From Galbitalea sp. (GTDB lineage Bacteria; Actinomycetota; Actinomycetes; Actinomycetales; Microbacteriaceae), in the NCBI GenBank assembly GCA_036271795.1, contig DATAZY010000096.1, positions 46,610 to 110,609 on the forward strand: a stretch of 64,000 nt of DNA, in the 5' to 3' direction. This document shows, in pieces, positions 1 to 64,000 of this stretch. The notes under the pieces are model-generated. The model saw only the letters and a list, made by a program, of their open reading frames with translations. It searched no databases and was not told the origin of the DNA. Numbering within the stretch: position 1 is the first letter of the stretch; every line of letters starts with the position of its first letter. A program made the position numbers and the translations under genes.

Positions 1-141
1 CGAGTCCTCCATGACAAGTTCATTCCGTTCCCGGCGAGCGGGCAGCAACCGCTCTTCCGTGAACGATTCATGGCTGCGTGCCGACGCCTCTGACCCCAAG
101 GAAGGCAAGAGGCCAGCGCCGCCTACGGCAAGTAACGGGGG

Positions 142-1401
142 CTATTCGCCCTCGTCGGCGCCGGTATCCGTGCTGGAGGATCGGCGGAGTGGCAGGTGCT
201 GCACCACGTCGCCCGCGAACTTGGTAGCTGCGGACGTAGCGCGCTCAAAGGTCTCGCTCCCAAGGCGCGCGACAGACCCGACACCGTTTGCGCCCGTCTT
301 GATCGCCTTGTCCCGAGTCTCGACCGCCGCATCTCGCCAACGCCGCGCTTCCAGCGAGTGCTGCTCGTCCTCGATCCCGAGCCGAACGTGGAACTTCAGC
401 ACGTCGTCAGCCGCATGGCTGCTGGCGCGCACAACTGCTGACGCCTTCATGGGGTGCAGGAGCACGTTCTCGTTGGCGGTGCCAGCCGCCGCATCGATCC
501 GAGTAAGCAGTACCCGAGTGCTCTTGGTAATGAACTCCAGGCGCTTTTGCCGGGCTGCATGCAGTGCCATCCGGTGCCGGTCGAGTTCCTCGGGCGAAGC
601 ATCAAGGACGCGGTCCAACTCAAGTACAGCGAGGCCGTCCTGCAGGCGGAAGCAATGCGCCAGGACCGCGAGCCAGTCCACCACTTTGGCTTCGGCTTCG
701 CGTGATGCGTCCGCGAGGTTCCCGACCTTTGTCTGCTTCTCTAACTTCTCCGCGATTGCGTCCAGCTGCAGCAATGCATAAGCCTGTGTCTTGGCGATCG
801 TGAGCGCCGTGCCCTGCACTTTCGACCAAGTCACCTCGGAGACTCGTCCGACATGTTCGCGAACGATCATGGCCTCGTCGAGGACCGAATCCACCCCGAT
901 CATGTCGGCAAGCACCGCGTTCTTCTGGGCGCGTAGGACATCGTCGACTTTCGCGTCGATCACAGCCAGGTAGTCGAGGATCTCGTCCATGGTTTGCTGC
1001 ATGGCGAGCTGCGCCATGATCCCTGCAGCGCCAGCCAGCATTGCTGGGTTGGTCAGTATGGACCCCGGCGTCTTAACGATCTCCAAGATCCCCTTGACCT
1101 TGCCGCCATTCTCGGTGAGCACTGCACGACTGACGCCGGGACTCGACCCCTTCATGAGCGTTGACTGCTTGAGCGCAGCCGCCGACTGCTCAGTCAGCTT
1201 CACCCAGCGACCGGAGTTGGCCGCCACCTCTGAACCGGCCTGGGCCATTCCAGACGCCGCGCCAAGCTTCGAACCGAGCCGTTGTAAGCCGAGTTCTCGC
1301 GACTGCAACCCTTCGGAGGCAAGGAACCGCTCGATCGCAGCCGGGTCCCCGAAAATCGCGATGCCATCGCCATCGCTGATCAGCTCGAGTTCGCTCGGCA
1401 C
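142..1401 (-). CDS. hypothetical, mostly alpha-helical protein (about 420 aa), no family recognised
   Basis: Long ORF 142..1422. The first codon is TTG. An in-frame GTG at 1401 follows GGAG with 6-nt spacing, so the start is 1401 or 1422. No nameable motif. Confidence 0.55.
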   Translation of the reverse strand: MPSELELISDGDGIAIFGDPAAIERFLASEGLQSRELGLQRLGSKLGAASGMAQAGSEVAANSGRWVKLTEQSAAALKQSTLMKGSSPGVSRAVLTENGGKVKGILEIVKTPGSILTNPAMLAGAAGIMAQLAMQQTMDEILDYLAVIDAKVDDVLRAQKNAVLADMIGVDSVLDEAMIVREHVGRVSEVTWSKVQGTALTIAKTQAYALLQLDAIAEKLEKQTKVGNLADASREAEAKVVDWLAVLAHCFRLQDGLAVLELDRVLDASPEELDRHRMALHAARQKRLEFITKSTRVLLTRIDAAAGTANENVLLHPMKASAVVRASSHAADDVLKFHVRLGIEDEQHSLEARRWRDAAVETRDKAIKTGANGVGSVARLGSETFERATSAATKFAGDVVQHLPLRRSSSTDTGADEGE

Positions 1402-1537
1402 AAGCAGCTCCAAAGTCAACAAACGGGCCTGACTTGGCCCTGCTCGAAACTGTATCGGACCACTCCGACAGCGGTTGCGGCCCCTGCGTCGCCGCTAGTC
1501 TCACGGCAAGCCGAGATCGGAGAAGACACTTCGCCCC

Positions 1538-1909
1538 TTAGGAAGCGCGCCGTCGGCGCAGCAGGGTCGCAGCCGCAACCACGACGAGAAGGGCGATACC
1601 ACCAACAATCCACTGCGCTTGGGTCGACGCGGCGACGCGAGCGACCACCGGACCAATGACGGGGATCGCCGAACCCCATGCAGTGTTTGGATCACCAGGC
1701 GAGCCGGTTTTCCCGTCGCCTGGCGTCGTCAATCCTGCTCCCGGTCCCGCCTGATTCTCAACGGAATAGGCATCTGCGCCATACGTCCCGGAGTCATAGT
1801 CCGCGAACACTCCGACCGGCGTGGTCAGCACCAACGCAACCGCCATAAGAAACGAACCGATCCCGAAGGCGAGTCTGCGTGTTCGTAATGTGGGCGCGAT
1901 CGATGACAT
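1538..1909 (-). CDS. small secreted or membrane-anchored protein
   Basis: ATG at 1909 gives MSSIAPTLRTRRLAFGIGSFLMAVALVL (signal-peptide-like). The C-terminus is a hydrophobic helix plus an RRRRAS tail. No LPXTG or LAXTG motif seen. Confidence 0.5.
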   Translation of the reverse strand: MSSIAPTLRTRRLAFGIGSFLMAVALVLTTPVGVFADYDSGTYGADAYSVENQAGPGAGLTTPGDGKTGSPGDPNTAWGSAIPVIGPVVARVAASTQAQWIVGGIALLVVVAAATLLRRRRAS

Positions 1910-1987
1910 CGTGATTCTCTTGCCGTCCGGGGATAAGTGATTTATACTCACTATCATACCACGTAAGCGATGGGCACGAGGGGGTGA

Positions 1988-2407
1988 ATGGCGCGACTAC
2001 CAGTTCCGGGACAAGACAAGGGCACGTGGGGTGACATCCTCAACGAGTACCTGTCCCAGAGCCATGACGCTGACGGCTCGATCAAGCCAGGCGCCATCGG
2101 TTCGAGTCAGCTTCAAGATGGCACTGTCGAGGCTTCGAAGATCCCCGATGGCGAGATCCCGCTACAAAAGCTCTCATCGGTAGGCGTCGCTCGCGGGCTC
2201 GCCGAGATCGATTCCGATGGCGATGTCATCAATGCTGATGGCGAGAAGCTCATTTCCGCTACGTCATCAAATGCCACTTTCGTCACTTACCTCAAGCACG
2301 ACGGAACGCCACTCGAAGGCACGAAGGTAGTGGTCATCACGCTCACCGAGGACGAGGCGGACATTGACAACGTCGCGGTCTACGACAGCATTGGAGACGT
2401 GGGCTGA
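1988..2407 (+). CDS. tail-fibre-like protein (N-terminal LPVPG..TWGDILN motif)
   Basis: GAGGGGG SD precedes the ATG. The N-terminus ARLPVPGQDKGTWGDILNEYL matches, from memory, the start of many actinophage or prophage tail-fibre and depolymerase proteins. No signal peptide. Its stop overlaps the next start (ATGA at 2404-2407). Confidence 0.6.
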   Translation: MARLPVPGQDKGTWGDILNEYLSQSHDADGSIKPGAIGSSQLQDGTVEASKIPDGEIPLQKLSSVGVARGLAEIDSDGDVINADGEKLISATSSNATFVTYLKHDGTPLEGTKVVVITLTEDEADIDNVAVYDSIGDVG

Positions 2408-4470
2408 TGGCATACATGCGCGATGTTGATGGCGTACGCCTTGATGGCATTCAAATCGCCCCGAAGCTGCCGCTATATGCGAAGGACTTCGGCTTCGGCG
2501 CGAGTGGAGCTTCCGCTTCAGCGAACACGTCGGCGCTAAACTCGGCGATCGCTGCTGCCATGGCTGCAGGGCGGGATCTGCTCTTGCCGCACGTCGGCGC
2601 GTTCGGCACCGCGCTCGACATCAACGACGCGATCACCGTCAGTGGTGCAGGTTTCATCCACATCTACGGGGAGGGTGGCCGGTCGGTGAAGATCCACCAG
2701 ACCGTGAAGCCGAAGACGATCTTCTACGTGACCGCTCCGGGAGTGCGAATCTCCGGCGTTGCGCTCTATGGGGACGGCATCGACATGACCGGCATGGGCA
2801 CGCCCGTGGCCTACGCCGCTTATTGCGGAATCTGGTTCGGCCCTGGTTCAGATGGCGGTAGCTATAACGACATCTACGCGGAGGGTCTGCACCGCGGTGT
2901 CCGTGTCGACCCCGACCCAACGACCGCAACCAGTTCCACTCCGAACCTGAACAACATCACCGGGACAGAACTGACAGGTAAAGATTGCTGGACGATCCTC
3001 ACCGTGGTGCAGGCAGACAACTCGATCTTCCGCGGTATCTACGGCAACTCTAAGAAGGCCACAGCCACAGACGGCACGGACGTAGGTCAGCCTGATCACG
3101 GCGTGTATGTCATCGATCGCACGGGCGACGGGCGCGGGATGCACAACACCTCAATCCAGAATGGCCACATTACGAGTACCGAGATCGGCAAGGCGTACGC
3201 CATCAAGGGAATCACAGGCGGTTCCTCCAGCCACCTGCACGCGGACTCCTGCCACGGGGTACTCGATATCATCGCGACGACGGACTACGACTACTACGAC
3301 ATCCTCTCGACCAACGACACTTACCCGGATTCGGGCGTCGAGTCGTCGTACGCGAGCTTGTCATTCGATACCACTCCGGTGCGCACCCGAGTGATCGGGG
3401 CCAACATCCAATTCGCCCATGCTGACCACGGTGAGGCGATCCTGCTGGACGGTACCAATAACCAGGTGATCATGGCCGCAACGACGGGCAACCGGGTCAC
3501 GGAGGTCACGTCGAACGCTGGGCCGGTGCTATTCAAGGTGAAAGGGCAGAAAAACCGTCTCGAGCACCCGGTCGCAACATCGGTTGGCGCGAACATGTGG
3601 GCTGCGATCCATACCTCTGACACCGGCCAATACGGGAAGGTCATCAACCCGCGCACGATCGGTAACTTCAAGCTCGGTGTCGTCGCCTACGGCATGCACG
3701 ACACCGTCATTGATTATGACCCGGCGTTGGTGGAAACCAACGGGAAGCTGAACGGCGCGACGGACCTCGGCACCAACGCGAAGGCGATCGCCGCGCTCGG
3801 CACGACGTTGCGCCCGAAGATTCGCCCACGGGACCGGCAGGCGCCCAATGGACCTGAGTACTTCTTCTTCGAGCGCGGCACTGACGCGGCCCTGTCCGGG
3901 CACGCTGGGCGCGCAACTTCGGGGCAGGCCGCAACCCTGCAGACAGCGACCTTCACAACCGACCTGACGAACGCGTACGGCCGGATCATGAATAGCAGCA
4001 CTTCCACGACCACGCCGGGCGTGATGCTGTTCTCCACCCAGCGGGAGCTCGCGGATGCCGCCATATCGGACTTCTCACTTGAGATGGAACTGGTCTACAA
4101 CGCGACCAACCCCAACGCCCTCGTCGGTCTCGCATTCTCCGGGGCCGACGCCAGCAACCTGCTCAGCCTGTGTTTCACCGGCACCGGAGCAGCAACGCCA
4201 CAACTCCAGCTTTTCAAGGTCGACACGGGCACCATCACCGTCCTCGGATCACCTACCGTCATGACGCCGGTTGCGGGCACCCGGTATGCGTTGAAGGTCG
4301 TGAAGGTTGGCAACATGATCAAGTGCTTCCTGGACGGAACGCTAGTGCAGACCTACACCCTCACAGGGGGCGACATTACGAAGTACGCCACCCAGACCAC
4401 GGTCGGCTACTACTGCATGCTCTCGACCAACACCCGTTTCTGCGATGTCACAGGTAAGCGCGTCGCCTGA
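2407..4470 (+). CDS. right-handed beta-helix (pectate-lyase-3 / tailspike-like) protein with C-terminal LamG/ConA-like domain
   Basis: N-terminus AKDFGFGASGAS..NTSALNSAIAAAMAAGRDLLLP resembles the Pectate_lyase_3 signature (dfGA.gDG..d.t.Aiq.Ai). The centre is long and Gly/Thr/Asn-rich. The C-terminal 160 aa look like a jelly-roll. No signal peptide. Confidence 0.65.
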   Translation: MAYMRDVDGVRLDGIQIAPKLPLYAKDFGFGASGASASANTSALNSAIAAAMAAGRDLLLPHVGAFGTALDINDAITVSGAGFIHIYGEGGRSVKIHQTVKPKTIFYVTAPGVRISGVALYGDGIDMTGMGTPVAYAAYCGIWFGPGSDGGSYNDIYAEGLHRGVRVDPDPTTATSSTPNLNNITGTELTGKDCWTILTVVQADNSIFRGIYGNSKKATATDGTDVGQPDHGVYVIDRTGDGRGMHNTSIQNGHITSTEIGKAYAIKGITGGSSSHLHADSCHGVLDIIATTDYDYYDILSTNDTYPDSGVESSYASLSFDTTPVRTRVIGANIQFAHADHGEAILLDGTNNQVIMAATTGNRVTEVTSNAGPVLFKVKGQKNRLEHPVATSVGANMWAAIHTSDTGQYGKVINPRTIGNFKLGVVAYGMHDTVIDYDPALVETNGKLNGATDLGTNAKAIAALGTTLRPKIRPRDRQAPNGPEYFFFERGTDAALSGHAGRATSGQAATLQTATFTTDLTNAYGRIMNSSTSTTTPGVMLFSTQRELADAAISDFSLEMELVYNATNPNALVGLAFSGADASNLLSLCFTGTGAATPQLQLFKVDTGTITVLGSPTVMTPVAGTRYALKVVKVGNMIKCFLDGTLVQTYTLTGGDITKYATQTTVGYYCMLSTNTRFCDVTGKRVA

Positions 4471-4513
4471 AGCAACTCAAGACCGGCTAGGTAACCAATG
4501 TGAAAGGAGACTT

Positions 4514-4708
4514 ATGACCACAAGAGAACGAATCAACGAATTACTAGCAATACCTATGGATCGAGCGGGCTTCCTAAGGCTCTCGGCCGGACTCATCATC
4601 GCCGCGATTGGCCTGACACGCTTCCTGGCTCTGTTGAACAAGACAAAAGAGCATTCGTCTCACGACGACTCGATGGCAGGCTACGGCGGGACTTCGTATG
4701 GGGAGTAG
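4514..4708 (+). CDS. 64-aa single-pass membrane microprotein with Tat-signal-like N-terminus
   Basis: AAGGAG SD at 4504-4509 and ATG at 4514. MDRAGFLRLSAGLIIAAIGL resembles S/T-R-R-x-F-L-K followed by an h-region, but has only one Arg at the twin-Arg position. Short polar tail. Confidence 0.45.
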   Translation: MTTRERINELLAIPMDRAGFLRLSAGLIIAAIGLTRFLALLNKTKEHSSHDDSMAGYGGTSYGE

Positions 4709-4776
4709 ACGACGAAGCTGAGGCTGGCCCTAGAGCTTGACTGAAAAACGCTCATGCTTCATACTCCGACGCAGGA

Positions 4777-5820
4777 ATGTGGGTAGCACTACGACCACAC
4801 CAATTTCGACCTCGTCGTCGGCCATCTGACCGCAGCTCTTCGGGAGGCCGCAACGGTTTCACGATCGTGGAGCTCCTCATCGTGATCGTGGTCATTGGCA
4901 TCTTGGCGGCGATCGTCATCGTCGCCTACAACGGCATCCAGCAATCCGCCAGGTCGGCAGTCGCCAAGTCGTCCGCCAGTCAAGCCGCCGCGGCGCTCTC
5001 CACCTACAGCGTTCAGAATTCCGATACGTATCCGACGACCTTGGCCATCGCCGGCATCGTTGACTCCGGCGGCACCACCTACCAATACAGCGTCAACAAC
5101 TCGACCAGCCCCGCGAGCTACTGCGTAACGGCCACCGTCGACTCGACGAGCTTCTACGTCTCGAGCACCAACAACGTCCCGACTACTGGAGCGTGCACCG
5201 GCCAAAGCAACGGTGGCCAGGCGGCAATCACCAACCTGGCGCTCAATCCGAGTTTCACGGTCAAGACGAGTCCGTGGCTCACCAACGCCGGAACCGGGGG
5301 GACCGTTTCGGGTAGTCGGCCGCAGACGGGCGGGATCGTGGATGGCGGTCCATTTACCCGGATCACCTGGTCGGTCCTTCCGACGAGTTCCAATGGGTAC
5401 ATCACGGAAGGGAGCGGCTCAGTACTGGCAACGACCGCCGTAACTCCCGGCGTGACATACACGATCTCCGGGTACGTCAAAACGTCGTGGGCGGCACAGG
5501 TCTACGTGAACACAACGTCCTACACCTCTGGCTTGGGCACGGTGGCGGGCTTCGCGGGACCAACAGTCACCTTGGCGTCCGGCTCATGGACGCGGCTCTC
5601 GCTGACGTTCACCGCACCGGCCACAGCAGCCGTAACGACACTCCGGTTCTCCCTCGTGACGGGCGGCCCCTTGCCGCCATCGGTTGGCAGCACCTTCGAT
5701 GTTGATGAGGTCATGGCGACCCAAGGCTCGACCCTTTACAACTACGCGGACGGCGACAGCCCGAGCTGGTCTTGGACGGGAACACCGAGCGCCTCCACCT
5801 CGACGGGATACGCGCTATGA
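4777..5820 (+). CDS. prepilin-type N-terminal cleavage/methylation domain protein fused to a CBM4_9-like carbohydrate-binding domain
   Basis: G|FTIVELLIVIVVIGILAAIVIVAYNG is a canonical class III (type IV pilin) signal with Glu at +5. The leader is unusually long (27 aa). The C-terminal ITNLALNPSF...W...G..YTISGYVK...WTRLSLTFTAP pattern resembles CBM_4_9. Confidence 0.75.
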   Translation: MWVALRPHQFRPRRRPSDRSSSGGRNGFTIVELLIVIVVIGILAAIVIVAYNGIQQSARSAVAKSSASQAAAALSTYSVQNSDTYPTTLAIAGIVDSGGTTYQYSVNNSTSPASYCVTATVDSTSFYVSSTNNVPTTGACTGQSNGGQAAITNLALNPSFTVKTSPWLTNAGTGGTVSGSRPQTGGIVDGGPFTRITWSVLPTSSNGYITEGSGSVLATTAVTPGVTYTISGYVKTSWAAQVYVNTTSYTSGLGTVAGFAGPTVTLASGSWTRLSLTFTAPATAAVTTLRFSLVTGGPLPPSVGSTFDVDEVMATQGSTLYNYADGDSPSWSWTGTPSASTSTGYAL

Positions 5821-5908
5821 GCCTGGCACGCACTATCGCCGCAGGAACCCATCTCCACCACCGGTAGCACTTGCAGACGGCAAGTAGTCCAGTCTCCAAG
5901 TGAAATCA

Positions 5909-5967
5909 GCGGCAGCCAGCCGAGGCGAGAACTCGTAGTTCTCTAACCTCGGCAGACTGCCGCTTTT
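5909..5967. terminator. long hairpin plus T-tract between convergent genes
   Basis: GCGGCAG (5909-5915) pairs with CTGCCGC (5957-5963). Inner pairs are CCGAGG/CCTCGG and GAGAAC/GTTCTC. TTTT follows at 5964-5967. Confidence 0.6.
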
Positions 5968-5972
5968 GCGTG

Positions 5973-6527
5973 CTACTCGTCGTCTAACTGGGCGATGCCC
6001 CAAAGTTCCCGGTCGGTCTCTCTCGCCTGTAGGTCAAGAAACTGCTCCTCCGTGAGGACGCGCACAGCTCTGGCGCCGGTCGCCCGGTCGGATAGCTCCA
6101 TCGCCCAGATGACTGCTTGGAAGTAGTCATCGTAGACGAAGGGATGCATCATCCAGCGTGGCGAGTCCTCGTAGAGGGTGAGCACCACGTGGGCCGTCCT
6201 CTCCATGAGCAGCTTGAACGTCGATTCCGGCACGTCGGTGGTGTCGCCGTTCTCGTCGGGAAGCCCGACCAAGACGGCGTCGCCAACCAGTAGCGACTGC
6301 TGCCGAACGTGCGGGAGTTCGTACCACCAGAGAAACGTCGCTCTTGCATTGAACGGAAGCTCCCGGAGGAGTCCTTCTTCGTTGACATAGAGCGTGCTTC
6401 TGATCGGGACGATGTCCACCGCTTCGATCCATCCGCCGACTGCCGATTGGTAGTCCTCGAGTGAATCAAAGCTGCGGACTTCGATGGGTCGATCGAGATC
6501 GACCGGGATGAATAGTCCTTGGACCAT
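5973..6527 (-). CDS. DUF3846-like protein
   Basis: AAGGAGG SD precedes the ATG at 6527. MVQGLFIPVDLDRPIEVRSFDSLEDYQSAVGGWIEAVDI...LYVNEEGLL..LPFN matches my recollection of the DUF3846 N-terminal pattern. The track ORF start at 6656 is rejected. Confidence 0.6.
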   Translation of the reverse strand: MVQGLFIPVDLDRPIEVRSFDSLEDYQSAVGGWIEAVDIVPIRSTLYVNEEGLLRELPFNARATFLWWYELPHVRQQSLLVGDAVLVGLPDENGDTTDVPESTFKLLMERTAHVVLTLYEDSPRWMMHPFVYDDYFQAVIWAMELSDRATGARAVRVLTEEQFLDLQARETDRELWGIAQLDDE

Positions 6528-6687
6528 TGCTTCCTCCTTGGTGCGAGCGACCGGCAACCCGGATGGGTTTCCTGATAAGTCGCATGGCACCAACGAGGTG
6601 GTGCCCCACTCGATGTGGACGAGTGAGCGCAGCAACCGTCCCGAGGGAGAGCGCAAAGCTCTCTGGACCTCGGGGCGGCTGCCGCTG

Positions 6688-7017
6688 TCAGGCGTCTGCC
6701 TGTTTGGTCCGCGGACCGCTCTTGGCCGGAGCGGTCTCCGCGGAGCCGCCGAAGATCGCCGCGATGGCGTTGCGCTTTGTCTCTGCCTCGCGTTCGATCT
6801 CGGCTCGAACCGACTCGGCTCGCTGGAGCGTTCTCGGGTCGGACTTGGTGGTCTCGACCCAGCCCTCCAGGGCGACTCGGATCTCTTCGGTGACGCTGCG
6901 ATCGTTCAACTGGGCAATTACATCCAGCTGAGCACGCAGGTCATCGGTGATGCGGACTGCCAGGGTTCGCATCGGGCTTGCCGACGCATAGCCGCCGGCG
7001 TTTGTGACGTCACTCAT
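6688..7017 (-). CDS. ribbon-helix-helix (CopG/Arc-like) DNA-binding protein
   Basis: RTLAVRITDDLRAQLDVIAQLNDRSVTEEIRVALEGWV fits a beta-strand, helix, helix RHH layout. ATG at 7017, with GTG at 7026 also possible. The C-terminal tail is charged. Confidence 0.6.
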   Translation of the reverse strand: MSDVTNAGGYASASPMRTLAVRITDDLRAQLDVIAQLNDRSVTEEIRVALEGWVETTKSDPRTLQRAESVRAEIEREAETKRNAIAAIFGGSAETAPAKSGPRTKQADA

Positions 7018-7269
7018 GTGCGTCACGCTCCTCTCTCGTCGCGACCGACGATCCCTGGTTGGGATCCTCTAGGCCGCTTTCGGGAGAGGAGTGAAAACGG
7101 ATTATGAACTATTGGTACGGAATGTCAACAGGATTTTGAGCAAGTTGTAAAAACCACAACAACGCCGCCTCTGTTAGCACAAGCGCTACATGTGGTGTCC
7201 AACGTGAGCGGTACGACACAAGGTACGACGCTCGAAAAGCCCTCATTGGTGCTTTGGCGTCGCGTGCAC

Positions 7270-8583
7270 TTATGCCTCTGAGCCGGGACTTTCGGTCTTG
7301 CGGCCGGGCTGTTCAGGCAAGTCGTCCGAGCCATCCCATTCGGTTGACTCAAGGAATCTATGCATGGTCATAGCAGACCAAAGAGCCCGCTGCGAGAAGG
7401 CTTCAAGGTCGTCGTCAGTAGCCTGCGTAACCGACAAGGGACCAGCCGTCCAGTCGACACCGTTAGACACTATGAACAGATCGAGGACACGGGTCCTGCT
7501 TTGCATAGCTTGAACGGACGCGAAGTGGCTAAGCCCCACCTCAGCGAGCGCGAGAAGAAGGTCACGAATCCCCATTACCTCGAGCGGCGCGAGCGCACGG
7601 CCTTTCGCGAACTCCAAGAGGGAATCCTTATCTGCGATGTGCGACGTCATCGCGTGATTCCACTCCGCAAGATCGCGACTTAGATCCGAATCTGTCTTTA
7701 GCCGAGCCAGGTAGTCCGCGCGGGTACCGAACGGTCCGCTGACAGAAACCAGAAGCTGCCCCGCCGATACGACGCCCGCTGCAATGATGTCATCTCCGCC
7801 ATTCGCCCAAGGAGTGAAGCTGACGGGGACGAAGTGCTCGAATCCAAGCGCTGGATGCTCAAGGTGTTCCAGTCCGTATTCGCGCAGGAAGCGGCGACCG
7901 CTCGACCGCCGTTGTAGGTCCCAAATGAGTTCGCCGATGCGGAGGTACTCGTAGAACGAGTAGCGAGCAGGGTTCTTTGGCTCGGAAAGTCGTTCTCCCC
8001 ACAAGGCGAACTCCTTGGGGTCGTCGACGCTTGCTCGCGATGCCGAGACTACGGCGAGGCGAAAAGCCAGCATGTAGCAAGCCAGCTCCTGAGCATGCCA
8101 AATCAGTGCAGAGAGAATCTCTGAGGTCTCGGCATCGAAGGGATCTTGAGTTCCCTCAGCAGGAGCGGTGGTGGGGTCAAAGTCTGCGAAATCTGCGACG
8201 AGATGTTCTGCCAAGCGACGAACCACCCCGGGTCGTCTCTTGTTGAAGCTGTCCTGCGTAAGTCGCCCCTTTCCGCCGTCGTAAATCACTTCGACTCGCT
8301 CTGCGATGTTCTTGTCCCGCGGATGATGCTCAGTCGCCAGCATGACCTGGGCAGTCAGACGATCTTCAAGCGGCTGCAACTCCTGAATGTACGAGCTCAG
8401 CGCAGTGCTAACTCTTTGAGCCAGACGTCGTCGCCCGGTCGAAGGTTGATTCATGTCGGGGCCACCCAAGAGCACGAGGAGGGCCGGGTCCGCGACGAGA
8501 TGGCCGACCTCGATCCCGCCCATCACTCGCCCGACGTTCCCGAGTGCCTTGGCCACGGCATCGACGGATGGTTTCTCCTTCAC
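7270..8583 (-). CDS. hypothetical 437-aa protein, no family recognised
   Basis: Long ORF with a GTG start and no convincing SD. Same strand as the RHH and DUF3846-like genes and upstream of them. Confidence 0.55.
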   Translation of the reverse strand: MKEKPSVDAVAKALGNVGRVMGGIEVGHLVADPALLVLLGGPDMNQPSTGRRRLAQRVSTALSSYIQELQPLEDRLTAQVMLATEHHPRDKNIAERVEVIYDGGKGRLTQDSFNKRRPGVVRRLAEHLVADFADFDPTTAPAEGTQDPFDAETSEILSALIWHAQELACYMLAFRLAVVSASRASVDDPKEFALWGERLSEPKNPARYSFYEYLRIGELIWDLQRRSSGRRFLREYGLEHLEHPALGFEHFVPVSFTPWANGGDDIIAAGVVSAGQLLVSVSGPFGTRADYLARLKTDSDLSRDLAEWNHAMTSHIADKDSLLEFAKGRALAPLEVMGIRDLLLALAEVGLSHFASVQAMQSRTRVLDLFIVSNGVDWTAGPLSVTQATDDDLEAFSQRALWSAMTMHRFLESTEWDGSDDLPEQPGRKTESPGSEA

Positions 8584-8743
8584 GACTCCATTCTCGCGGA
8601 CACAGACCGCTTCCGGTCCTCAGCGAAAACGCGGCTAAAAACGAGCGAATCCGCGACCAACAGGTATCTCAAGCTCCCGACAGAAAGTGGATTCGTCGAC
8701 AGCAGAAGCCGTCGACTTCCCTCTCTCGGAAGTGAGTAAAAGC

Positions 8744-9043
8744 ATGAGCAACATCGTTCCGTTCGGCTCAGGGGGCCTCGGCTCCTTTGCCCAGAACAGA
8801 GAGTCGCGGGAACTGGCTCGCGTCGGCCACCGCGCACTCGGCGAAGTCGAGATCGGCGCAAAGGTCATCGCGATGAAGGAGCAGTACCGTGCCGAACTCG
8901 CGAACCAAGCCCTCACTAACCTTGGTGCGCTCAGCGCCCTGGAGCAGACCTTGACGCAGGCGACCCCCACGGCGGCACCCCGCTACAAAGCCATCGTCGA
9001 CGCGTACACGGCCGGGGCGATCAACACCCTGATGAGGTTCTGA
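8744..9043 (+). CDS. hypothetical 99-aa protein
   Basis: Internal ATG at 8744 (MSNIVPFGSGG...). Its stop overlaps the next start (TGATG at 9040-9045). Confidence 0.45.
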   Translation: MSNIVPFGSGGLGSFAQNRESRELARVGHRALGEVEIGAKVIAMKEQYRAELANQALTNLGALSALEQTLTQATPTAAPRYKAIVDAYTAGAINTLMRF

Positions 9044-9312
9044 TGTTCGTGCTCCTCACGCTTGGACTGGTCGTGGCGGGCAAGGCGGTCGGTGCCGGAG
9101 TCGCTGGCATCGCCTCGGGTGTCGGCTGGATCGCGGAAAGGCCGCAGCGCCGACGTGCTCACATCGAAGCCGAACTGGATCGCACTCAGGCCCAGCTTCG
9201 GAGAACGGTTCTGCAGCTGGCGACCGAGATCAGCAACGCGGGCCTTGACGCCAGAAAGGACTTGCTCCAGCAGGCGTACGTGGCGTCCCGCGGGCTCCCG
9301 CCCGCCTCCTAA
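9043..9312 (+). CDS. small membrane protein with coiled-coil tail
   Basis: The N-terminus MFVLLTLGLVVAGKAVGAGVAGIASGVGWI is hydrophobic. It is followed by a helical, charged segment. Translationally coupled to the preceding ORF. Confidence 0.45.
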   Translation: MFVLLTLGLVVAGKAVGAGVAGIASGVGWIAERPQRRRAHIEAELDRTQAQLRRTVLQLATEISNAGLDARKDLLQQAYVASRGLPPAS

Positions 9313-9322
9313 CCGAGGTCAG

Positions 9323-9358
9323 AAGGAGCCGCTCCTGGCACCCGGCGCGGCTCCTTTT
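9323..9358 (+). terminator. rho-independent terminator
   Basis: AAGGAGCCGC (9323-9332) pairs with GCGGCTCCTT (9347-9356), and the T run extends to 9358. It lies directly after the 9312 stop. Confidence 0.6.
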
Positions 9359-9520
9359 CCACTCTGACACGTCCTGCCGAAACGGTCGTTGTCCATTCCA
9401 CAACACCCTCAATCGGTGTCGATTCCGCCTGCGCCTGGAGCACTCGGACATCTGTTTCAGCGCGTCGTGCCGTGCGTCAGATCGCTCTGGCCGAAGGACC
9501 GCGCTCCGCGACGAAAAGTC

Positions 9521-9549
9521 TTGACGATTCGGCGCTTTCAGTTCATAAC
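9521..9549 (+). promoter_or_regulatory. possible sigma-70-type promoter for the methyltransferase gene
   Basis: TTGACG (9521-9526), a 17-nt spacer, then CATAAC (9544-9549), about 60 nt upstream of the ATG at 9609. By eye only. Confidence 0.3.
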
Positions 9550-9608
9550 CATGCATCCCAGACCGGGCAACCACAAGCAGCTCGCGTAGGAGAAAGGACC
9601 ATCACGAA

Positions 9609-10256
9609 ATGAAGAACACAAGGAACACGCACCCGGAGGCCACTCAGTCTGAGCACGGTCCCTTCCGAGTGATCTACGCGGACCCGCCCTGGGACATAGC
9701 CCAGCTCGGGCCTCGTGGGGCTTCCAAGCATTACGACCTCATGACCTTGGAGGACATCAAGGGCATGGGCGAGGCGGTCAAGTCGCTCGCCGCAGTCGAC
9801 TCAGCACTTTTGCTCTGGGTCACCAACGGCGCGCTGCCTGCCGGCCTTGCCGTGATGGAAGCGTGGGGATTTCGATACGTCTCCAACGCTGCCTGGGACA
9901 AGTACTACATGGGGCTCGGCAACTACGTTCGCAACTCGCATGAGCTGCTACTCGTTGGGATCCGAGGCAAGGTGACGCCGAAGTTCCGCGGCCAGCGGTC
10001 CGTGTTGCATTTCCCACGCATGGCGCACTCCGTGAAGCCCGCCGAAACCTATCCGATGATCGAGCGACTCTTCGATGGGCCGTACCTCGAACTGTTTGCA
10101 CGCCTCCGTCCGAGTAGCACCAGTGACTGGAGCATCTGGGGCAATGAAGTCGATAGCGACGTTTCCCTCGCAGCGTGGGGTTACCCGGTGCCGTCCGACT
10201 TCGCGAGCCAAAGCAATGAGAGCGCCGACAGCAAGGAGGACGGTGATGAGCAGTGA
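9609..10256 (+). CDS. MT-A70 family N6-adenine DNA methyltransferase (orphan)
   Basis: The DPPW catalytic motif is present (VIYADPPWD). Length and layout are typical of MT-A70. GGAGAAAGGA SD. No restriction partner is visible. Confidence 0.85.
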   Translation: MKNTRNTHPEATQSEHGPFRVIYADPPWDIAQLGPRGASKHYDLMTLEDIKGMGEAVKSLAAVDSALLLWVTNGALPAGLAVMEAWGFRYVSNAAWDKYYMGLGNYVRNSHELLLVGIRGKVTPKFRGQRSVLHFPRMAHSVKPAETYPMIERLFDGPYLELFARLRPSSTSDWSIWGNEVDSDVSLAAWGYPVPSDFASQSNESADSKEDGDEQ

Positions 10257-10453
10257 GAAGCGCACCCGAGCCGAAGAGCCTGCTGAGCCGATTCGTCGGA
10301 GCCAGTTTGCTGGCTCTCGTCGCGGCGATCGCCTTGACGCTGGCCTTCGACCTTCTGACAAAGATCTGGCTCTGGCTGCTACTCACCGTCGTTCTTGGCG
10401 CGCTGGTCGCCGTCGTCGTGTGGGTGGTCCGTCGTCGGCGCGACCGCTGGTGA
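10253..10453 (+). CDS. 66-aa two-helix membrane protein
   Basis: Two hydrophobic helices plus an RRRRDRW tail. Its start overlaps the methyltransferase stop. Confidence 0.45.
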   Translation: MRSAPEPKSLLSRFVGASLLALVAAIALTLAFDLLTKIWLWLLLTVVLGALVAVVVWVVRRRRDRW

Positions 10454-10487
10454 GCGAGCCGATCCCGCAAGAGGAGAGGCGGGAACT

Positions 10488-10646
10488 ATGACGGGCAAGC
10501 GCGGCCGGCCAGGAGGCAAACGTGACTTCCGAATCATTCCGCACCGGCTGAGCGAAGCCAATGCGAGAAGACTGGCTCGCTTCATCCAGCAACTGGAGGT
10601 TAATCGCAACTCGAAAACTGACACAGGTCCGGAGGATCCTCGATGA
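10488..10646 (+). CDS. 52-aa basic protein
   Basis: GGAGAGG SD and ATG at 10488 (MTGKRGRPGGKRDFRIIPHRL...). Its stop overlaps the start of the coupling-protein gene. Confidence 0.4.
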   Translation: MTGKRGRPGGKRDFRIIPHRLSEANARRLARFIQQLEVNRNSKTDTGPEDPR

Positions 10647-12796
10647 AGCGTTCTGAACGTACTTGGTCTGAACTCGCTTTTCCCGCGAGGCCGGACGCCA
10701 GTGACGTGCAGGCGCTCGTCGAACACCTTGCCGCCAGCTCAACGCTCGGGACGATTGTCTTTGAGGCCCGAGCTTCCGGGGGCCACGTTCGCTACCTATT
10801 GGGGTCTGACCCAGACCACCACTCGGCACTCACGCGGCTGATCTTCCATCACCTGCCTGGCTACGACCTCGTGCCTCTCGGCCAATCACGGGACGCACCC
10901 GATGCCGCGTTGACCGTCCGCGCCTCCGGTCGAGGATTGCCGCTTCGCACCGACAGTCTCGAAGCGACGACGCTGTCGATGCTCAGCGCACTATCTGCCG
11001 CGACGAGTGCCGAGGAGGTCATTCTTCAGTTGACGTTAGGACGTCGTCTCGCCCCGGCCTTAGACGACGATTCCACGCCGCGCTACCTAACCCTGCGCGA
11101 CGCGCTCATTGGTCAGGCCGACAAGCTGCCAACCTCTGCGCGAACCCGCTATCGGGCCAAACGCGCCGTTCACGGGTTCGAGGCGGCCATCCGGCTTGGT
11201 GCCCGGGCCGGGAACGAACGCCGCACACACGGCCTCCTACGGGCGCTCCTGGGGGGCCTTCGTACCCTCGAGGCGCCAGGGGTTCGACTGGGCGCGCACG
11301 ACATCGCGCCTGGTCAGATCACCGACCCGGCTGTGAGCAATGGCCTCCTCTCAAGACCACTCGCGCTCTCATCAATTGAGGTCGCAGCGCTTCTCAGTTG
11401 GCCAGTTGGGAAGGGGTTTCTCCCAGGGCAACCGCCGAAGCATCCGAAACGCGTGAACGCGCCGACCGGTCTTCGCGATGCGCGGCGTCCGTTCGCCGTC
11501 GCGACACAACCCGGTCATGAACTGCGTGTCGGGTTAGGTCGAGAGGACTCACTCACGCACGCGCTACTCATCGGGCGGACAGGGTCAGGCAAGAGCGTGG
11601 TCATGAGCCACTTGATCCTCGATGCGATCGACGACGGTCGCAGCGTGCTGGTCATCGACCCGAAGGGCGATCTCATCTCGCGCGAGATCCTTCCTCGTAT
11701 CCCGGCGATCCGTCGAGACGACGTCGTGGTTATCGACCCGATGAGTGATCTCCCAGTCGGTATCAATCCGTTCGCCGAGCCTGGCTCGGCCGAGCTCATC
11801 GCCGATGGACTGCTCGCCGTGTTTAAGACCGTCTACGCCGACTCCTGGGGACCACGACTCGAGGACATCCTGTCGTCGGCATTGCTAACACTCGCGCGCA
11901 CGAAGGGCTCGACGCTCGCGATGTTGCCCGCGCTGCTGACCGATGCAGCCGTGAGGCGTCGCCTCACGAAAAGTCTTCACGACCCAGTGGGCCTCGAGCC
12001 CTTCTGGCACAGCTACGAAGCGATGAGCCCTGAGCAGCGCGCTCAAGTGATTGCCCCGGTACTCAACAAGCTCCGACCGTACCTCTTGCGATCCAGCTTG
12101 CGTCGCACGCTCGGACAAGCCGATCCAAAGTTCTCGCTGTCGGAGCTCTTCTCAAAGCGGCGCATCGTTCTCGTCAACCTGAACAAAGGGCTCCTCGGAG
12201 CCGAAGGAGCGCGACTCCTCGGCTCACTCGTCGTGAGCCAGGTGTGGCCACTCATCCTCAATCGAGCAGCAGTGCCACCAGAGCGGCGCCACATCGTGAA
12301 CGTGTTCATCGACGAGGTCCAGGACTACTTGGCGCTTCCTACCGATCTGGCCGATGCCTTCGCCCAGGCACGCGGTCTCGGTGTCGGCTTCACAGTCGCG
12401 CACCAATATCGACGCCAACTCCCGGGCGCTCTTCTCGCCGGCCTGGACTCGAACGCGCGGAGCGTCATTGCCTTCGGCTTGGACCACGACGATGCGGTTG
12501 CCGTCGCGAAGCGGGCGCCCAACCTCGAGGCGGAAGACTTCATGTCTCTCGGCCGACACGAGGTCTACGCCAACTTGATGAACGGCGGAGAAGCGACTGG
12601 ATGGTTCATGGCGAGCACGCTCGGACCGACCGCGCCACTCGCTGACGCCCAAGCGCTCCTGCGCATCAGCCTGGAACGGTACGGCCGCGCAGCTGCCGAC
12701 GTCGACCGGGAGATCGAACGGGCAATCGGAATCGGCGAGGACATCATCGCGCCAGACGAGCCGATCGGACGCCGCCCAAAGGGAGGCTCGTCATGA
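10643..12796 (+). CDS. type IV coupling protein-like ATPase (TraD/VirD4/TraG superfamily), soluble form
   Basis: Walker A GRTGSGKS and Walker B VNVFIDEVQD. The C-terminal half resembles a TraM-recognition or TrwB-type domain. I see no N-terminal TM helices. Confidence 0.75.
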   Translation: MKRSERTWSELAFPARPDASDVQALVEHLAASSTLGTIVFEARASGGHVRYLLGSDPDHHSALTRLIFHHLPGYDLVPLGQSRDAPDAALTVRASGRGLPLRTDSLEATTLSMLSALSAATSAEEVILQLTLGRRLAPALDDDSTPRYLTLRDALIGQADKLPTSARTRYRAKRAVHGFEAAIRLGARAGNERRTHGLLRALLGGLRTLEAPGVRLGAHDIAPGQITDPAVSNGLLSRPLALSSIEVAALLSWPVGKGFLPGQPPKHPKRVNAPTGLRDARRPFAVATQPGHELRVGLGREDSLTHALLIGRTGSGKSVVMSHLILDAIDDGRSVLVIDPKGDLISREILPRIPAIRRDDVVVIDPMSDLPVGINPFAEPGSAELIADGLLAVFKTVYADSWGPRLEDILSSALLTLARTKGSTLAMLPALLTDAAVRRRLTKSLHDPVGLEPFWHSYEAMSPEQRAQVIAPVLNKLRPYLLRSSLRRTLGQADPKFSLSELFSKRRIVLVNLNKGLLGAEGARLLGSLVVSQVWPLILNRAAVPPERRHIVNVFIDEVQDYLALPTDLADAFAQARGLGVGFTVAHQYRRQLPGALLAGLDSNARSVIAFGLDHDDAVAVAKRAPNLEAEDFMSLGRHEVYANLMNGGEATGWFMASTLGPTAPLADAQALLRISLERYGRAAADVDREIERAIGIGEDIIAPDEPIGRRPKGGSS

Positions 12797-12953
12797 ACAT
12801 GCCGAAGCTCAGGAACCGTCACACCGGTCGTCACGTCGCTGCATCGAACGCCTTCTTCTCGCCCCGCGACTTCGGCCAACAGGGGCGATTAGCGGATATG
12901 ACTCCACCACCTTTCAAGTGGTGTTTCAGAGGACCACTGCGGAGGTGCTCGTC

Positions 12954-13814
12954 ATGAACCACGACCGCATGGGCGCCGACAAGCTCGTTCAGTTGCTCGA
13001 ACACCTTTCGCCGATGGACCACGCAGTTCTTGCTCGGCTGCAGGAGCACCCCTACTTGCAAACCGTCCAGGTAGCGCGGTTCGATTTCGCCGAACGTCCG
13101 ACTCAGCTTGCAGCGGTTCGGGCTGCCCACCGAGCCCTCAAGAAGCTCCGTGTCCTCGGACTCGTTTTCATGATGGAGCGGACGATTGGCGGACCGGCAA
13201 GAGGATCGACTGCAGCAGTCTGGACCATCACCAACACGGGGCAACGAGCTGCATCGCTGCACGCCGGCGAAGGGGACGAACCCAGACGCCGACTGTCTGA
13301 TCCGACGACGGTGTTCCTTCGCCATCAGGTCGCGGTGGCCGACTTGCACCTGGCATTGCTCGATGCGGCGAAGACGATCTCCCTCACGCTTCGGCACTTC
13401 CAGATTGAGCCGCTGTGCTGGCGGCGTTACGTCGGCCCCCTTGGCGGGATGGTCGTTCTCAAACCAGACCTTGCCGTGGACGTTGATTCGGCCAACTTCA
13501 TATCCCGCTACTTCTTCGAAGTCGACCGCGCGACGGAAGCACCAAGCCGGATCTTGACCAAGTGTCTCCAGTACCAGGAGTACTACCGCTCGGGAGAAGA
13601 GGAGCGTCGCGGTGAAGTCCTGCCGCTCGTGATCTGGGTTGTTCCGACCGAAGCCCGCCGCGAACAAATACTTCGCCACCTGACGACCCATAACGGCATC
13701 AACCCAAGACTGTTCCGCGTCGTCCTTGGGAGCCAGGTTTCTGCGGTCGTTGGCGAAGACGATGAGGTCGGACGGCTACCCGAAAATCTGCACACGATGG
13801 GCAGCCAATCATGA
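12954..13814 (+). CDS. replication-relaxation family protein
   Basis: GGAGG SD is 8 nt before the ATG at 12954. LLEHLSPMDHAVLARLQEHPYLQTVQVARF is a winged-helix-like N-terminus typical of the Replic_Relax family. Positioned between the T4CP and the recombinase. Confidence 0.65.
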   Translation: MNHDRMGADKLVQLLEHLSPMDHAVLARLQEHPYLQTVQVARFDFAERPTQLAAVRAAHRALKKLRVLGLVFMMERTIGGPARGSTAAVWTITNTGQRAASLHAGEGDEPRRRLSDPTTVFLRHQVAVADLHLALLDAAKTISLTLRHFQIEPLCWRRYVGPLGGMVVLKPDLAVDVDSANFISRYFFEVDRATEAPSRILTKCLQYQEYYRSGEEERRGEVLPLVIWVVPTEARREQILRHLTTHNGINPRLFRVVLGSQVSAVVGEDDEVGRLPENLHTMGSQS

Positions 13815-15751
13815 CGCTCGACGCGGAAAAACGTGGTGAAAACTACATCCCGGATACAACTGGGGCGGGCATGGCTGAACTTTCCCCGGAGGGCCCAAAT
13901 GGACTGGACTTCCTCGCCGAAGAGAGGGTTAATCCGGAGGACCTAACTGGAGGAACCCCCAAAATGAGCGATCTCAATTCACTAGCCACAAAGCCCGCCG
14001 TGACGTCCATAACGGGACTCGAGCACCTAATGACGAACAACGACGCGGCACGAAGGGCGGCTCGTCGTGCTACCGCAGTCTTGTATCTGCGAGTGTCCAC
14101 AAGCCGACAGACCCACACGGGTTCGGATGTCGACGAAGACGGCAACTCGATTGCGACCCAACGAGAGCACACCCTCAAGAAAGCGAAGCAGCTTCGAGCC
14201 AGCATCGCGCGCGAGTTCGTGGAACCAGGTGCCAGCGCACGATCGATCGACAAGCGCCCGGTGTTCAAGGAGATGCTGCGTTTCATTGACGATCACCCCG
14301 AGGTGACGCATGTCATCGCCTACCAACGATCCCGAATGTTCCGGAGCGTTGCCGACAGCGCGATCGTGGAGTCAGCCCTAGCGGAGAAGGGTATCGAGAT
14401 CGTTTCTGCAAAGGAGGACTACGGCAAGGGACCGGATGGCCTGATCATGAAGACCATCACGGACGCCTTCAACCAGTGGCAGTCGCAGAAAAACGGTGAA
14501 GACATCAGTCTCAAGATGGCCCACAAGGTTGAACAGGGCGGAAGCGTCGGGATGGCGAAGCTGGGATACCTGAACGTTCGGAAAGAGTATGGCGGCCATC
14601 TCGTCAACACGATCGACGTCGATCCCATTCGCGGTCCGCTGGTTAAGTGGGCGTTCGAGCAGTACGCCTTAGGGGAACTGTCCGTCGGGCAGCTTCAGGC
14701 TGACCTCGAGGAACAGGGATTGGTGATGCGAGCCACTCCAAGCAAACCCGAGCGGCCAATATCGATCAGCCAGCTCGGCGTCATCCTGCGTGACCCTTAC
14801 TACACAGGCGTGACGCGCTACAAAGGCAGGCTCTATCCGGGCCGGCATATACCGCTGATCTCGAAGGAGACCTTTCTCACCGTCCAGCAGATTCTCGATT
14901 CACGCAACAGAACAGGAGATCGTGACCGGGTCCATTTCCACTATTTGCGCGGGCTCCTCTACTGCGCCGAGTGCGCGCGCCACGGACGCGACAGCCGTCT
15001 GGTCTACAGCCAAAATCGTGGGAACGGTGGCCTTTACGAGTACTACATCTGCACCGCCAAGCAACGCGGCCACTGCACGGCCGGAGCCGTTCGGGTCGAC
15101 TTGCTCGAGCGAAAGCTAGTCGACCTGGTCTACGCAGAACGGTTGAGCCCCGTGGCGATCGGGGCACTACGAGACCGATTGTTGGAAAGCATGGAGGACC
15201 TTCGGATTGCCGACCGCGAGATGAAGGCGTCCCTTCGCCGACAGTCGGAGAAGCTTCGAGGAGCCGAGCAGAGGCTAATCGACGTGCTCGCCGACGGTTC
15301 CATGCCGCTGGAGCAGATACGAACCCGCCTTGAGAAAGTAAGCCTGGAGCGTCAGGCGGTCGACGAAAAGCTCGCACGAACGACCGAGCGAATCGAGCAC
15401 GGCGTCAATGCGGTGCTTGGCTATCTCGACCTCTTGGAGAAGCCCGGACCTCTGTTCGAGCGGGCAGACGATGCCGCCAGGCGAGAGTTCCTGCTTGCAC
15501 TCTTTGAAAAGCTTCTCGTGGAAGAAGTCGATGGCGTCGAGGCTGACGGAGAACGAACCGCACCCAACCGCTCACTCCACGACCTTGAACCGCGTGCGTT
15601 GGAAATCGAAACGGGCACGAACCGAAACGGCCCCCGCGATGATGCGGAGGCCGAAGGGAAACCAATGAGCGGACCATATAGTCCCCATGGTTTGAATAGC
15701 AGTGTTCTGGTAGCGACGGCGGGACTCGAACCCGCGACACCACGATTATGA
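13811..15751 (+). CDS. large serine recombinase
   Basis: Resolvase catalytic region AVLYLRVSTSRQ. A recombinase domain, a zinc ribbon (CAECARHG...YYICTAKQRGHC) and a coiled coil follow. The true start may lie downstream (MSDL or MTNN). The last codons are antisense to a tRNA fragment. Confidence 0.9.
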   Translation: MTLDAEKRGENYIPDTTGAGMAELSPEGPNGLDFLAEERVNPEDLTGGTPKMSDLNSLATKPAVTSITGLEHLMTNNDAARRAARRATAVLYLRVSTSRQTHTGSDVDEDGNSIATQREHTLKKAKQLRASIAREFVEPGASARSIDKRPVFKEMLRFIDDHPEVTHVIAYQRSRMFRSVADSAIVESALAEKGIEIVSAKEDYGKGPDGLIMKTITDAFNQWQSQKNGEDISLKMAHKVEQGGSVGMAKLGYLNVRKEYGGHLVNTIDVDPIRGPLVKWAFEQYALGELSVGQLQADLEEQGLVMRATPSKPERPISISQLGVILRDPYYTGVTRYKGRLYPGRHIPLISKETFLTVQQILDSRNRTGDRDRVHFHYLRGLLYCAECARHGRDSRLVYSQNRGNGGLYEYYICTAKQRGHCTAGAVRVDLLERKLVDLVYAERLSPVAIGALRDRLLESMEDLRIADREMKASLRRQSEKLRGAEQRLIDVLADGSMPLEQIRTRLEKVSLERQAVDEKLARTTERIEHGVNAVLGYLDLLEKPGPLFERADDAARREFLLALFEKLLVEEVDGVEADGERTAPNRSLHDLEPRALEIETGTNRNGPRDDAEAEGKPMSGPYSPHGLNSSVLVATAGLEPATPRL

Positions 15752-15774
15752 GCCGTGTGCTCGATCAGGAGCCT
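15708..15774 (-). pseudogene. tRNA-Met(CAT) lacking a valid 5-prime acceptor strand and D-loop (att-type remnant)
   Basis: The reverse complement reads GAGCACACGG-CTCATAA-TCGTG-GTGTC-GCGGGTTCGAGTCCCGC-CGTCGCT-A-CCA. The anticodon arm, T-arm and 3-prime acceptor are perfect. The 5-prime AGTCCTG cannot pair with CGTCGCT, and the D-loop has 6 nt with no GG. Confidence 0.7.
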
Positions 15775-15864
15775 CAGGACTCCAACCCCGATCCGGAAAA
15801 CTCTGAAATTGCAGGGCCGGATGACCAGATAGGACCATCTCCGATCACTGAAATCTGATTTGGT

Positions 15865-15883
15865 TGTGTCCAAAATGTGTCCA
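15865..15883. repeat. tandem TGTGTCCA half-sites with 11-bp spacing
   Basis: TGTGTCCAAAATGTGTCCA. A near-identical 19-mer lies at 33450-33468. Confidence 0.6.
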
Positions 15884-15958
15884 TTGGGTCGCAGCCCCAG
15901 GGTAAGGGCCTGTGATGTCTCAGCACATCGGTAACGGTTCTTCCTCAGACATCGGTAA

Positions 15959-16090
15959 CAGTTCGAGTGGACCAAAGTATTGGGGGCCGGACAGGAGGAC
16001 TACTACAACTACGATCGACCCCACGGAGCCCTCGCCGGATCCACGCCCTACGAACGACTCAAACAGAAAACCCAAGAGCCTCTGTCATAG
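15959..16090 (+). pseudogene. C-terminal remnant of an integrase-core (rve) transposase
   Basis: This frame reads QFEWTKVLGAGQEDYYNYDRPHGALAGSTPYERLKQKTQEPLS-stop. The YN..RPH..L.G.TP..RL tail is the usual end of IS481/IS3-type transposases. No upstream body is present. Confidence 0.6.
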
Positions 16091-16334
16091 GACTCCGTCA
16101 ATTGCACGCGAAAAAGCGTTCTGATCAGCACGTTTGAGCGGAGACGGCGGGAGTTGCTCCCGCACGGCTGTCGATCCCGGAAACGCACGATATGATAAGT
16201 CACTCCGATTGCCCCGGCGCTCGGTAATCCAGGTGACGGCCATTCGCCCAATGAGACATGCGGAACGAACAAGTGGAAAACTCGCACCAGCCCGTGCTCG
16301 AAACGAGCACCGGTCAGCGCGGAGCCTGATCAAC

Positions 16335-17360
16335 ATGGACTCGATGAAGAGCAACCCGGTGACAAGCAGAGACGTGGCTCGTCTCGCCGGAGTATCCCAG
16401 GCGACGGTATCCCGAACGATGGCCGATGGGAGGGTGTCTGCCGACACCCGCGACAGGGTGCGCAGAGCAATGGATGAGCTGGGATACGTTCCCCATGCCG
16501 GCGCGACCGCCATGAAGACTCGTCGCACCAACACGATCGGGGTGGTCGTTGCGGACATCGTCAATCCCTTCTATCAGGAAATCCTCGATGAGCTGACGAT
16601 CGAGATATCTCGACGCGGCCTCCGTGTTGTCGTGTGGAACACCGGTGAAGGCAGTCAACGAGACGCCCTCATCGCGATCCGGGAAAAGGCGATCGACGGG
16701 GTCATCTTCACCACAGCGACAGAGGAATCCGCCGAGCTGCAAACCGCGGTCGAGCGGAACAGCCCACTGGTTCTCATCAATCGATCTGTGGCCGGCGTTG
16801 AATGCGATGAGGTCGTCTCCGAAAACCGTACCGGCGCGGCGTCCGTAGCCGATTACCTCGTTGAAAACCACCGGTCAAACGCCGCATTCATCGGTGGAGC
16901 AGCAAACGCAAGCACCTCCGCCGAAAGACGCGATGGATTCCTCAGCAGAATGCGCGAACTCGGCCATCCGCTCGCTGATGACACGATCTTCGACGCGGGA
17001 TATTCGCACAAGATCAGTCGAGAGCTCACCGCGAATCTCCTCGCCCGCCCGACCCCACCGGCGGCAATTTTCTGTGCGAACGACTATATGGCGTTCGGCG
17101 CACTCGATGCGGTGCGTACGGCGGGGCTGAACTCGCGCGATGCTCCGTGGGTAATCGGCTTTGACGACGTTGCGATCGCTTCATGGACATCGTTCGACCT
17201 CACAACCGTGCAGCAGCCGACCAGAGAAATGGCACGGGCGGGCGTCCAGTTGCTCCTCGAGCGGATCTCGGATCCCTCCGCGCCCCCAACCAAACGCATT
17301 TTCCCCTGCCGCCTGATCGAACGGGGTAGCACGGCATCGTCGATCCTGGCTGTTCAATAG
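16335..17360 (+). CDS. LacI family transcriptional regulator
   Basis: HTH SRDVARLAGVSQATVSRTM followed by a periplasmic-binding-fold body. ATG at 16335 or 16344. The track start at 16134 is rejected. Confidence 0.85.
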   Translation: MDSMKSNPVTSRDVARLAGVSQATVSRTMADGRVSADTRDRVRRAMDELGYVPHAGATAMKTRRTNTIGVVVADIVNPFYQEILDELTIEISRRGLRVVVWNTGEGSQRDALIAIREKAIDGVIFTTATEESAELQTAVERNSPLVLINRSVAGVECDEVVSENRTGAASVADYLVENHRSNAAFIGGAANASTSAERRDGFLSRMRELGHPLADDTIFDAGYSHKISRELTANLLARPTPPAAIFCANDYMAFGALDAVRTAGLNSRDAPWVIGFDDVAIASWTSFDLTTVQQPTREMARAGVQLLLERISDPSAPPTKRIFPCRLIERGSTASSILAVQ

Positions 17361-17402
17361 TGCGCATCACCGGGACTTGTGCGTCGTGTTTCGGTTGGCT
17401 AT

Positions 17403-17416
17403 TGTATACGTATGCA
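17403..17416. promoter_or_regulatory. operator-like palindrome TGTATACGTATGCA
   Basis: One mismatch from a perfect palindrome. It lies 41 nt upstream of the GTG at 17457. Related copies are at 21946 and 32136. Confidence 0.5.
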
Positions 17417-17456
17417 GGTCGGATCCTCGCGGCCGCGCCCTCGATGAAGGAGTCTC

Positions 17457-17924
17457 GTGCGGTCCGAGGTGATTGACTTTCTCGTCGACGAGCGCGCCGT
17501 GTACGAGCACGCAGCAGAATTCGAACTTGCCAACCAAATTCTGCAGGCCGCGAGTGCGATCTACGTGATCCTGTCGATAAGCCGGAGTCCGCAGATGGCA
17601 GAGGTTTCCTCGGCGGTCGACCGGGTGCACGACCGAATTTCGGAATTGCGCGACGCTGTCGGCGGGTCAAGGTCGCCGTATCGAGCTGACCTGCGGCGCG
17701 CAACGATTTCGCTGGATCGCGCTGTCGAGGCACTTCGCCGCATCGTCGCCCCGTCCACGACACTCGACGTCAGCAGGTGCGTCCGCGCGGCAGGCGAGTG
17801 CGTAGCAAGTGCCGCTTCGTTCCTCGATCGGACACGGAACGCCTGGGGCGGGCGTAACAGGTTCATGTCCAATTGCTGCGCAACGGACATCCCGCAGGTA
17901 GCGAATCGAGGATCGATCGAATGA
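17457..17924 (+). CDS. hypothetical helical protein (155 aa)
   Basis: GAAGGAG SD before the GTG. Its stop overlaps the MBL gene start (ATGA at 17921-17924). Confidence 0.5.
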   Translation: MRSEVIDFLVDERAVYEHAAEFELANQILQAASAIYVILSISRSPQMAEVSSAVDRVHDRISELRDAVGGSRSPYRADLRRATISLDRAVEALRRIVAPSTTLDVSRCVRAAGECVASAASFLDRTRNAWGGRNRFMSNCCATDIPQVANRGSIE

Positions 17925-18790
17925 CGGACACCGACTACTCGATCTGGGTATTGGAATACGCCCATGGCGAGAGCCCGGTATCCGGTGTGCTCTATACCGA
18001 GCACAATCGCGGAACCGTGAACATGCCGTATGCCTACGTGGTTCTAAAGAGCACCGAGCGCGTCGTGATGATCGACGTTGGATACAACTACAGCAAGCAC
18101 GGCAAGACGATGGCGGATCGTTTCGGTGTCATCGATTGGCAGCCCCCCTCCGTCGTATTGGCTGAAGTCGGGGTCATGCCCGACGAGGTGACGGATGTGA
18201 TCGTGACCCACGCACACTTCGATCACTTCGGAAATTCCGAAGACTTCCCGCGCGCCACGTTCTATCTTCAAGAGCGCGAAATCACCGGATGGCTCTGGGC
18301 GTTGACGCTCCCCAAGCAGTTCATGATGCTGCAGTCGGCGCTCAACCCCGACGATGTCGTCACGGCCGCACGTCTGGCCACCGAGGGTAGGCTTCGTTTC
18401 GTCGACGGCGACGTTGACGACCTTCTTCCCGGAATCGATGTCCACGCCGCCTTCGACACTCACACATTCGGCTCGCAGTTCGTCACCGTAAAGAACCTCG
18501 GAGGAAGTGACCCGTGGATCCTGGCGGGCGACCTGGCCTACGCCTTCGAGAACGTCACCGGAATTGATGACAGCGGGATCTACATTCCGATCGGCAACGC
18601 CATCGGGAGCCAGCTGAAGCTGCTGGAGGCAACCGAGCACATGATGCAGGTTGTCGACCGCGACGCACACAGAATCATTCCAATCCACGACGACAGGCTC
18701 CCGGCGCACTTCCCTTCGAGGAAGGGGTCTACCGGCCTCAGCGTGACCGAAATCACGCTCGCACCGAACGAGGTCTCTCAGGTCAGGTAA
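17921..18790 (+). CDS. MBL-fold metallo-hydrolase (lactonase-like)
   Basis: VTHAHFDHFGN is the HxHxDH zinc motif. Size is typical of N-acyl-homoserine-lactonase-like MBLs. Confidence 0.8.
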   Translation: MTDTDYSIWVLEYAHGESPVSGVLYTEHNRGTVNMPYAYVVLKSTERVVMIDVGYNYSKHGKTMADRFGVIDWQPPSVVLAEVGVMPDEVTDVIVTHAHFDHFGNSEDFPRATFYLQEREITGWLWALTLPKQFMMLQSALNPDDVVTAARLATEGRLRFVDGDVDDLLPGIDVHAAFDTHTFGSQFVTVKNLGGSDPWILAGDLAYAFENVTGIDDSGIYIPIGNAIGSQLKLLEATEHMMQVVDRDAHRIIPIHDDRLPAHFPSRKGSTGLSVTEITLAPNEVSQVR

Positions 18791-18807
18791 CCACGCCTCA
18801 GTCGCTC

Positions 18808-19770
18808 TCAAAGGCCAGGTGCTGACCCCAGGTGCTCGCGGAGCTGAGACAGGAGTGCGTACGACTTGTCTCGATAAACGAGCAGCGCTCCGCGGTCGGA
18901 TTCAGGAATGTCGAGGAACCCGGCCCCGGATTTGATGCCGAGGTTTCCCACCTTGACGAGATCGGCAAGCGCGGACGGCGCAGCGAACCGCTCCCCGTAG
19001 GCGGCCTCGAGAGTCGAGTAAGCCGAGTTGTAGACGTCCAGCCCCGCCATGTCGCCGATGGCGAACGGACCGAACAGAGCCAGGCGAAAACCAAAGGTGT
19101 TGCTCACGACCGCGTCGATCTCGGACGGTGAGGCGACAGCCTCCTCGACCATTTTGGCCGCCTCTTTGTAGAGTGCGAACTGGAGCCGATTGGCAACAAA
19201 GCCGGGTGTATCAGCGACGCGGGCGGTGATCTTTCCAAGCGACCTGATGAGAGCTTCTGCGTAGTCGACGACGCTGGAATCGGTCGCCGTGCTCGCGATG
19301 ATCTCCACGCCCGGAATGAACGGCGCCGGATTCATCCAGTGCACGCCGAGAAATCGTTCGCGCTGCGAGATTACTTCGGACAGTTGCTCAATGGGGATGG
19401 CAGACGTATTCGAGCCGATCACGCAGTCTTCGGGTACGGCGGCGGAGATCCGCTGCAGCGTCTCCCGCTTGATATCCATGACTTCGGGGACTGCCTCGGT
19501 AACGTAGTTCGCGTTCGCGACGGCCGCCTCGATCGACTCAGCCGCGGTGAGGTTCTGCGCGATGCGTTCTCTGCTTCCCGGCGTGAAGAGCCCTTGCTCC
19601 TCGAACACCTCCGCTTGATCTACAAGGCGTTCCCTCGCGTTCGCGGCAGTTTGAGCGTCAACGTCTGCCAGGGTGACGTGGTGCCCCGCGTTGGCAAAGA
19701 CCTGGGCGATTCCGCCACCCATGTAACCTGACCCGACGACGCTGGTCTCTAGAACTGAGGGGATTGACAC
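18808..19770 (-). CDS. 3-hydroxyacyl-CoA dehydrogenase family NAD-dependent dehydrogenase
   Basis: Rossmann motif VVGSGYMGGGIAQVFANAGHHVTLADV plus the C-terminal HADH domain. The GTG at 19770 follows GGGAG. The track start at 19812 would overlap the upstream SDR. Confidence 0.75.
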   Translation of the reverse strand: MSIPSVLETSVVGSGYMGGGIAQVFANAGHHVTLADVDAQTAANARERLVDQAEVFEEQGLFTPGSRERIAQNLTAAESIEAAVANANYVTEAVPEVMDIKRETLQRISAAVPEDCVIGSNTSAIPIEQLSEVISQRERFLGVHWMNPAPFIPGVEIIASTATDSSVVDYAEALIRSLGKITARVADTPGFVANRLQFALYKEAAKMVEEAVASPSEIDAVVSNTFGFRLALFGPFAIGDMAGLDVYNSAYSTLEAAYGERFAAPSALADLVKVGNLGIKSGAGFLDIPESDRGALLVYRDKSYALLSQLREHLGSAPGL

Positions 19771-19783
19771 GTGGCTCCCGCTT

Positions 19784-20530
19784 TCATCGGATTGTGTAGC
19801 CGCCGTCGACAACGAGCGTGTGCCCGGTCACCAATGCGGCCGCGTCGCTAAGGAGAAATGCGACGGTGCCCGCGACATCCTCGGGCTCGCCGAATCGGCC
19901 GATAGGAATTCGGCTGAGCAGCTCGGCTGCCCACTCGGGTCGGCTGAGCGTCGATTCGGTCAATTCCGTTCGCACGAAAGTCGGTGCGACGGCATTCACC
20001 CGTATTCCTGCTGTGGCCCACTCCAGCGCCAAAATCTTGGTCAGGTGGATCATCCCGGCCTTGCTCGCGCCGTAGGCTGCACGCTCTTCGATCGCGACGA
20101 TTCCGGCCTGCGAAGCGACGTTCACGATGGCGGCCAGTCTGTTGTTCTGGATCCAGCCTCGAGCGAGTTCCGTCGAGAGAAAGAATGTGCCGCGGAGATT
20201 CGTGTTGAAGACAAGGTCCCAGTCCTCTTCCGTGACCTCGAGCGCAGATTTCGGGATGTTGATCCCGGCGTTGTTGACGAGCAAATCGATGGCGATGTTC
20301 TTGCCTGTCATGGTGCGAACCGTGTTTCGGATTGACTGCGTGTTGCCGAGTTCCATGACCACGGGAATCGTGCCGTACCGCCCCGCAATCGTCTGAGCGG
20401 TCTTACCATCGCGGCTGCTCCCGTACACGGTGACACCTTGCGCCGCCAGGCAATCCGCGATCGCGCGCCCGAGCCCGCGACCGGCACCGGTGACGAGTGC
20501 GGTCTTGCCGGCGAGCACGTAATCAGCCAT
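19784..20530 (-). CDS. SDR family oxidoreductase
   Basis: MADYVLAGKTALVTGAGRGLGRAIA (TGxxxGxG) and YGASKAG (YxxxK). The long N-terminal extension in the track is rejected. Confidence 0.85.
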   Translation of the reverse strand: MADYVLAGKTALVTGAGRGLGRAIADCLAAQGVTVYGSSRDGKTAQTIAGRYGTIPVVMELGNTQSIRNTVRTMTGKNIAIDLLVNNAGINIPKSALEVTEEDWDLVFNTNLRGTFFLSTELARGWIQNNRLAAIVNVASQAGIVAIEERAAYGASKAGMIHLTKILALEWATAGIRVNAVAPTFVRTELTESTLSRPEWAAELLSRIPIGRFGEPEDVAGTVAFLLSDAAALVTGHTLVVDGGYTIR

Positions 20531-20541
20531 GCGCGTCGAAC

Positions 20542-21888
20542 TCAGCTCGCCGCAAACGAGTGATCGGACCACGGGAGTGCCGCGCCGGCATACTTCGCCG
20601 CTCTGACGTCTCCCGATCGCGCGTGTCCCTCGAATCGTTCGACCCGCGCAGCACGGCCGCATAACTCGCCGAGGAACACACTCGTCTCGGTGTTGGTCAC
20701 CTCCTGATAGGTGACCGTCCGGAGGTACTTCCCCACCCAGAGGCCGCCGGTGTAGCGAGCCGCGCCTCGGGTAGGAAGAACGTGGTTGGTTCCGATTACC
20801 TTGTCGCCGTAGGAAACGCACGTGCCCTCTCCGAGGAACAGTGCACCGTAATTGTGCATCTTCTCGAGAGCTTCCCGCGGCTCGCGGGTGAGAATCTGAA
20901 CGTGCTCGAAGGCGTAGTGATCCGCCAAAACATAGGCATCGTCGAGGCTCTCCACGACGTGCACCGCGCCCCAGTCGCACCAGGCAACCGCGGCATAGTC
21001 GCGAGTTGGCATGTCGACCAGAATCTTATCGATGTGCTCGATGACGGCCTTCCCGAGCGATTCGCTGGTGGTGATCAGTACCGCGGGTGAATCCGGACCG
21101 TGTTCCGCCTGCGAGAGAAGATCGATGGCAACGATGAATGGGTCAGCGTTGTCGTCGGCCACAATGAGAACCTCGGTGGGGCCAGCGAAGAGATCGATCC
21201 CCACCTCACCGAACAGCTGGCGCTTTGCCTCGGCTACGAAGGCGTTGCCGGGGCCCGCGAGCATGTTGACGGGCTTGATCGTTTCCGTGCCCACTGCCAT
21301 CGCCGCAACAGCCTGGATGCCGCCGAGCAGGTAGATTTCGTCAGCGCCGGCAAGGCGCATTGCCGCTATTGTCGCGTCCGGAACTTCGCCGTGGATGAGC
21401 GGAGTGCAAGCAACAACCCGTTCGACCCCAGCGACCTTCGCGGTGATGATGGTCATGTGCGCGGAGGCGAGTAGTGGATACTTGCCGCCGGGAATGTAAG
21501 CGCCTGTCGCCTCAATGGGAACGTTCTTCTGTCCCAGGAAAACGCCCGGGAGCGTTTCGATTTCGAAGTCGGCAAGGGACTCGAGTTGCTTCTGCGCCAT
21601 GAAGCGAACCTGCTCCTGCACGAACACGATGTCTTCGATGACCTGCTGAGGCACCCGGGCCATGATTTCGTCGAGCTGTGCGTCAGTCAAAAGGAATGAC
21701 TCTGGCGCGTAGTTGTCGAATTTGGAGGAGTACGCGCGAACCGCTTCATCTCCGCGCTCGCGGATATCCGCGATCACACCTTCAACGACCGCGCGGACCT
21801 CAGAAGTGCTGCCGCGTTCGGAGCCGTCCTTCGCCGGCAACTTGAGATCGCGAGTTCGAACGAGAGAACTCGAAACGGCATTCGGCAT
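20542..21888 (-). CDS. histidinol dehydrogenase family (HisD-like) 4-electron alcohol dehydrogenase
   Basis: GGAGG SD before the ATG at 21888. SQAEHGPDSPAVLITTS and the overall layout are HisD-like. No his genes are nearby, so a catabolic role is likely. Confidence 0.75.
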   Translation of the reverse strand: MPNAVSSSLVRTRDLKLPAKDGSERGSTSEVRAVVEGVIADIRERGDEAVRAYSSKFDNYAPESFLLTDAQLDEIMARVPQQVIEDIVFVQEQVRFMAQKQLESLADFEIETLPGVFLGQKNVPIEATGAYIPGGKYPLLASAHMTIITAKVAGVERVVACTPLIHGEVPDATIAAMRLAGADEIYLLGGIQAVAAMAVGTETIKPVNMLAGPGNAFVAEAKRQLFGEVGIDLFAGPTEVLIVADDNADPFIVAIDLLSQAEHGPDSPAVLITTSESLGKAVIEHIDKILVDMPTRDYAAVAWCDWGAVHVVESLDDAYVLADHYAFEHVQILTREPREALEKMHNYGALFLGEGTCVSYGDKVIGTNHVLPTRGAARYTGGLWVGKYLRTVTYQEVTNTETSVFLGELCGRAARVERFEGHARSGDVRAAKYAGAALPWSDHSFAAS

Positions 21889-21945
21889 GGGAGAACCTCC
21901 ATCTTGTTTGCGGGGCCGTCCTGCAGGGCAGGTCAACGTCCGCAA

Positions 21946-21959
21946 TGTATACGTATACA
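21946..21959. promoter_or_regulatory. perfect palindrome TGTATACGTATACA (operator)
   Basis: 14-bp perfect inverted repeat with a central CG, 58 nt upstream of the HisD-like start. Confidence 0.55.
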
Positions 21960-22013
21960 AATTCTACTGCACTTTATTCCCAGTCGGTTGGATCGTCCAC
22001 ACCCACCGCCTTC

Positions 22014-22688
22014 TTAGTAGGTGGCACGCCCCCCGCTGATGTCGTACACGGCACCCGTTGAGAAGCTCAGCTCGTCGGACGTGAGCCAAGCAACGAGGGA
22101 CGCAACTTCCTCCGGCCTGCCGACCCTGTTCATCGGGATGAGGCTCTTAATGTGAGCGAGAACCTCCGGAGCGGTGTCGTCGTTCATGGGTGTGGCGAAG
22201 ACGGCAGGGGCGATCGCATTGATGAGCACCCCGGTCTTCGCCAGCTCCTTGCCGACAGACTTCGTCAGCGCAATGACAGCCGCCTTGGATGCTGAGTAGA
22301 TCGACAGGTTCGGATTACCGTCCTTGCCCGCGATGCTGGCGATATTGACTACACGTCCCCAGCCACGTTCGACCATGCCGGGCGTGAAGCAGCGCATTGT
22401 GGCCACAGTGCCGAGTACATTCACCTTGAGGACGCTGCGCCACTCGTCAGCAGTCGTGCTCAGCAGGGGTTTGTTGGACCCAACGATTCCCGCTGAGTTG
22501 ACGAGGATGTCCACTGCTCCGATTTGCCCCGCTGCTGATCCCAGCGAGACCTCATCCGTGATGTCGACCTGGAAGTCGGCGTCGCCTGCTCGGTCGAGGG
22601 TAAATACCCGAAGACCGTCCGCAAGCAGGCGCGCCGCAATCGCTGCGCCCAGACCGCTTGCTCCTCCGGTCACTACTGCTGTCCTCAT
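22014..22688 (-). CDS. SDR family oxidoreductase
   Basis: MRTAVVTGGASGLGAAIA and YSASKAA motifs. Confidence 0.85.
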   Translation of the reverse strand: MRTAVVTGGASGLGAAIAARLLADGLRVFTLDRAGDADFQVDITDEVSLGSAAGQIGAVDILVNSAGIVGSNKPLLSTTADEWRSVLKVNVLGTVATMRCFTPGMVERGWGRVVNIASIAGKDGNPNLSIYSASKAAVIALTKSVGKELAKTGVLINAIAPAVFATPMNDDTAPEVLAHIKSLIPMNRVGRPEEVASLVAWLTSDELSFSTGAVYDISGGRATY

Positions 22689-22716
22689 TTGGTGTTCCTT
22701 TCGCTTGAACGCTTTG

Positions 22717-23577
22717 TCATCGCGGCGCAATCACGCTCTGCCGCTGCACGCCGAGGCCGTCGATACCAAGCTCCATGACGTCACCGACGCCGAGCCAGAC
22801 CTGGGGTCGAATTCCCATTCCGACCCCCGGGGGCGTGCCGGTGTTGATCAGGTCGCCCGGCTCGAGCACCATGAACTGGCTGATGTAGTGAACGAGGTAG
22901 AAGGGATCGAAAACCATGGTCGCCGTGGATCCGGTCTGTCGACGTTGACCGTCAACGTCGAGCCACATGCCCAGATTCGAGACGTCATCCACCTCGTCTG
23001 GCGTGACTAGCCATGGCCCGGCGGGGTTGAAGGTTTCCGCCGACTTGCCCTTCATCCATTGGCCGCCCCGCTCGATCTGAAACGCGCGTTCTGAGACGTC
23101 GTTGACGAGAACCCAGCCCGCGATGCATCCCGCCGCGTCCTTGACCGAATCGAGGTAGCTGGTTCGCCTGCCGATGACGATGCCGAGCTCGACTTCCCAG
23201 TCCAGCTTGGTCGCGGCCCGCGGCATGCGCACCGCGTCATTCGGGCCGACGAGGGTGTTGGGCGATTTTGTGAACAGGATGGGTTCGCTCGGAACTTCCT
23301 GGCCTGTTTCCGCGGCGTGGTCGCGGTAGTTCAGACCGACGCAGATGATCTGGTGCGGCCGCGCGATGGGCGAGCCCAGCCGCTGGGCGCCGACTTCGCG
23401 CACAGTACCAGCGGCGACTCGGTCATCAACGACCGTTCGAATCCGGTCGAGACCGCCCGAGCCGAAGAAGGCCTCGTCGAAGTCCTCGACAACGTCGGAC
23501 AGGTCGACGTAGGTGGCCTCGCCTACGAGGGCGCCGGGCTTTTCGGCGCCGGTTTCACCGATTCGGATGAGTTTCAT
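22717..23577 (-). CDS. fumarylacetoacetate hydrolase (FAH) family protein
   Basis: Typical FAH C-terminal domain (ICVGLNYRDHAAE, GTPPGVG). It resembles the 2,4-diketo-3-deoxy-sugar-acid hydrolases of non-phosphorylative pathways. Confidence 0.8.
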   Translation of the reverse strand: MKLIRIGETGAEKPGALVGEATYVDLSDVVEDFDEAFFGSGGLDRIRTVVDDRVAAGTVREVGAQRLGSPIARPHQIICVGLNYRDHAAETGQEVPSEPILFTKSPNTLVGPNDAVRMPRAATKLDWEVELGIVIGRRTSYLDSVKDAAGCIAGWVLVNDVSERAFQIERGGQWMKGKSAETFNPAGPWLVTPDEVDDVSNLGMWLDVDGQRRQTGSTATMVFDPFYLVHYISQFMVLEPGDLINTGTPPGVGMGIRPQVWLGVGDVMELGIDGLGVQRQSVIAPR

Positions 23578-23607
23578 TCGGTCCTCAGGTATGTGGTTGC
23601 GTTATGG

Positions 23608-24531
23608 TCAAGAGCCCCAGGCGGGCGGAGCCGGCAGGGAGGCGCGACTCGCGTGCGCGCGGAGAAGGCGATAGAAGGATGGGCCGGAGGGCGGAGTTGT
23701 CATGCGAAGGACGGGGAGAATCGGCAGGCCCTGCGCTATAAGGAGGAGCTTCGAACAGAGCACGGCATGGGCGAGCGTCTGCATCTCGAAGCCCAGGAGG
23801 GGCTGCAGTCGTTCGAACGCGGATTGCGCGGCTAGTGGATCCACCAGCCACAGCTCCGCAACCTGCTGCAGGGCCGCGCCGGCGTCAAGGAAGGGAATAC
23901 TACCCCGCGCGCCGAGCGCCAGACCGTCGAGCAGGCTGGTTCCGGCGAGACCCGTGTAGACGCTGAGGCCGGGCTCCGCTGTAAGTGCCGCTACCGTGTC
24001 CGCGAACGGCAATGCCTCCGGCTTCGCAAACTTCACTACGTCCGCATGCGCGCGCGCGAGGGCGCGCACCGCGGCGGCGCCCAACTCAGCGCCGCTCCAT
24101 GCCGGAGCATCCTGAACCATGAGCGCGGAATCACCGCAGTACGCGACACATAACTCCAGGAATGCGAGCGCCGCGTCCTGCGAGAGAACGTCGAGGGGTG
24201 GCGCGACCATGAGCACGGACGCGCCAGCGTCGGCGGCGTCGCGCACGAGTTCGAGCGTGGATGCGCTGGTGAGTGCCGTGCACCCCACGACGACCCGCGT
24301 TCCGCTGTCGACTCGCGCGCACACCGCGGCGGTGACCGCGCGTCGTTCCTCGTCGGAGAGCTGCAAGCATTCCGCCCCGAAGCCCAGGATCGCGATCGAT
24401 GAGAAACGTTCCGTGGCGAAGTCAACGAGTGCGCGGAGTCCGTCCATGTCGACCGCGAGCGCCTCGGTGAACGGGGTCGGGATCATCGGAACGACGACCC
24501 CGAGATCACTCGAGATGGAACACCTCCGCAA
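23608..24531 (-). CDS. dihydrodipicolinate synthase family (class I aldolase-like) protein
   Basis: DapA-family N-terminal pattern (IPTPFTE...VDMDGLRALVDF...GE..LSDEER). The start is uncertain (24531, 24498 or 24486). Confidence 0.65.
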   Translation of the reverse strand: MRRCSISSDLGVVVPMIPTPFTEALAVDMDGLRALVDFATERFSSIAILGFGAECLQLSDEERRAVTAAVCARVDSGTRVVVGCTALTSASTLELVRDAADAGASVLMVAPPLDVLSQDAALAFLELCVAYCGDSALMVQDAPAWSGAELGAAAVRALARAHADVVKFAKPEALPFADTVAALTAEPGLSVYTGLAGTSLLDGLALGARGSIPFLDAGAALQQVAELWLVDPLAAQSAFERLQPLLGFEMQTLAHAVLCSKLLLIAQGLPILPVLRMTTPPSGPSFYRLLRAHASRASLPAPPAWGS

Positions 24532-24838
24532 GCAGGGTCACCTCGTCGGAATCGGCAAAGGTAGCGGGCAACTCCATCAGCGGTGTAACCATCGCCTGCC
24601 AGGCGTCGTTGGCAGGGTCCGCCCCGAGGGATGCGATCGAGGTATCAAGATCATCGGTCTCGAAGTAGCCGAAGACCCAGTTCCCGGTGGGCCCGCCGGT
24701 GAAGAGTGAATAGTTGCGAAACCCGGCCCTGCGACACGCTTCGCGGATGCCGTCACCGAGCGGATTGCGCTGTGCATGCAGTTCGCGGTACTCCGCTTCT
24801 CTGCCCTCCCGAATCCGCATCACGAACCCCGACCGCAT
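24506..24838 (-). CDS. rhaM: L-rhamnose mutarotase family protein
   Basis: About 105 aa. The EYRELHA...R.AG..NYSLF....VFGYFE pattern is typical of RhaM. Confidence 0.75.
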   Translation of the reverse strand: MRSGFVMRIREGREAEYRELHAQRNPLGDGIREACRRAGFRNYSLFTGGPTGNWVFGYFETDDLDTSIASLGADPANDAWQAMVTPLMELPATFADSDEVTLLAEVFHLE

Positions 24839-25593
24839 CAGCCGCCCAATCCAGCGAGAGCGCCGCCATCCACCAGGATCTCGGCGCCCGTGATGTACGC
24901 GGCGTCGACACTCGACAGGAAGGCGACCGCGCCTGCGACATCCCCGGGGTTTCCGATTCGACCGAGCGGAATCCCCTTCTCATAGATCCCGCGTCTCACG
25001 GGGTCCGCAAGGAAGTTCGCGTTGAGAGCGGTATCGATTGTGCCCGGCAGAACCGAGTTGCAGCGGATCCCGTGGGGCGCGAGCGAGACCGCCAGCGATT
25101 GCATGAGCGAGACTTGTCCGGCCTTCGTCGGCGTGTAGTGCACCTGGAACCGACCACCAACATGGGCACTGATGGAACTGACTGCAACAATGGCACCGCC
25201 CCGGCCGAATTCGATCATGTGTTTCGCTCCCTCGAACACCGTGTAGAACGTGCCCGAGAGGTTTACGGCGACAGTTCTATCCCAGGTCTCAACGGTGAGC
25301 TCATCGAAGGGAACGAGGGGGCAGATGCCCGCGGCCGCGACGACCACGTCCAGCGCTCCAGTCGAGTTCGCGATGTCATCCATGACGGTTTTGACGGCGG
25401 TGGAGTCGGACACGTCAACCGGATGGGCTTCGGCGACGAAACCTTCCGCACGCAGCGCGGCCGCGGCAGCCTCGACCTCCTCTGCGGCGTCCGCGAGCAG
25501 GTGCACGGCGCACGCCTCGCTCGCGAGCCGTCTCGCTATGGCGAGACCAATCCCGCGCGACGATCCCGTAATAACCGCGGTGCGCGCGCTCAT
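24838..25593 (-). CDS. SDR family oxidoreductase
   Basis: AVITGSSRGIGLAIA and YTPTKAG motifs. Confidence 0.85.
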   Translation of the reverse strand: MSARTAVITGSSRGIGLAIARRLASEACAVHLLADAAEEVEAAAAALRAEGFVAEAHPVDVSDSTAVKTVMDDIANSTGALDVVVAAAGICPLVPFDELTVETWDRTVAVNLSGTFYTVFEGAKHMIEFGRGGAIVAVSSISAHVGGRFQVHYTPTKAGQVSLMQSLAVSLAPHGIRCNSVLPGTIDTALNANFLADPVRRGIYEKGIPLGRIGNPGDVAGAVAFLSSVDAAYITGAEILVDGGALAGLGG

Positions 25594-26372
25594 CCGATGC
25601 CTCCCGGATACTGGCCCGCAACGTCCGGGTCATAGAGAGGGATGAAGTGGGGCACGCTTCGAAACCACTCGTAGGCGTCGAGCACCTCATACATGTTCTC
25701 GATGATTCCGAGCACCCGACCTGGTTGCAGGTTCTCGCGCACGAACGCCGAGTCCGACGCAACTACCTCGCCTCCGCCCGTCGCGAACGACACTCCCATC
25801 GACGCGCGATGGTGGCCGCCCGTGAACCTGACTGACACTCCGGGCAGTATCTCCTGGTTGTCATCGAGCAGGAGGAGCCGGTCATGCGCCTCGTAGATGA
25901 GGTAGTTGAGCACCCGCGGCGGAAATACGTTCGGCGGGTAATCGTGTGGGTGCGGCTTGTACCGGGTGTCGAAGAAGAACTCCCACCCGCTGCGGAGGAT
26001 GCCAATTCGAGCGTTCTGGAAGAGCGGAAGGTTGCCGACGGTGTACGCCTGCAGCGGGGTCACGAGCACAACATCGACATCGGAGAAGCCGAGGCCCAGC
26101 GATTTCAGATGCTCCTCAAACGGTGTCTCGATGGACAGCTGGCATCGGGGGCTAACCCCTGCCGCCCACAGATCGTTGAGACGCGCGAGGTCGTCTGGCT
26201 CTGGGCCCGTGTTGACGACAACCACGTCGCCCGATTCGTTGGTCGCGATTATCACGTTGAGGGCGATTTCGTACTCGCGATCGAAGTCGGACATCCAGAA
26301 CAGTTCCGGCCCTGGGATCCCCGACCAAGTGCCGAGTCTGCAAACGTTTACTTTCCACTTGCCCGTCGTCAT
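25590..26372 (-). CDS. hypothetical protein, possibly a degenerate MBL fold
   Basis: Size and beta-rich pattern resemble an MBL. The position of HxHxDH reads VTPLQAYTVGN, so no metal motif is seen. Coupled to its neighbours by 4-nt overlaps. Confidence 0.45.
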   Translation of the reverse strand: MTTGKWKVNVCRLGTWSGIPGPELFWMSDFDREYEIALNVIIATNESGDVVVVNTGPEPDDLARLNDLWAAGVSPRCQLSIETPFEEHLKSLGLGFSDVDVVLVTPLQAYTVGNLPLFQNARIGILRSGWEFFFDTRYKPHPHDYPPNVFPPRVLNYLIYEAHDRLLLLDDNQEILPGVSVRFTGGHHRASMGVSFATGGGEVVASDSAFVRENLQPGRVLGIIENMYEVLDAYEWFRSVPHFIPLYDPDVAGQYPGGIG

Positions 26373-27556
26373 CGCCGAATCTCCAAACTCTCGAGGACGT
26401 CCTGATTCAGTCGAATTCCCAAGCCCGGCGCGGTGGGAATGCTCAGTTGGCCGTCGACCGCCTCGATCTCACCCTCGAAGATGCTCCAAAACAATTCGTT
26501 GCCCGTGTCCGGCAACACATTGGGAAAGTACTCGGCCATGGGCACGGCCGTCGACGAGAAGGTGAGGTGCAGATTGTGCATCTCGTTCGAGTGCGGCATG
26601 ACAGGTATGCCATACGTCTCCGCAAGTGCGATGATCTTCTTCGCTTCGGTGAACCCACCAACCCGGTTCACGTCGGGCTGGATGATGGACGCCGCGCTCC
26701 GCCGCAGCACCTCTGCGAACTCGTAACGGTTGTACAAGTGCTCGCCGTGCGAGATGGGAATGGGGGATCGTCGACAGAGTTCTTCGTAGCCGTTCAGGTC
26801 CATCGCGAGTAGCGGCTCTTCGACCCAGGCCAGGTTGTATTTCTCGAGGCGCTTCACCATGTCAAGCGTGTAAGGCAGATCCCAGCCCATGTACGCGTCG
26901 GCCGCAAGTGTGACATCCTCGCCAACCACCTCGCGCACGGCCGCGATGAGCGCTTCGTTGCGCCGCTTACCCTCGGCGCCGTGTTCCGGCCCGAACCCGA
27001 AGCGCTGCTTCATGGCGGTGAACCCCTCACCGATCCAACGACTCGCCTCCTGTTGGAGTTCATCGAGGTCGGTGTACGCGTACAACCTGCTCACATAGGC
27101 GGGAATACTGTCGCGCACCGCCCCTCCCAGGAGAGTGTGAACGGGTACGCTCAGCGCCTTTCCCACGGCATCGTGAAGCGCGATATCGATGCCGGCGATC
27201 GCAGCAAGCGCGGGCCCAACCCGCCCGAAGCGCACCGAAGCGCGATACAGCTTGTCCCAGATGAGTTCACGGTCGTAGGCGCTTTGCCCCAGCACGAGCT
27301 GTCGGAAATGCTGCTCGATGATGTTCGCTGTGACCGCGGTAAATCCGCCGCACGATCCGAGGCCAATGATCCCACCTGCGGTTTCCACCTCCACCACCAC
27401 GAGGGGACTCTGCCCCCACCATTCGTTCGAGGTGTGCCCGTGGTGCGCGTACCGCGTGGTCGCGCTCACGAGATTGGCCTGCAGTGTCTCGGGAGATTCC
27501 GACCACGCCAAAACGTGACAGCGGATGTCGGTGATTCTCAGGTCGTCGCCGCTCAT
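26369..27556 (-). CDS. enolase superfamily dehydratase, L-rhamnonate dehydratase-like
   Basis: Blocks recalled from E. coli RhmD align: VVVEVE..G..G, DIALHD..GK.L..PV..LLGGAVRD, WVEEP, GEH, QPDV. ATG at 27556 overlaps the upstream stop (ATGA). Confidence 0.75.
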   Translation of the reverse strand: MSGDDLRITDIRCHVLAWSESPETLQANLVSATTRYAHHGHTSNEWWGQSPLVVVEVETAGGIIGLGSCGGFTAVTANIIEQHFRQLVLGQSAYDRELIWDKLYRASVRFGRVGPALAAIAGIDIALHDAVGKALSVPVHTLLGGAVRDSIPAYVSRLYAYTDLDELQQEASRWIGEGFTAMKQRFGFGPEHGAEGKRRNEALIAAVREVVGEDVTLAADAYMGWDLPYTLDMVKRLEKYNLAWVEEPLLAMDLNGYEELCRRSPIPISHGEHLYNRYEFAEVLRRSAASIIQPDVNRVGGFTEAKKIIALAETYGIPVMPHSNEMHNLHLTFSSTAVPMAEYFPNVLPDTGNELFWSIFEGEIEAVDGQLSIPTAPGLGIRLNQDVLESLEIRR

Positions 27557-29214
27557 CGCGCCGTCTCCTTCTCGCCTGTAGCGGTGGTTGGTTCGATCAG
27601 CAGGAGCCAATCTTCCATCGAGGGAGCGCAGGTGATCGGTCCCGGCCCGAGCATCACCTGACTCCATCCGTCCGACGTGTAGTCACTGGTCGATACGGGA
27701 TCGCACGTCCGAGGGTCGAGAAAGGTCACGCGATAGTCCGCGTTGGCCGTGCCAACGGGAATCCAAAGGGTCTGCAAGGCGCGGGAGTCGCCAAACATTG
27801 ACAGCGCCGGCAGGTAGCCGACGACGGTACCGTCCGGGAATGCCGCAGCAAACGGGCGGACGGCATCCACGATGTTGCGGGCGGACCGTACCGACGCGCC
27901 CAACGGGAGCAAGTGTGACCAGTCCTTCTGACTGAGCCACCGACGAGCGCTGCCGATGTGCACTGCACCCGGGCGTTTGACGGCATCGCGCCAATTGACG
28001 CGCCCCCACGAGCCGGTCACACCCCGCCAGCTCTCGTCCTCGAACGCCCACAGGCCCTGGGCCCCGTAGGTGAATCCACTCGCGCCCTCGAGCATGTTGC
28101 TCCACCAGAGGAACCGCTGCATGACGTCGTCGGAACCCCCCGCGATGCCCTCGTAGTTCACTTCGACATTAATTACAGGCTTAGCGTGCCGACCGAAGGC
28201 TCCGTCGAAAACTACCTGCGTCCAGTCGAGAGTGCGCCCTGAGAGGTGACCAGTTTGAAGGATGTCGATGTCGAAAATGTCCATACCGTCCCCGGGGAAC
28301 GTCTCGCTGGTGGCATAGTCGCGCGCCCCCGGCGCAGGATGCGCCGTGAGGAGACGCCCGTAAGGATCGAGTTCACGCACCTGCTCCGCGATTGCATGCC
28401 ATCTCTCGCGCAAGTTGTTGCGCTCGGCGCTGCTCGCCTCCCGCATCGGTTGGAAGTAGAACGGGAGAGTAACCTCTCCTGCGATCGACCATACGACCGG
28501 AAGCGCCGACCACCGGGCGATGACCTCGCGCCAGTGCGCCAGCATCTGCTCGTCGGTCATGAAATCGAGGTAGTAGCCCCAGGAGCCGAAGATGATGGGA
28601 ACGAGACCTGCGTCGACGAGGGCACGGATCCTTACATCGGCAGCATCCCACCATGCCGTGTTGAGGCCCGTAAAACCCTCGTGCCACGGCCAGCCTTCCT
28701 CTGAGTCAGCCATTGGGCTGAATGGCTCGACGTCGACGTTCAGCCCGGCAACGATCTGCACGGCCGTGAATCCCTGCTTGACTCGCAGTGCCGCCAGATG
28801 CGCGAATTCGTCGTCGTCTATGCGGTCGCCGAGCCCGTGCCACCAAGTGTCTCCGAGCCAAAGGAATGGAACGCCGTCAGCATAGGTGAGGTGTCGCGAT
28901 CTGACGTCGCGCACGGGAGCTCCATGCTTCTGGAGTGGCGTGGCCTGCGCCGAGTCGGTTACCTCCCCCGCAGTGAATTCTGCGAAGGGTGGTTCGCCCT
29001 GGCCGACTGTGAGCCGATGGACTCCGGGCTCGACGGCTGAAACCCGGACCCGCGTGGTCAGTACGTCCGAGTTATCCGTGCTCTCAAAGCACGGGACAAG
29101 AAGCTCACGGCCGGAAGGCAACAGGTGATGGACATGTCGGGCCGACGCTGGGAGTGCCGCCGGAGCGGCAGGCACAACGAAATCGAGATAGTCGTACCGG
29201 GAAACGCTCTGCAT
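27553..29214 (-). CDS. DUF4038 / GH140-like glycoside hydrolase, cytoplasmic
   Basis: DGVPFLWLGDTWW matches the DUF4038 signature as I recall it. TIM-barrel-like body. No signal peptide. Confidence 0.6.
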   Translation of the reverse strand: MQSVSRYDYLDFVVPAAPAALPASARHVHHLLPSGRELLVPCFESTDNSDVLTTRVRVSAVEPGVHRLTVGQGEPPFAEFTAGEVTDSAQATPLQKHGAPVRDVRSRHLTYADGVPFLWLGDTWWHGLGDRIDDDEFAHLAALRVKQGFTAVQIVAGLNVDVEPFSPMADSEEGWPWHEGFTGLNTAWWDAADVRIRALVDAGLVPIIFGSWGYYLDFMTDEQMLAHWREVIARWSALPVVWSIAGEVTLPFYFQPMREASSAERNNLRERWHAIAEQVRELDPYGRLLTAHPAPGARDYATSETFPGDGMDIFDIDILQTGHLSGRTLDWTQVVFDGAFGRHAKPVINVEVNYEGIAGGSDDVMQRFLWWSNMLEGASGFTYGAQGLWAFEDESWRGVTGSWGRVNWRDAVKRPGAVHIGSARRWLSQKDWSHLLPLGASVRSARNIVDAVRPFAAAFPDGTVVGYLPALSMFGDSRALQTLWIPVGTANADYRVTFLDPRTCDPVSTSDYTSDGWSQVMLGPGPITCAPSMEDWLLLIEPTTATGEKETAR

Positions 29215-30002
29215 CAGCGGGCTTCTTCCGGCGGCGGAGCGGCTCCCGCGGGGTCGATCGCGCCCGTAATCAGGCCGACAAGAGTTTGCAGATCGGAATC
29301 GGCGGGACGCACCTCGGCGACGAGGCGACCCAGACGCATCACCAGAATTCGGTGCGCAAATTGGAACACTGCAGGCAAGTCGTGTGACACCACCACAACG
29401 AGATGACCGCTCTGGGCCAGTCGTTCTACGAGGTCATCCACACGGCGACGCTGAGCGACGCCGAGCGCGGCCGTTGGTTCGTCGAGCAGGATCGCGCCCG
29501 GTCCCGATGTCTGCAGCCGGGTTGCCGCACGTGCGATGGCGACCGCCTGGCGCTGCCCACCGGAGAGCATCTCAACCGTGCGCACCATGTTCGGAAAGTC
29601 CACGCCCAGGTAGTTGCGCAGCGCTTCCCTTCCCTCTCGACGCATTGCGCCGTGGTCGACGAATCCGATTTTGCCGAGGATGCCACGCCTGCGACGCTCA
29701 CGACCAAGGTAGATGTTGCTTGCCACCTCGAGAGTGTTGATGAGCGCCAGGTCCTGGTACACCGTCTCGACTCCCGCGCGTTCAGCGTCGCGAGGCGACC
29801 GGAAGTCGGCCAGCTGCCCGTCGATGAGCAGATCGCCGGCATCGTGCCGGATGGCACCCGACAGTACTTTGAGAAGCGTGGACTTGCCAGCTCCGTTGTC
29901 GCCCACGATCGCGATCACTTCACCGGAGTTAGCGCTGAAGCTCACGTTACTGAGGGCCGTAACCGCTCCGTACGACTTCGAGAGGGCGCGAGCCTCAATC
30001 AT
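29214..30002 (-). CDS. sugar ABC transporter ATP-binding protein (single NBD)
   Basis: Walker A GDNGAGKST, signature LSGGQRQ and Walker B ILLDEPTAAL. ATG at 30002. The track extension is rejected. Confidence 0.85.
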   Translation of the reverse strand: MIEARALSKSYGAVTALSNVSFSANSGEVIAIVGDNGAGKSTLLKVLSGAIRHDAGDLLIDGQLADFRSPRDAERAGVETVYQDLALINTLEVASNIYLGRERRRRGILGKIGFVDHGAMRREGREALRNYLGVDFPNMVRTVEMLSGGQRQAVAIARAATRLQTSGPGAILLDEPTAALGVAQRRRVDDLVERLAQSGHLVVVVSHDLPAVFQFAHRILVMRLGRLVAEVRPADSDLQTLVGLITGAIDPAGAAPPPEEAR

Positions 30003-31089
30003 CTTGTTCCTCTGTGACGATGGGGCCGGCGAGTGAAACTCGTTCGATTGCCCGCGAGATGGCACCGTCTCCCCATACCGCGAGAGCGAGCAGGCCTCCG
30101 GTTGTGACGTACGACCAGAAGGTAGAGACGCCGAGCAGCAGGAGGCCGTTATCGATGGTCGCGACGATGAGTGCGCCAACGAGTACCTTGAGCACGCTGC
30201 CGCGCCCGCCTGTGAGCAACACCCCTGCGAGCGCCACCGCGGTGATCGCATCGAACAGCGTGTTGTCCGCGAAGGTCGGCTCCGCGGTGCCAAGTCGACC
30301 CAGCACCACGATTCCCGCTAAGCCAGCAATCGTGCCGCTCAGCACAAACGGTGCGAAGACGTAAGCGCGTTTGCGAACGCCCGCTCGTTGTGCGGCTTCT
30401 GGGTTGCCCCCGACAGCTAGCAACCGTCCGCCGAAGACCGTTTGACTCATTATCAATCCCAGAATCAGGTACATCGCGATCATGATGTAAACCGGGGTCG
30501 GAATTCCGCCAGGGCGCCCCTGCCCCAGCCAACTCAGTTGGGTAATGCCGAAAATTGGATTGCCGCCGGACACGATCAACGCGACGCCTGTGAGAGTCGT
30601 CAGCGTCGCGAGGGTGGCAATGAGTGGGCTGATTCTCAGGAATTCGACGAGTACCGCATTGAGCGTGCCACACGCAGCCCCAATGAGCAGGCCGACGAGG
30701 ATGCCAACCCACCCGGGCGCGCCGGACTGGATCGTCAGGGCGGCAACGACGCCGGAAAGTGCTGCAACCGCAACGATCGAGAGGTCAAGTGCGCCGACCA
30801 GCACCACGAGTGCCTCGGCGAGTGCGAAGAGCGCCGTAACGCTCGCCGCGGTAAGGATCCCCACCAGATTCGCGACCGAGAAGAAGACGGAAGAACCGAG
30901 CCCGAATACCAGGAGCAGTAGTACGAAGAATCCGAGGATGCCGTACTCGCGACCGAGGCGAAGCCACTGTACGGGCGCTGGCACTGCATCCCGTGTTGCC
31001 GCTGTTCCAGTCGACTTTGTTTTTCCAGCGCCGGAAGGTGTTGTGGGAGGGGAGGTGTTCATTGCATTCCTGATCAGCATGGAGGGCAA
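29995..31089 (-). CDS. sugar ABC transporter permease (ribose/xylose CUT2 type)
   Basis: Multi-pass hydrophobic protein of the branched-chain/ribose permease type, located between the SBP and ATPase genes. Confidence 0.8.
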   Translation of the reverse strand: MPSMLIRNAMNTSPPTTPSGAGKTKSTGTAATRDAVPAPVQWLRLGREYGILGFFVLLLLVFGLGSSVFFSVANLVGILTAASVTALFALAEALVVLVGALDLSIVAVAALSGVVAALTIQSGAPGWVGILVGLLIGAACGTLNAVLVEFLRISPLIATLATLTTLTGVALIVSGGNPIFGITQLSWLGQGRPGGIPTPVYIMIAMYLILGLIMSQTVFGGRLLAVGGNPEAAQRAGVRKRAYVFAPFVLSGTIAGLAGIVVLGRLGTAEPTFADNTLFDAITAVALAGVLLTGGRGSVLKVLVGALIVATIDNGLLLLGVSTFWSYVTTGGLLALAVWGDGAISRAIERVSLAGPIVTEEQDD

Positions 31090-31123
31090 CCGGGCGGCAG
31101 CGGTGCCGCCGCCCGGTTCGGAA

Positions 31124-32110
31124 TCACTTGGTGACGATTTTGGTGTTGTCGACCATAATGTAGCCCGGTGCGAGCGCCGGCTTCTTGTGCTGAATCATGT
31201 CGGTCAGAACGCTGAGTCCGTCCGTCACCAGCTTGTTCGGCTGAAGATCCACGGTCGCGTAGAAGTCCCCACTCTGGACTGCCGCGAGACCCGGCGCGGT
31301 CGCGTCGAGGCCGACGATGCAGAGCTTCGATGGGTCTTTTCCTGCGGCCTTGACTGCGTTCACGACCCCTACCATCGAGTCGTCGTTGGTTCCAGTCACC
31401 GCATTGATGGTGGGGAACTTAAGGAGAAGCGCCGCCATCGCATCCTGACTCGGGAGGGTCTGACCCTGTCCGTTTTGGTTGGCGACTACCTTCGAGTGCG
31501 GCGCGAGCTTCTTGATCGCGCTGACCTCGGCGTTGATCCGGCCGGTCACGATGGTTCCCGGCAGCGTGGGCCCGCCGAGGATCGCAACGATGCCCTTGCC
31601 GCCGAACTTCTTGTTGACGCACGCCGCTAGTGCCGTGCCCGCCTTCTTTCCGTAGTCGACCCAGTCGGTCACGACGACGGCCTCGTCAGCGGCGAACGGC
31701 TTATCAAGCCCACCGTTGATGAGGGTAGGAATCTTGGCTTTTGCGGCCTCGGTGAGGCTGGGCTTCAGCGCGTTGACGTCGACTGGTGCGACGAGAATGG
31801 CACTGACCTGCTTACCCTCAACCCAGCCGTCAATAATATTCGCTTGAGTCAGCGGGTCGTTCTTGGCGTCACCAACAAGCAGCTTGCACCCGTGCTGGGC
31901 CGCCCAGGTCTGCGCGGTTTTTGCCTGGCTGGTGAAGATGTCCTGAGTTTGGTTGAGTGGAACGAATCCGATGGTTCCGCACTTGAATGCGGATGCGGAT
32001 TTGGGCGGTGCAGGTGAGACTGTGGCGCTGCAACCACTGAGTACAACGGTGGAGATTGTGACTGCCGCCAACGCGAGCGCGACGGTCCGGGACTTAATGC
32101 TTCGTTGCAT
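31124..32110 (-). CDS. sugar ABC transporter substrate-binding lipoprotein (CUT2)
   Basis: Lipobox LSGCSA. Periplasmic-binding-protein type I pattern. Confidence 0.85.
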   Translation of the reverse strand: MQRSIKSRTVALALAAVTISTVVLSGCSATVSPAPPKSASAFKCGTIGFVPLNQTQDIFTSQAKTAQTWAAQHGCKLLVGDAKNDPLTQANIIDGWVEGKQVSAILVAPVDVNALKPSLTEAAKAKIPTLINGGLDKPFAADEAVVVTDWVDYGKKAGTALAACVNKKFGGKGIVAILGGPTLPGTIVTGRINAEVSAIKKLAPHSKVVANQNGQGQTLPSQDAMAALLLKFPTINAVTGTNDDSMVGVVNAVKAAGKDPSKLCIVGLDATAPGLAAVQSGDFYATVDLQPNKLVTDGLSVLTDMIQHKKPALAPGYIMVDNTKIVTK

Positions 32111-32135
32111 CGATACTCCTTGGAGAAATGGGATG

Positions 32136-32149
32136 TGTATACGTAAACA
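32136..32149. promoter_or_regulatory. operator-like palindrome TGTATACGTAAACA
   Basis: One mismatch from a perfect palindrome. It lies in the divergent region between the SBP gene (start 32110) and the GntR gene (start 32224). Confidence 0.5.
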
Positions 32150-32223
32150 CTTCGCCGTGAAACTGTCAAGTACAGACCGATGGTTCTCCTCTTCGCATAC
32201 ATGATGTGAGATGGGGATAGGCT

Positions 32224-32958
32224 GTGCCCGTGCAAATCGTCAGACGGTCGCTCGCCGACTCAGTGGCCGAGGGGACGCTTGATCTCATCGTGAGCCGGGG
32301 GCTCCGGCCGGGATCGCCACTGCCTTCTGTGGGCGAACTCGCCTCACTTTTCGGCGTGAGCGTGATCGTCGTGCGGGAGGCCATGGCTACTCTTGCGGGG
32401 CGCGGCCTGGTGGTCCGCCGGCAGGGGCGCGAGACGCTGGTGCGCGAACCTGATCCCGAAGTTGTCTCATCGATGATTCGTCACCAGATCCGCCTCGACC
32501 AGGTCAGCCTCGAAGAGGTGCAGCAGTTCCGTGCAGGACTGGAGGCACAGTCTGCGTCGCTTGCGGCGGGCGCCGAAGTGCGCGATACCACTCGGCTGCG
32601 ATCCGTTCAGGAGCGACTGCACGCCGCCACCGATCTCGCGAGCCTTCGGGATGCCGACCTCGAATTTCATACTGAGCTCGCAAAGATCTCGGGCAACCGC
32701 GCCCTGTATTTCATGATCGAAGCGTTGCACGCGGTCATATCCGACTCGCTCGAAACGCTATACGTTCGCATCATCGAGTCCGGAAGGCCGGCCTCCGAAT
32801 TTGCATGGTCGACCCATGAACCCATCGTTGCCGCCGTAGAGTCGGGCGACATAAGCGCGGCAGTCTCGGCAATGCGCGCCCACTTCGAACATTCCTTACC
32901 CAACGTAGATTTCGGCATTGCCGTTTCGGGCGTTTCCCACAGCAGCAACCACGAGTGA
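32224..32958 (+). CDS. GntR/FadR family transcriptional regulator
   Basis: Winged HTH LPSVGELASLFGVSVIVVREAMATLAGRGLV plus an all-helical FCD-type C-terminal domain. GTG start. Confidence 0.85.
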   Translation: MPVQIVRRSLADSVAEGTLDLIVSRGLRPGSPLPSVGELASLFGVSVIVVREAMATLAGRGLVVRRQGRETLVREPDPEVVSSMIRHQIRLDQVSLEEVQQFRAGLEAQSASLAAGAEVRDTTRLRSVQERLHAATDLASLRDADLEFHTELAKISGNRALYFMIEALHAVISDSLETLYVRIIESGRPASEFAWSTHEPIVAAVESGDISAAVSAMRAHFEHSLPNVDFGIAVSGVSHSSNHE

Positions 32959-33216
32959 CTCTAGACGGAATCGCTTTGGAAACGTTATGAGCTCCCGCTC
33001 CGGCTACGAGGGACTTACTCAGCTGTCGTTGAGTGACGGAAGAAACCGCTTGCGATGCGAACTCGCAAGCGCTGGCCCACCAGTGGACCAATCCTCCAGG
33101 CGCTGTTCGTGTACCTCAGGACATTTGCCTCGGATCTCGTCGACCCGACACGTCTGTATCAAGCACAATCCACGTTCGCCAACAGCTTGAGCAGTAGTTG
33201 AGTTTGCACAAGAACT

Positions 33217-33246
33217 CGAGTGGACCAAATTATTGGGGGCCCGACA
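33217..33246. repeat. 30-mer shared with 15964-15993 (28 of 30 identical)
   Basis: CGAGTGGACCAAATTATTGGGGGCCCGACA versus CGAGTGGACCAAAGTATTGGGGGCCGGACA. Both encode (F/L)EWTK(V/L)LGA, so this is a second fragment of the same transposase family. Confidence 0.6.
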
Positions 33247-33320
33247 TGGGCAAAATTGTGCAGATGTGGGCAATTCACACACTTGCGATTTTCGACTATG
33301 CCTCTGACCAGCACTTTTAC

Positions 33321-33409
33321 TGCGGAGACGGTGGGATTTGAAGCCCCCGTCTCAAGCGGTGTCCAAGAGATCTGAACCCCGTCGGAGGCCAAAGCGAAAC
33401 TGATTCTCC
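33321..33409 (-). pseudogene. tRNA-like relic with long-variable-arm length
   Basis: The reverse complement ends TTCAAATCCCACCGTCTCCGCA (T-loop, T-stem and acceptor-like) and starts GGAGAAT. The T-stem and two acceptor pairs do not form. A perfect 7-bp hairpin GAGACGG/CCGTCTC lies at 33325-33353. Confidence 0.3.
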
Positions 33410-33449
33410 GACACTGGGATTATGAGCCACTGGCTCCAACACGACAAAG

Positions 33450-33468
33450 TGTGTCCAAAGTGTGTCCA
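33450..33468. repeat. tandem TGTGTCCA half-sites with 11-bp spacing
   Basis: TGTGTCCAAAGTGTGTCCA. One mismatch to the copy at 15865-15883. Confidence 0.6.
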
Positions 33469-33540
33469 CTGAATCGGTTGTGATTTCTCGATCGAAAAGC
33501 AGGCGAGAGAAATAGGCCGCTGATCAGCACTTTTTCTTCT

Positions 33541-33577
33541 GTAGCGAGGGCGGGACTCGAACCCGCGACACCACGAA
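33541..33577 (-). pseudogene. tRNA-Met 3-prime fragment (anticodon-stem 3-prime strand to acceptor)
   Basis: GTAGCGAGGGCGGGACTCGAACCCGCGACACCACGA matches 15711-15746 with one mismatch. Homology stops at the anticodon loop. There is no CCA. Confidence 0.65.
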
Positions 33578-33638
33578 TCCTTGCCTTCAAAGATATTGGG
33601 GAAGATTGGAACCGATTGGGTTGAAATCCTGCGATTTT

Positions 33639-33663
33639 TCGATCAAGACAACCGATTAGAGAG
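33639..33663. repeat. 25-mer junction repeat
   Basis: TCGATCAAGACAACCGATTAGAGAG matches TCGATCAGCACAACTGATTAGAGAG at 35644-35668 (22 of 25). Both lie 60-70 nt beyond a tRNA fragment. Confidence 0.55.
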
Positions 33664-33925
33664 CGCCTCGTTTGTCCTCAATGTGCGGGGTAAGTGCGGG
33701 GTGTAATCCCTGCCTTTTCATCGCATCCGGTCCACGTTTTCGTAGTAGGGCTCGACTGTCGCGCCGTTGGACCGCATGCAACGATCCGCACGGAGCATGA
33801 GCCGTCGAGCTTCGACAACGGAAGTCGATGACGTGACTTCCCACCCCTGTAGCGACATGTCACTCCTGTGTGATGGGAACCCGCTTCGGCCAGCATCCCG
33901 TTATCGGATCTAAACGCGTTGCCTG

Positions 33926-35446
33926 TCATCCAAGTGTCTTGATTTTCGGCCAGAGCTGCTTCCAGGGCTGCGTGCGTCCGGTGCACCATCGGACTGGGGC
34001 GCCGGCTTCTGAATTATCGACCCCGGGAGGGCTTTGCAGTCGCGCCTTGAGGGTGCAACTTGTGTACCAAGACTCGAGTTGTGCCGCGCTGAAGTCACCG
34101 ACAACAATGGCGTCGGTTGCCGAGCCCGAAGGTGGTCCGAAGTACCAGAAGTCGTTGTGTCCGGAGTACACCGCCGGGAGGGTCGAAGTGTGTTTCGCGG
34201 CGGCACGGGCAAGGTAGAGGGCGCCTGCTTCGCCGTAGTTCGACGCCAGGATGATCGTGTTCAACCGGTCACCGGCCGGGATCGCAGCGGTCATCGTCTC
34301 CACGGTGCGAACGTATCCGTTCCAACCGATTGTCTCGCCCATATCGGGATTAGGACCAGTACCAATCTGGTACAGGGCGGAACCGATCGGGAATACGGGC
34401 AGTGTGAGGCTCACGGTTATGACAATCGAAATGGCGACGAGGCCGCCGCTGAAGATTCGCCGCCATGGACGTGCCCGCGCCCAGTCCAACACTGGCGCCG
34501 CTCCGACCGCCAGCAAGGCGGGGTAAAACGCCGCTGGGTAGTAAGCCTTGCCGCCGGTGATCAACATAAGAACGAGGAAGATCAGGAAGCCCACAGCTAC
34601 CCACCCGTTCTCGCTACGGCGGGGTGCACGAAGCAGCCGCACGACACCGATCGCCAAAACAATGCAGATCATCGGCCCGATCTCCAGTGCGGTGACCGGG
34701 ATCAGAAGGGCGCGAGGGGTGGACGACCCCGATCCGCCGTTCGCGATGCTGTGTGCGAGCACCAACTCCGGCCAACCGTTTGTTGCTTGCCAAATGATAT
34801 TCGGGGCAGCCAACGCCGCAGCAATCACCGCCGCTACCCAAGGTCTCCTGCTGGCGAGCGACCGGCGTGGGCCGACGATGAGAATACCGGCGAGGCAGGA
34901 GATCATCACCAGGGCGGCCAGAACTTTGATCTCCATCGCGACACCGGTTAGCACGCCGAATCCGATCCACGGCGCCCAGCGCTGGGGGGTGGATCTCAAA
35001 GCCCTGATCAACATCCACAGCGCCGCCGCCGTTGTGAGCATGTCGAAAATCGTGGTGCCGAACAGGTGTCCCGTCGCCAACACGATCCCGAGTAATGCGG
35101 TCGCCGCGGCAGCGCCAACCTGATGAGCTCGCGAGCTCGAAAACTCCCGCCCGATCAGAGCCCCGACTATGACATATCCGCCGGCCGCGAGCGCAGGCAG
35201 GATTCGAAAGAGCCAGAGATTTCCACCCACAAGCGCATACCACCCGGCTGCCAGGTATGGGACGAGCATCGGATTATCAGGTGCGGCAATCGCCGGATGC
35301 TGCCCGGAGACGACGAAATAGTACTCGTCACGGTGAAAGCCGTAACGCGCGGCAACGATCATCAGGCCGACCACCACGAGGCCCGCGACCACAAACACGC
35401 CGACCGGAAGTCGACGGCTCCGAAGCTCATCCGCTCGACCGCTCAC
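33926..35446 (-). CDS. GT-C fold glycosyltransferase (family 39 / ArnT-like)
   Basis: About 12 predicted TM helices. HRDEYYF (Asp-Glu motif) lies in the first loop, and the C-terminal domain looks soluble. GTG start. Confidence 0.75.
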   Translation of the reverse strand: MSGRADELRSRRLPVGVFVVAGLVVVGLMIVAARYGFHRDEYYFVVSGQHPAIAAPDNPMLVPYLAAGWYALVGGNLWLFRILPALAAGGYVIVGALIGREFSSSRAHQVGAAAATALLGIVLATGHLFGTTIFDMLTTAAALWMLIRALRSTPQRWAPWIGFGVLTGVAMEIKVLAALVMISCLAGILIVGPRRSLASRRPWVAAVIAAALAAPNIIWQATNGWPELVLAHSIANGGSGSSTPRALLIPVTALEIGPMICIVLAIGVVRLLRAPRRSENGWVAVGFLIFLVLMLITGGKAYYPAAFYPALLAVGAAPVLDWARARPWRRIFSGGLVAISIVITVSLTLPVFPIGSALYQIGTGPNPDMGETIGWNGYVRTVETMTAAIPAGDRLNTIILASNYGEAGALYLARAAAKHTSTLPAVYSGHNDFWYFGPPSGSATDAIVVGDFSAAQLESWYTSCTLKARLQSPPGVDNSEAGAPVRWCTGRTQPWKQLWPKIKTLG

Positions 35447-35542
35447 GCGGTAAGCCTAACCAGCGAGGCAAAGCGCCACTGCCTGATCGGCGGCAAAATG
35501 TGGGGGCAGCGGGCCCAATAACCGACCCTGGACTGATGCCAT

Positions 35543-35575
35543 CGGTAGCGACGGCGGGGACTCGACTCCCCAACT
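35543..35575 (-). pseudogene. degenerate tRNA 3-prime-end-like fragment
   Basis: GGTAGCGACGGCGGGGACTCGACTCCCC. The first 15 nt are identical to the 15710 copy. The T-arm has a 6-nt loop. No upstream tRNA body. Confidence 0.4.
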
Positions 35576-35643
35576 CCAGCCGCCGGTCGATTGCTCGCAA
35601 TCGTCCGGACTGCGGGATCGGGGCCTCACGCCAGAGGGGCTTC

Positions 35644-35668
35644 TCGATCAGCACAACTGATTAGAGAG
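35644..35668. repeat. 25-mer junction repeat (partner of 33639-33663)
   Basis: See the 33639 entry. Confidence 0.55.
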
Positions 35669-36033
35669 TTGACCGGCCCCAAGGCAGATAACCGCAAGTT
35701 ATGTAAAAATCGCGAAAATGTGCTACCTGACCAGCGATTTCCAGAACGCCCCGCGCAAACCCCGCACATTCAAACGGGGTACTTCACCATTTCGAGATTT
35801 GGTGAATTTAGAAACATGGCTCTGACCAGCACCTTTGTGGCCCTTTCAGCTTATTCATTTTCGCCCAATTTGCCGCGCGAACACTGGGGACATTTGTGGC
35901 GGTCTGAATCCCGTTCCAGGCTAAGCGCCAAATCTTTCCACCCCACTCGAGAAAAGCCGGTCAGTGTGGAGATTCATGCAAGCGGCCGGTTGAAGCTTGA
36001 CCTCGGAACCCACGACATGCGGAATGAACCGGT

Positions 36034-36846
36034 TTAGAATTTATTTGCGCTTTGACCGGCACTTTTTGTCGCCATTTCGCTTATTGCATCCGTCGGTACT
36101 GAAGGCGGTCGGCCTTGGCTCACACTTCCGTGCCGTTTGTGGCGCGACTTATTGAGCTGTGGTGCGATGACCTCCGCGATCGTATCGGCCCACTTTCGGT
36201 AGGTTCGGGCGTCGCGCACACCGAGAGCATTGGTCGGCACGACCGAGGGCAGCGACACATAGGTCGCATTGGAAGACTCGCACAGGCAGAGAGTCGCCTC
36301 GTTGATTTGCAGCACATGAGCCGAGATAAACCTGCCTAGCCTAGAGGTGTATCCGGGAATGGTTTGGACCGGCGGTATCCCTGTCACGAACGTTTGAGGT
36401 CGTCCTGACGTCTGGTCGAGGCTGTCGAGCACTACAAGAAATTTCTCGCTCCAAATCGACAACGGCATTAGCCTGATGGCGTCGTTTGTGCCAAGCACAA
36501 TGACAACCGCATCGAACTGGGACATGTCGGCCGCCTTCAACATTGGTCCGGCATTGCTCACCGTGATCCGCATGTCCGCGATCAGTTCGACCTTGGTACC
36601 GCGCCCGGTCCTCAGCGTCAGGGCGCGGGCGAGCGAGCCTGGCAGTGCGATTGCATGGGTTAGCACAGCCCAGCCAACGGCTGGACCGGAACCGAATATC
36701 AATATCCGATCTGGATCCGGACCTACCGCGGCGGCATCCGCAGCATCACGCGGTCGCGGCGCTGACTGGTTTTCTGTTTGCTGCAGGACCAACCAGCATC
36801 TCGTAACCGGAGCCAATATCCGGCAGAGCAAATCGTGACGGTACAT
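36034..36846 (-). CDS. SGNH/GDSL-like hydrolase
   Basis: ILIFGSGPAVGW (block I-like) and VVIVLGTNDA (block III GxND). Confidence 0.65.
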   Translation of the reverse strand: MYRHDLLCRILAPVTRCWLVLQQTENQSAPRPRDAADAAAVGPDPDRILIFGSGPAVGWAVLTHAIALPGSLARALTLRTGRGTKVELIADMRITVSNAGPMLKAADMSQFDAVVIVLGTNDAIRLMPLSIWSEKFLVVLDSLDQTSGRPQTFVTGIPPVQTIPGYTSRLGRFISAHVLQINEATLCLCESSNATYVSLPSVVPTNALGVRDARTYRKWADTIAEVIAPQLNKSRHKRHGSVSQGRPPSVPTDAISEMATKSAGQSANKF

Positions 36847-37472
36847 CTAACAGACGGCCTGATGAAGGCGTGCCGCGCATCGCCATCCCAAGTGAGAAGT
36901 CATTCCGGTCCCGGTGAAGCGAAAAGGTTTGACTTGACCTTGCGCCCACCGGACCATTGCGGTCGAGTTGGCTGGCATGCTCTCTGCCCGGCATAACAGC
37001 GAAGAGCCCCGCAGCGAGATGACACCGGGTGAACGGCGAGGGTGTGGATGCTGCAAAGCGATCCCCCCAATGCTCGTATTTCGAAGACCCCGGGAACCGC
37101 AATGCGATGTGATCTAACCGCACGCTATCAACAACCATTGAGTTAGCCCAGCAATCGCCACCGCTGGTTCCCCCTTGCACATCTGGGACTGCCGTCGGTT
37201 TGGTTGACAAGTCAACTAGATCGACAGCAGTCCCAGGTGCACGTTACGGGTTTGGCAGGCGATTTCATCAACGGCAGCCAATCTAGTCGCCGGTAGTTGA
37301 CGTGCTCATCTGTGTCGTGGTGGAGCCGGTCATGCCCAACTCCATTTACGGTATGGCCGCAGTCTCCGGATGTCATTGAGGGAAATCCAGGAACGGAACA
37401 CGGGCTGGGAGGGCACGATTCGCGCGCTCCTAGCCCGGTTCCGGAGGGACCCCGCCCCCTCGTCCCTAACCC

Positions 37473-40046
37473 CTAACTAAGAATCTCGACGCTGTCGAGT
37501 GCAACGGTGTTTCCCGTGCTCGAGGTGTTGTGAGTTCCTGTCACCGTGATGACGATGGTGTGGCTTCCTTCTGCAAAGGTGGAGCTGCTCCAGACAATTC
37601 CACTCGCGTTGCGCGATGATGAGTAGTCATCCACGATCACGGGGCTTCCGCCATCCACCGCGATGGTGAATTTTCCCTGATCCGTATCGCGCACGGCGTG
37701 AACAGCAATCGCCGTCCCGGTAAATGTGAGTGTCGCTGTCGAGCCCGCGACCGAGTTCCAGTTCGCGGTTCCGGCGTACATGTCGCTCACCCCGGTGGTG
37801 ACTCCCCAGCCGCTCCCGGCGTAGGTGAAGTGCACACCCGTCGTGGCGTTTGCATCGGATTGGAGCGCACCAAGCACGCCCGCTCGATCGAGCGCGATCG
37901 TCGTGCCGCTGCTCGATGCGTTTTTCGTGCCCGTCACCGTTATGGTGACGGTATGAGCGCCGGCCGTTAGAAACGGTGACGTCCAGACGGCGCCCGACCC
38001 GTTGCGAGTCGCAGCATAGTCATCGACAGTCGTGGGTGTTGCACCATCAACGGAGATGCTCATGATGCCCTGGTCGACGTCTTTGACCGCGTGAAGGACG
38101 AGCTGGTTTCCCGTGAAGTGGACGGTCGCTGTCGAACCCGTGGTCGGACTGTATGTGGCCGTCCCGTTGAACAGGTCGCTAACTCCGGAAGCTTCACTCC
38201 AGTTCGATCCGTACTGGAAGTAGTTGCTCGATCCGCTGACCACCGTGTCGTCGACCGGGACGTCGGTCGACGTGATCGGAACGACGTCAGCACCGTCGAG
38301 CGCAATGTTGGTTCCCGAGCTGGACCCATTCTTCGTTCCCAGTACGGTGACCACCATCACATGTGTGCCCGGACTCAGCGCGGGCGACGTCCACACGACC
38401 GCTGAAGCACTTCGAGTGGCGGCGTAGTCATCCACGGTTAAGGGTATCGAGCCGTCGACGGAAACAGCCATCTGACCCTGATCGGAATCCCTCACGGCAC
38501 GAAGGTCGACCTGGCTTCCAGTGAAGTGAAGCTCCGCCGTTGATCCGGCACTGTAGCTCCAGTTCGCGGTCCCGGCCTGCATGTCGGAGATGCCGTTCGA
38601 CTGTCCCCAGCTTGTACCGTATTGGAAGTAGTTCGGCGCGGGGCTCGTCGCGGCACCATCGACTGACGCCGTAGTCGTCGTGATCGGCGTGATCTCGACG
38701 AAGTATGCGTCGCTGCCATCGATCCAGTTAATGGGGACTGAGACGCTGCTCGTGCCGCTGGTGATTACCTGGCTGCTCACAACCGGCGGCTGATCCAGGG
38801 AGCCATCGTTTGGCACGCGCTGAACAGTCAACAGCGCCCCGGTGCCTCCGAACAGCCAAGAGTCGGATGACAGGCCGTTGATCGCGAGAGTAACAGGGCC
38901 TGTATTTCCGGCAGAGTCGCCGAGAAGCATAGCCACGCGTCCACGCGATTGATCGACCCCGGCGATGGCGTCAGTCGTTCCGCTCGCGGTCACGGAAGCC
39001 AAATTTCCAGTGACGTCCGCGTAGTCCTTGAACACCCACCAATTGCCGCTCGGTCGGTAAACACCGCTGCTGTTTTGATTCAGGATCCCATCGAGGCTCG
39101 GCACCATGCAACAGCTGCCCCAGATTGCTTGAGTGGCGCTCGCGAGGCCCGATTTTCCGAGCTCAGCCAAGTACCACGGTGTGCTCGCGTCGTATTCGTT
39201 AATGGTGAGGCTGACGCCCGAGATGCCTTGGGCCGCGAGAAGGCTGCGCGCCGTTTGGGCATCGGTAATCGGATTGTCGCCAAAGTGCCAGTTCAGAACG
39301 TTGGGAACGGTGCCGGCGGCCTTCACGTGGGTGAGGAAGGTGCTGATATCGGTTGTATTGAACCCCACGCTCGGTCCGACGATCGTCGCCGTGGGCACTA
39401 GCCGACGGATCTCACGAACGGCACTGTCCCACATCGCGTAATACTGGGTGGATTCGTAGCCGGCGCCCCAGAAGTCGCCGCTATTCGGCTCGTTCCAGAT
39501 GTCGTAGCGAACGGAGACCCCCGAAGCACTGATGTCTCCCACGACCTGATCGATGAACGTGATCCAATTGGTGCAGTCACCGTTTGCGCACGGATAGACG
39601 GTGCTGCCGCTCTGCGTTGTGTCCGCGCCGAACAGGTCGCTGACGAGCAGGTCGTAGGTGGCGGGGGTCGGCTGCGAGGTGATGCGCTTGGCTTGAGCTA
39701 TGGCGGAGGCGATTCTGGCACGGTAGCCGGCGCCGGCGACGTAGCCATCGCCAATCCATCCGTCACCAGCCAATCGAGCGCCGCCGCCACGGCCGGAGGT
39801 CACCCCGAGAGGCGTGAGCAGGCTGTCGTCCGGGGCGCTGCCATCCTGGGAGTACCCATAGAGGAAACCGGCCCCTATCCCGGTAGCCGTTCCCGATGTT
39901 GAGGCTAGATTCACGGTCACTGTTTGGGCAGTGGCGAACGCAGGGCCAGCAGACGATATCGCGCCGATGGCCAGTGCTCCCACGGCCGCTAGTGCCAAAA
40001 CCCCGCGGATGCGGGCGGTCTTCACACGTCGTTGTGTCGAAAACAT
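37473..40046 (-). CDS. secreted clan GH-A glycoside hydrolase with three tandem CBM-like domains
   Basis: Signal peptide present. YDIWNEPN (acid/base) and TINEYD (nucleophile) are typical of (beta/alpha)8 clan A enzymes. Three repeats of about 115 aa (NYFQYG..W....G.SD...GTA.......GSTA..HFTG....L.AV.D.DQG......DG......DDY...R......W.S) occupy aa 472-853. Confidence 0.8.
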   Translation of the reverse strand: MFSTQRRVKTARIRGVLALAAVGALAIGAISSAGPAFATAQTVTVNLASTSGTATGIGAGFLYGYSQDGSAPDDSLLTPLGVTSGRGGGARLAGDGWIGDGYVAGAGYRARIASAIAQAKRITSQPTPATYDLLVSDLFGADTTQSGSTVYPCANGDCTNWITFIDQVVGDISASGVSVRYDIWNEPNSGDFWGAGYESTQYYAMWDSAVREIRRLVPTATIVGPSVGFNTTDISTFLTHVKAAGTVPNVLNWHFGDNPITDAQTARSLLAAQGISGVSLTINEYDASTPWYLAELGKSGLASATQAIWGSCCMVPSLDGILNQNSSGVYRPSGNWWVFKDYADVTGNLASVTASGTTDAIAGVDQSRGRVAMLLGDSAGNTGPVTLAINGLSSDSWLFGGTGALLTVQRVPNDGSLDQPPVVSSQVITSGTSSVSVPINWIDGSDAYFVEITPITTTTASVDGAATSPAPNYFQYGTSWGQSNGISDMQAGTANWSYSAGSTAELHFTGSQVDLRAVRDSDQGQMAVSVDGSIPLTVDDYAATRSASAVVWTSPALSPGTHVMVVTVLGTKNGSSSGTNIALDGADVVPITSTDVPVDDTVVSGSSNYFQYGSNWSEASGVSDLFNGTATYSPTTGSTATVHFTGNQLVLHAVKDVDQGIMSISVDGATPTTVDDYAATRNGSGAVWTSPFLTAGAHTVTITVTGTKNASSSGTTIALDRAGVLGALQSDANATTGVHFTYAGSGWGVTTGVSDMYAGTANWNSVAGSTATLTFTGTAIAVHAVRDTDQGKFTIAVDGGSPVIVDDYSSSRNASGIVWSSSTFAEGSHTIVITVTGTHNTSSTGNTVALDSVEILS
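37488..38633 (-). repeat. three tandem coding repeats (about 345 nt each) inside the glycosidase gene
   Basis: Protein-level repeats at aa 472-586, 608-722 and 738-853. Confidence 0.75.
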
Positions 40047-40105
40047 GTACTTCCTCTCCTTAGCTGCCCGCGTGGATCTCCAAGCTGTTCAACAGTGGGC
40101 ACCTA

Positions 40106-40119
40106 TCAAACCGGTTTGA
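40106..40119. promoter_or_regulatory. LacI-type operator TCAAACCGGTTTGA (copy 1)
   Basis: Perfect 14-bp palindrome, 60 nt upstream of the glycosidase start. Confidence 0.7.
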
Positions 40120-40122
40120 CAA

Positions 40123-40136
40123 TCAAACCGGTTTGA
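40123..40136. promoter_or_regulatory. LacI-type operator TCAAACCGGTTTGA (copy 2)
   Basis: Perfect palindrome, 3 nt from copy 1. Confidence 0.7.
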
Positions 40137-40265
40137 TAAACGTAGCACTTGTCGCCCTGCGGCGGAATGCTTCGAAAAGGGCGAGCATGCCCGGAGCGCG
40201 GACCTCGCCGTGCGAGCCAACAACGGATGAAGTTGGCCAAATCCGTGATTCGGTGCTAGCTTGTG

Positions 40266-40279
40266 TCAAACCGGTTTGA
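40266..40279. promoter_or_regulatory. LacI-type operator TCAAACCGGTTTGA (copy 3)
   Basis: Perfect palindrome, 17 nt upstream of the regulator ATG at 40296. Confidence 0.7.
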
Positions 40280-40295
40280 TGATGGAGACGGAGCG

Positions 40296-41300
40296 ATGGC
40301 GACGATAGGCGATGTGGCCCAGTATGCGGGTGTATCCCGCAGCACGGTGTCACACGCGCTCTCGGGCAAGCGCCCCATCTCGCTCGCGACCAGGGAACGC
40401 ATCAATGAGGCAATCGCCGCTTTGAACTTCACGCCGAACGCCGGAGCAAAGGCGCTGGCAACCTCCAAGTCATCCATCATGGGACTCATCGTTCCGTTCA
40501 CTCCCGAGGAGTTCGCCCCGGCGACCATGCAGTACGTCCTGGTCGTCTCGGAGACCGCAAGGAGCCTCGGTTACGACGTGCTCATGGTCACCGAGGTCGA
40601 CGGCGCGAGGGGCATCACCCGGGTGACGGACAGCAACCTCGTGGACGGTGTGCTCCTTCTTGATGTCAAGCGCCACGATGACCGGGTCGCCAGCGTGCTC
40701 GAAGCGCGCCAACCGGGCGTACTTGTCGGCTTCGCCGAAGGGAACGACTCCCTGGATTCCATCGACTTGGATTTCGGGGCGGCCGGAAAAATGCTCGTAC
40801 AGCATCTTTTCGACAATGGCCACCGCACTATCATCTTCATCACGTTTCCTCAGGAGCTGTTCGCCCAGGATGTGGGTTTCGCGTGGCGTTTTCGGGACGC
40901 GGCTGTGAGTGCGGCCGATGAGCTTCAGATGTCCATCGTCATCGTCTACGGCGACACCGACCCGGCAACCAGATACAAGGTGGTGGGCGAAGCTCTCGAC
41001 CTCAACCCCACCGCGACCGCGTTGCTCGTCCACAACGAGGGGGCACTCGTCGACCTACCGATGCTGCTGGCCGAACGCCAACTCTCGGTGCCGCAGGACC
41101 TGTCAGTCGTGAGTGTTTTCCCGGACCAGTTTGGCGGCATGTTTTCCCTGCCGTACACCGCCATTGAGGCATCGCCCAGACCCGTCGCCGCCCGCGCTGT
41201 CCACTTGCTGGCGGCACGGATTGCAGATTCGGATCGGCCCGTGGTTTCCGAACTGCTCGAGCCCGTGCTCATCGACCGCGGCAGCAGCCGTGCGATCTGA
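40296..41300 (+). CDS. LacI family transcriptional regulator
   Basis: MATIGDVAQYAGVSRSTVSHALSG HTH plus a sugar-binding fold. The track start at 40263 lies inside the operator and is rejected. Confidence 0.85.
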   Translation: MATIGDVAQYAGVSRSTVSHALSGKRPISLATRERINEAIAALNFTPNAGAKALATSKSSIMGLIVPFTPEEFAPATMQYVLVVSETARSLGYDVLMVTEVDGARGITRVTDSNLVDGVLLLDVKRHDDRVASVLEARQPGVLVGFAEGNDSLDSIDLDFGAAGKMLVQHLFDNGHRTIIFITFPQELFAQDVGFAWRFRDAAVSAADELQMSIVIVYGDTDPATRYKVVGEALDLNPTATALLVHNEGALVDLPMLLAERQLSVPQDLSVVSVFPDQFGGMFSLPYTAIEASPRPVAARAVHLLAARIADSDRPVVSELLEPVLIDRGSSRAI

Positions 41301-41336
41301 AGCTAGGCGCGTTGCGATATTTTTTTTGTCGTTATA

Positions 41337-41350
41337 TCAAACCGGTTTGA
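41337..41350. promoter_or_regulatory. LacI-type operator TCAAACCGGTTTGA (copy 4)
   Basis: Perfect palindrome between the regulator and the ABC operon. Confidence 0.7.
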
Positions 41351-41490
41351 TGCCGTCGATCCGGGTCGAGCCGCGGATCGACATGGACTTCGTGGGCACA
41401 GACGTGCGCTCACGCAGAAGGTAATACCCCGGCGCGCGAGCGCCAGCAACGAACACCCCACACAATTGCATCAGCAAAGGAGCTCATCAC

Positions 41491-42708
41491 ATGAAAGCCA
41501 CACGGATCGTCGCGGCCCTCGCGGTCGCGGTCCTCGTCCCGATCGGGCTGGCGGCCTGTTCGTCATCCGGCACGACACCCACCGCCAGCCACCTCAAACT
41601 CACCGTCGAAGACTACTTCCAGGCACCCCAGGTCGCCATATACAACAAGATCTACCAGACCTGCGCAGCCGCAGAGGGTGACACGGTGACCGCGACCCAC
41701 GTTCCCGGCGCGAGTCTCATTGCCAAGGTCCTGCAACAGAGTTCGTCGAAGACACTGCCCGACGTCCTTCAGCTCGACAACCCGGACGTGCAGCAGATCG
41801 CCGCATCCGGCGCGCTGTCGCCGCTAAAGAACTACGGCATCACGGGCAAGGGCGTTTCGCCGGGCGTCCTCTCCGCGGGAACGTACAAGGGTGAGCTATA
41901 CGGACTGGCGCCCGCGGTGAACTCCCTCGCGCTGTTCTACAACAAAGACATCCTGACCGCAGCCGGCATCACTCCGCCAACGACCTGGGCTGAGCTGACC
42001 GCTGACGCGAAGACGCTGACAACCTCCGCGCACTACGGGTTCGCCTTCAGCGGCATCAACACCTACGAAGGCACGTGGCAGTTCATGCCTTGGATGTGGA
42101 GCAACGGTGGCAGCGAGGCAAAGCTCGACTCGACCCAGAACGCCCAGGCACTCGCGCTTCTCACCGGCCTCGTGAAGGACGGCTCGGCATCGGCGAGCGT
42201 CGACAGCTGGGCACAGAGCGACGTCGACAACCAGTTCATCGCTGGCAAGGCGGCGATGATGGAAAACGGGCCGTGGCAGATCCCGTCACTGGACGCGGTC
42301 AGCTCGCTGCACTGGGGCTACGTTCCGCTTCCGACACGCACTGCGGACCAGAAGTCCCAGGCGCCACTCGGCGGCGAAACGTTCAACGTTCCGAACACCG
42401 GCGACAAGGCCAAGATGGCCGCGGCCGGAAAGCTCGTCGCCTGCATTAACAACGCCAAGAACGCCGGGGCGATCGCAAAGGCCAACCTATACATCCCCTC
42501 GAATGAGGCTGCCGCTGAAGCGTTCGGTAAGGCCAACCCGGATCTCGCGGGCTTTGCCAAGATCATTGCAGACGCACGAGCACGTACCGCAATTCTCGGT
42601 TCAAAGTGGCCTGCCGCTGCGACGACGATTTACACGGCAGAACAGCTGTCCTTGACTGGCAAAGCGACACCGACGGCTGCGTTCGCGCAGGCGCTCTCCA
42701 CCAACTAA
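41491..42708 (+). CDS. ABC sugar substrate-binding lipoprotein (CUT1)
   Basis: AAGGAG SD, lipobox LAACSS and a family-1 solute-binding pattern. Confidence 0.85.
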   Translation: MKATRIVAALAVAVLVPIGLAACSSSGTTPTASHLKLTVEDYFQAPQVAIYNKIYQTCAAAEGDTVTATHVPGASLIAKVLQQSSSKTLPDVLQLDNPDVQQIAASGALSPLKNYGITGKGVSPGVLSAGTYKGELYGLAPAVNSLALFYNKDILTAAGITPPTTWAELTADAKTLTTSAHYGFAFSGINTYEGTWQFMPWMWSNGGSEAKLDSTQNAQALALLTGLVKDGSASASVDSWAQSDVDNQFIAGKAAMMENGPWQIPSLDAVSSLHWGYVPLPTRTADQKSQAPLGGETFNVPNTGDKAKMAAAGKLVACINNAKNAGAIAKANLYIPSNEAAAEAFGKANPDLAGFAKIIADARARTAILGSKWPAAATTIYTAEQLSLTGKATPTAAFAQALSTN

Positions 42709-42721
42709 GAATCGGCATATC

Positions 42722-42764
42722 GCGGTGGCATCCCGGACCTATTTCGAGTCCGGGGTGCCACCGC
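42722..42764 (+). promoter_or_regulatory. 17-bp-stem intercistronic hairpin after the SBP gene
   Basis: GCGGTGGCATCCCGGAC (42722-42738) pairs with GTCCGGGGTGCCACCGC (42748-42764) with one mismatch. No T-tract. Confidence 0.5.
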
Positions 42765-42783
42765 GCCAGAAGGGGCATGAACA

Positions 42784-43743
42784 ATGACGGCCGCAGACGT
42801 TACCACGCTGGGGGAACCTTCCCTCGCTTCGCGGAACGAGTCGCCGCGACACCGGCGCGGGCTTTCGCTCGACCGCGTGGCGCAGTGGACGTTCCTCGCC
42901 CCGGCAGTGACTTACATCGGCCTCTTCTTCGGCTACCCGATCGTCAAGAACGTCGTCATGAGTTTTCAGGACTACACGACTCGGACCTTCTTCACCGGCG
43001 AGGCGCCGTGGGTGGGCTTCGCGAACTATGTGACCGTTATCCGCAGCAGCCTGTTCTCCACGACGCTGATCAACACCGGACTCTTCACGGTCGGGTCGAT
43101 CATCGGGCAGTTTGTCATCGGGATGGCGCTGGCGCTGTTCTTCAAGCGGCGCTTTCCCCTCAGCGGCGTCCTTCGTGCGCTGCTGCTTCTGCCTTGGCTG
43201 CTGCCACTCATCGCTTCGAGCGCGGTGTGGAAATGGATCCTCGACCAGGACAGCGGAATCCTTAACCAGACCCTTCTGTTCCTGCACCTGACACCCACCG
43301 CGATACCGTGGCTGAGCAGCCCGAACGTCGCCCTCGTCTCCGTCGTGCTGGTCAACATCTGGCTCGGTATTCCGTTCAACGCGACCCTCTTGTATGGGGG
43401 TCTGCAGGGAATTCCGGATGAACTGTACGAAGCCGCCTCGCTGGATGGTGCGACCGGATGGAAAGCGTTCCGATATGTGACATGGCCGAACCTACGGCCG
43501 GTAGTCAGCGTCGTGCTCGTGCTCGGGGTCGTCTACACGCTAAAAGTTCTCGACATCATCCTTGGGCTCACCGGCGGAGGGCCCGCAAATGCGACGCAAA
43601 CCCTTGCCACCAATTCGTACCAGCAATCATTTGTGCTGTTCTCATTCGGCACCGGCGCGGCGATCAGCAACATCCTGATCATCATCTCCCTTGTTTTCAC
43701 GGTCGTGTATTTGCGGCTTAACCGACGCGCGATCGACGAATAG
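42784..43743 (+). CDS. ABC sugar permease (MalF-like)
   Basis: Six-TM BPD-transport pattern with an EAA-like loop (EAASLDGATGWKAFRYVTWP). Confidence 0.85.
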   Translation: MTAADVTTLGEPSLASRNESPRHRRGLSLDRVAQWTFLAPAVTYIGLFFGYPIVKNVVMSFQDYTTRTFFTGEAPWVGFANYVTVIRSSLFSTTLINTGLFTVGSIIGQFVIGMALALFFKRRFPLSGVLRALLLLPWLLPLIASSAVWKWILDQDSGILNQTLLFLHLTPTAIPWLSSPNVALVSVVLVNIWLGIPFNATLLYGGLQGIPDELYEAASLDGATGWKAFRYVTWPNLRPVVSVVLVLGVVYTLKVLDIILGLTGGGPANATQTLATNSYQQSFVLFSFGTGAAISNILIIISLVFTVVYLRLNRRAIDE

Positions 43744-43752
43744 AGCACCGTA

Positions 43753-44568
43753 ATGAAGCGAACAAGAGCGAGGCAACTGCCGTACACCGTCCTCGGCATC
43801 GGGTTTTTGGCGATCATGCTGTTTCCGGTCTACTGGATGGTGAACACATCCCTGCAATCGGGCCCGGCGGCGGTCAATGCGACATTTTTTCCACTGCATC
43901 CGAATTTCTCTGCTTACCAACAGGCGATCAGCGAGCAATTGGGAAATATGGGTACCAGTTTGGCTGTCGCCGGCGGAACGGTGATTTTTTCCCTGGTGGT
44001 CGCAACGCCTGCCGCGTACGCGCTCGCAAAGTTTCGACTTCGATGGGTGAGCCTGGTCATGCTCGCTCTGCTGATCTCACAAATGATCCCCGGGATCGTG
44101 ATCGCGAACGCGTTGTATACCGCCTACAACGACCTCGGCCTGCTCAACAGCATCCCGGGGCTCGTTCTTGCGGACGGGACGACCTCCATTCCGTTCGCAA
44201 TCCTGATCCTTCGCGCGTTCATGGAGTCCATTCCGCCATCGCTGATCGAAGCTGCGCGCGTGGATGGGGCCGGGCATTGGCGAGCGTTCTGGTCGATCGT
44301 CATTCCCGTTAGTCGAAACTCGATCATTACCGCCGGGCTATTCAGTTTCTTGTTCGCGTGGAGCGACTTCGTGTTCGCCGTGACGCTGACAACCGCATCG
44401 ACGGTGCGGCCCGTGACGCTGGGCATCTACAGCTACCTGACGGCGAACATCCAGAGCTGGGCACCGGTGATGGCGACTGCGGCATTGGCCTCTGTTCCCG
44501 CCGTCATCTTCCTTGTCTTTGCGCAACGCTACATCGCGGCTGGGGCTCTCGGCGGAGCGATCAAATGA
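43753..44568 (+). CDS. ABC sugar permease (MalG-like)
   Basis: EAARVDGAGHWRAFWSIVIP EAA loop. Confidence 0.85.
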   Translation: MKRTRARQLPYTVLGIGFLAIMLFPVYWMVNTSLQSGPAAVNATFFPLHPNFSAYQQAISEQLGNMGTSLAVAGGTVIFSLVVATPAAYALAKFRLRWVSLVMLALLISQMIPGIVIANALYTAYNDLGLLNSIPGLVLADGTTSIPFAILILRAFMESIPPSLIEAARVDGAGHWRAFWSIVIPVSRNSIITAGLFSFLFAWSDFVFAVTLTTASTVRPVTLGIYSYLTANIQSWAPVMATAALASVPAVIFLVFAQRYIAAGALGGAIK

Positions 44569-46634
44569 CCGTGGATCACGTCATCCCGTACCCACGTCAA
44601 AACAATCTCGAGGAACAGATTCACATGCCGCTTTTCCACCCCATCGCCAACGGACTTGAGGTCCGCCACCGCCACGAGGTGCTCCAAATCGAGGCCTGGG
44701 GCAACGACGCTGTTCGTGTCCGCGCCGCTCAGCATTCGATCGAGCCGCGGGATCACGGGGCCTTGGACACGCCCCCGGCGAGCGCACCACCGTCGATCGA
44801 GATCGCTGGTGACCGCGCCGAGATAACACAGGGAAAGATTCGGGTGGTCGTCACCCTGAATCGTTTGGAGGCAAACCCGGAACCCTTCCTGGGGTTCTTT
44901 CACGCGCAGACGGGCAAACCCCTGCTTCGCGAACAGCGCGAACATTTCTGGGCACCGGGCGCGCGCGTCTACTTCGGAAACCGTGCTGGAAACTATGAGC
45001 TGCAGCAGGAGTTCGAGGCGCACGACGACGAGCTGTTGTTCGGTATGGGACAACGAACTCACGGACGACTCAATCTCAAGGGGCTGGCGCTCGACCTCAC
45101 CCAACGCAACGGTGAGGTCAACATCCCTTTCGTGCTCTCGAATCGGGGCTACGGACTGCTCTGGAACCTGCCGGCGATCGGTCGGGTCGAGTTCGCAACC
45201 AACGCGACCCGCTGGCAGGCGACGCAAGGCCGCCAGATCGACTATTGGATCACCGCGGGGGACACCCCTGCAGATATCCTCGCATCGTATGCGGACGCGA
45301 CGGGGCACGTTCCGGACCTTCCTACCTGGGCGAGCGGCTTCTGGCAATCCAAGCTCCGCTACCGCACCCAGAACGAGCTCATGGATGTGGCTCGGGAATT
45401 CAAACGTCGCAGGTTGCCGCTGTCGGTAATCGTCTCCGATTATTTCCATTGGTCGGCGATGGGCGACTACAGATTCGACCGCGACGAATGGCCTGATCCG
45501 GCGGCAATGGTCGACGAGCTTCGCGAGATGGGTGTCGAGCTCATGGTGTCCGTGTGGCCGACGGTATCGCCGTTGTCTGAGCACTACGCCGAGTACCGAG
45601 ATGCAGGGCTGCTTGTTGGCACGGATCAGGGCGTGGAGGCGCACCAGGTTATTCGGGATAAGGGAATGCCGCAGCCTCTCCCGGTCAGTTTTTACGACCC
45701 CACCAACCCTCGGACACGTGACTTCGTCTGGAACCTAGTCCGGGAGAATTACGCGAAATACGGTATCCGGGTGTGGTGGCTCGACGCATCGGAGCCCGAG
45801 ATCAACCCAGCCCATCCGGCGAACCTCTCCTTCTACGCCGGACCCGGCGCCCAGGTCGCCAATATTTACCCGCGGGACAACTCGAGGCTGTTCGCCGAGG
45901 GAATGACGGCGGATGGTCTGCCGCAGACCGTATTGTTTTCTCGCTCGGCATGGGCCGGCTCCCAAAAATACGGCACAGCCGTTTGGTCGGGGGACATCCC
46001 GGCGACCTGGGAGTCACTCGCAACGCAGGTGCGGGCGGGGCTCAATATCGCGATTTCGGGCATTCCGTGGTGGACCACAGACATCGGGGGCTTTCATGGC
46101 GGCGATCCGTCAGATCCCGCCTATCAAGAGCTCATGATTCGATGGTTTCAGTTCGGCGTGTTTTGCCCGCTATTTCGGCTGCACGGAGATCGCGAACCAC
46201 GAACGCCCACCGGATATCTGCAGACTGGCGGGCCGAACGAGCCATGGTCTTACGGTGATCAGGCATACGAAGTCATCCGCGACCTGATGAACCTCCGCGA
46301 GCGCATGCGCCCGTACATCCACGAGCAGATGGCGATCGCTCAGCGCACTGGACTGCCTCCGATGCGACCGCTATTCGTCGATCACCCGGACGACGAGCAC
46401 GTCTGGCTGGTCGACGATGAATTCATGTTCGGAACAGACATCCTTGTCGCGCCTGTGCTCCAGGCAGGGCAGGCGACGAGAGAGGTGTACCTCCCGGCCG
46501 GATTCGACTGGACCAACGTGTGGACAGGGATCACCCACGCGGGAGGCAGAAGCCTTGCCGTGGAAACGCCCATCGATCGCATTCCACTCTTCACCATCGC
46601 CGGAAGCAGCATCCTGGCAACACTCCGAGGCTAG
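44565..46634 (+). CDS. glycoside hydrolase family 31 (alpha-xylosidase / alpha-glucosidase type)
   Basis: VWWLDASEPE is a nucleophile-region motif typical of GH31. ATG at 44565 overlaps the permease stop (ATGA). The track start at 44358 is rejected. Confidence 0.85.
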   Translation: MTVDHVIPYPRQNNLEEQIHMPLFHPIANGLEVRHRHEVLQIEAWGNDAVRVRAAQHSIEPRDHGALDTPPASAPPSIEIAGDRAEITQGKIRVVVTLNRLEANPEPFLGFFHAQTGKPLLREQREHFWAPGARVYFGNRAGNYELQQEFEAHDDELLFGMGQRTHGRLNLKGLALDLTQRNGEVNIPFVLSNRGYGLLWNLPAIGRVEFATNATRWQATQGRQIDYWITAGDTPADILASYADATGHVPDLPTWASGFWQSKLRYRTQNELMDVAREFKRRRLPLSVIVSDYFHWSAMGDYRFDRDEWPDPAAMVDELREMGVELMVSVWPTVSPLSEHYAEYRDAGLLVGTDQGVEAHQVIRDKGMPQPLPVSFYDPTNPRTRDFVWNLVRENYAKYGIRVWWLDASEPEINPAHPANLSFYAGPGAQVANIYPRDNSRLFAEGMTADGLPQTVLFSRSAWAGSQKYGTAVWSGDIPATWESLATQVRAGLNIAISGIPWWTTDIGGFHGGDPSDPAYQELMIRWFQFGVFCPLFRLHGDREPRTPTGYLQTGGPNEPWSYGDQAYEVIRDLMNLRERMRPYIHEQMAIAQRTGLPPMRPLFVDHPDDEHVWLVDDEFMFGTDILVAPVLQAGQATREVYLPAGFDWTNVWTGITHAGGRSLAVETPIDRIPLFTIAGSSILATLRG

Positions 46635-47431
46635 TTTCGAGCGTGTTGCCCATCCCCTTTCCCCGTTGCTTCCTCCTGCTGTTGAAAAGGGAAACGGTTA
46701 CATCTTTGGGTTGAGTCGAGCTGAGAACCTTGCGGGCCTTTCCGTCGTTGCTGGGTTAATCGGTTTCGCGGGAAACTAGTTCGTTGCGATCTACCGCATC
46801 CGCGTTGGCAAACAGATCAGTTCGGCAGCACTAGTCGCTGACGGGGTGCCATGCGCGGCTGGACGGTTGACCTCTTTATTTGTCGTCCTTGGTGCGTTCG
46901 GTGTGATGATCGGGATTCCGCTGACGGAGCCGATCAGGTCTGCAGATCGCAGATTTCGATCCTCATCCTGTGGGGGAAAGGTGAGAAGCATTACTCGAAG
47001 GCTGATGGACGGTATCGATCCGGGCTCCTTGAAGCGGCGTAATAAGCTCCTGAGCACGTGACCGGGACCGCGGCCGTGTCAGCGATCAAGCGGCGGGGGT
47101 CGGGCCACCGGCTCCAGGCCACTGCCTTCGTGCAGGTCGCCATCTGAAGCTGGCGGGGTTGAGTTGAAAGTCGAGAGATCACGGGATCGACGCCCGTCGG
47201 AGCCACTACATGTAAATAGGCTTTGAGCAGCTTACTTAATAACTTTGGCGTCCGGAATTAAGGTCCGAAGCGGGCGCTCTTGACTACAATTCGACTAGAT
47301 CTCAATTGGTCAGCCAGTAGTTAACTGGGTTTTGAACAGGCACTGACTACATGATTCGTTCGCCTTGATGGCCCCTAACACCACCGCGACTTTGGCAGAG
47401 GCGTCCGCTTCTGCATGCATACTGGCTCTCT

Positions 47432-48637
47432 TCAGACCAACCGTGTTACACGGCTCGCGACGAGCGCGAGGACTGCCGCGACCAAGAGTCCGGCGGCGCC
47501 AATCACGCAGATGAGGGCGGCAGCGAGGCCGGAGACGATCAGGCTCCCTCCGACGGCCGCGCCGACGGCCTGTCCGACGTAGGTTCCGGTGGAGTTGAAC
47601 GCAATGACGACGCTGGCGGTCTTTGGGTGCATGCCGGTCAGCATGTGGTTGTCTGGGGCGACAAACCCCCAACTTCCGATGCCACCGACGACCGCAAATG
47701 CAAGCACGACAGCACCATTCGGGATGAAAGCGATGCCGAGCAATGCCAGAGCCAGCAGTGCAATGGACAGAGCCGAGGTCCTCCCGGCCCCAATCCTCTC
47801 CGTCATCCAGCCGCTGCCGAATGCCCCGACCGCGCCACCAACGCCCCAGACAAGAAGGAAAATGGCCAGCGCGCTTCCGGTGACGTGGGCTGTGCGGTCA
47901 AGGATCGGCGCGATGTAGGTGTAGACCATGATCCCGGATCCCGTGGCAAGTGCGGTCACACCAACGACGAGCAGCACGCGACGTTGTGCCATCAGGGCGA
48001 ATCGTGCGCGTAGCGGTGATTGCGCGTCCCCATTGAGGTGCGGCAGAACGATGGAGATGGCGACGAGGGCGACGATTCCGAGGGCTGCGACAAGAAGGAG
48101 GCTGCCCTGCCAACCGACCTGTTGTCCGATGGCCGTACCGGCAGGGACTCCAATGACCGTGCCCAGTGCGATGCCACCCAATACCACTGACAGTGCCCGG
48201 CCCCGCCGCGCCGGCCCCGCCAGCGTTGTAGCCGCAGCGTTGGCCGTCGGTGTGAAGCTCGCCGCTCCGAGCGCGGTGAGTACCCGACTAATCAGCAGCA
48301 CAGCCAGCGTTGGAGCGAACGCGCCCGCGATGTTTCCGACGGTGAACAGGGCGAGGGCGATGAGGATGAGGGCCTTTCGCGGGAGTCGCTGCGTCAGCAC
48401 CGAGAGGAACGGTGCTGCGATCGCGTAGGTGATCGCAAAAGCGGTCACAACCTGCCCCGCCGCGCCTTCGGAGACCCTCAACCCGCGCGCGAGCTCGGGA
48501 AGAATGCCGGCCAGGACAAAGGAGTCGGTACCAATGGCGAAGGTGCCGACGGCGAACAACATAGTTGCCGGCAACCAACGGGCTCCGGCGTGCGGCGGTG
48601 CCGCAACGGGCGATGATGCTGTCGATGTATCGGTCAT
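47432..48637 (-). CDS. MFS transporter (DHA1-like)
   Basis: Twelve hydrophobic segments. ATG at 48637. The track extension is rejected. Confidence 0.8.
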   Translation of the reverse strand: MTDTSTASSPVAAPPHAGARWLPATMLFAVGTFAIGTDSFVLAGILPELARGLRVSEGAAGQVVTAFAITYAIAAPFLSVLTQRLPRKALILIALALFTVGNIAGAFAPTLAVLLISRVLTALGAASFTPTANAAATTLAGPARRGRALSVVLGGIALGTVIGVPAGTAIGQQVGWQGSLLLVAALGIVALVAISIVLPHLNGDAQSPLRARFALMAQRRVLLVVGVTALATGSGIMVYTYIAPILDRTAHVTGSALAIFLLVWGVGGAVGAFGSGWMTERIGAGRTSALSIALLALALLGIAFIPNGAVVLAFAVVGGIGSWGFVAPDNHMLTGMHPKTASVVIAFNSTGTYVGQAVGAAVGGSLIVSGLAAALICVIGAAGLLVAAVLALVASRVTRLV

Positions 48638-48719
48638 GTCCCCAGCGTGCGCTGACGCGTTAAACTGGTACAGAGACGGTTCATGCTGGTATGAAGAGCA
48701 CCCGTTTGAGGAGGTAGTC

Positions 48720-49538
48720 GTGCCCGACACTGTGCAGAGAGCTGAACTTGCCGAGTTTCTTCGCGCGAAGCGGGAGGCGACCGATCCCGTCAGCGTCGGG
48801 CTCATTCCCGGCGGTCGTCGCCGTACGCCAGGGCTTCGCCGAGAAGAACTCGCCCAGCTCGCCGGCGTCAGCGTGACCTGGTACACATGGCTCGAGCAGG
48901 CGCGTGACATTACCGTGAGCCGTCAGGTACTCGAGAGCCTGGTCCGAGAGCTCCGACTTACGCCGGCCGAGCGGGCCCACGTCTTCACCCTCGCAGGCAT
49001 GGCGTTGCCGGTCGAGGTACCCCATCCCCACACTGTGGATAGTCTTCTGAGCCGACTTGTCCACGACTTCATGCCAAAACCTGCGTACGTTGCGAACCCA
49101 TGGTGGGACATCCTGGTCGCAAATGAGGCCTACTCCACCCTGCTCGGCGGACTTAACCATCGACCGCCGCCGGAACGCAACATCCTTTGGATCACCGTCA
49201 CTGAGTCACGCAGGACGGGCTTGTTCGTGGACTGGGCGACGGAAGCGCGTTCCCTGGCGGGACAATTGCGCGTCAACCTGGCGCAGCATCCGGATGATCC
49301 CCGCGGTCCACAACTACTGCGGTCCGTTTTGGAAGCAGATGATACTTTCCGCCAGATGTGGGATGAGCATACGGTGGCGCAATTCGAATCCTCCCGGAAA
49401 CGGCTGCGCCACCCGGGGGTTGGACGGCTCAATCTCGACTATCTGAAGTTCGCACCAGCAAACGATGAACAGCTCTCACTCATCCTTTTTCTACCCGCGG
49501 ATGAGGCGACCGCCCGAAAACTGACCGAATTGGGTTGA
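48720..49538 (+). CDS. MmyB-like helix-turn-helix transcriptional regulator
   Basis: GAGGAGG SD and GTG at 48720. LRREELAQLAGVSVTWYTWLEQAR is the characteristic MmyB-type HTH. Divergent from the MFS gene. Confidence 0.7.
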   Translation: MPDTVQRAELAEFLRAKREATDPVSVGLIPGGRRRTPGLRREELAQLAGVSVTWYTWLEQARDITVSRQVLESLVRELRLTPAERAHVFTLAGMALPVEVPHPHTVDSLLSRLVHDFMPKPAYVANPWWDILVANEAYSTLLGGLNHRPPPERNILWITVTESRRTGLFVDWATEARSLAGQLRVNLAQHPDDPRGPQLLRSVLEADDTFRQMWDEHTVAQFESSRKRLRHPGVGRLNLDYLKFAPANDEQLSLILFLPADEATARKLTELG

Positions 49539-49766
49539 ACTCACTGGTTCCGAAAGACGATCGGAACTGGCAGGCGTGAGTCAGAGTTGGCTGTGGCCTG
49601 ATTGCTCCGCCCACTGATCCGTCTATAGCCGTGTGGCTGCAAGCACGGCGCGACCTTCCCGATAGGGATTTTCAATTGTCCATGCGCCGACACCATCGAA
49701 AGCTCTGAAGGATCTAGGCCGCCCAGGCAAAGCGTAGGGGAGCTTCCTTGGTGGTTCATCGTCATC

Positions 49767-50144
49767 TCATGATTTCATTTGAGACATGCAACCCGTCGAT
49801 GCTCGATCACGCGAGCTGTCGCGCACCTGTCTCGAGCACCATCGCGGCGAGTGTGTCTTTGCAGTCTGGGCCGCGCCGGGCGCAGCGTCCATCTGTGCGG
49901 CTGCAACTGCGTCGTCGTAGAGGATGACCAGTTGGCCCGCGAAAAGGGCTGGGTTTTGCGCGCCCAACGGCCCGACGAGGTCGTCGAACATGCCGTGGAG
50001 CGATGCCCGGAAGTTCGCGGCCGCAGCGAGTTCCGGTCCGCCTTCTTGCGCCTCGGCGACCGCGTTCATGAAGGAGCAGCCTCGATAGTCGTGCTCTGCG
50101 AAAAGTTCGCCATCGCTCCCACACTTGTCGTGAACGGCAGTCAC
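49767..50144 (-). pseudogene. TetR-family regulator C-terminal fragment (no HTH)
   Basis: YRGCSFMNAVAEA....AAAANFRASL..MF..L......P...A.QLVILYDDAVAAA is a TetR ligand-domain pattern. The upstream HTH is missing. Confidence 0.5.
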
Positions 50145-50294
50145 GACATCGTGATCCCGACATCAACTCCTACACGCTGCAACAACAGATCTCCGGCGGC
50201 GAAACTGCTGATCTACCCCGACAGCGGACAGGGAGCGCAGTTCCAATATCCAGCCGACTTTGTCCGCGAAGCGACCAACTTCTTAGAACACTGA
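50124..50294 (+). pseudogene. alpha/beta hydrolase C-terminal fragment
   Basis: LVVNGSHDIVIPT....N...PAAKLLIYPDSGQGAQFQYPADFVREATNFLEH. This is the tail only, and it abuts the TetR fragment. Confidence 0.5.
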
Positions 50295-50389
50295 CGGGGT
50301 CGAGCGGCGCAGCGATGCTGCCGATCAGATGGCGATTCGTTGTACCTAAGGCTCCCCGAGGAACAGCTCGATTCGGCACAGCCACGTTC

Positions 50390-51094
50390 TCACGGGGCAG
50401 CGTGCCATTCCGACGGGTCTATGGTCTCTAAGCTCCGCAGCTCGGGCGCACGAAAGTCGAGAACTTGCTCGCTCTGGCCGTCGATAACAATCGCTTGCCC
50501 GTCGCTTAAGGTTCGGTACTTGGCGTTGTGGGCGACGAAGTAATCCACGACCTGCTCGATCTGAAAAGTTTGACTATCCCTCGATCGGTAGTGGGGCGCG
50601 ATTCGATAGGGCACCAGATCAAGCCCGGACCAAACCACGTTGCTCTGATACGAGACCGGAACCTCGTGTGGATCATCCACCAGGTCAATACCGTGAAGTG
50701 TTGGACCAGCGACAACCGCGCCTGCGCTGTAACCGCCATACGTCAGCCTTGATGCACGGAGAAGCCGCGGCAGGATCTCATCAAGCCCGCTGTAGCGCAT
50801 CGCTCGTCTCAGAACGAATGCGTTTCCACCCATCGCCCAGATGGCTCCGTACGCGCCGAGATCATCTTCGAGGTTCTTGGTGTGATCGAAATATCGGCGC
50901 AAATCCAACTCTTCGGAATGAAGGCCGATCGCACTCAGACGGGCAATCTCGTTGGCGAGACCAGCAGCCCTTTGGTTCTGGGGCATCCCGTCGTTCGCAT
51001 TCGCCGTGATCGCAACTGGTTGGTTTTCACCGATCAAGTCTGCGAGGTTGGAAGGCACCCCACCGGGGTCGTACGACGCGAGATACAACTTCAC
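50390..51094 (-). CDS. peptidase S51 (peptidase E-like) family protein
   Basis: GGNAFVL and [10 protein letters not shown] (nucleophile Ser context) are typical of S51. Its GTG start overlaps the kbl stop (GTGA at 51091-51094). Confidence 0.7.
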
Positions 51095-52269
51095 GCCTCT
51101 TCCTCTCTCGCACCCACAAACGCGAGAACACCTGCCTCAATATCGGCATCCGAGTGAGCCGAAGAAAGTTGAACGCGGATCCTGGCGCGTCCCATGGGAA
51201 CTACTGGGTAGGTGAACGCCGTCGCGTACACGCCACGGGTGAACAGCCCGCGAGCGATCGCGGTGGCTTCGAGTTCGTCGGCAAACATGACGGGAACGAT
51301 CGCGTGGTCGCCGGCAAGAACCAGAAACCCTTCCTCTTGCATCCGCGACCGCATCATGGCGGCGTTGTGCCAGAGGCGGTCTCGGCCCTCAGCATCGGCC
51401 CTCACAACGTCAAGCGCCGTTAGTGCACCCATCACGCTGGAGGGAGGCACCGCATTTGAGAAGAGGTACGGTCTCGCCCGCTGACGCAACAGGTCGACCA
51501 CCTGACGAGACCCGCTCACGTATCCCCCCGTCGCACCGCCCAGCGCCTTTCCCAGGGTGCCGGTCAGGATGTCGACTCTGTCCTCGACACCGAACAGCTC
51601 CGGAGTGCCGCGGCCGGTCTTACCGACGAAACCCACCGCGTGCGAGTCGTCGACCATGACCATAGCGTCGTATTTTGCTGCCAGATCGCAAATCTCGGGA
51701 AGGGGCGCGTAGTAGCCATCCATGGAGAACACCCCGTCTGTGACGATTAATCTTCTTCGGGCTGACTGCGCTTGGATCAGTTGCGCTTCAAGGTCCTCCA
51801 TGTCACGGTTCGCGTACCGAAGCCGCGCGGCCTTCGAGAGACGGATTCCGTCAATGATTGAGGCGTGATTGAGAGCATCCGAGATGATCGCGTCATCGGA
51901 GTCGAGCAGGACTTCGAAGATCGCTCCGTTCGCGTCGAAGCACGACGGGAACAGAATCGTGGCCTCGGTCTTTAGGAACTCGGTCAAAGACTCTTCAAGT
52001 TCCAGATGGATTTTCTGCGTGCCGGAAATGAACCGCACGCTCGCCATGCCGAAGCCCCAGGTGTCCAACGCCGCTTTCGCCGCGCGTATGACGTCAGGAT
52101 GATTGGCCAACCCGAGGTAGTTGTTGCTGCAAAAATTCAGCACCTCCCGATCGGCCACCTCAACACGCGGCCCCTGCGGACTTGCTAGTGGTCGTTCGGA
52201 TTTCAGCAGACCGGCCTTCTCGATCTCATTCAGGGTCTGCTGCAACTCGTCACGCAATTCGGTCTTCAT
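51091..52269 (-). CDS. kbl: glycine C-acetyltransferase (2-amino-3-ketobutyrate CoA ligase)
   Basis: [10 protein letters not shown] and the PLP-lysine region GTLGKALGG. Located next to tdh. Confidence 0.85.
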
Positions 52270-52276
52270 CGCGAAC

Positions 52277-53302
52277 CTAACTCCAATCCAGAACAACCTT
52301 TCCGCGGGCACCCGCGCGAGCCGTCGCGAAGGCGTCTTCCCAGTCCGATGCCATGAACCGGTCGGTTATAACGGGGGCAATGTCGAGCCCGGTTGCCAAC
52401 ATCGCGCTCATGGCGTGCCAGGTCTCGAACATCTCACGTCCGTAGATGCCTTTGATAGTGATCATGTGTGTCACGACCTTTGCCCAGTCAAGGCTGACCG
52501 GCTCGCTTGTGAGTCCAAGGACGGCGATTCGTCCCCCGTGGGTGAGATTGGCCACCATGCTCGGGAGGGCAGACGGATGGCCACTCATTTCCAAGCCGAC
52601 GTCGAAGCCTTCTCGCAGACCGAGTCGCTTCTGCGCCGACCCGATCGACTCGGTCGTCACGTTCACGGCGAGGTCAACTCCCATGGTTCGTGCAAGGTCT
52701 AGTCGGCCCTCGGAGACGTCGGTAACGACGACATATCGGGCACCGGCATGTCGAGCGATCTTTGCTGCCATGAGTCCGATGGGCCCGGCACCGGTGATGA
52801 GGACGTCCTCGCCAACTAGCGGGAAGGACAGAGCAGTGTGGGTCGCGTTTCCGAACGGGTCGAAGATTGCCGCCAGATCGGGGTCGATTCGCGTTGCGTG
52901 AGTCCAGACGTTTCCCGCGGGCATCGTGACGAACTCGGCGAAGGCGCCGTCACGATTTACCCCGAGCCCGATCGTGCGAATGCACAGATGACGGCGGCCA
53001 GCGAGACAGTTCCGGCATGTTCCGCAGACGATGTGTCCTTCTCCGGAGACCTGATCGCCAAGGTGGACGGACGTGACTTCGTCGCCCAGCTCGACAACGG
53101 TCCCCGAGAACTCGTGGCCCGGGATCAGCGGAGCATTGACCGCCCCCGCGGCCCAGCTGTCCCACTCGGCAATGTGGAGATCGGTGCCACAGATGCCCGT
53201 GCGATCGACCCTGATCTTGACCTCGCCGACGCCCGGAACAGGCTCAGGGCGATCCATCATCGTGAGACCAGGAACACCAGGCTCTTTGAAAAGTGCCCTC
53301 AT
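52277..53302 (-). CDS. tdh: L-threonine 3-dehydrogenase
   Basis: Zinc-ADH motifs [12 protein letters not shown] and [15 protein letters not shown]. Paired with kbl. Confidence 0.9.
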
Positions 53303-53311
53303 TGCGCTCGA

Positions 53312-56300
53312 CTACCTCGCGCCAACGTTGATCGACCAGGACCAGCGATAAGTTCCGGCTCGGACTCGGAACCGTGGTTCAACATCGGGACCGACCGACG
53401 CGGTACCCAGACCACGATGAGCGATATCCAAGTGAACGACCGTCGATTCACCCGCCCCAAGTTCCCACCAGTGAGCAGTGTCGGCAAGCGCTTCATCGCG
53501 ATGATGAGTTACCGACGCCTGCAGCGGTTGAGGCGCCGTTATCAGGATGGTCTCTTGCGGCGATTGGAGCTCGAGTCGTGTTATCGAGGTACGAGCCCCG
53601 TTCTCCTGCGGACGAATGTACGGCACCTGCAGTTGGCTGACGGTGGAGGCCCAGCGCCCCAACATGGCCGAGCTCCGGCGGTCTGAGTAGCACTCATGCG
53701 GTCCGTCGCCGACCCATGCGACGTCCTCGAATCCGGGAGCAATATCGAAAACGATTCCCACCCGCGCGATGTCGTTGAGTTCGGACGGCACCACGACCGT
53801 CTCGTCAAAGGTGAGGGCGCCGTCTGCAGCAGCATGAATGGCCTGTGTGTGACGAATCACATGACCGCCGGTTGACCGATAGATGCTCTCGACGGCGATC
53901 GTCGAGCTATCGTCCTGCGGAATTATTGTGACTAGCTCTCGGATCGGGTTTTCAAGGCCGGCCAATCGAAAACCCGCCGACGCAAACCGGGAGCGATCGT
54001 TGTCGGTGGGAGCCCGCCAGAAAGAGAGGGTCGGCCCTTTGGAAAAGAGAGGATGAGCCGCAATGCCCGTTGCATCAACCGCGACAGCACCTGTTGTGCG
54101 CGAGGGAAGCACTTCGACGTTTTCGCGGAGGTTCGTCTGAAGCTGAGCCAACTCAGTGCCAGCGATTGCCCATGGGGTCGGCGCCGTCGTCGTGACTCGT
54201 ACCCGCAAACCGAGGATGCGAGGATCCGCAAGGGCCGTTACTACTTTCGGTGCCAGTCGCAATTCGACTGTCTCGCCCGCTGCAGCGGATGCCTCGACCA
54301 TGCCGACCGACACCGTGTCATGCACCGACACAAGAATGAGCTCAAGGGAAAGATTCGTGAAGTCCGCAAAGCTCTGCGTATTCCTTACCTTGAGAATCCC
54401 GCGCGACACCTCCTCGGCCGAACCAGCCAGGTCAACTGGCGAGAAGATACGACGCAGTTCATACATCGCCGGATGCGGAATTCCATCCGGGAACAACAGC
54501 CCATCAATGCAGAAGTTTCCGTCATGGTCTGTTTCACCGAAATCGCCACCGTAGCGGTAATGACCATCGTGATCTGGGTCGAGACCGTGATCCCATAGCT
54601 CCCAAATGAACCCGCCCTGAAGACCTGGCGTAGACCGGATCACGGCCCAGTAGTCATCGAGGCTGCCGTTGGAGTTCCCCATAGCGTGCTGGTACTCGCA
54701 CATGATGAGTGGCCGGATCGTCTGACCCGCTGCGCCGTAGGCCGCCAACGCTTCAATCGACGGATACATCGGACAGGACACATCGGTCTGTGATTGGCCA
54801 CCGTACCAGTCCCTCGCGATCGCTCCCTCGTAGTGGATTGGCCGCGAGGGATCCGCCGCGCGCGCCCATCCGGCTGCCGCATCGTGGTTGGTGCCGCTCC
54901 CACTCTCGTTCCCGAGCGACCACATAAAGACGCTGGGATGGTTCCTGTCACGCTGGATCATCCGCCCCACCCGATCGACAAATGCGTCCCGATACCTGGG
55001 ATCATCGCAAACCGATCCGTACCAACCGTGGGATTCAATGTCTGCTTCGTCCACGACGTAGAACCCGAACTCGTCAGCGAGGTCAAGGAAGGCGGGATCG
55101 TTGGGATAATGGGAGGTCCTGATGGCGTTGATATTGAACCGTTTGAGCAATGCGAGTTGCTCACGAAGTTGCGCCTCCGTCAACGTCCTGCCGGTGTGGG
55201 GGTCGAAGTCATGGCGATTCACTCCGTGAATCCAGATCCGCTTGCCATTGACCAGCAGGTCCGGCCCCACGATCTGAACTCGTCGGAAGCCGATGCGCCA
55301 CTGTGCCGAGTCGATTGTCCATCCGTTGTCCCCGACCAGCTCGACGGTCAATTCGTGCAGATGCGGAAGTTCGGCTGACCACGGCTCTACCGAGTCGACT
55401 TCGACCGAGGCCGCGCTCACGCCCACCGCACCGGGGAAGGCCGCGTCCCGCATTTCGTCGGCCAGCCGGCGGTCGAAATCGGACAGTTCGACTCCGACTC
55501 CGGCAAGTCCGATGAGGTTCCAAATTGATCGCATCTCGGATGTGCCATCGTCCGAAGTAGAATCCATGACGTGCGACTTGCGACCGTGGGTGGGCACGTC
55601 CGTTGAGGCGATGACTTCCCGCCCGTCCAGCAGTGCGCGCACTGTTAGGCCGTCGCTGATCACCCCCGATAGGGAGCCGACTGTTGTCGAGATGCCGAGA
55701 AGACCCGTCCCGGTGTCAGGATCGTAGTCCGCAAGAATCTTGACGTCCTGAAGATAGACGGTGGGCGTGGTAAAGAGATACACGCTGCGGGTCAGTCCTC
55801 CGTGCCACCATTGGTCCTGGTCCTCGATGAAGCTCGAGTCGGACCACTTGATGACCGTAAGTTCGATCAGATTTACACCCGGGACAGCGACCGGGGTGAT
55901 GTCGAATTCGGCTGCAAGATGGCTGTCTTTGCTGAGGCCGATCTCCTCGCCGTTCACGCGCGCGATCAGGACGCTCTCCGCTGCGCCAACGTGAAGAATT
56001 ATCCGCCGTCCCATCCACTCATTCGGGATCTCGATTGTGCGGCGATAGAAACCAGTCGGGTTCGCCGTTGGCACGTGAGGGGGTGCCTCGGGGAACGGCA
56101 TCCTGGCATCGAGGTAGATCGGCAGGTCTCCCGTTTCCTGCATCGTCCATGCTCCGGGCACCGTGATCGAACGAAACGGGCCGTTTGGCTGCTGATTCGG
56201 GGAGCCGAGCAGTTCGAAATCCCAGGCGCCGTCGAGGCTCAGCCGCTCATTGTGGCTGATGCTGTGACTCGGCTCCCGGCCGATCGAGGTCACGGTTGGA

Positions 56301-56425
56301 TCAGACCACCGGATTTCGTTGGCTTGAGGCGTCGCCTCTTTAGCCATGCTCCCTGGGGGGCGGTTGCCCACAGGAAGATCTGGATCTGTTTGGTGCGATT
56401 CGACGACTGACATCTCTGCTTTCAT
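53312..56425 (-). CDS. lacZ: beta-galactosidase (GH2)
   Basis: WSLGNESG (acid/base) and MCEYQHAMGNSNG (nucleophile) match the LacZ catalytic blocks. About 1030 aa. Confidence 0.9.
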   Translation of the reverse strand: MKAEMSVVESHQTDPDLPVGNRPPGSMAKEATPQANEIRWSDPTVTSIGREPSHSISHNERLSLDGAWDFELLGSPNQQPNGPFRSITVPGAWTMQETGDLPIYLDARMPFPEAPPHVPTANPTGFYRRTIEIPNEWMGRRIILHVGAAESVLIARVNGEEIGLSKDSHLAAEFDITPVAVPGVNLIELTVIKWSDSSFIEDQDQWWHGGLTRSVYLFTTPTVYLQDVKILADYDPDTGTGLLGISTTVGSLSGVISDGLTVRALLDGREVIASTDVPTHGRKSHVMDSTSDDGTSEMRSIWNLIGLAGVGVELSDFDRRLADEMRDAAFPGAVGVSAASVEVDSVEPWSAELPHLHELTVELVGDNGWTIDSAQWRIGFRRVQIVGPDLLVNGKRIWIHGVNRHDFDPHTGRTLTEAQLREQLALLKRFNINAIRTSHYPNDPAFLDLADEFGFYVVDEADIESHGWYGSVCDDPRYRDAFVDRVGRMIQRDRNHPSVFMWSLGNESGSGTNHDAAAGWARAADPSRPIHYEGAIARDWYGGQSQTDVSCPMYPSIEALAAYGAAGQTIRPLIMCEYQHAMGNSNGSLDDYWAVIRSTPGLQGGFIWELWDHGLDPDHDGHYRYGGDFGETDHDGNFCIDGLLFPDGIPHPAMYELRRIFSPVDLAGSAEEVSRGILKVRNTQSFADFTNLSLELILVSVHDTVSVGMVEASAAAGETVELRLAPKVVTALADPRILGLRVRVTTTAPTPWAIAGTELAQLQTNLRENVEVLPSRTTGAVAVDATGIAAHPLFSKGPTLSFWRAPTDNDRSRFASAGFRLAGLENPIRELVTIIPQDDSSTIAVESIYRSTGGHVIRHTQAIHAAADGALTFDETVVVPSELNDIARVGIVFDIAPGFEDVAWVGDGPHECYSDRRSSAMLGRWASTVSQLQVPYIRPQENGARTSITRLELQSPQETILITAPQPLQASVTHHRDEALADTAHWWELGAGESTVVHLDIAHRGLGTASVGPDVEPRFRVRAGTYRWSWSINVGAR

Positions 56426-56483
56426 TGGCTCAATTCGCTGGCGCTGGTCTGATCGCGTTCGCGGTTTGTGGACTCGACGTGAC

Positions 56484-57926
56484 TTAGGGCTCGGTTGCGT
56501 ACTCGAAATCTTTGACTTTGACCTGACCTTTGACAGCCTCGAGCCCGATCATGCGCCCGGTAAATCCACCCGCCACTTCGGTAGAGAGGTATCGGCCATC
56601 GGCGGCCCCGAGCACGACACGCTCGGCCCCAATGCCAACCGAGAATTGGATGACGTCCGTCGCATGCGGGAAGTCAGGGGTTGGGGCCATGCTTCGAACC
56701 TCTAGCACCAGCTCGACCGCATCGACGGTCGAGGACTCAAGATCGACAGAGTGCCCACCAATGCACAACTGCGCCCAAGCCCGCGAATCCGCAAGGTTTA
56801 AGGCATACCAGTGCTGATCGTCGATGCATACTACGAGCCGACATTCCGCCTCCGAAGCGACCACCCTGGCGCGTGCCGCCCAGTGGGTGTCCCGCGCCCG
56901 AGTGAGCAGCAACGGACTGTCACCGACATGTTCATCGGCGCCGAGCAAAAGCTCACCGGGAGCCTCGCGATCGTTTGCTGATCCGTGACCCAGAACCGTG
57001 ACCCATCGGGGCGCCAACTCTGGGCGCTCAAAGGTGTCGACGAACGAGTGGTCCGACTCGCCGACGTCATAGAAGTCCTCGACAAAACGCGGCCAGCCAT
57101 CGATCCATCTAATTCCGGCAAGAAATGTCTCGCGGCCATTGAGGTGGTAGTAGGGCGTCTGTCCTGCCAGTCGAACACCGAGATATACAGCCGCCCAGTC
57201 CCCATCAGGTAGGCGGATCAGGTCGGCGTGACCGACGTTTTGCACGGTCAGGTCAAGGCTGCGGTGGCTGAAGATCGGGTTGTTCGGCGCCGGCTCAAAT
57301 GGCCCTCCGATGTCATACGAGCGCGCGATCGACACACCGTGGCCGCGTTCTGTCCCGCCTTCAGCGATCATGAGGTACCACCAGTCCCCCACTTGGTAGA
57401 GGTGCGGGCCTTCTGGGTACGCAAGGCCCGTGCCGGACCAGATATGGCGGGGCGCCTCGAGAAGAGCGCCCGTCTGGTCATCGATCCGCACCTGCCAGAT
57501 CCCGGATGCGCCGAGGTCGGTATTCCATTGCGCCCAGCTCACGTAACACTTCTCACCATCCCAGGCGATGTCGGGATCGATGCCAGTGACAGGTACGTAG
57601 ATTGGATCGGACCAGGGGCCAGAGGCGTCCTCTGCCGTGATCAACATCTGCCCGTCCGACTTCGCGTTCATGTCAGTAGTTATCAGCCAGAATCGTTCGG
57701 CGTGGTGCCGAAGTGTTGGAGCGTAGATCCCCGTCGACGGCTTTGTTTCGTGGTCCGACTGCGTGCGTCGTGCGTTACCTACGAGCTCCCAGTGGATGAG
57801 ATCTGTGCTCTTGTGGATCGGAATCTGTGGGTTGTACTCGAACGAGGAATTCGCGATGTAGTACACGCCTTCCCACTCGCAAATGGAGGGATCGGGGTGG
57901 AAGCCCGAGATGATCGGCACGCTCAT
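56484..57926 (-). CDS. glycoside hydrolase family 43 with C-terminal beta-sandwich domain
   Basis: SGFHPDPSI and the YY.....F pattern are typical of GH43 beta-xylosidase/arabinofuranosidase. ATG at 57926 (57956 also possible). Confidence 0.85.
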   Translation of the reverse strand: MSVPIISGFHPDPSICEWEGVYYIANSSFEYNPQIPIHKSTDLIHWELVGNARRTQSDHETKPSTGIYAPTLRHHAERFWLITTDMNAKSDGQMLITAEDASGPWSDPIYVPVTGIDPDIAWDGEKCYVSWAQWNTDLGASGIWQVRIDDQTGALLEAPRHIWSGTGLAYPEGPHLYQVGDWWYLMIAEGGTERGHGVSIARSYDIGGPFEPAPNNPIFSHRSLDLTVQNVGHADLIRLPDGDWAAVYLGVRLAGQTPYYHLNGRETFLAGIRWIDGWPRFVEDFYDVGESDHSFVDTFERPELAPRWVTVLGHGSANDREAPGELLLGADEHVGDSPLLLTRARDTHWAARARVVASEAECRLVVCIDDQHWYALNLADSRAWAQLCIGGHSVDLESSTVDAVELVLEVRSMAPTPDFPHATDVIQFSVGIGAERVVLGAADGRYLSTEVAGGFTGRMIGLEAVKGQVKVKDFEYATEP

Positions 57927-58016
57927 GTCGATTCCTTGCTTTGGTCTGCGGATCATTCGGCGACGCCGGCCCAGGATGTTTTGGGTCGGCGCCGCCGAGT
58001 GACTATTGCTTGTCGG

Positions 58017-59309
58017 CTAGTTGCCGAACTGGGCTTCTGCCTTTGCGAGTGCTGCCTTGTATGCATCAGCTGAGCTCAACTTGCTGGTTTCAGCGTTGAC
58101 GATCTCGTTCTGATAGACCGTGTCGATGCCGTTGGTGTTGACGCCCTTCGGAAGGCTCGGGGCTTTCTCGGCGAAAGTGCCCAGCAGCGAACCGACCTTT
58201 TGACCGCCGAAGTACGGCTGACCCTTCGTCAACGCGGCCGACGAGTACGACGCGATGGTCGACGGGAACAGTCCGTTGTGGGTGAATCCACTCGACATGT
58301 TGGCGGCGTTGGTGAGCCAGATCGCGATCAACGTGGCCAGCTTCGGATTCGCCGACGTCTTGGGGACAACAAGCTCCGACCCGTCCTCGGCGCCGTAGCC
58401 GCCAGGAGTTGCGGTAGCAACTCTCCACTGGCCCGACTGCTTGGGTGCTGTCGTGCTGAGCAGACCTGCTCCGACCCACGGCGGGTTGATGAACGCGATC
58501 GTGTCGCCTTGCGAGACGGATGACGCCCAGTCCGTCGTGTACGGCTGGACGTCTGCGCAAAGGCCCGCGTTCTCGAAGTCCATCGATTTCGTGAACGCAT
58601 CCTTCACGACCGAGCTCACCGGGTTATAGATCAGGCTCCCGCCGGACTGCTTGTAGAACAGGGCTGACTTCGACCAGGTCAGGTACTTGAAGAGGTACGA
58701 AGGGTCGTCACAGGCGAACTTTCCGGCGGCCTTGACCTGCTCCGCGAGCTTCTCGTAGCCCGACCATGTGGAGACGAGCTTGCCGACGGCACTCGGGTCG
58801 GTCGGGAGTCCGGCAGCCTTGAAGGCCGTGGCGTTGTAGTAGAACGCTTCGGGCCCGATATCGATCGGCACGCCGATTTGCTCGCCGGATGGGGTCTGGC
58901 CGAGCTTCACTTTCCAGGAGACGTACGTCTTGGCGACCGCGGGCGTAAACCCGTTTTCGCCGAGGTTGACGAATTTACTCGCCACTTGTGCGTAGACAAC
59001 GGGGTCGCCGGTTGTGATGTCCGGCAATCCGGTGCCCGCGCGCAGGGCCGCAGTCACTTTCGCATCGACGTTTGCGGACTGCAGGAGGTGGAACGTGACG
59101 TTCGGAAACGCCTTCTTCACTCCATTGACTGAACTGGTGGGGATTGATCCGGGACGATACCAAATGGTGATGTCACCCTTGGTTTTTGTGGAGACACTCC
59201 CAGCGGTCGAGCTGGAGGTGCCACCTGACGCACTGCAGGCGGTTAGGGCGAGTGCTGCCAGTCCGATCGTCATCACTGACGCTAGGACGCGGCGTTTGAC
59301 TGTGAACAC
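58017..59309 (-). CDS. ABC sugar substrate-binding lipoprotein (CUT1)
   Basis: AAGGGAAGG precedes the GTG at 59309. Lipobox LTACSA. Confidence 0.85.
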   Translation of the reverse strand: MFTVKRRVLASVMTIGLAALALTACSASGGTSSSTAGSVSTKTKGDITIWYRPGSIPTSSVNGVKKAFPNVTFHLLQSANVDAKVTAALRAGTGLPDITTGDPVVYAQVASKFVNLGENGFTPAVAKTYVSWKVKLGQTPSGEQIGVPIDIGPEAFYYNATAFKAAGLPTDPSAVGKLVSTWSGYEKLAEQVKAAGKFACDDPSYLFKYLTWSKSALFYKQSGGSLIYNPVSSVVKDAFTKSMDFENAGLCADVQPYTTDWASSVSQGDTIAFINPPWVGAGLLSTTAPKQSGQWRVATATPGGYGAEDGSELVVPKTSANPKLATLIAIWLTNAANMSSGFTHNGLFPSTIASYSSAALTKGQPYFGGQKVGSLLGTFAEKAPSLPKGVNTNGIDTVYQNEIVNAETSKLSSADAYKAALAKAEAQFGN

Positions 59310-59349
59310 TGTGATTTGCCTTCCCTTGCTTTGTTTGTTGAAGGGGCGC

Positions 59350-60201
59350 TCAGCCTTTGAGCGCCCCGGCACTGACGTTCTCGAGGATCGTCCTGCGGAG
59401 AATGAAGAAAACGATGATCAGCGGAAGGGTCGCGACGAGTGTCCCGGCCATCACGGCGGAGTAGTCCGTCGACTCAGAGAGATTGCTAAGCAGTTGCTGC
59501 AGAGCCACCGGAAGTGTGAACTCACTCGGCGAACCAAGAACGAGAAGGGGCCATAGGTAGTCGTTCCAGGCCCACATGACTTGGAAGATGCCGAACGCCA
59601 CCAGCGAGGGTCTCATTGCGGGAAGCCCGATACTCCAGAATGTGCGCATGAAACCTGCGCCATCCATTCGGGCAGCGTCGATAAGTTCCGTGGACACCGA
59701 TGCCTCTGCCGCTTGCCGCATCCAGAAGACGCCGAATGCAGTAACGGCACCAGGAACGATGAGCGGCAGGAAGGTGTTGATCCACCCAAGATCCGCGTAG
59801 ATCTGGTAGCTCGGCACGATCGAGACTCCCGTGGGGATGATCAGTGTGGCGAGAAGAACCGCAAAGAGCTTGTTCCGGCCAGGAAACCGCTTCTTGGCGA
59901 AGACGAAACCTGCGAGTGAGGTGAAGAAGAGCTGAATCACGGTAATCGTCGTCGTTAACCACAGAGAGTTGACGAACGCGGTAGCGAATGCGGATTCGTT
60001 CAGCACCTTGGCAAAGTTCGCGAAGAATTCGAGGCCCGGTATCAGACGCGGTGGCGATGTAAAGATGTCTGCGGTCGCGGTTGTGGCCATCACGATGAGC
60101 CAATAGAAGGGGAACGCGAAGATGAGCACGCCGAGCATCAAAATTATGTGACTGCCTATTCGCCCAGGAGTGGCACGGCGAATCGATTGGGAAACGCTCA
60201 T
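59350..60201 (-). CDS. ABC sugar permease (MalG-like)
   Basis: DAARMDGAGFMRTFWSIGLP EAA loop. ATG at 60201. Confidence 0.85.
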   Translation of the reverse strand: MSVSQSIRRATPGRIGSHIILMLGVLIFAFPFYWLIVMATTATADIFTSPPRLIPGLEFFANFAKVLNESAFATAFVNSLWLTTTITVIQLFFTSLAGFVFAKKRFPGRNKLFAVLLATLIIPTGVSIVPSYQIYADLGWINTFLPLIVPGAVTAFGVFWMRQAAEASVSTELIDAARMDGAGFMRTFWSIGLPAMRPSLVAFGIFQVMWAWNDYLWPLLVLGSPSEFTLPVALQQLLSNLSESTDYSAVMAGTLVATLPLIIVFFILRRTILENVSAGALKG

Positions 60202-60203
60202 GG

Positions 60204-61253
60204 TCAGTTCTCTCTCCAGGAATTGCGAAGCAGCCGGTTGTTCGCCACCGCGATCACGACCAGGAGGATAAAGATCACCCAACCGATCACCGAGGCGAAT
60301 CCAAGGTCTGGCTGCACGCTGATATCGGCCGACCCCACGCCGCCGAGATATTGGTACTGCAGCAGCATCATGGTCATACCGGCGTTGTTTGGACCACCTG
60401 CGCTGGTGGAGCCGCTAAATAGAACCTGAGGTTCGGTGAATATCTGAAGACCCGCGATGGTGCCAGTGAGGGCGACGAACACAATTGTTGGTATGAGCAA
60501 CGGGATGGTAATTGCCGTAAATATCCGGCGGGGACCAGCGCCGTCCACACGAGCGGCCTCAAACAGCGATTGGTCGATCGACGACATCCCCGCCATGAAA
60601 ATAATCAGGAAGTATCCGAAGCCGCGCCAGATTATCATCAGCGCAATTACGGCTTTGATCTCCCACGAGTTGCTTAGCCAGCCCTGCTGGGGCAGTCCAA
60701 TGGCCTTGAGGACATCGTTCATGAGCCCGTACTTGTCGCTGAAGATCGATTGAAACACAATAGCGACCGCGACGAGCGAAGTGACTTGGGGAAGGAAGAA
60801 CGCCGTTTGATAGAACGAACGAAATCTCAGCCTGGGCTGTGACAGTAAGGACGCCCCGACAAGCGCCCCCAGGATTACCGGAATCTGGCCGAAGGCGAAG
60901 ATCAGAACGGTATTGCCCAAGGCCTGCCAGACATCGGGTGTGGTGAACAGTCGTACCCACTGGGCACCGCCGACAAATATGGGATTTGAGAGGCCATCCC
61001 ATTTCAGCAGGCTGAGGTAGATGGCGTAGATCAGCGGGATGATTCCGAACAATGCAAAGAGCACAAAGAAGGGGGAAATCGAAACGTACTCGCGCCAATA
61101 GGACCAAAGCCGACGCTTGCCGCGCGTCGTTCCGTGCGCAGTCTGTCGTTTGGCGGATCGCGTCGCGGACGCCGATGAGGCCTGCGCAGTCACTTCGAGT
61201 TCCTCATTGAAATCGATCCTTCTCGGGGAGTGTTCATTTTCGTGAACGTTCAC
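60204..61253 (-). CDS. ABC sugar permease (MalF-like)
   Basis: EAARVDGAGPRRIFTAITIP EAA loop. The annotated GTG start lies inside an operator palindrome, so the start is uncertain. Confidence 0.8.
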   Translation of the reverse strand: MNVHENEHSPRRIDFNEELEVTAQASSASATRSAKRQTAHGTTRGKRRLWSYWREYVSISPFFVLFALFGIIPLIYAIYLSLLKWDGLSNPIFVGGAQWVRLFTTPDVWQALGNTVLIFAFGQIPVILGALVGASLLSQPRLRFRSFYQTAFFLPQVTSLVAVAIVFQSIFSDKYGLMNDVLKAIGLPQQGWLSNSWEIKAVIALMIIWRGFGYFLIIFMAGMSSIDQSLFEAARVDGAGPRRIFTAITIPLLIPTIVFVALTGTIAGLQIFTEPQVLFSGSTSAGGPNNAGMTMMLLQYQYLGGVGSADISVQPDLGFASVIGWVIFILLVVIAVANNRLLRNSWREN

Positions 61254-61254
61254 G
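61241..61254. promoter_or_regulatory. LacI-type operator CGTGAACGTTCACG
   Basis: Perfect 14-bp palindrome at the 5-prime end of the ABC operon. Confidence 0.6.
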
Positions 61255-61264
61255 ATGTGAGACC

Positions 61265-61276
61265 GTGAACGTTCAC
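61265..61276. promoter_or_regulatory. LacI-type operator GTGAACGTTCAC (second copy)
   Basis: Perfect 12-bp palindrome, 10 nt from the first. Confidence 0.6.
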
Positions 61277-61331
61277 CAAATCAACTGAGATCACACTAGA
61301 CGCGCCCGGCCGCCGTTGTCAATCGGCGAAA

Positions 61332-62345
61332 CTAGGCGGAGCCGCGCAAGACGAGCGAGTGGGTTACCGTGCGACGGAGGTCATGGCTACTAGTTGAGTG
61401 CGTACTCTCCAGCATGGTGACGACCATGTCCACTGCGCTGGCCGCGACCTCGGATATGTCCAGACTCAAAGTCGTCAGCTCCGGCGTAACTAGCGTTCCG
61501 ATCGCGAGTCCATCGATGCCGACAATTCCGCAATCACGCGGTACGACAATCCCGGCGAGTTGGAATTGCTTCAGTACCCCGATTGCGACTGCATCGTTGT
61601 AGCAAATTACCGCGTCGGGCAGATTCTCACGCTTGAGTAGCTGATCGGCCACCGTCACACCAATCTGCATGTGAGCCAGGCCGTCGACATCCGCAGAGAA
61701 TATTTCGGGGTCAAGCCCGGTCGCGATTGATTGACGAACGTAACTTTCAGCGCGCGACGACGGTTGCCCCTCCTCCGGCTCGTCGACCATTACAACGTGG
61801 TGCCTGCCAGTGGACCGTAGGTGCTCGAGAATGCGGACCATGCCTGGGTCGAAGTCGATGTCGACCGACGCGTGCCCGCCTGGCCGAAATTCATCGTTCA
61901 GCGTCACGAGTGGCATGTCCCCGAAAATGTCGTCGACCGTGTCCGGGTCGGTCTCGAAATAACCGATTGCGGCGTCAACCTGCAATGACAACTCTCGAAG
62001 TCTTGCAATGCTGGCCTTGTTGTTGGGTGCGTTTTCCATCAACAGAAGCGCCCAGCCGTGGTCCGTCGCGAGCTTTGCAATGCTCGAGGCGAGATCCGCA
62101 AAATACGGGTTGGTGAGGTCCGTGATCACGAGGCCGAGGGAGAGCGTGTTGTGCTTGACCAGTCCCCTGCCAAAGCGGCTCGGCCGATACCCCAACGTAC
62201 GCGCAGCATCGAGCACGCGCGACTTTGTGTCGGCACTGATTCCAGGCATGTCATTCATAGCGCGCGTCACAGTCTGGCGAGAAACACCCGCCATCTTGGC
62301 CACATCAACTATGCCGGCACGCTTCAACGCGAGCTCTGGAATCAT
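61332..62345 (-). CDS. LacI family transcriptional regulator
   Basis: IVDVAKMAGVSRQTVTRAMN HTH plus a sugar-binding fold. Confidence 0.85.
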   Translation of the reverse strand: MIPELALKRAGIVDVAKMAGVSRQTVTRAMNDMPGISADTKSRVLDAARTLGYRPSRFGRGLVKHNTLSLGLVITDLTNPYFADLASSIAKLATDHGWALLLMENAPNNKASIARLRELSLQVDAAIGYFETDPDTVDDIFGDMPLVTLNDEFRPGGHASVDIDFDPGMVRILEHLRSTGRHHVVMVDEPEEGQPSSRAESYVRQSIATGLDPEIFSADVDGLAHMQIGVTVADQLLKRENLPDAVICYNDAVAIGVLKQFQLAGIVVPRDCGIVGIDGLAIGTLVTPELTTLSLDISEVAASAVDMVVTMLESTHSTSSHDLRRTVTHSLVLRGSA

Positions 62346-62666
62346 TGGTCGATACTATGCGCTGTTCGGCCTTTTCGGCCGAGGGCATTTGTAGCCCGGG
62401 TCGCCCGGATTCCGCCAAACGTCACGACTGACAACTAGCTGATGACTTCGCGAGGTTGGTCCATCTCGAGGTGCCGCGAGCGCAACTGTTCGCTGCCTGG
62501 GCGAAACAACGCCCGAGCGACGCCTCGGCGATGAGGGAAGGCGACTGACACTCGCGGCTCGCCATTCGGGTGAAGAAATGCCAGCCCCGTGCAGCAGTCA
62601 AATTGTGGGGACGACACGACCCTGGCGCAACGGGGGCCGATCAGAACCTGCTGCTGATCAACGTTT

Positions 62667-62885
62667 CTACTGCGCGCCCCAAGGTATTTGAAACCACCGT
62701 CCCGCCACGGCATGTAGAGCAGGTGTCGGCCTAACACGGCGGGGCCTAGTTTTGCGATCGTCCATGACGCTGCACCTTCTCGCTGAGGCGGCTTGGATGA
62801 ATTCGCGCATTGTCATTCCAAGCTCATCCGCGGTCGTTTGTGCGCGCTCGACTGCAAGGGGATCTTGTGTCGAGTTCAGTTGCAC
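62667..62885 (-). CDS. possible RHH-like small protein, likely damaged
   Basis: AVERAQTTADELGMTMREFIQAASARR resembles the helix-loop-helix part of CopG-type antitoxins. I see no clear beta-strand. The tail reads into the next ORF frame region. Confidence 0.3.
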   Translation of the reverse strand: MQLNSTQDPLAVERAQTTADELGMTMREFIQAASARRCSVMDDRKTRPRRVRPTPALHAVAGRWFQIPWGAQ

Positions 62886-62991
62886 GCCGGGCGGCTGCCG
62901 CCGTTTCGCGCGGACGCTACGCCCGCCTTAGACGAAGTTTTGTGAATCGCGATCCGGTCCCACAGGGCCTTCACGCTCCTCGGCCGTCGGA

Positions 62992-63618
62992 CTAACTGGC
63001 AGCGCTGGTCGTGACTTCGCGGGCTCGGTCGAGAGCGGCGGTGACATCGCCGCTGAACAGCAGGCCAGCTGGTGAGGGTTGGGTCGGACGGGTGGCGAGC
63101 CAGATTGCGATCGCGTTGTAGTCGGGGATAGCGACCCTGACCGCGGCGATGAGATCGAACAAGCCCGGGAGCACGGTCATGTCTGCGCCGAATTGGAACG
63201 ATGGGTAGAGGTAGCGTCCGCGAGCCGTCGTTATCGCGAACAGTTCGCCGGTAGTGACGCGGCGGCGGACTGTTCGCTCAGACATGCCCCAGTACCGTGC
63301 GAGAGCCGCGGCGTCGTAGGCGGGCCCGATTTCCGGGATACTCCAATCGGCGGGGTACGCGTCGAGCATCTTTCCCGCGAGTTGATAGGTCCGTTCCGCG
63401 GTAAAGGTGGGCATGCCGTCGGGAAATCGCACCTGGAGTTGCACAGCAAGTTCGACGAGAAGGCTGATCTCGGCGGCGGTCATCGGCCTGGAGATACCCT
63501 CCCGGTCGGACGGGATCATCTCAGCCTTGGTCGGCTGTTCGGCCGCGAGGTCGACGGTGGGTGGGGCGGAGTCGGCGACTTTGGCATCCATCAGGAGGTC
63601 CCGCAGCGAGACCCTCAA
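62992..63618 (-). CDS. excisionase/MerR-like HTH protein with extra N- and C-terminal domains
   Basis: YWGMSERTVRRRVTTGELFAITTARGRYLYP is an excisionase-type HTH pattern. The C-terminal IWLATRP...PAGLLFSGDVTAALDRA weakly resembles Xre/ParS-type antitoxin tails. 4-nt overlap with the upstream gene. Confidence 0.55.
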   Translation of the reverse strand: MRVSLRDLLMDAKVADSAPPTVDLAAEQPTKAEMIPSDREGISRPMTAAEISLLVELAVQLQVRFPDGMPTFTAERTYQLAGKMLDAYPADWSIPEIGPAYDAAALARYWGMSERTVRRRVTTGELFAITTARGRYLYPSFQFGADMTVLPGLFDLIAAVRVAIPDYNAIAIWLATRPTQPSPAGLLFSGDVTAALDRAREVTTSAAS

Positions 63619-64000
63619 CTGTCCTGCCCGTCAGCGTCAAGGAACGTGACGTTCCGGTCGGCGACCCGGAAGATCGCGCCGACTTTCCGGAATGCGTAGT
63701 CGCAGTCGAGGACGATGACTCGGGTCGGGAACTGACCTTCACCGTCTGAGTACTCGACGATCTCGTCGACTGCGAAGTGGTAATGGCCGGAGAACTGGAT
63801 CGCCGGTTTGACCTGCATGAATCCTTGGTGGAACTTCCGTCGACCCATCTCCGCATAGAACACCCCGAACTGCGAGAACCTCTTCCGGTTGCCGAAGATC
63901 AGGTCGTCGAGCGCGGGGACAAACTTGGGGGCGTCGTGCGCCAGAAGAACGTCGACCCGGTCGCTACCCAGGGCCACGAGGTCGTCGTCGGTGATGCCCT
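63615..64000 (-). CDS. metallophosphoesterase, 5-prime end beyond the window
   Basis: DVLLAHDAP and SGHYH motifs belong to the calcineurin-like phosphoesterase fold. The frame stays open to position 64000. Confidence 0.6.
   Translation of the reverse strand, partial: GITDDDLVALGSDRVDVLLAHDAPKFVPALDDLIFGNRKRFSQFGVFYAEMGRRKFHQGFMQVKPAIQFSGHYHFAVDEIVEYSDGEGQFPTRVIVLDCDYAFRKVGAIFRVADRNVTFLDADGQDS

Follow-up and report, generated by a model that had tools for sequence, protein, structure and literature searches.

Genes and features of the locus

Four genes, A to D, follow one another near the left edge of the window, by which we mean the whole stretch of 64,000 nucleotides that was analysed (Table 1). 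All four are real open reading frames on the plus strand, and the observation of them in an earlier note is, taken as a whole, borne out, as is their placing as accessory genes inside a mobile element, with glycan recognition or cleavage predicted for each. The genes lie in the cargo slot of an integrative element in a Microbacteriaceae chromosome, and the element is probably mobilizable. The slot is bounded by a conserved 176-aa gene and by the DUF3846-RHH pair. To the right, the block ends as described earlier with a T4CP-like ATPase, a Replic_Relax protein and a large serine recombinase, all found by Pfam. A host gene for a LacI-type regulator follows at 16134, and from 16 to 64 kb every sizeable ORF tested belongs to host metabolism or sugar transport. 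The 7.6 kb to the left of the window, taken from identical metagenome contigs, carry genes of McrBC-like, methylase and nuclease type, and the element's left end lies further out. Neither the window nor these 7.6 kb yielded a virion, T4SS, prepilin peptidase or pilus-assembly gene, in agreement with the claims that capsid, portal, terminase and tail-tube genes are absent from the window and that no pilus machinery surrounds the genes. Nor do the 7.6 kb contain a prophage, the alternative named in advance being a complete one to which 1988-4470 would belong. The GC3 of A to D resembles that of the host, which suggests long-term residents rather than recent imports.

Table 1. Coordinates of the genes, domains and sites discussed (window positions)
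Feature	Position	Strand	Evidence or remark
Variable block (up426, up139, A, B, C), missing from L006	48..4735		blastn: homology to ~47, resuming at 4736
up426, 426-aa protein within variable block	142..1422	-	Among the elements compared, only in this one
up139, small surface protein, divergent from A	1538..1957	-	Hydropathy: segments 28-54 and 108-135
Promoter-like site upstream of A, TTGCCG-17-TATACT	1920..1948	+	Consensus scan only
A, fibre adaptor	1988..2407	+	Alignment; N-terminal anchor, short shaft, C-terminal docking domain (residues 95-139)
B, tailspike-like right-handed beta-helix, linker domain, CBM66/LamG-like end	2407..4470	+	AF2, Foldseek, PDB profile search, phrog_23819
B joint peptide, residues 1-22 (MAYMRDVDGVRLDG...)	2407..2472	+	50% identical to ArV2 gp24 residues 1-22
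B beta-helix domain	about residues 25-450	+	AF2 model, Foldseek
B CBM66/LamG-like beta-sandwich	about residues 540-687, nucleotides 4024-4467	+	AF2/Foldseek/PDB profile search
C, 64-aa single-pass membrane microprotein	4514..4708	+	Shine-Dalgarno AAAGGAG; transmembrane segment 20-42 (hydropathy)
Promoter-like site upstream of D, TTGACT-17-CATACT	4737..4765	+	Consensus scan; left edge of DNA common to L006
D, orphan modular type IV pilin	4777..5820	+	Pfam, AF2, Foldseek
D CBM4/22-like lectin domain	about residues 150-347, nucleotides 5224-5817	+	AF2/Foldseek
Backbone DUF3846 protein, flanks slot	5973-6656	-	Pfam
Backbone RHH protein, flanks slot	6688-7026	-	Pfam
Backbone MT-A70 methyltransferase	9609..10256	+	Pfam 4.5e-21
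T4CP-like ATPase without transmembrane helices	10643..12796	+	Pfam TrwB_AAD_bind, T4SS-DNA_transf, DUF87; hydropathy; NCBI names of relatives
Replic_Relax protein, putative relaxase or nicking initiator	12918..13814	+	Pfam 2.9e-29; phrog_9381 'replication initiation by nicking'
Large serine recombinase, right end of element	13811..15751	+	Pfam Resolvase, Recombinase, Zn_ribbon_recom

The fibre genes and their small neighbours

Pfam gave no match for A, B or C. A, preceded by the Shine-Dalgarno sequence GAGGGGG, begins with an invariant anchor module (MARLPxPGxDxGxWGDILNEYL in the alignment). The IMG/VR contig L177 encodes a 1309-aa tail-spike protein that starts with this module, as do a 207-aa protein from the tail region of the small phage L178 and Streptomyces phage GiJojo gp34, which supports the tail-fibre-type N-terminus proposed for A. 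Few viral contigs carry the module: a strict pattern found it at 2 loci in collections of 2.9 million. Patescibacteria chromosomes also carry A-type fibres, with phage genes absent nearby. At its other end, A shares 60% identity with the ArV2 gp23 C-terminus, and its stop codon overlaps the start of B as TGATG (2405-2409). The joint peptide with which B begins also opens P0147 and the partner protein in L186; ArV2 gp24 is annotated as a virion structural protein.

The description of B as a 687-aa beta-helix with a LamG-like end is upheld by a confident AF2 model (pLDDT 89.5, pTM 0.87). Its Foldseek matches are phage tailspikes, namely CBA120 TSP2 (2e-11), Depo32, Det7, Pam1 and Sf6, and its C-terminal domain matches CBM66 (Foldseek; profile search against PDB, E 1.6e-9). 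B is also matched by phrog_23819 at 5e-64 and is about 32% identical to gp9 of Gordonia phage Woes, a virion structural protein. The only close full-length relative, 53% identical, is encoded on a phage contig of about 35 kb with the same 1-nt coupling to the upstream gene; the whole family comprises 45 clusters at E<=1e-10 among 1.84 billion representative proteins. Given the anchor shared with actinophage tail spikes and the match of the A/B junction to ArV2 gp23/gp24, A and B are, judged from sequence and fold, a phage-derived two-piece fibre. The earlier note is right that no phage machinery lies nearby, but a reading without any phage connection is wrong for the origin of the genes. Neither protein has a hydrophobic N-terminus or segment by hydropathy, confirming that signal peptides are lacking, so that a surface role on a living cell would need a separate export route.

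The ribosome-binding sequence upstream of the ATG at 4514 indicates the 64-aa form of C, which carries a conserved C-terminal motif, AGYGGTSYG, and has a homologue after the A-type fibre gene in L012. C had been called a Tat-like membrane microprotein: the single transmembrane segment is there, but the Tat-like label is not supported in its strict meaning, as the motif D-R-A-G-F-L-R-L has one Arg at the twin-arginine site. The divergent up139 combines an N-terminal signal or anchor with a C-terminal transmembrane segment and an RRRRAS tail, and in L012 (43% identity) and L186 its homologues likewise precede the A-type gene and point away from it. For up426, no match was found in Pfam, PHROGs or PADLOC.

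Judged from the genes found beside the adaptor, the enzymatic head of the fibre is exchangeable between a beta-helix and an SGNH esterase. The A-type adaptor is joined by a 531-aa GDSL protein in L012, a 526-aa GDSL protein in L183 and an MTYMRD-type partner in L186; in M. abscessus L172, a 217-aa adaptor is coupled to a 445-aa GDSL protein adjoining DUF3846-RHH. The adaptor is thus kept while heads change in at least 5 high-GC loci.

An orphan lectin pilin

D has a 27-aa Arg-rich leader, the cleavage motif G|FTIVE and helix alpha1, followed by a small pilin head and a lectin domain; the motif and helix are strictly conserved. Its identification as a type IV prepilin with a CBM4_9-like domain holds: Pfam finds N_methyl (residues 25-47) and CBM_4_9 (32.7 bits against a cut-off of 25.9), and the AF2 model (pLDDT 90.7) shows a helix at 30-80, the small head and a beta-sandwich matched by Foldseek to CBM4/22/16/61. 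Minor tail proteins of Arthrobacter phages share 31-36% identity with this CBM. More than 2900 homologues of D were found, mostly in Saccharibacteria, and outside these elements the family seems almost confined to that group. Saccharibacteria are known to bind Actinobacteria via lectin-like minor pilins and host wall glycans (PMC11623550). The three Actinomycetales genomes surveyed by Imam et al. contain tad operons and no Pil operons (PMC3244431).

Sister elements and separable modules

The sister elements have a common backbone of DUF3846, RHH, MT-A70, T4CP-like ATPase, Replic_Relax and serine recombinase; the backbone proteins of the window share 55-92% amino-acid identity with those of L006 and L012. 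MT-A70 is conserved in L006, L012-L015, L018, L181 and L183, and the DUF3846-RHH pair (5973..7026) adjoins cargo also in L006, L012, L183 and M. abscessus L172. In one of the sister elements the T4CP is frameshifted. The cargo arms of these elements are rich in defence genes (restriction, McrBC-like, OLD/Gabija-like, SMODS).

DNA homology breaks at ~47/4736 in L006 and at ~69, 1961-2079 and 5898 in L012. The L006 breakpoint falls exactly between C and the promoter-like site of D, and L006 carries D without A, B or C; the cargo of L012 includes an A-type fibre and C, with D and B absent. Fibre and pilin are both present and adjacent in L183 and L186, in an order and orientation differing from the window, and fibre and pilin genes also adjoin in the Patescibacteria-like locus L174. 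D-type pilins occur again in L006, L008, L131, L181, L183 and L186. The fibre and pilin gene types both recur in relatives of the element, but the four genes are not syntenic there, and the proposal of one four-gene cassette fails. A to D fall into two accessory modules that can occur apart: a two-piece tail fibre of phage type, and a solitary pilin with a lectin tip such as parasitic Saccharibacteria use.

Discussion

A and B resemble the two-component fibres and tailspikes of phages (ArV2 gp23/gp24, Woes gp9, CBA120-type) in having an anchor, a docking joint and a beta-helix head with a lectin end, as well as in the 1-nt stop/start coupling, the sequence homology of the joint and of B, and the fold match to solved tailspikes. 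They differ in residing on an island that has genes of the conjugation type but none for virions, with two small membrane proteins alongside. Among transfer elements, the thin pilus of the IncI1 plasmid R64 recognises recipient surface glycans through variable PilV tip adhesins, which are switched by a shufflon, and R64 encodes complete pilus machinery. Like R64, the element encodes a type IV pilin-type adhesin; unlike R64, it has the pilin only, and variation comes by gene exchange. To our knowledge, phage-type fibres and lectin pilins have not been described as cargo of integrative and mobilizable elements.

D is comparable to modular lectin pilins, including those of Streptococcus sanguinis, where modular pilins are known (PMC8179133), and, by description only, Saccharibacteria TM7x PilX1, described with a beta-jelly-roll lectin-like domain (PMC11623550). 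The parallels are a class III leader (G|F...E5), helix alpha1, a small head and a grafted beta-sandwich, although the leader of D is long (26-28 aa) and Arg-rich. Its nearest sequence relatives, the Saccharibacteria pilins, are located in pilin gene clusters, whereas D is an orphan on a mobile element of a high-GC actinobacterium with no PilB, PilC or PilD nearby. The backbone itself is like that of integrative mobilizable elements (PMC5704250), with a recombinase at one end, a relaxase-like protein, a T4CP-like ATPase, no mating-pore genes and variable cargo including defence systems. It departs from them in that the relaxase candidate belongs to the Replic_Relax family and the T4CP-like protein has no transmembrane helices; as no VirB4-type system was seen either, conjugative transfer itself is something we infer. 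Satellites that need the tails of helper phages (cf-PICIs, bioRxiv 10.1101/2025.02.11.637232; Streptomyces MiniFlayer, PMC10690885) are likewise hitchhikers tied to phage tail components, but the island has a conjugation-type backbone and no capsid or packaging genes.

The explanation that we tentatively prefer, at somewhat less than an even chance, is that two modules in the cargo slot of a mobilizable island act on wall glycan for the element. A would provide the invariant N-terminal anchor and the C-terminal docking domain, on which B may dock via its first ~20 residues, bringing a predicted beta-helix glycanase and a CBM66-like lectin domain; up139 and C would travel with this fibre module. 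D, under its own promoter-like site, would enter the membrane through its prepilin leader and present a lectin domain like those of Saccharibacteria pilins and Arthrobacter phage minor tail proteins. It could join a filament given a prepilin peptidase and assembly machinery from the host, and would otherwise stay membrane-anchored. Several observations tell against this explanation: A and B lack signal peptides; prepilin peptidase and pilus-assembly genes are not in view, and the Actinomycetales genomes of Imam et al. had no Pil operons; the T4CP-like protein is without transmembrane helices and no VirB4-type system accompanies it; and the defence-rich cargo arms fit protective roles equally well as transfer roles.

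Theoretically, A and B may not be exported at all, and may instead enter particles of co-resident or infecting phages via the A anchor, D being unrelated cargo. Helper virions would then be retargeted and carry the island, a satellite-like spread, or the progeny would be defective, a form of defence. Virion proteins also lack signal peptides, real phage tail spikes and fibres use the N-terminus of A, the A/B joint is that of ArV2 gp23 and the virion protein gp24, the relatives of B are virion proteins, and the element has many defence genes. Nevertheless, we consider this doubtful: with its T4CP-like ATPase and Replic_Relax protein, the backbone has a conjugative or mobilizable look and includes no terminase, capsid or packaging-redirection gene, A-type fibres occur in Patescibacteria chromosomes away from phage genes, and their N-terminus is scarce in viral collections. 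Moreover, the fibre module co-travels with the membrane or surface microproteins up139 and C, which suggests an envelope location. It is quite unlikely that the modules serve to protect the host by trimming, de-esterifying or covering its wall polysaccharide with the B or SGNH head and the D lectin, after which phages and Saccharibacteria using this glycan could no longer attach. Attackers of Actinobacteria do use the same tools, the D family being essentially Saccharibacterial and its CBM like that of Arthrobacter phages; glycan-dependent attachment of Saccharibacteria is documented (PMC11623550), and the cargo lies among restriction, McrBC-like, OLD/Gabija-like and SMODS genes. However, export of A and B is as much a problem here as for the preferred explanation, PADLOC gave no match, and the conserved prepilin cleavage motif and helix alpha1 point to a filament where a secreted lectin would be enough.

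The mosaic origins of the modules, the great rarity of the B family and the frameshifted T4CP of a sister element would also be consistent with inert remnants of phage and Saccharibacteria genes caught by the island and having no present function. This seems very unlikely given four intact ORFs with good ribosome-binding sites and host-like GC3; retention of the adaptor across head swaps, together with the invariant extreme N-terminus of A and N-terminus of the pilin, indicates selection. Finally, the earlier note read A to D as a single fixed operon working as one machine. Their adjacency on one strand, and the side-by-side fibre and pilin genes of L183, L186 and L174, are in keeping with this, yet we hold it to be highly improbable: D has a separate promoter-like site beyond a DNA breakpoint, either module is found alone in L006 or L012, and order and orientation vary in L183 and L186. 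A fixed four-gene operon is contradicted by these synteny data.

The interpretation in the earlier note is therefore partly supported. The role that it proposes at the recipient envelope may hold, and would have to account for how A and B get out of the cell when they lack signal peptides. The recurrence of both fibre and pilin modules in this island family supports the idea of cargo that targets envelope glycans, by a mechanism that we infer. Returning to the preferred explanation, both modules would bind or cleave actinobacterial cell-wall polysaccharide, the probable target, on behalf of the element, and the benefit would most likely be easier contact with a partner cell's glycan layer, or easier passage across it, when the element is transferred.

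Separable fibre and pilin modules in the cargo slot

The earlier note on this DNA read the four neighbouring genes A (fibre adaptor), B (beta-helix head), C (microprotein) and D (type IV pilin) as one glycan-recognition cassette of a mobile element. All four ORFs are found at the positions it described, the stop codon of A overlapping the start of B in TGATG. The idea of a single conserved cassette does not survive comparison with related elements, which were collected by scanning a genome collection with the T4CP-like protein of the island backbone and by look-ups of D and A homologues. Among the sister elements, L006 carries D without A-C, and L012 carries the fibre and C without D and B. 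DNA homology between the window and L006 ends at about position 47 and restarts at 4736, exactly upstream of a promoter-like site of D; nothing convincing was found in the way of repeats flanking the 48-4735 block that could indicate transposition. The differing cargo of the loci tabulated below shows that the slot between a 176-aa gene and the DUF3846-RHH genes is a cargo hotspot, that the fibre module (with up139 and C) is separable from the pilin, and that both modules recur in this island family, side by side in three high-GC loci. In the Patescibacteria-like locus L174 (GC 0.47), an A-type::SGNH/Ig/LamG protein is followed by a pilin, downstream of defence genes, and an A-type fibre is also present in a Patescibacteria MAG (L175).

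Cargo of related loci
Locus	Source	GC	Cargo and context
L006	metagenome	0.61	backbone 55-92% identity; D adjoins DUF3846-RHH; without A, B, C, up139, up426
L012	Salinibacterium MAG		up139-like gene; 531-aa A N-terminus::GDSL/SGNH hydrolase fusion; C homologue; DUF3846; without D, B
L183	metagenome		D adjoins DUF3846-RHH; A-type::GDSL protein across RHH
L186	metagenome	0.64	closest A relative coupled to MTYMRD-type partner; divergent up139-like ORF running into pilin N-terminus
L172	M. abscessus		DUF3846-RHH; 217-aa A-type adaptor; coupled 445-aa GDSL protein; without pilin
L008	Microbacterium schleiferi		pilin, without fibre
L181	metagenome		two pilins in tandem, without fibre

Coordinates of features in the window and in related contigs
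Feature	Contig	Position	Strand	Remark
A	window	1988-2407	+	139 aa
B	window	2407-4470	+	687 aa
C (Gly/Tyr-motif gene)	window	4514-4708	+	64-aa form, start 4514, strong RBS AAAGGAG in front
D	window	4777-5820	+	347 aa
D leader	window	4777-4857		
up139 (Gly/Tyr-motif gene)	window	1538-1957	-	divergent from A
up426	window	142-1422	-	426 aa
Ser/Arg/Ala-rich ORF	window	11-781	+	256 aa, antisense to up426
T4CP-like ATPase	window	10643-12796		
GDSL-like esterase and CE2_N-domain protein	window	36034-40046	-	CE2_N-domain protein 857 aa
Defence-type cargo arm	L001	1-5010		PDDEXK_13/REase-ARP protein; DUF2357+PDDEXK_7 protein with AAA_5 ATPase (McrBC-like pair); N6_N4 methylase
T4CP-like gene	L006	13428-15582		two tblastn segments in different frames
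Gly/Tyr-motif genes	L012	2703-3080, 4849-5046		
Gly/Tyr-motif gene	L186	3-440	-	1.5-kb contig
MT-A70/T4CP-like/Replic_Relax core	L015	8928-14697		

A-D and the host genes have the same GC3; the copies in the window were thus not imported recently, and in particular not from low-GC Saccharibacteria. No match was obtained for A and D in a plasmid collection, or by PADLOC for any cassette or backbone protein of unknown function. The Ser/Arg/Ala-rich ORF near the left edge is most likely a spurious high-GC ORF.

Backbone and surroundings

To the right of D are genes for a DUF3846 protein, an RHH protein, an MT-A70 methylase, a T4CP-like ATPase, a Replic_Relax protein and a large serine recombinase. 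The block ending in a coupling-type ATPase, Replic_Relax and serine recombinase is present, as the earlier note said. The island therefore has the composition of an integrative and mobilizable element: its own recombinase, a putative relaxase (Replic_Relax) and a T4CP-like ATPase, without mating-pore genes. Neither the window nor the 10-kb flanks of the sister loci showed a VirB4-like gene, and no empty site of the element was found. The ATPase has a TrwB/VirD4 domain (PF10412 at 7.9e-8, PF02534 at 4.4e-7) and the Walker A motif GRTGSGKS; it has no N-terminal transmembrane anchor and no hydrophobic segment (maximum KD19 1.27). A further match is PHROG 5156 (6e-38), a group of unknown function with members in the large Bacillus phages G (gp156) and SPO1 (gp27.4). 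PHROG searches with the backbone proteins of unknown function revealed no hidden structural genes. In L006 the T4CP-like gene is split by a frameshift, with 6 stops on translation, and this sister may be a decaying element.

The MT-A70/T4CP-like/Replic_Relax core, followed by a tyrosine integrase and beside housekeeping genes, is found in L015, a contig of a Candidatus Saccharibacteria MAG (CAZWHA010000002.1, GC 0.49), where the T4CP-like protein is 39% identical over its full length. The core is also found in Corynebacterium, Mycobacteroides and Nocardioides, and the island family thus spans hosts and episymbionts.

Across 14.5 kb the window is identical to two metagenome contigs, which reach 7.6 kb further left, into McrBC-like, methylase and PD-(D/E)XK genes. 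A prophage is ruled out for these 7.6 kb, and the absence of phage or pilus machinery around A-D, claimed earlier, is borne out for this part and the window. The region from 7.6 to 2.6 kb left of the window, read in contig L001, is a defence-type cargo arm. Sister islands bear type I and Eco57I-type restriction systems, SMODS/S_4TM and an OLD-family ATPase. Beyond the recombinase, ordinary host genes (regulators, dehydrogenases, glycoside hydrolases, ABC sugar transporters) extend to 64 kb. They include a host GDSL-like esterase and a CE2_N-domain protein, whose neighbours are sugar transporters and hydrolases of GH2, GH31, GH43 and apiosidase-like type; here the chromosome has a region for the utilisation of plant polysaccharides, which is unrelated to the island.

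A putative two-piece fibre

Sequence comparisons show phage ancestry for A and B, which together probably form a two-piece fibre of phage type. Neither protein has a hydrophobic segment in hydropathy analysis, in agreement with the earlier statement that both lack a signal peptide. Pfam gave no matches for A, B and C; of 44 members of the B family, 4 match PF12708. The body of B, modelled with AF2 from an alignment of these 44 relatives, taken from an exhaustive search (pLDDT 89.5, pTM 0.87), is a right-handed parallel beta-helix, for which Foldseek places phage tailspikes first in the PDB (CBA120 TSP2, Klebsiella Depo32, Det7, cyanophage Pam1, Sf6). The last ~150 residues resemble CBM66 of Bacillus levanase (TMt about 0.65), a similarity also seen with a sequence profile (PDB 4b1m, 4b1l, 4azz; E 1.6e-9). 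The beta-helix and CBM folds anticipated in the earlier note were thus both obtained, in the models of B and D. The Foldseek list for B also contains Arthrobacter DFA-IIIase (inulin fructotransferase); taken with CBM66, which binds fructan, this gives a faint hint of a fructan-like substrate.

The B family is very small, with 45 clusters at E<=1e-10 in an exhaustive search of 1.84 billion representatives; a word-indexed search returned one relative only. Residues H231, Y234, G284, D304 and G667 are invariant in the family alignment (A1). B matches PHROG 23819 ('virion structural protein', 5e-64) and is about 32% identical to gp9 of Gordonia phage Woes across 650 residues; this phage was the sole recovery when viral contigs were searched with a 6-sequence B alignment. 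The only close relative (53% identity, full length) is encoded by a ~35-kb phage contig (L004), together with portal, scaffold, capsid and primase-polymerase genes. Like B, it has a 1-nt overlap with an upstream gene; the 265-aa product of that gene is unrelated to A.

Protein A is a mosaic. Its residues 1-46 resemble the N-terminal ends of Streptomyces phage proteins; the module is joined directly to a pectate-lyase-like beta-helix in GiJojo gp34 and is borne by a collagen-like protein in BRock. The motif M-A-R-L-P-x-P-G-x-D-x-G-x-W-G-D-I-L-N-E-Y-L is invariant in 13 sequences. It also heads a 1309-aa protein with tail-spike PHROG matches (IMG/VR contig L177) and a 207-aa protein in the tail region of a small temperate phage (L178). 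A viral scan for the motif found 2 loci only, a count that is probably too low given the strict patterns. Residues 95-139 of A are 60% identical to the C-terminus of gp23 of Arthrobacter phage ArV2, a protein coupled by a 1-nt overlap to the virion structural protein gp24. The first 22 residues of B (MAYMRDVDGVRLDG...) are in turn 50% identical to the first 22 of gp24, the body of which is unrelated. P0147, a member of the B family, begins with the same peptide, as does the protein coupled to the closest relative of A (L186). The simplest reading of these shared ends is that the A/B junction would be a conserved joint, at which an exchangeable head fits its N-terminal peptide into the C-terminal domain of the adaptor.

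The A-type fibre gene is accompanied by up139 and C. In both proteins, a motif rich in Gly and Tyr is predicted to lie exposed outside the membrane; it reads DYDSGTYGADAYS, EIYDEGTYGSGYYS or SGYATGTYGAGAYG in up139 homologues and AGYGGTSYGE or AGYGGTSYGR in C homologues. The fibre may dock at this motif. Protein C has a single transmembrane segment (residues 20-42 by hydropathy). Its description as Tat-like has to be dropped: in place of the twin-arginine motif S/T-R-R-x-F-L-K, C reads D-R-A-G-F-L-R-L and its L012 homologue D-R-A-Q-F-L-K-L, and the single Arg at that position in both rules out a Tat signal.

The lectin-type pilin

Pfam profiles agree with the earlier view of D, N_methyl (PF07963, 24.9 bits, cut-off 21.2) and CBM_4_9 (32.7 bits, cut-off 25.9) both exceeding their curated cut-offs. 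The expected N-terminal helix is seen by hydropathy. A class III signal is present (...GGRNG/FTIVELLIVIVVIGILAAI), with Gly at -1, Phe at +1, Glu at +5 and a hydrophobic alpha1 helix. The AF2 model, made with 62 homologues (pLDDT 90.7), shows a 50-residue alpha1 helix (30-80), a small pilin head and a beta-sandwich, which in Foldseek resembles CBM4, CBM22, CBM16 and CBM61 modules (E about 1e-7). No prepilin peptidase or assembly ATPase/platform gene was found within the 64-kb window or the flanks. In a published survey, three Actinomycetales genomes contained tad operons only (PMC3244431).

D has more than 2900 homologues, and the named ones belong to Candidatus Saccharibacteria or Microsaccharimonas, plus one Microbacterium. 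Saccharibacteria are obligate epibionts of Actinobacteria. Nearly all of the 80 metagenome loci fetched with D have a GC of 0.41-0.52, and those with visible context show compact housekeeping neighbourhoods and pilin clusters. Leaders of island-borne pilins (D, P0007, P0012, P0048, P0066, P0071, P0093 and P0122) are long and Arg-rich (26-63 residues, up to 13 Arg), and those of the Saccharibacteria homologues have 5-17 residues with the same G/FTIVE site. In a crude NJ tree the island copies are scattered among Saccharibacteria sequences on star-like branches, from which the number of transfers is not deducible. In L186, the up139-like ORF lacks a stop codon; where the contig ends it has passed, without a change of frame, into the first residues of a mature pilin (GFTIVELLI). 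Possible explanations are an assembly error, a fused gene or a pilin leader of great length.

The lectin domain of D is 31-36% identical to Arthrobacter phage minor tail proteins, which is consistent with a ligand on actinobacterial envelopes. In Nanosynbacter lyticus TM7x, the pilus is essential and its largest minor pilin, PilX1, has a lectin-like domain with a beta-jelly-roll fold; wall glycans are required for TM7x to attach to its actinobacterial host (PMC11623550).

Possible functions

The data show the gene layout, the modelled folds, the descent of the fibre from phages, the swapping of its heads, the separate occurrence and the recurrence of both modules, and their place in an island with genes of integration and transfer type. 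From the dozen loci on which the functional interpretation is based, we infer that both modules act on actinobacterial wall polysaccharide to the benefit of the island. The reading ranked first, to which we give slightly less than an even chance, is that fibre and pilin would aid cell-cell contact or the crossing of a glycan layer during transfer. Surface adhesins are needed for Gram-positive conjugation, and type IV pili can aid mating-pair formation (bioRxiv 10.1101/2025.01.22.634366). Ranked second is the possibility that A and B are built into phage particles, as piracy or sabotage. It gives the best account of the missing signal peptides in A and B, and the virion-anchor module homologous to phage fibres (L177, L178, GiJojo gp34) is carried by A; no capsid, portal, terminase or tail gene was seen in the sister elements, in the window or over the 7.6 kb left of it. 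We consider this reading unlikely, if worth keeping in mind.

Destruction or masking of receptors, as a protection against phages and episymbionts, comes third and seems rather improbable. Lower still stands the view that A-D are inert passengers, of which we are quite doubtful. A fixed four-gene machine, set against the separate occurrence of fibre and pilin, is hardly credible. Beyond the preferred role in transfer, one may speculate that mobilizable islands in Actinobacteria and in a Saccharibacteria MAG trade an 'envelope-glycan toolkit' of swappable-head phage-type fibres and lectin-tipped pilins with episymbionts. The host copies would then provide immunity, by destroying or masking the wall polysaccharide needed by Saccharibacteria pili and phages. 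We regard this scenario as a long shot.

Conclusions

Taken singly, the parts of the island belong to familiar classes: receptor-binding proteins of tailspike type, modular type IV pilins, and integrative mobilizable elements. The combination was not found described, namely a phage-type fibre adaptor retained with swapped heads on non-viral islands of Actinobacteria, with orphan Saccharibacteria-type lectin pilins alongside. In the literature we found helper-tail satellites and gene-transfer-agent tailspikes, and nothing on a conjugation-type island that carries such genes. Culturable carriers in which the hypothesis can be tested include Microbacterium schleiferi and Mycobacteroides abscessus. 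Should the recurrence hold, mobilizable islands of Actinobacteria would have equipment of their own for recognising surface glycans, borrowed from phages and common to Saccharibacteria. This would be a new class of accessory function for such islands, beyond resistance and defence genes, and concrete evidence that genes pass between the lineages of episymbionts and hosts. Candidate enzymes and lectins with specificity for the wall polysaccharides of Actinobacteria would also become available, the rhamnose-containing polymers of Microbacteriaceae being a possible target.
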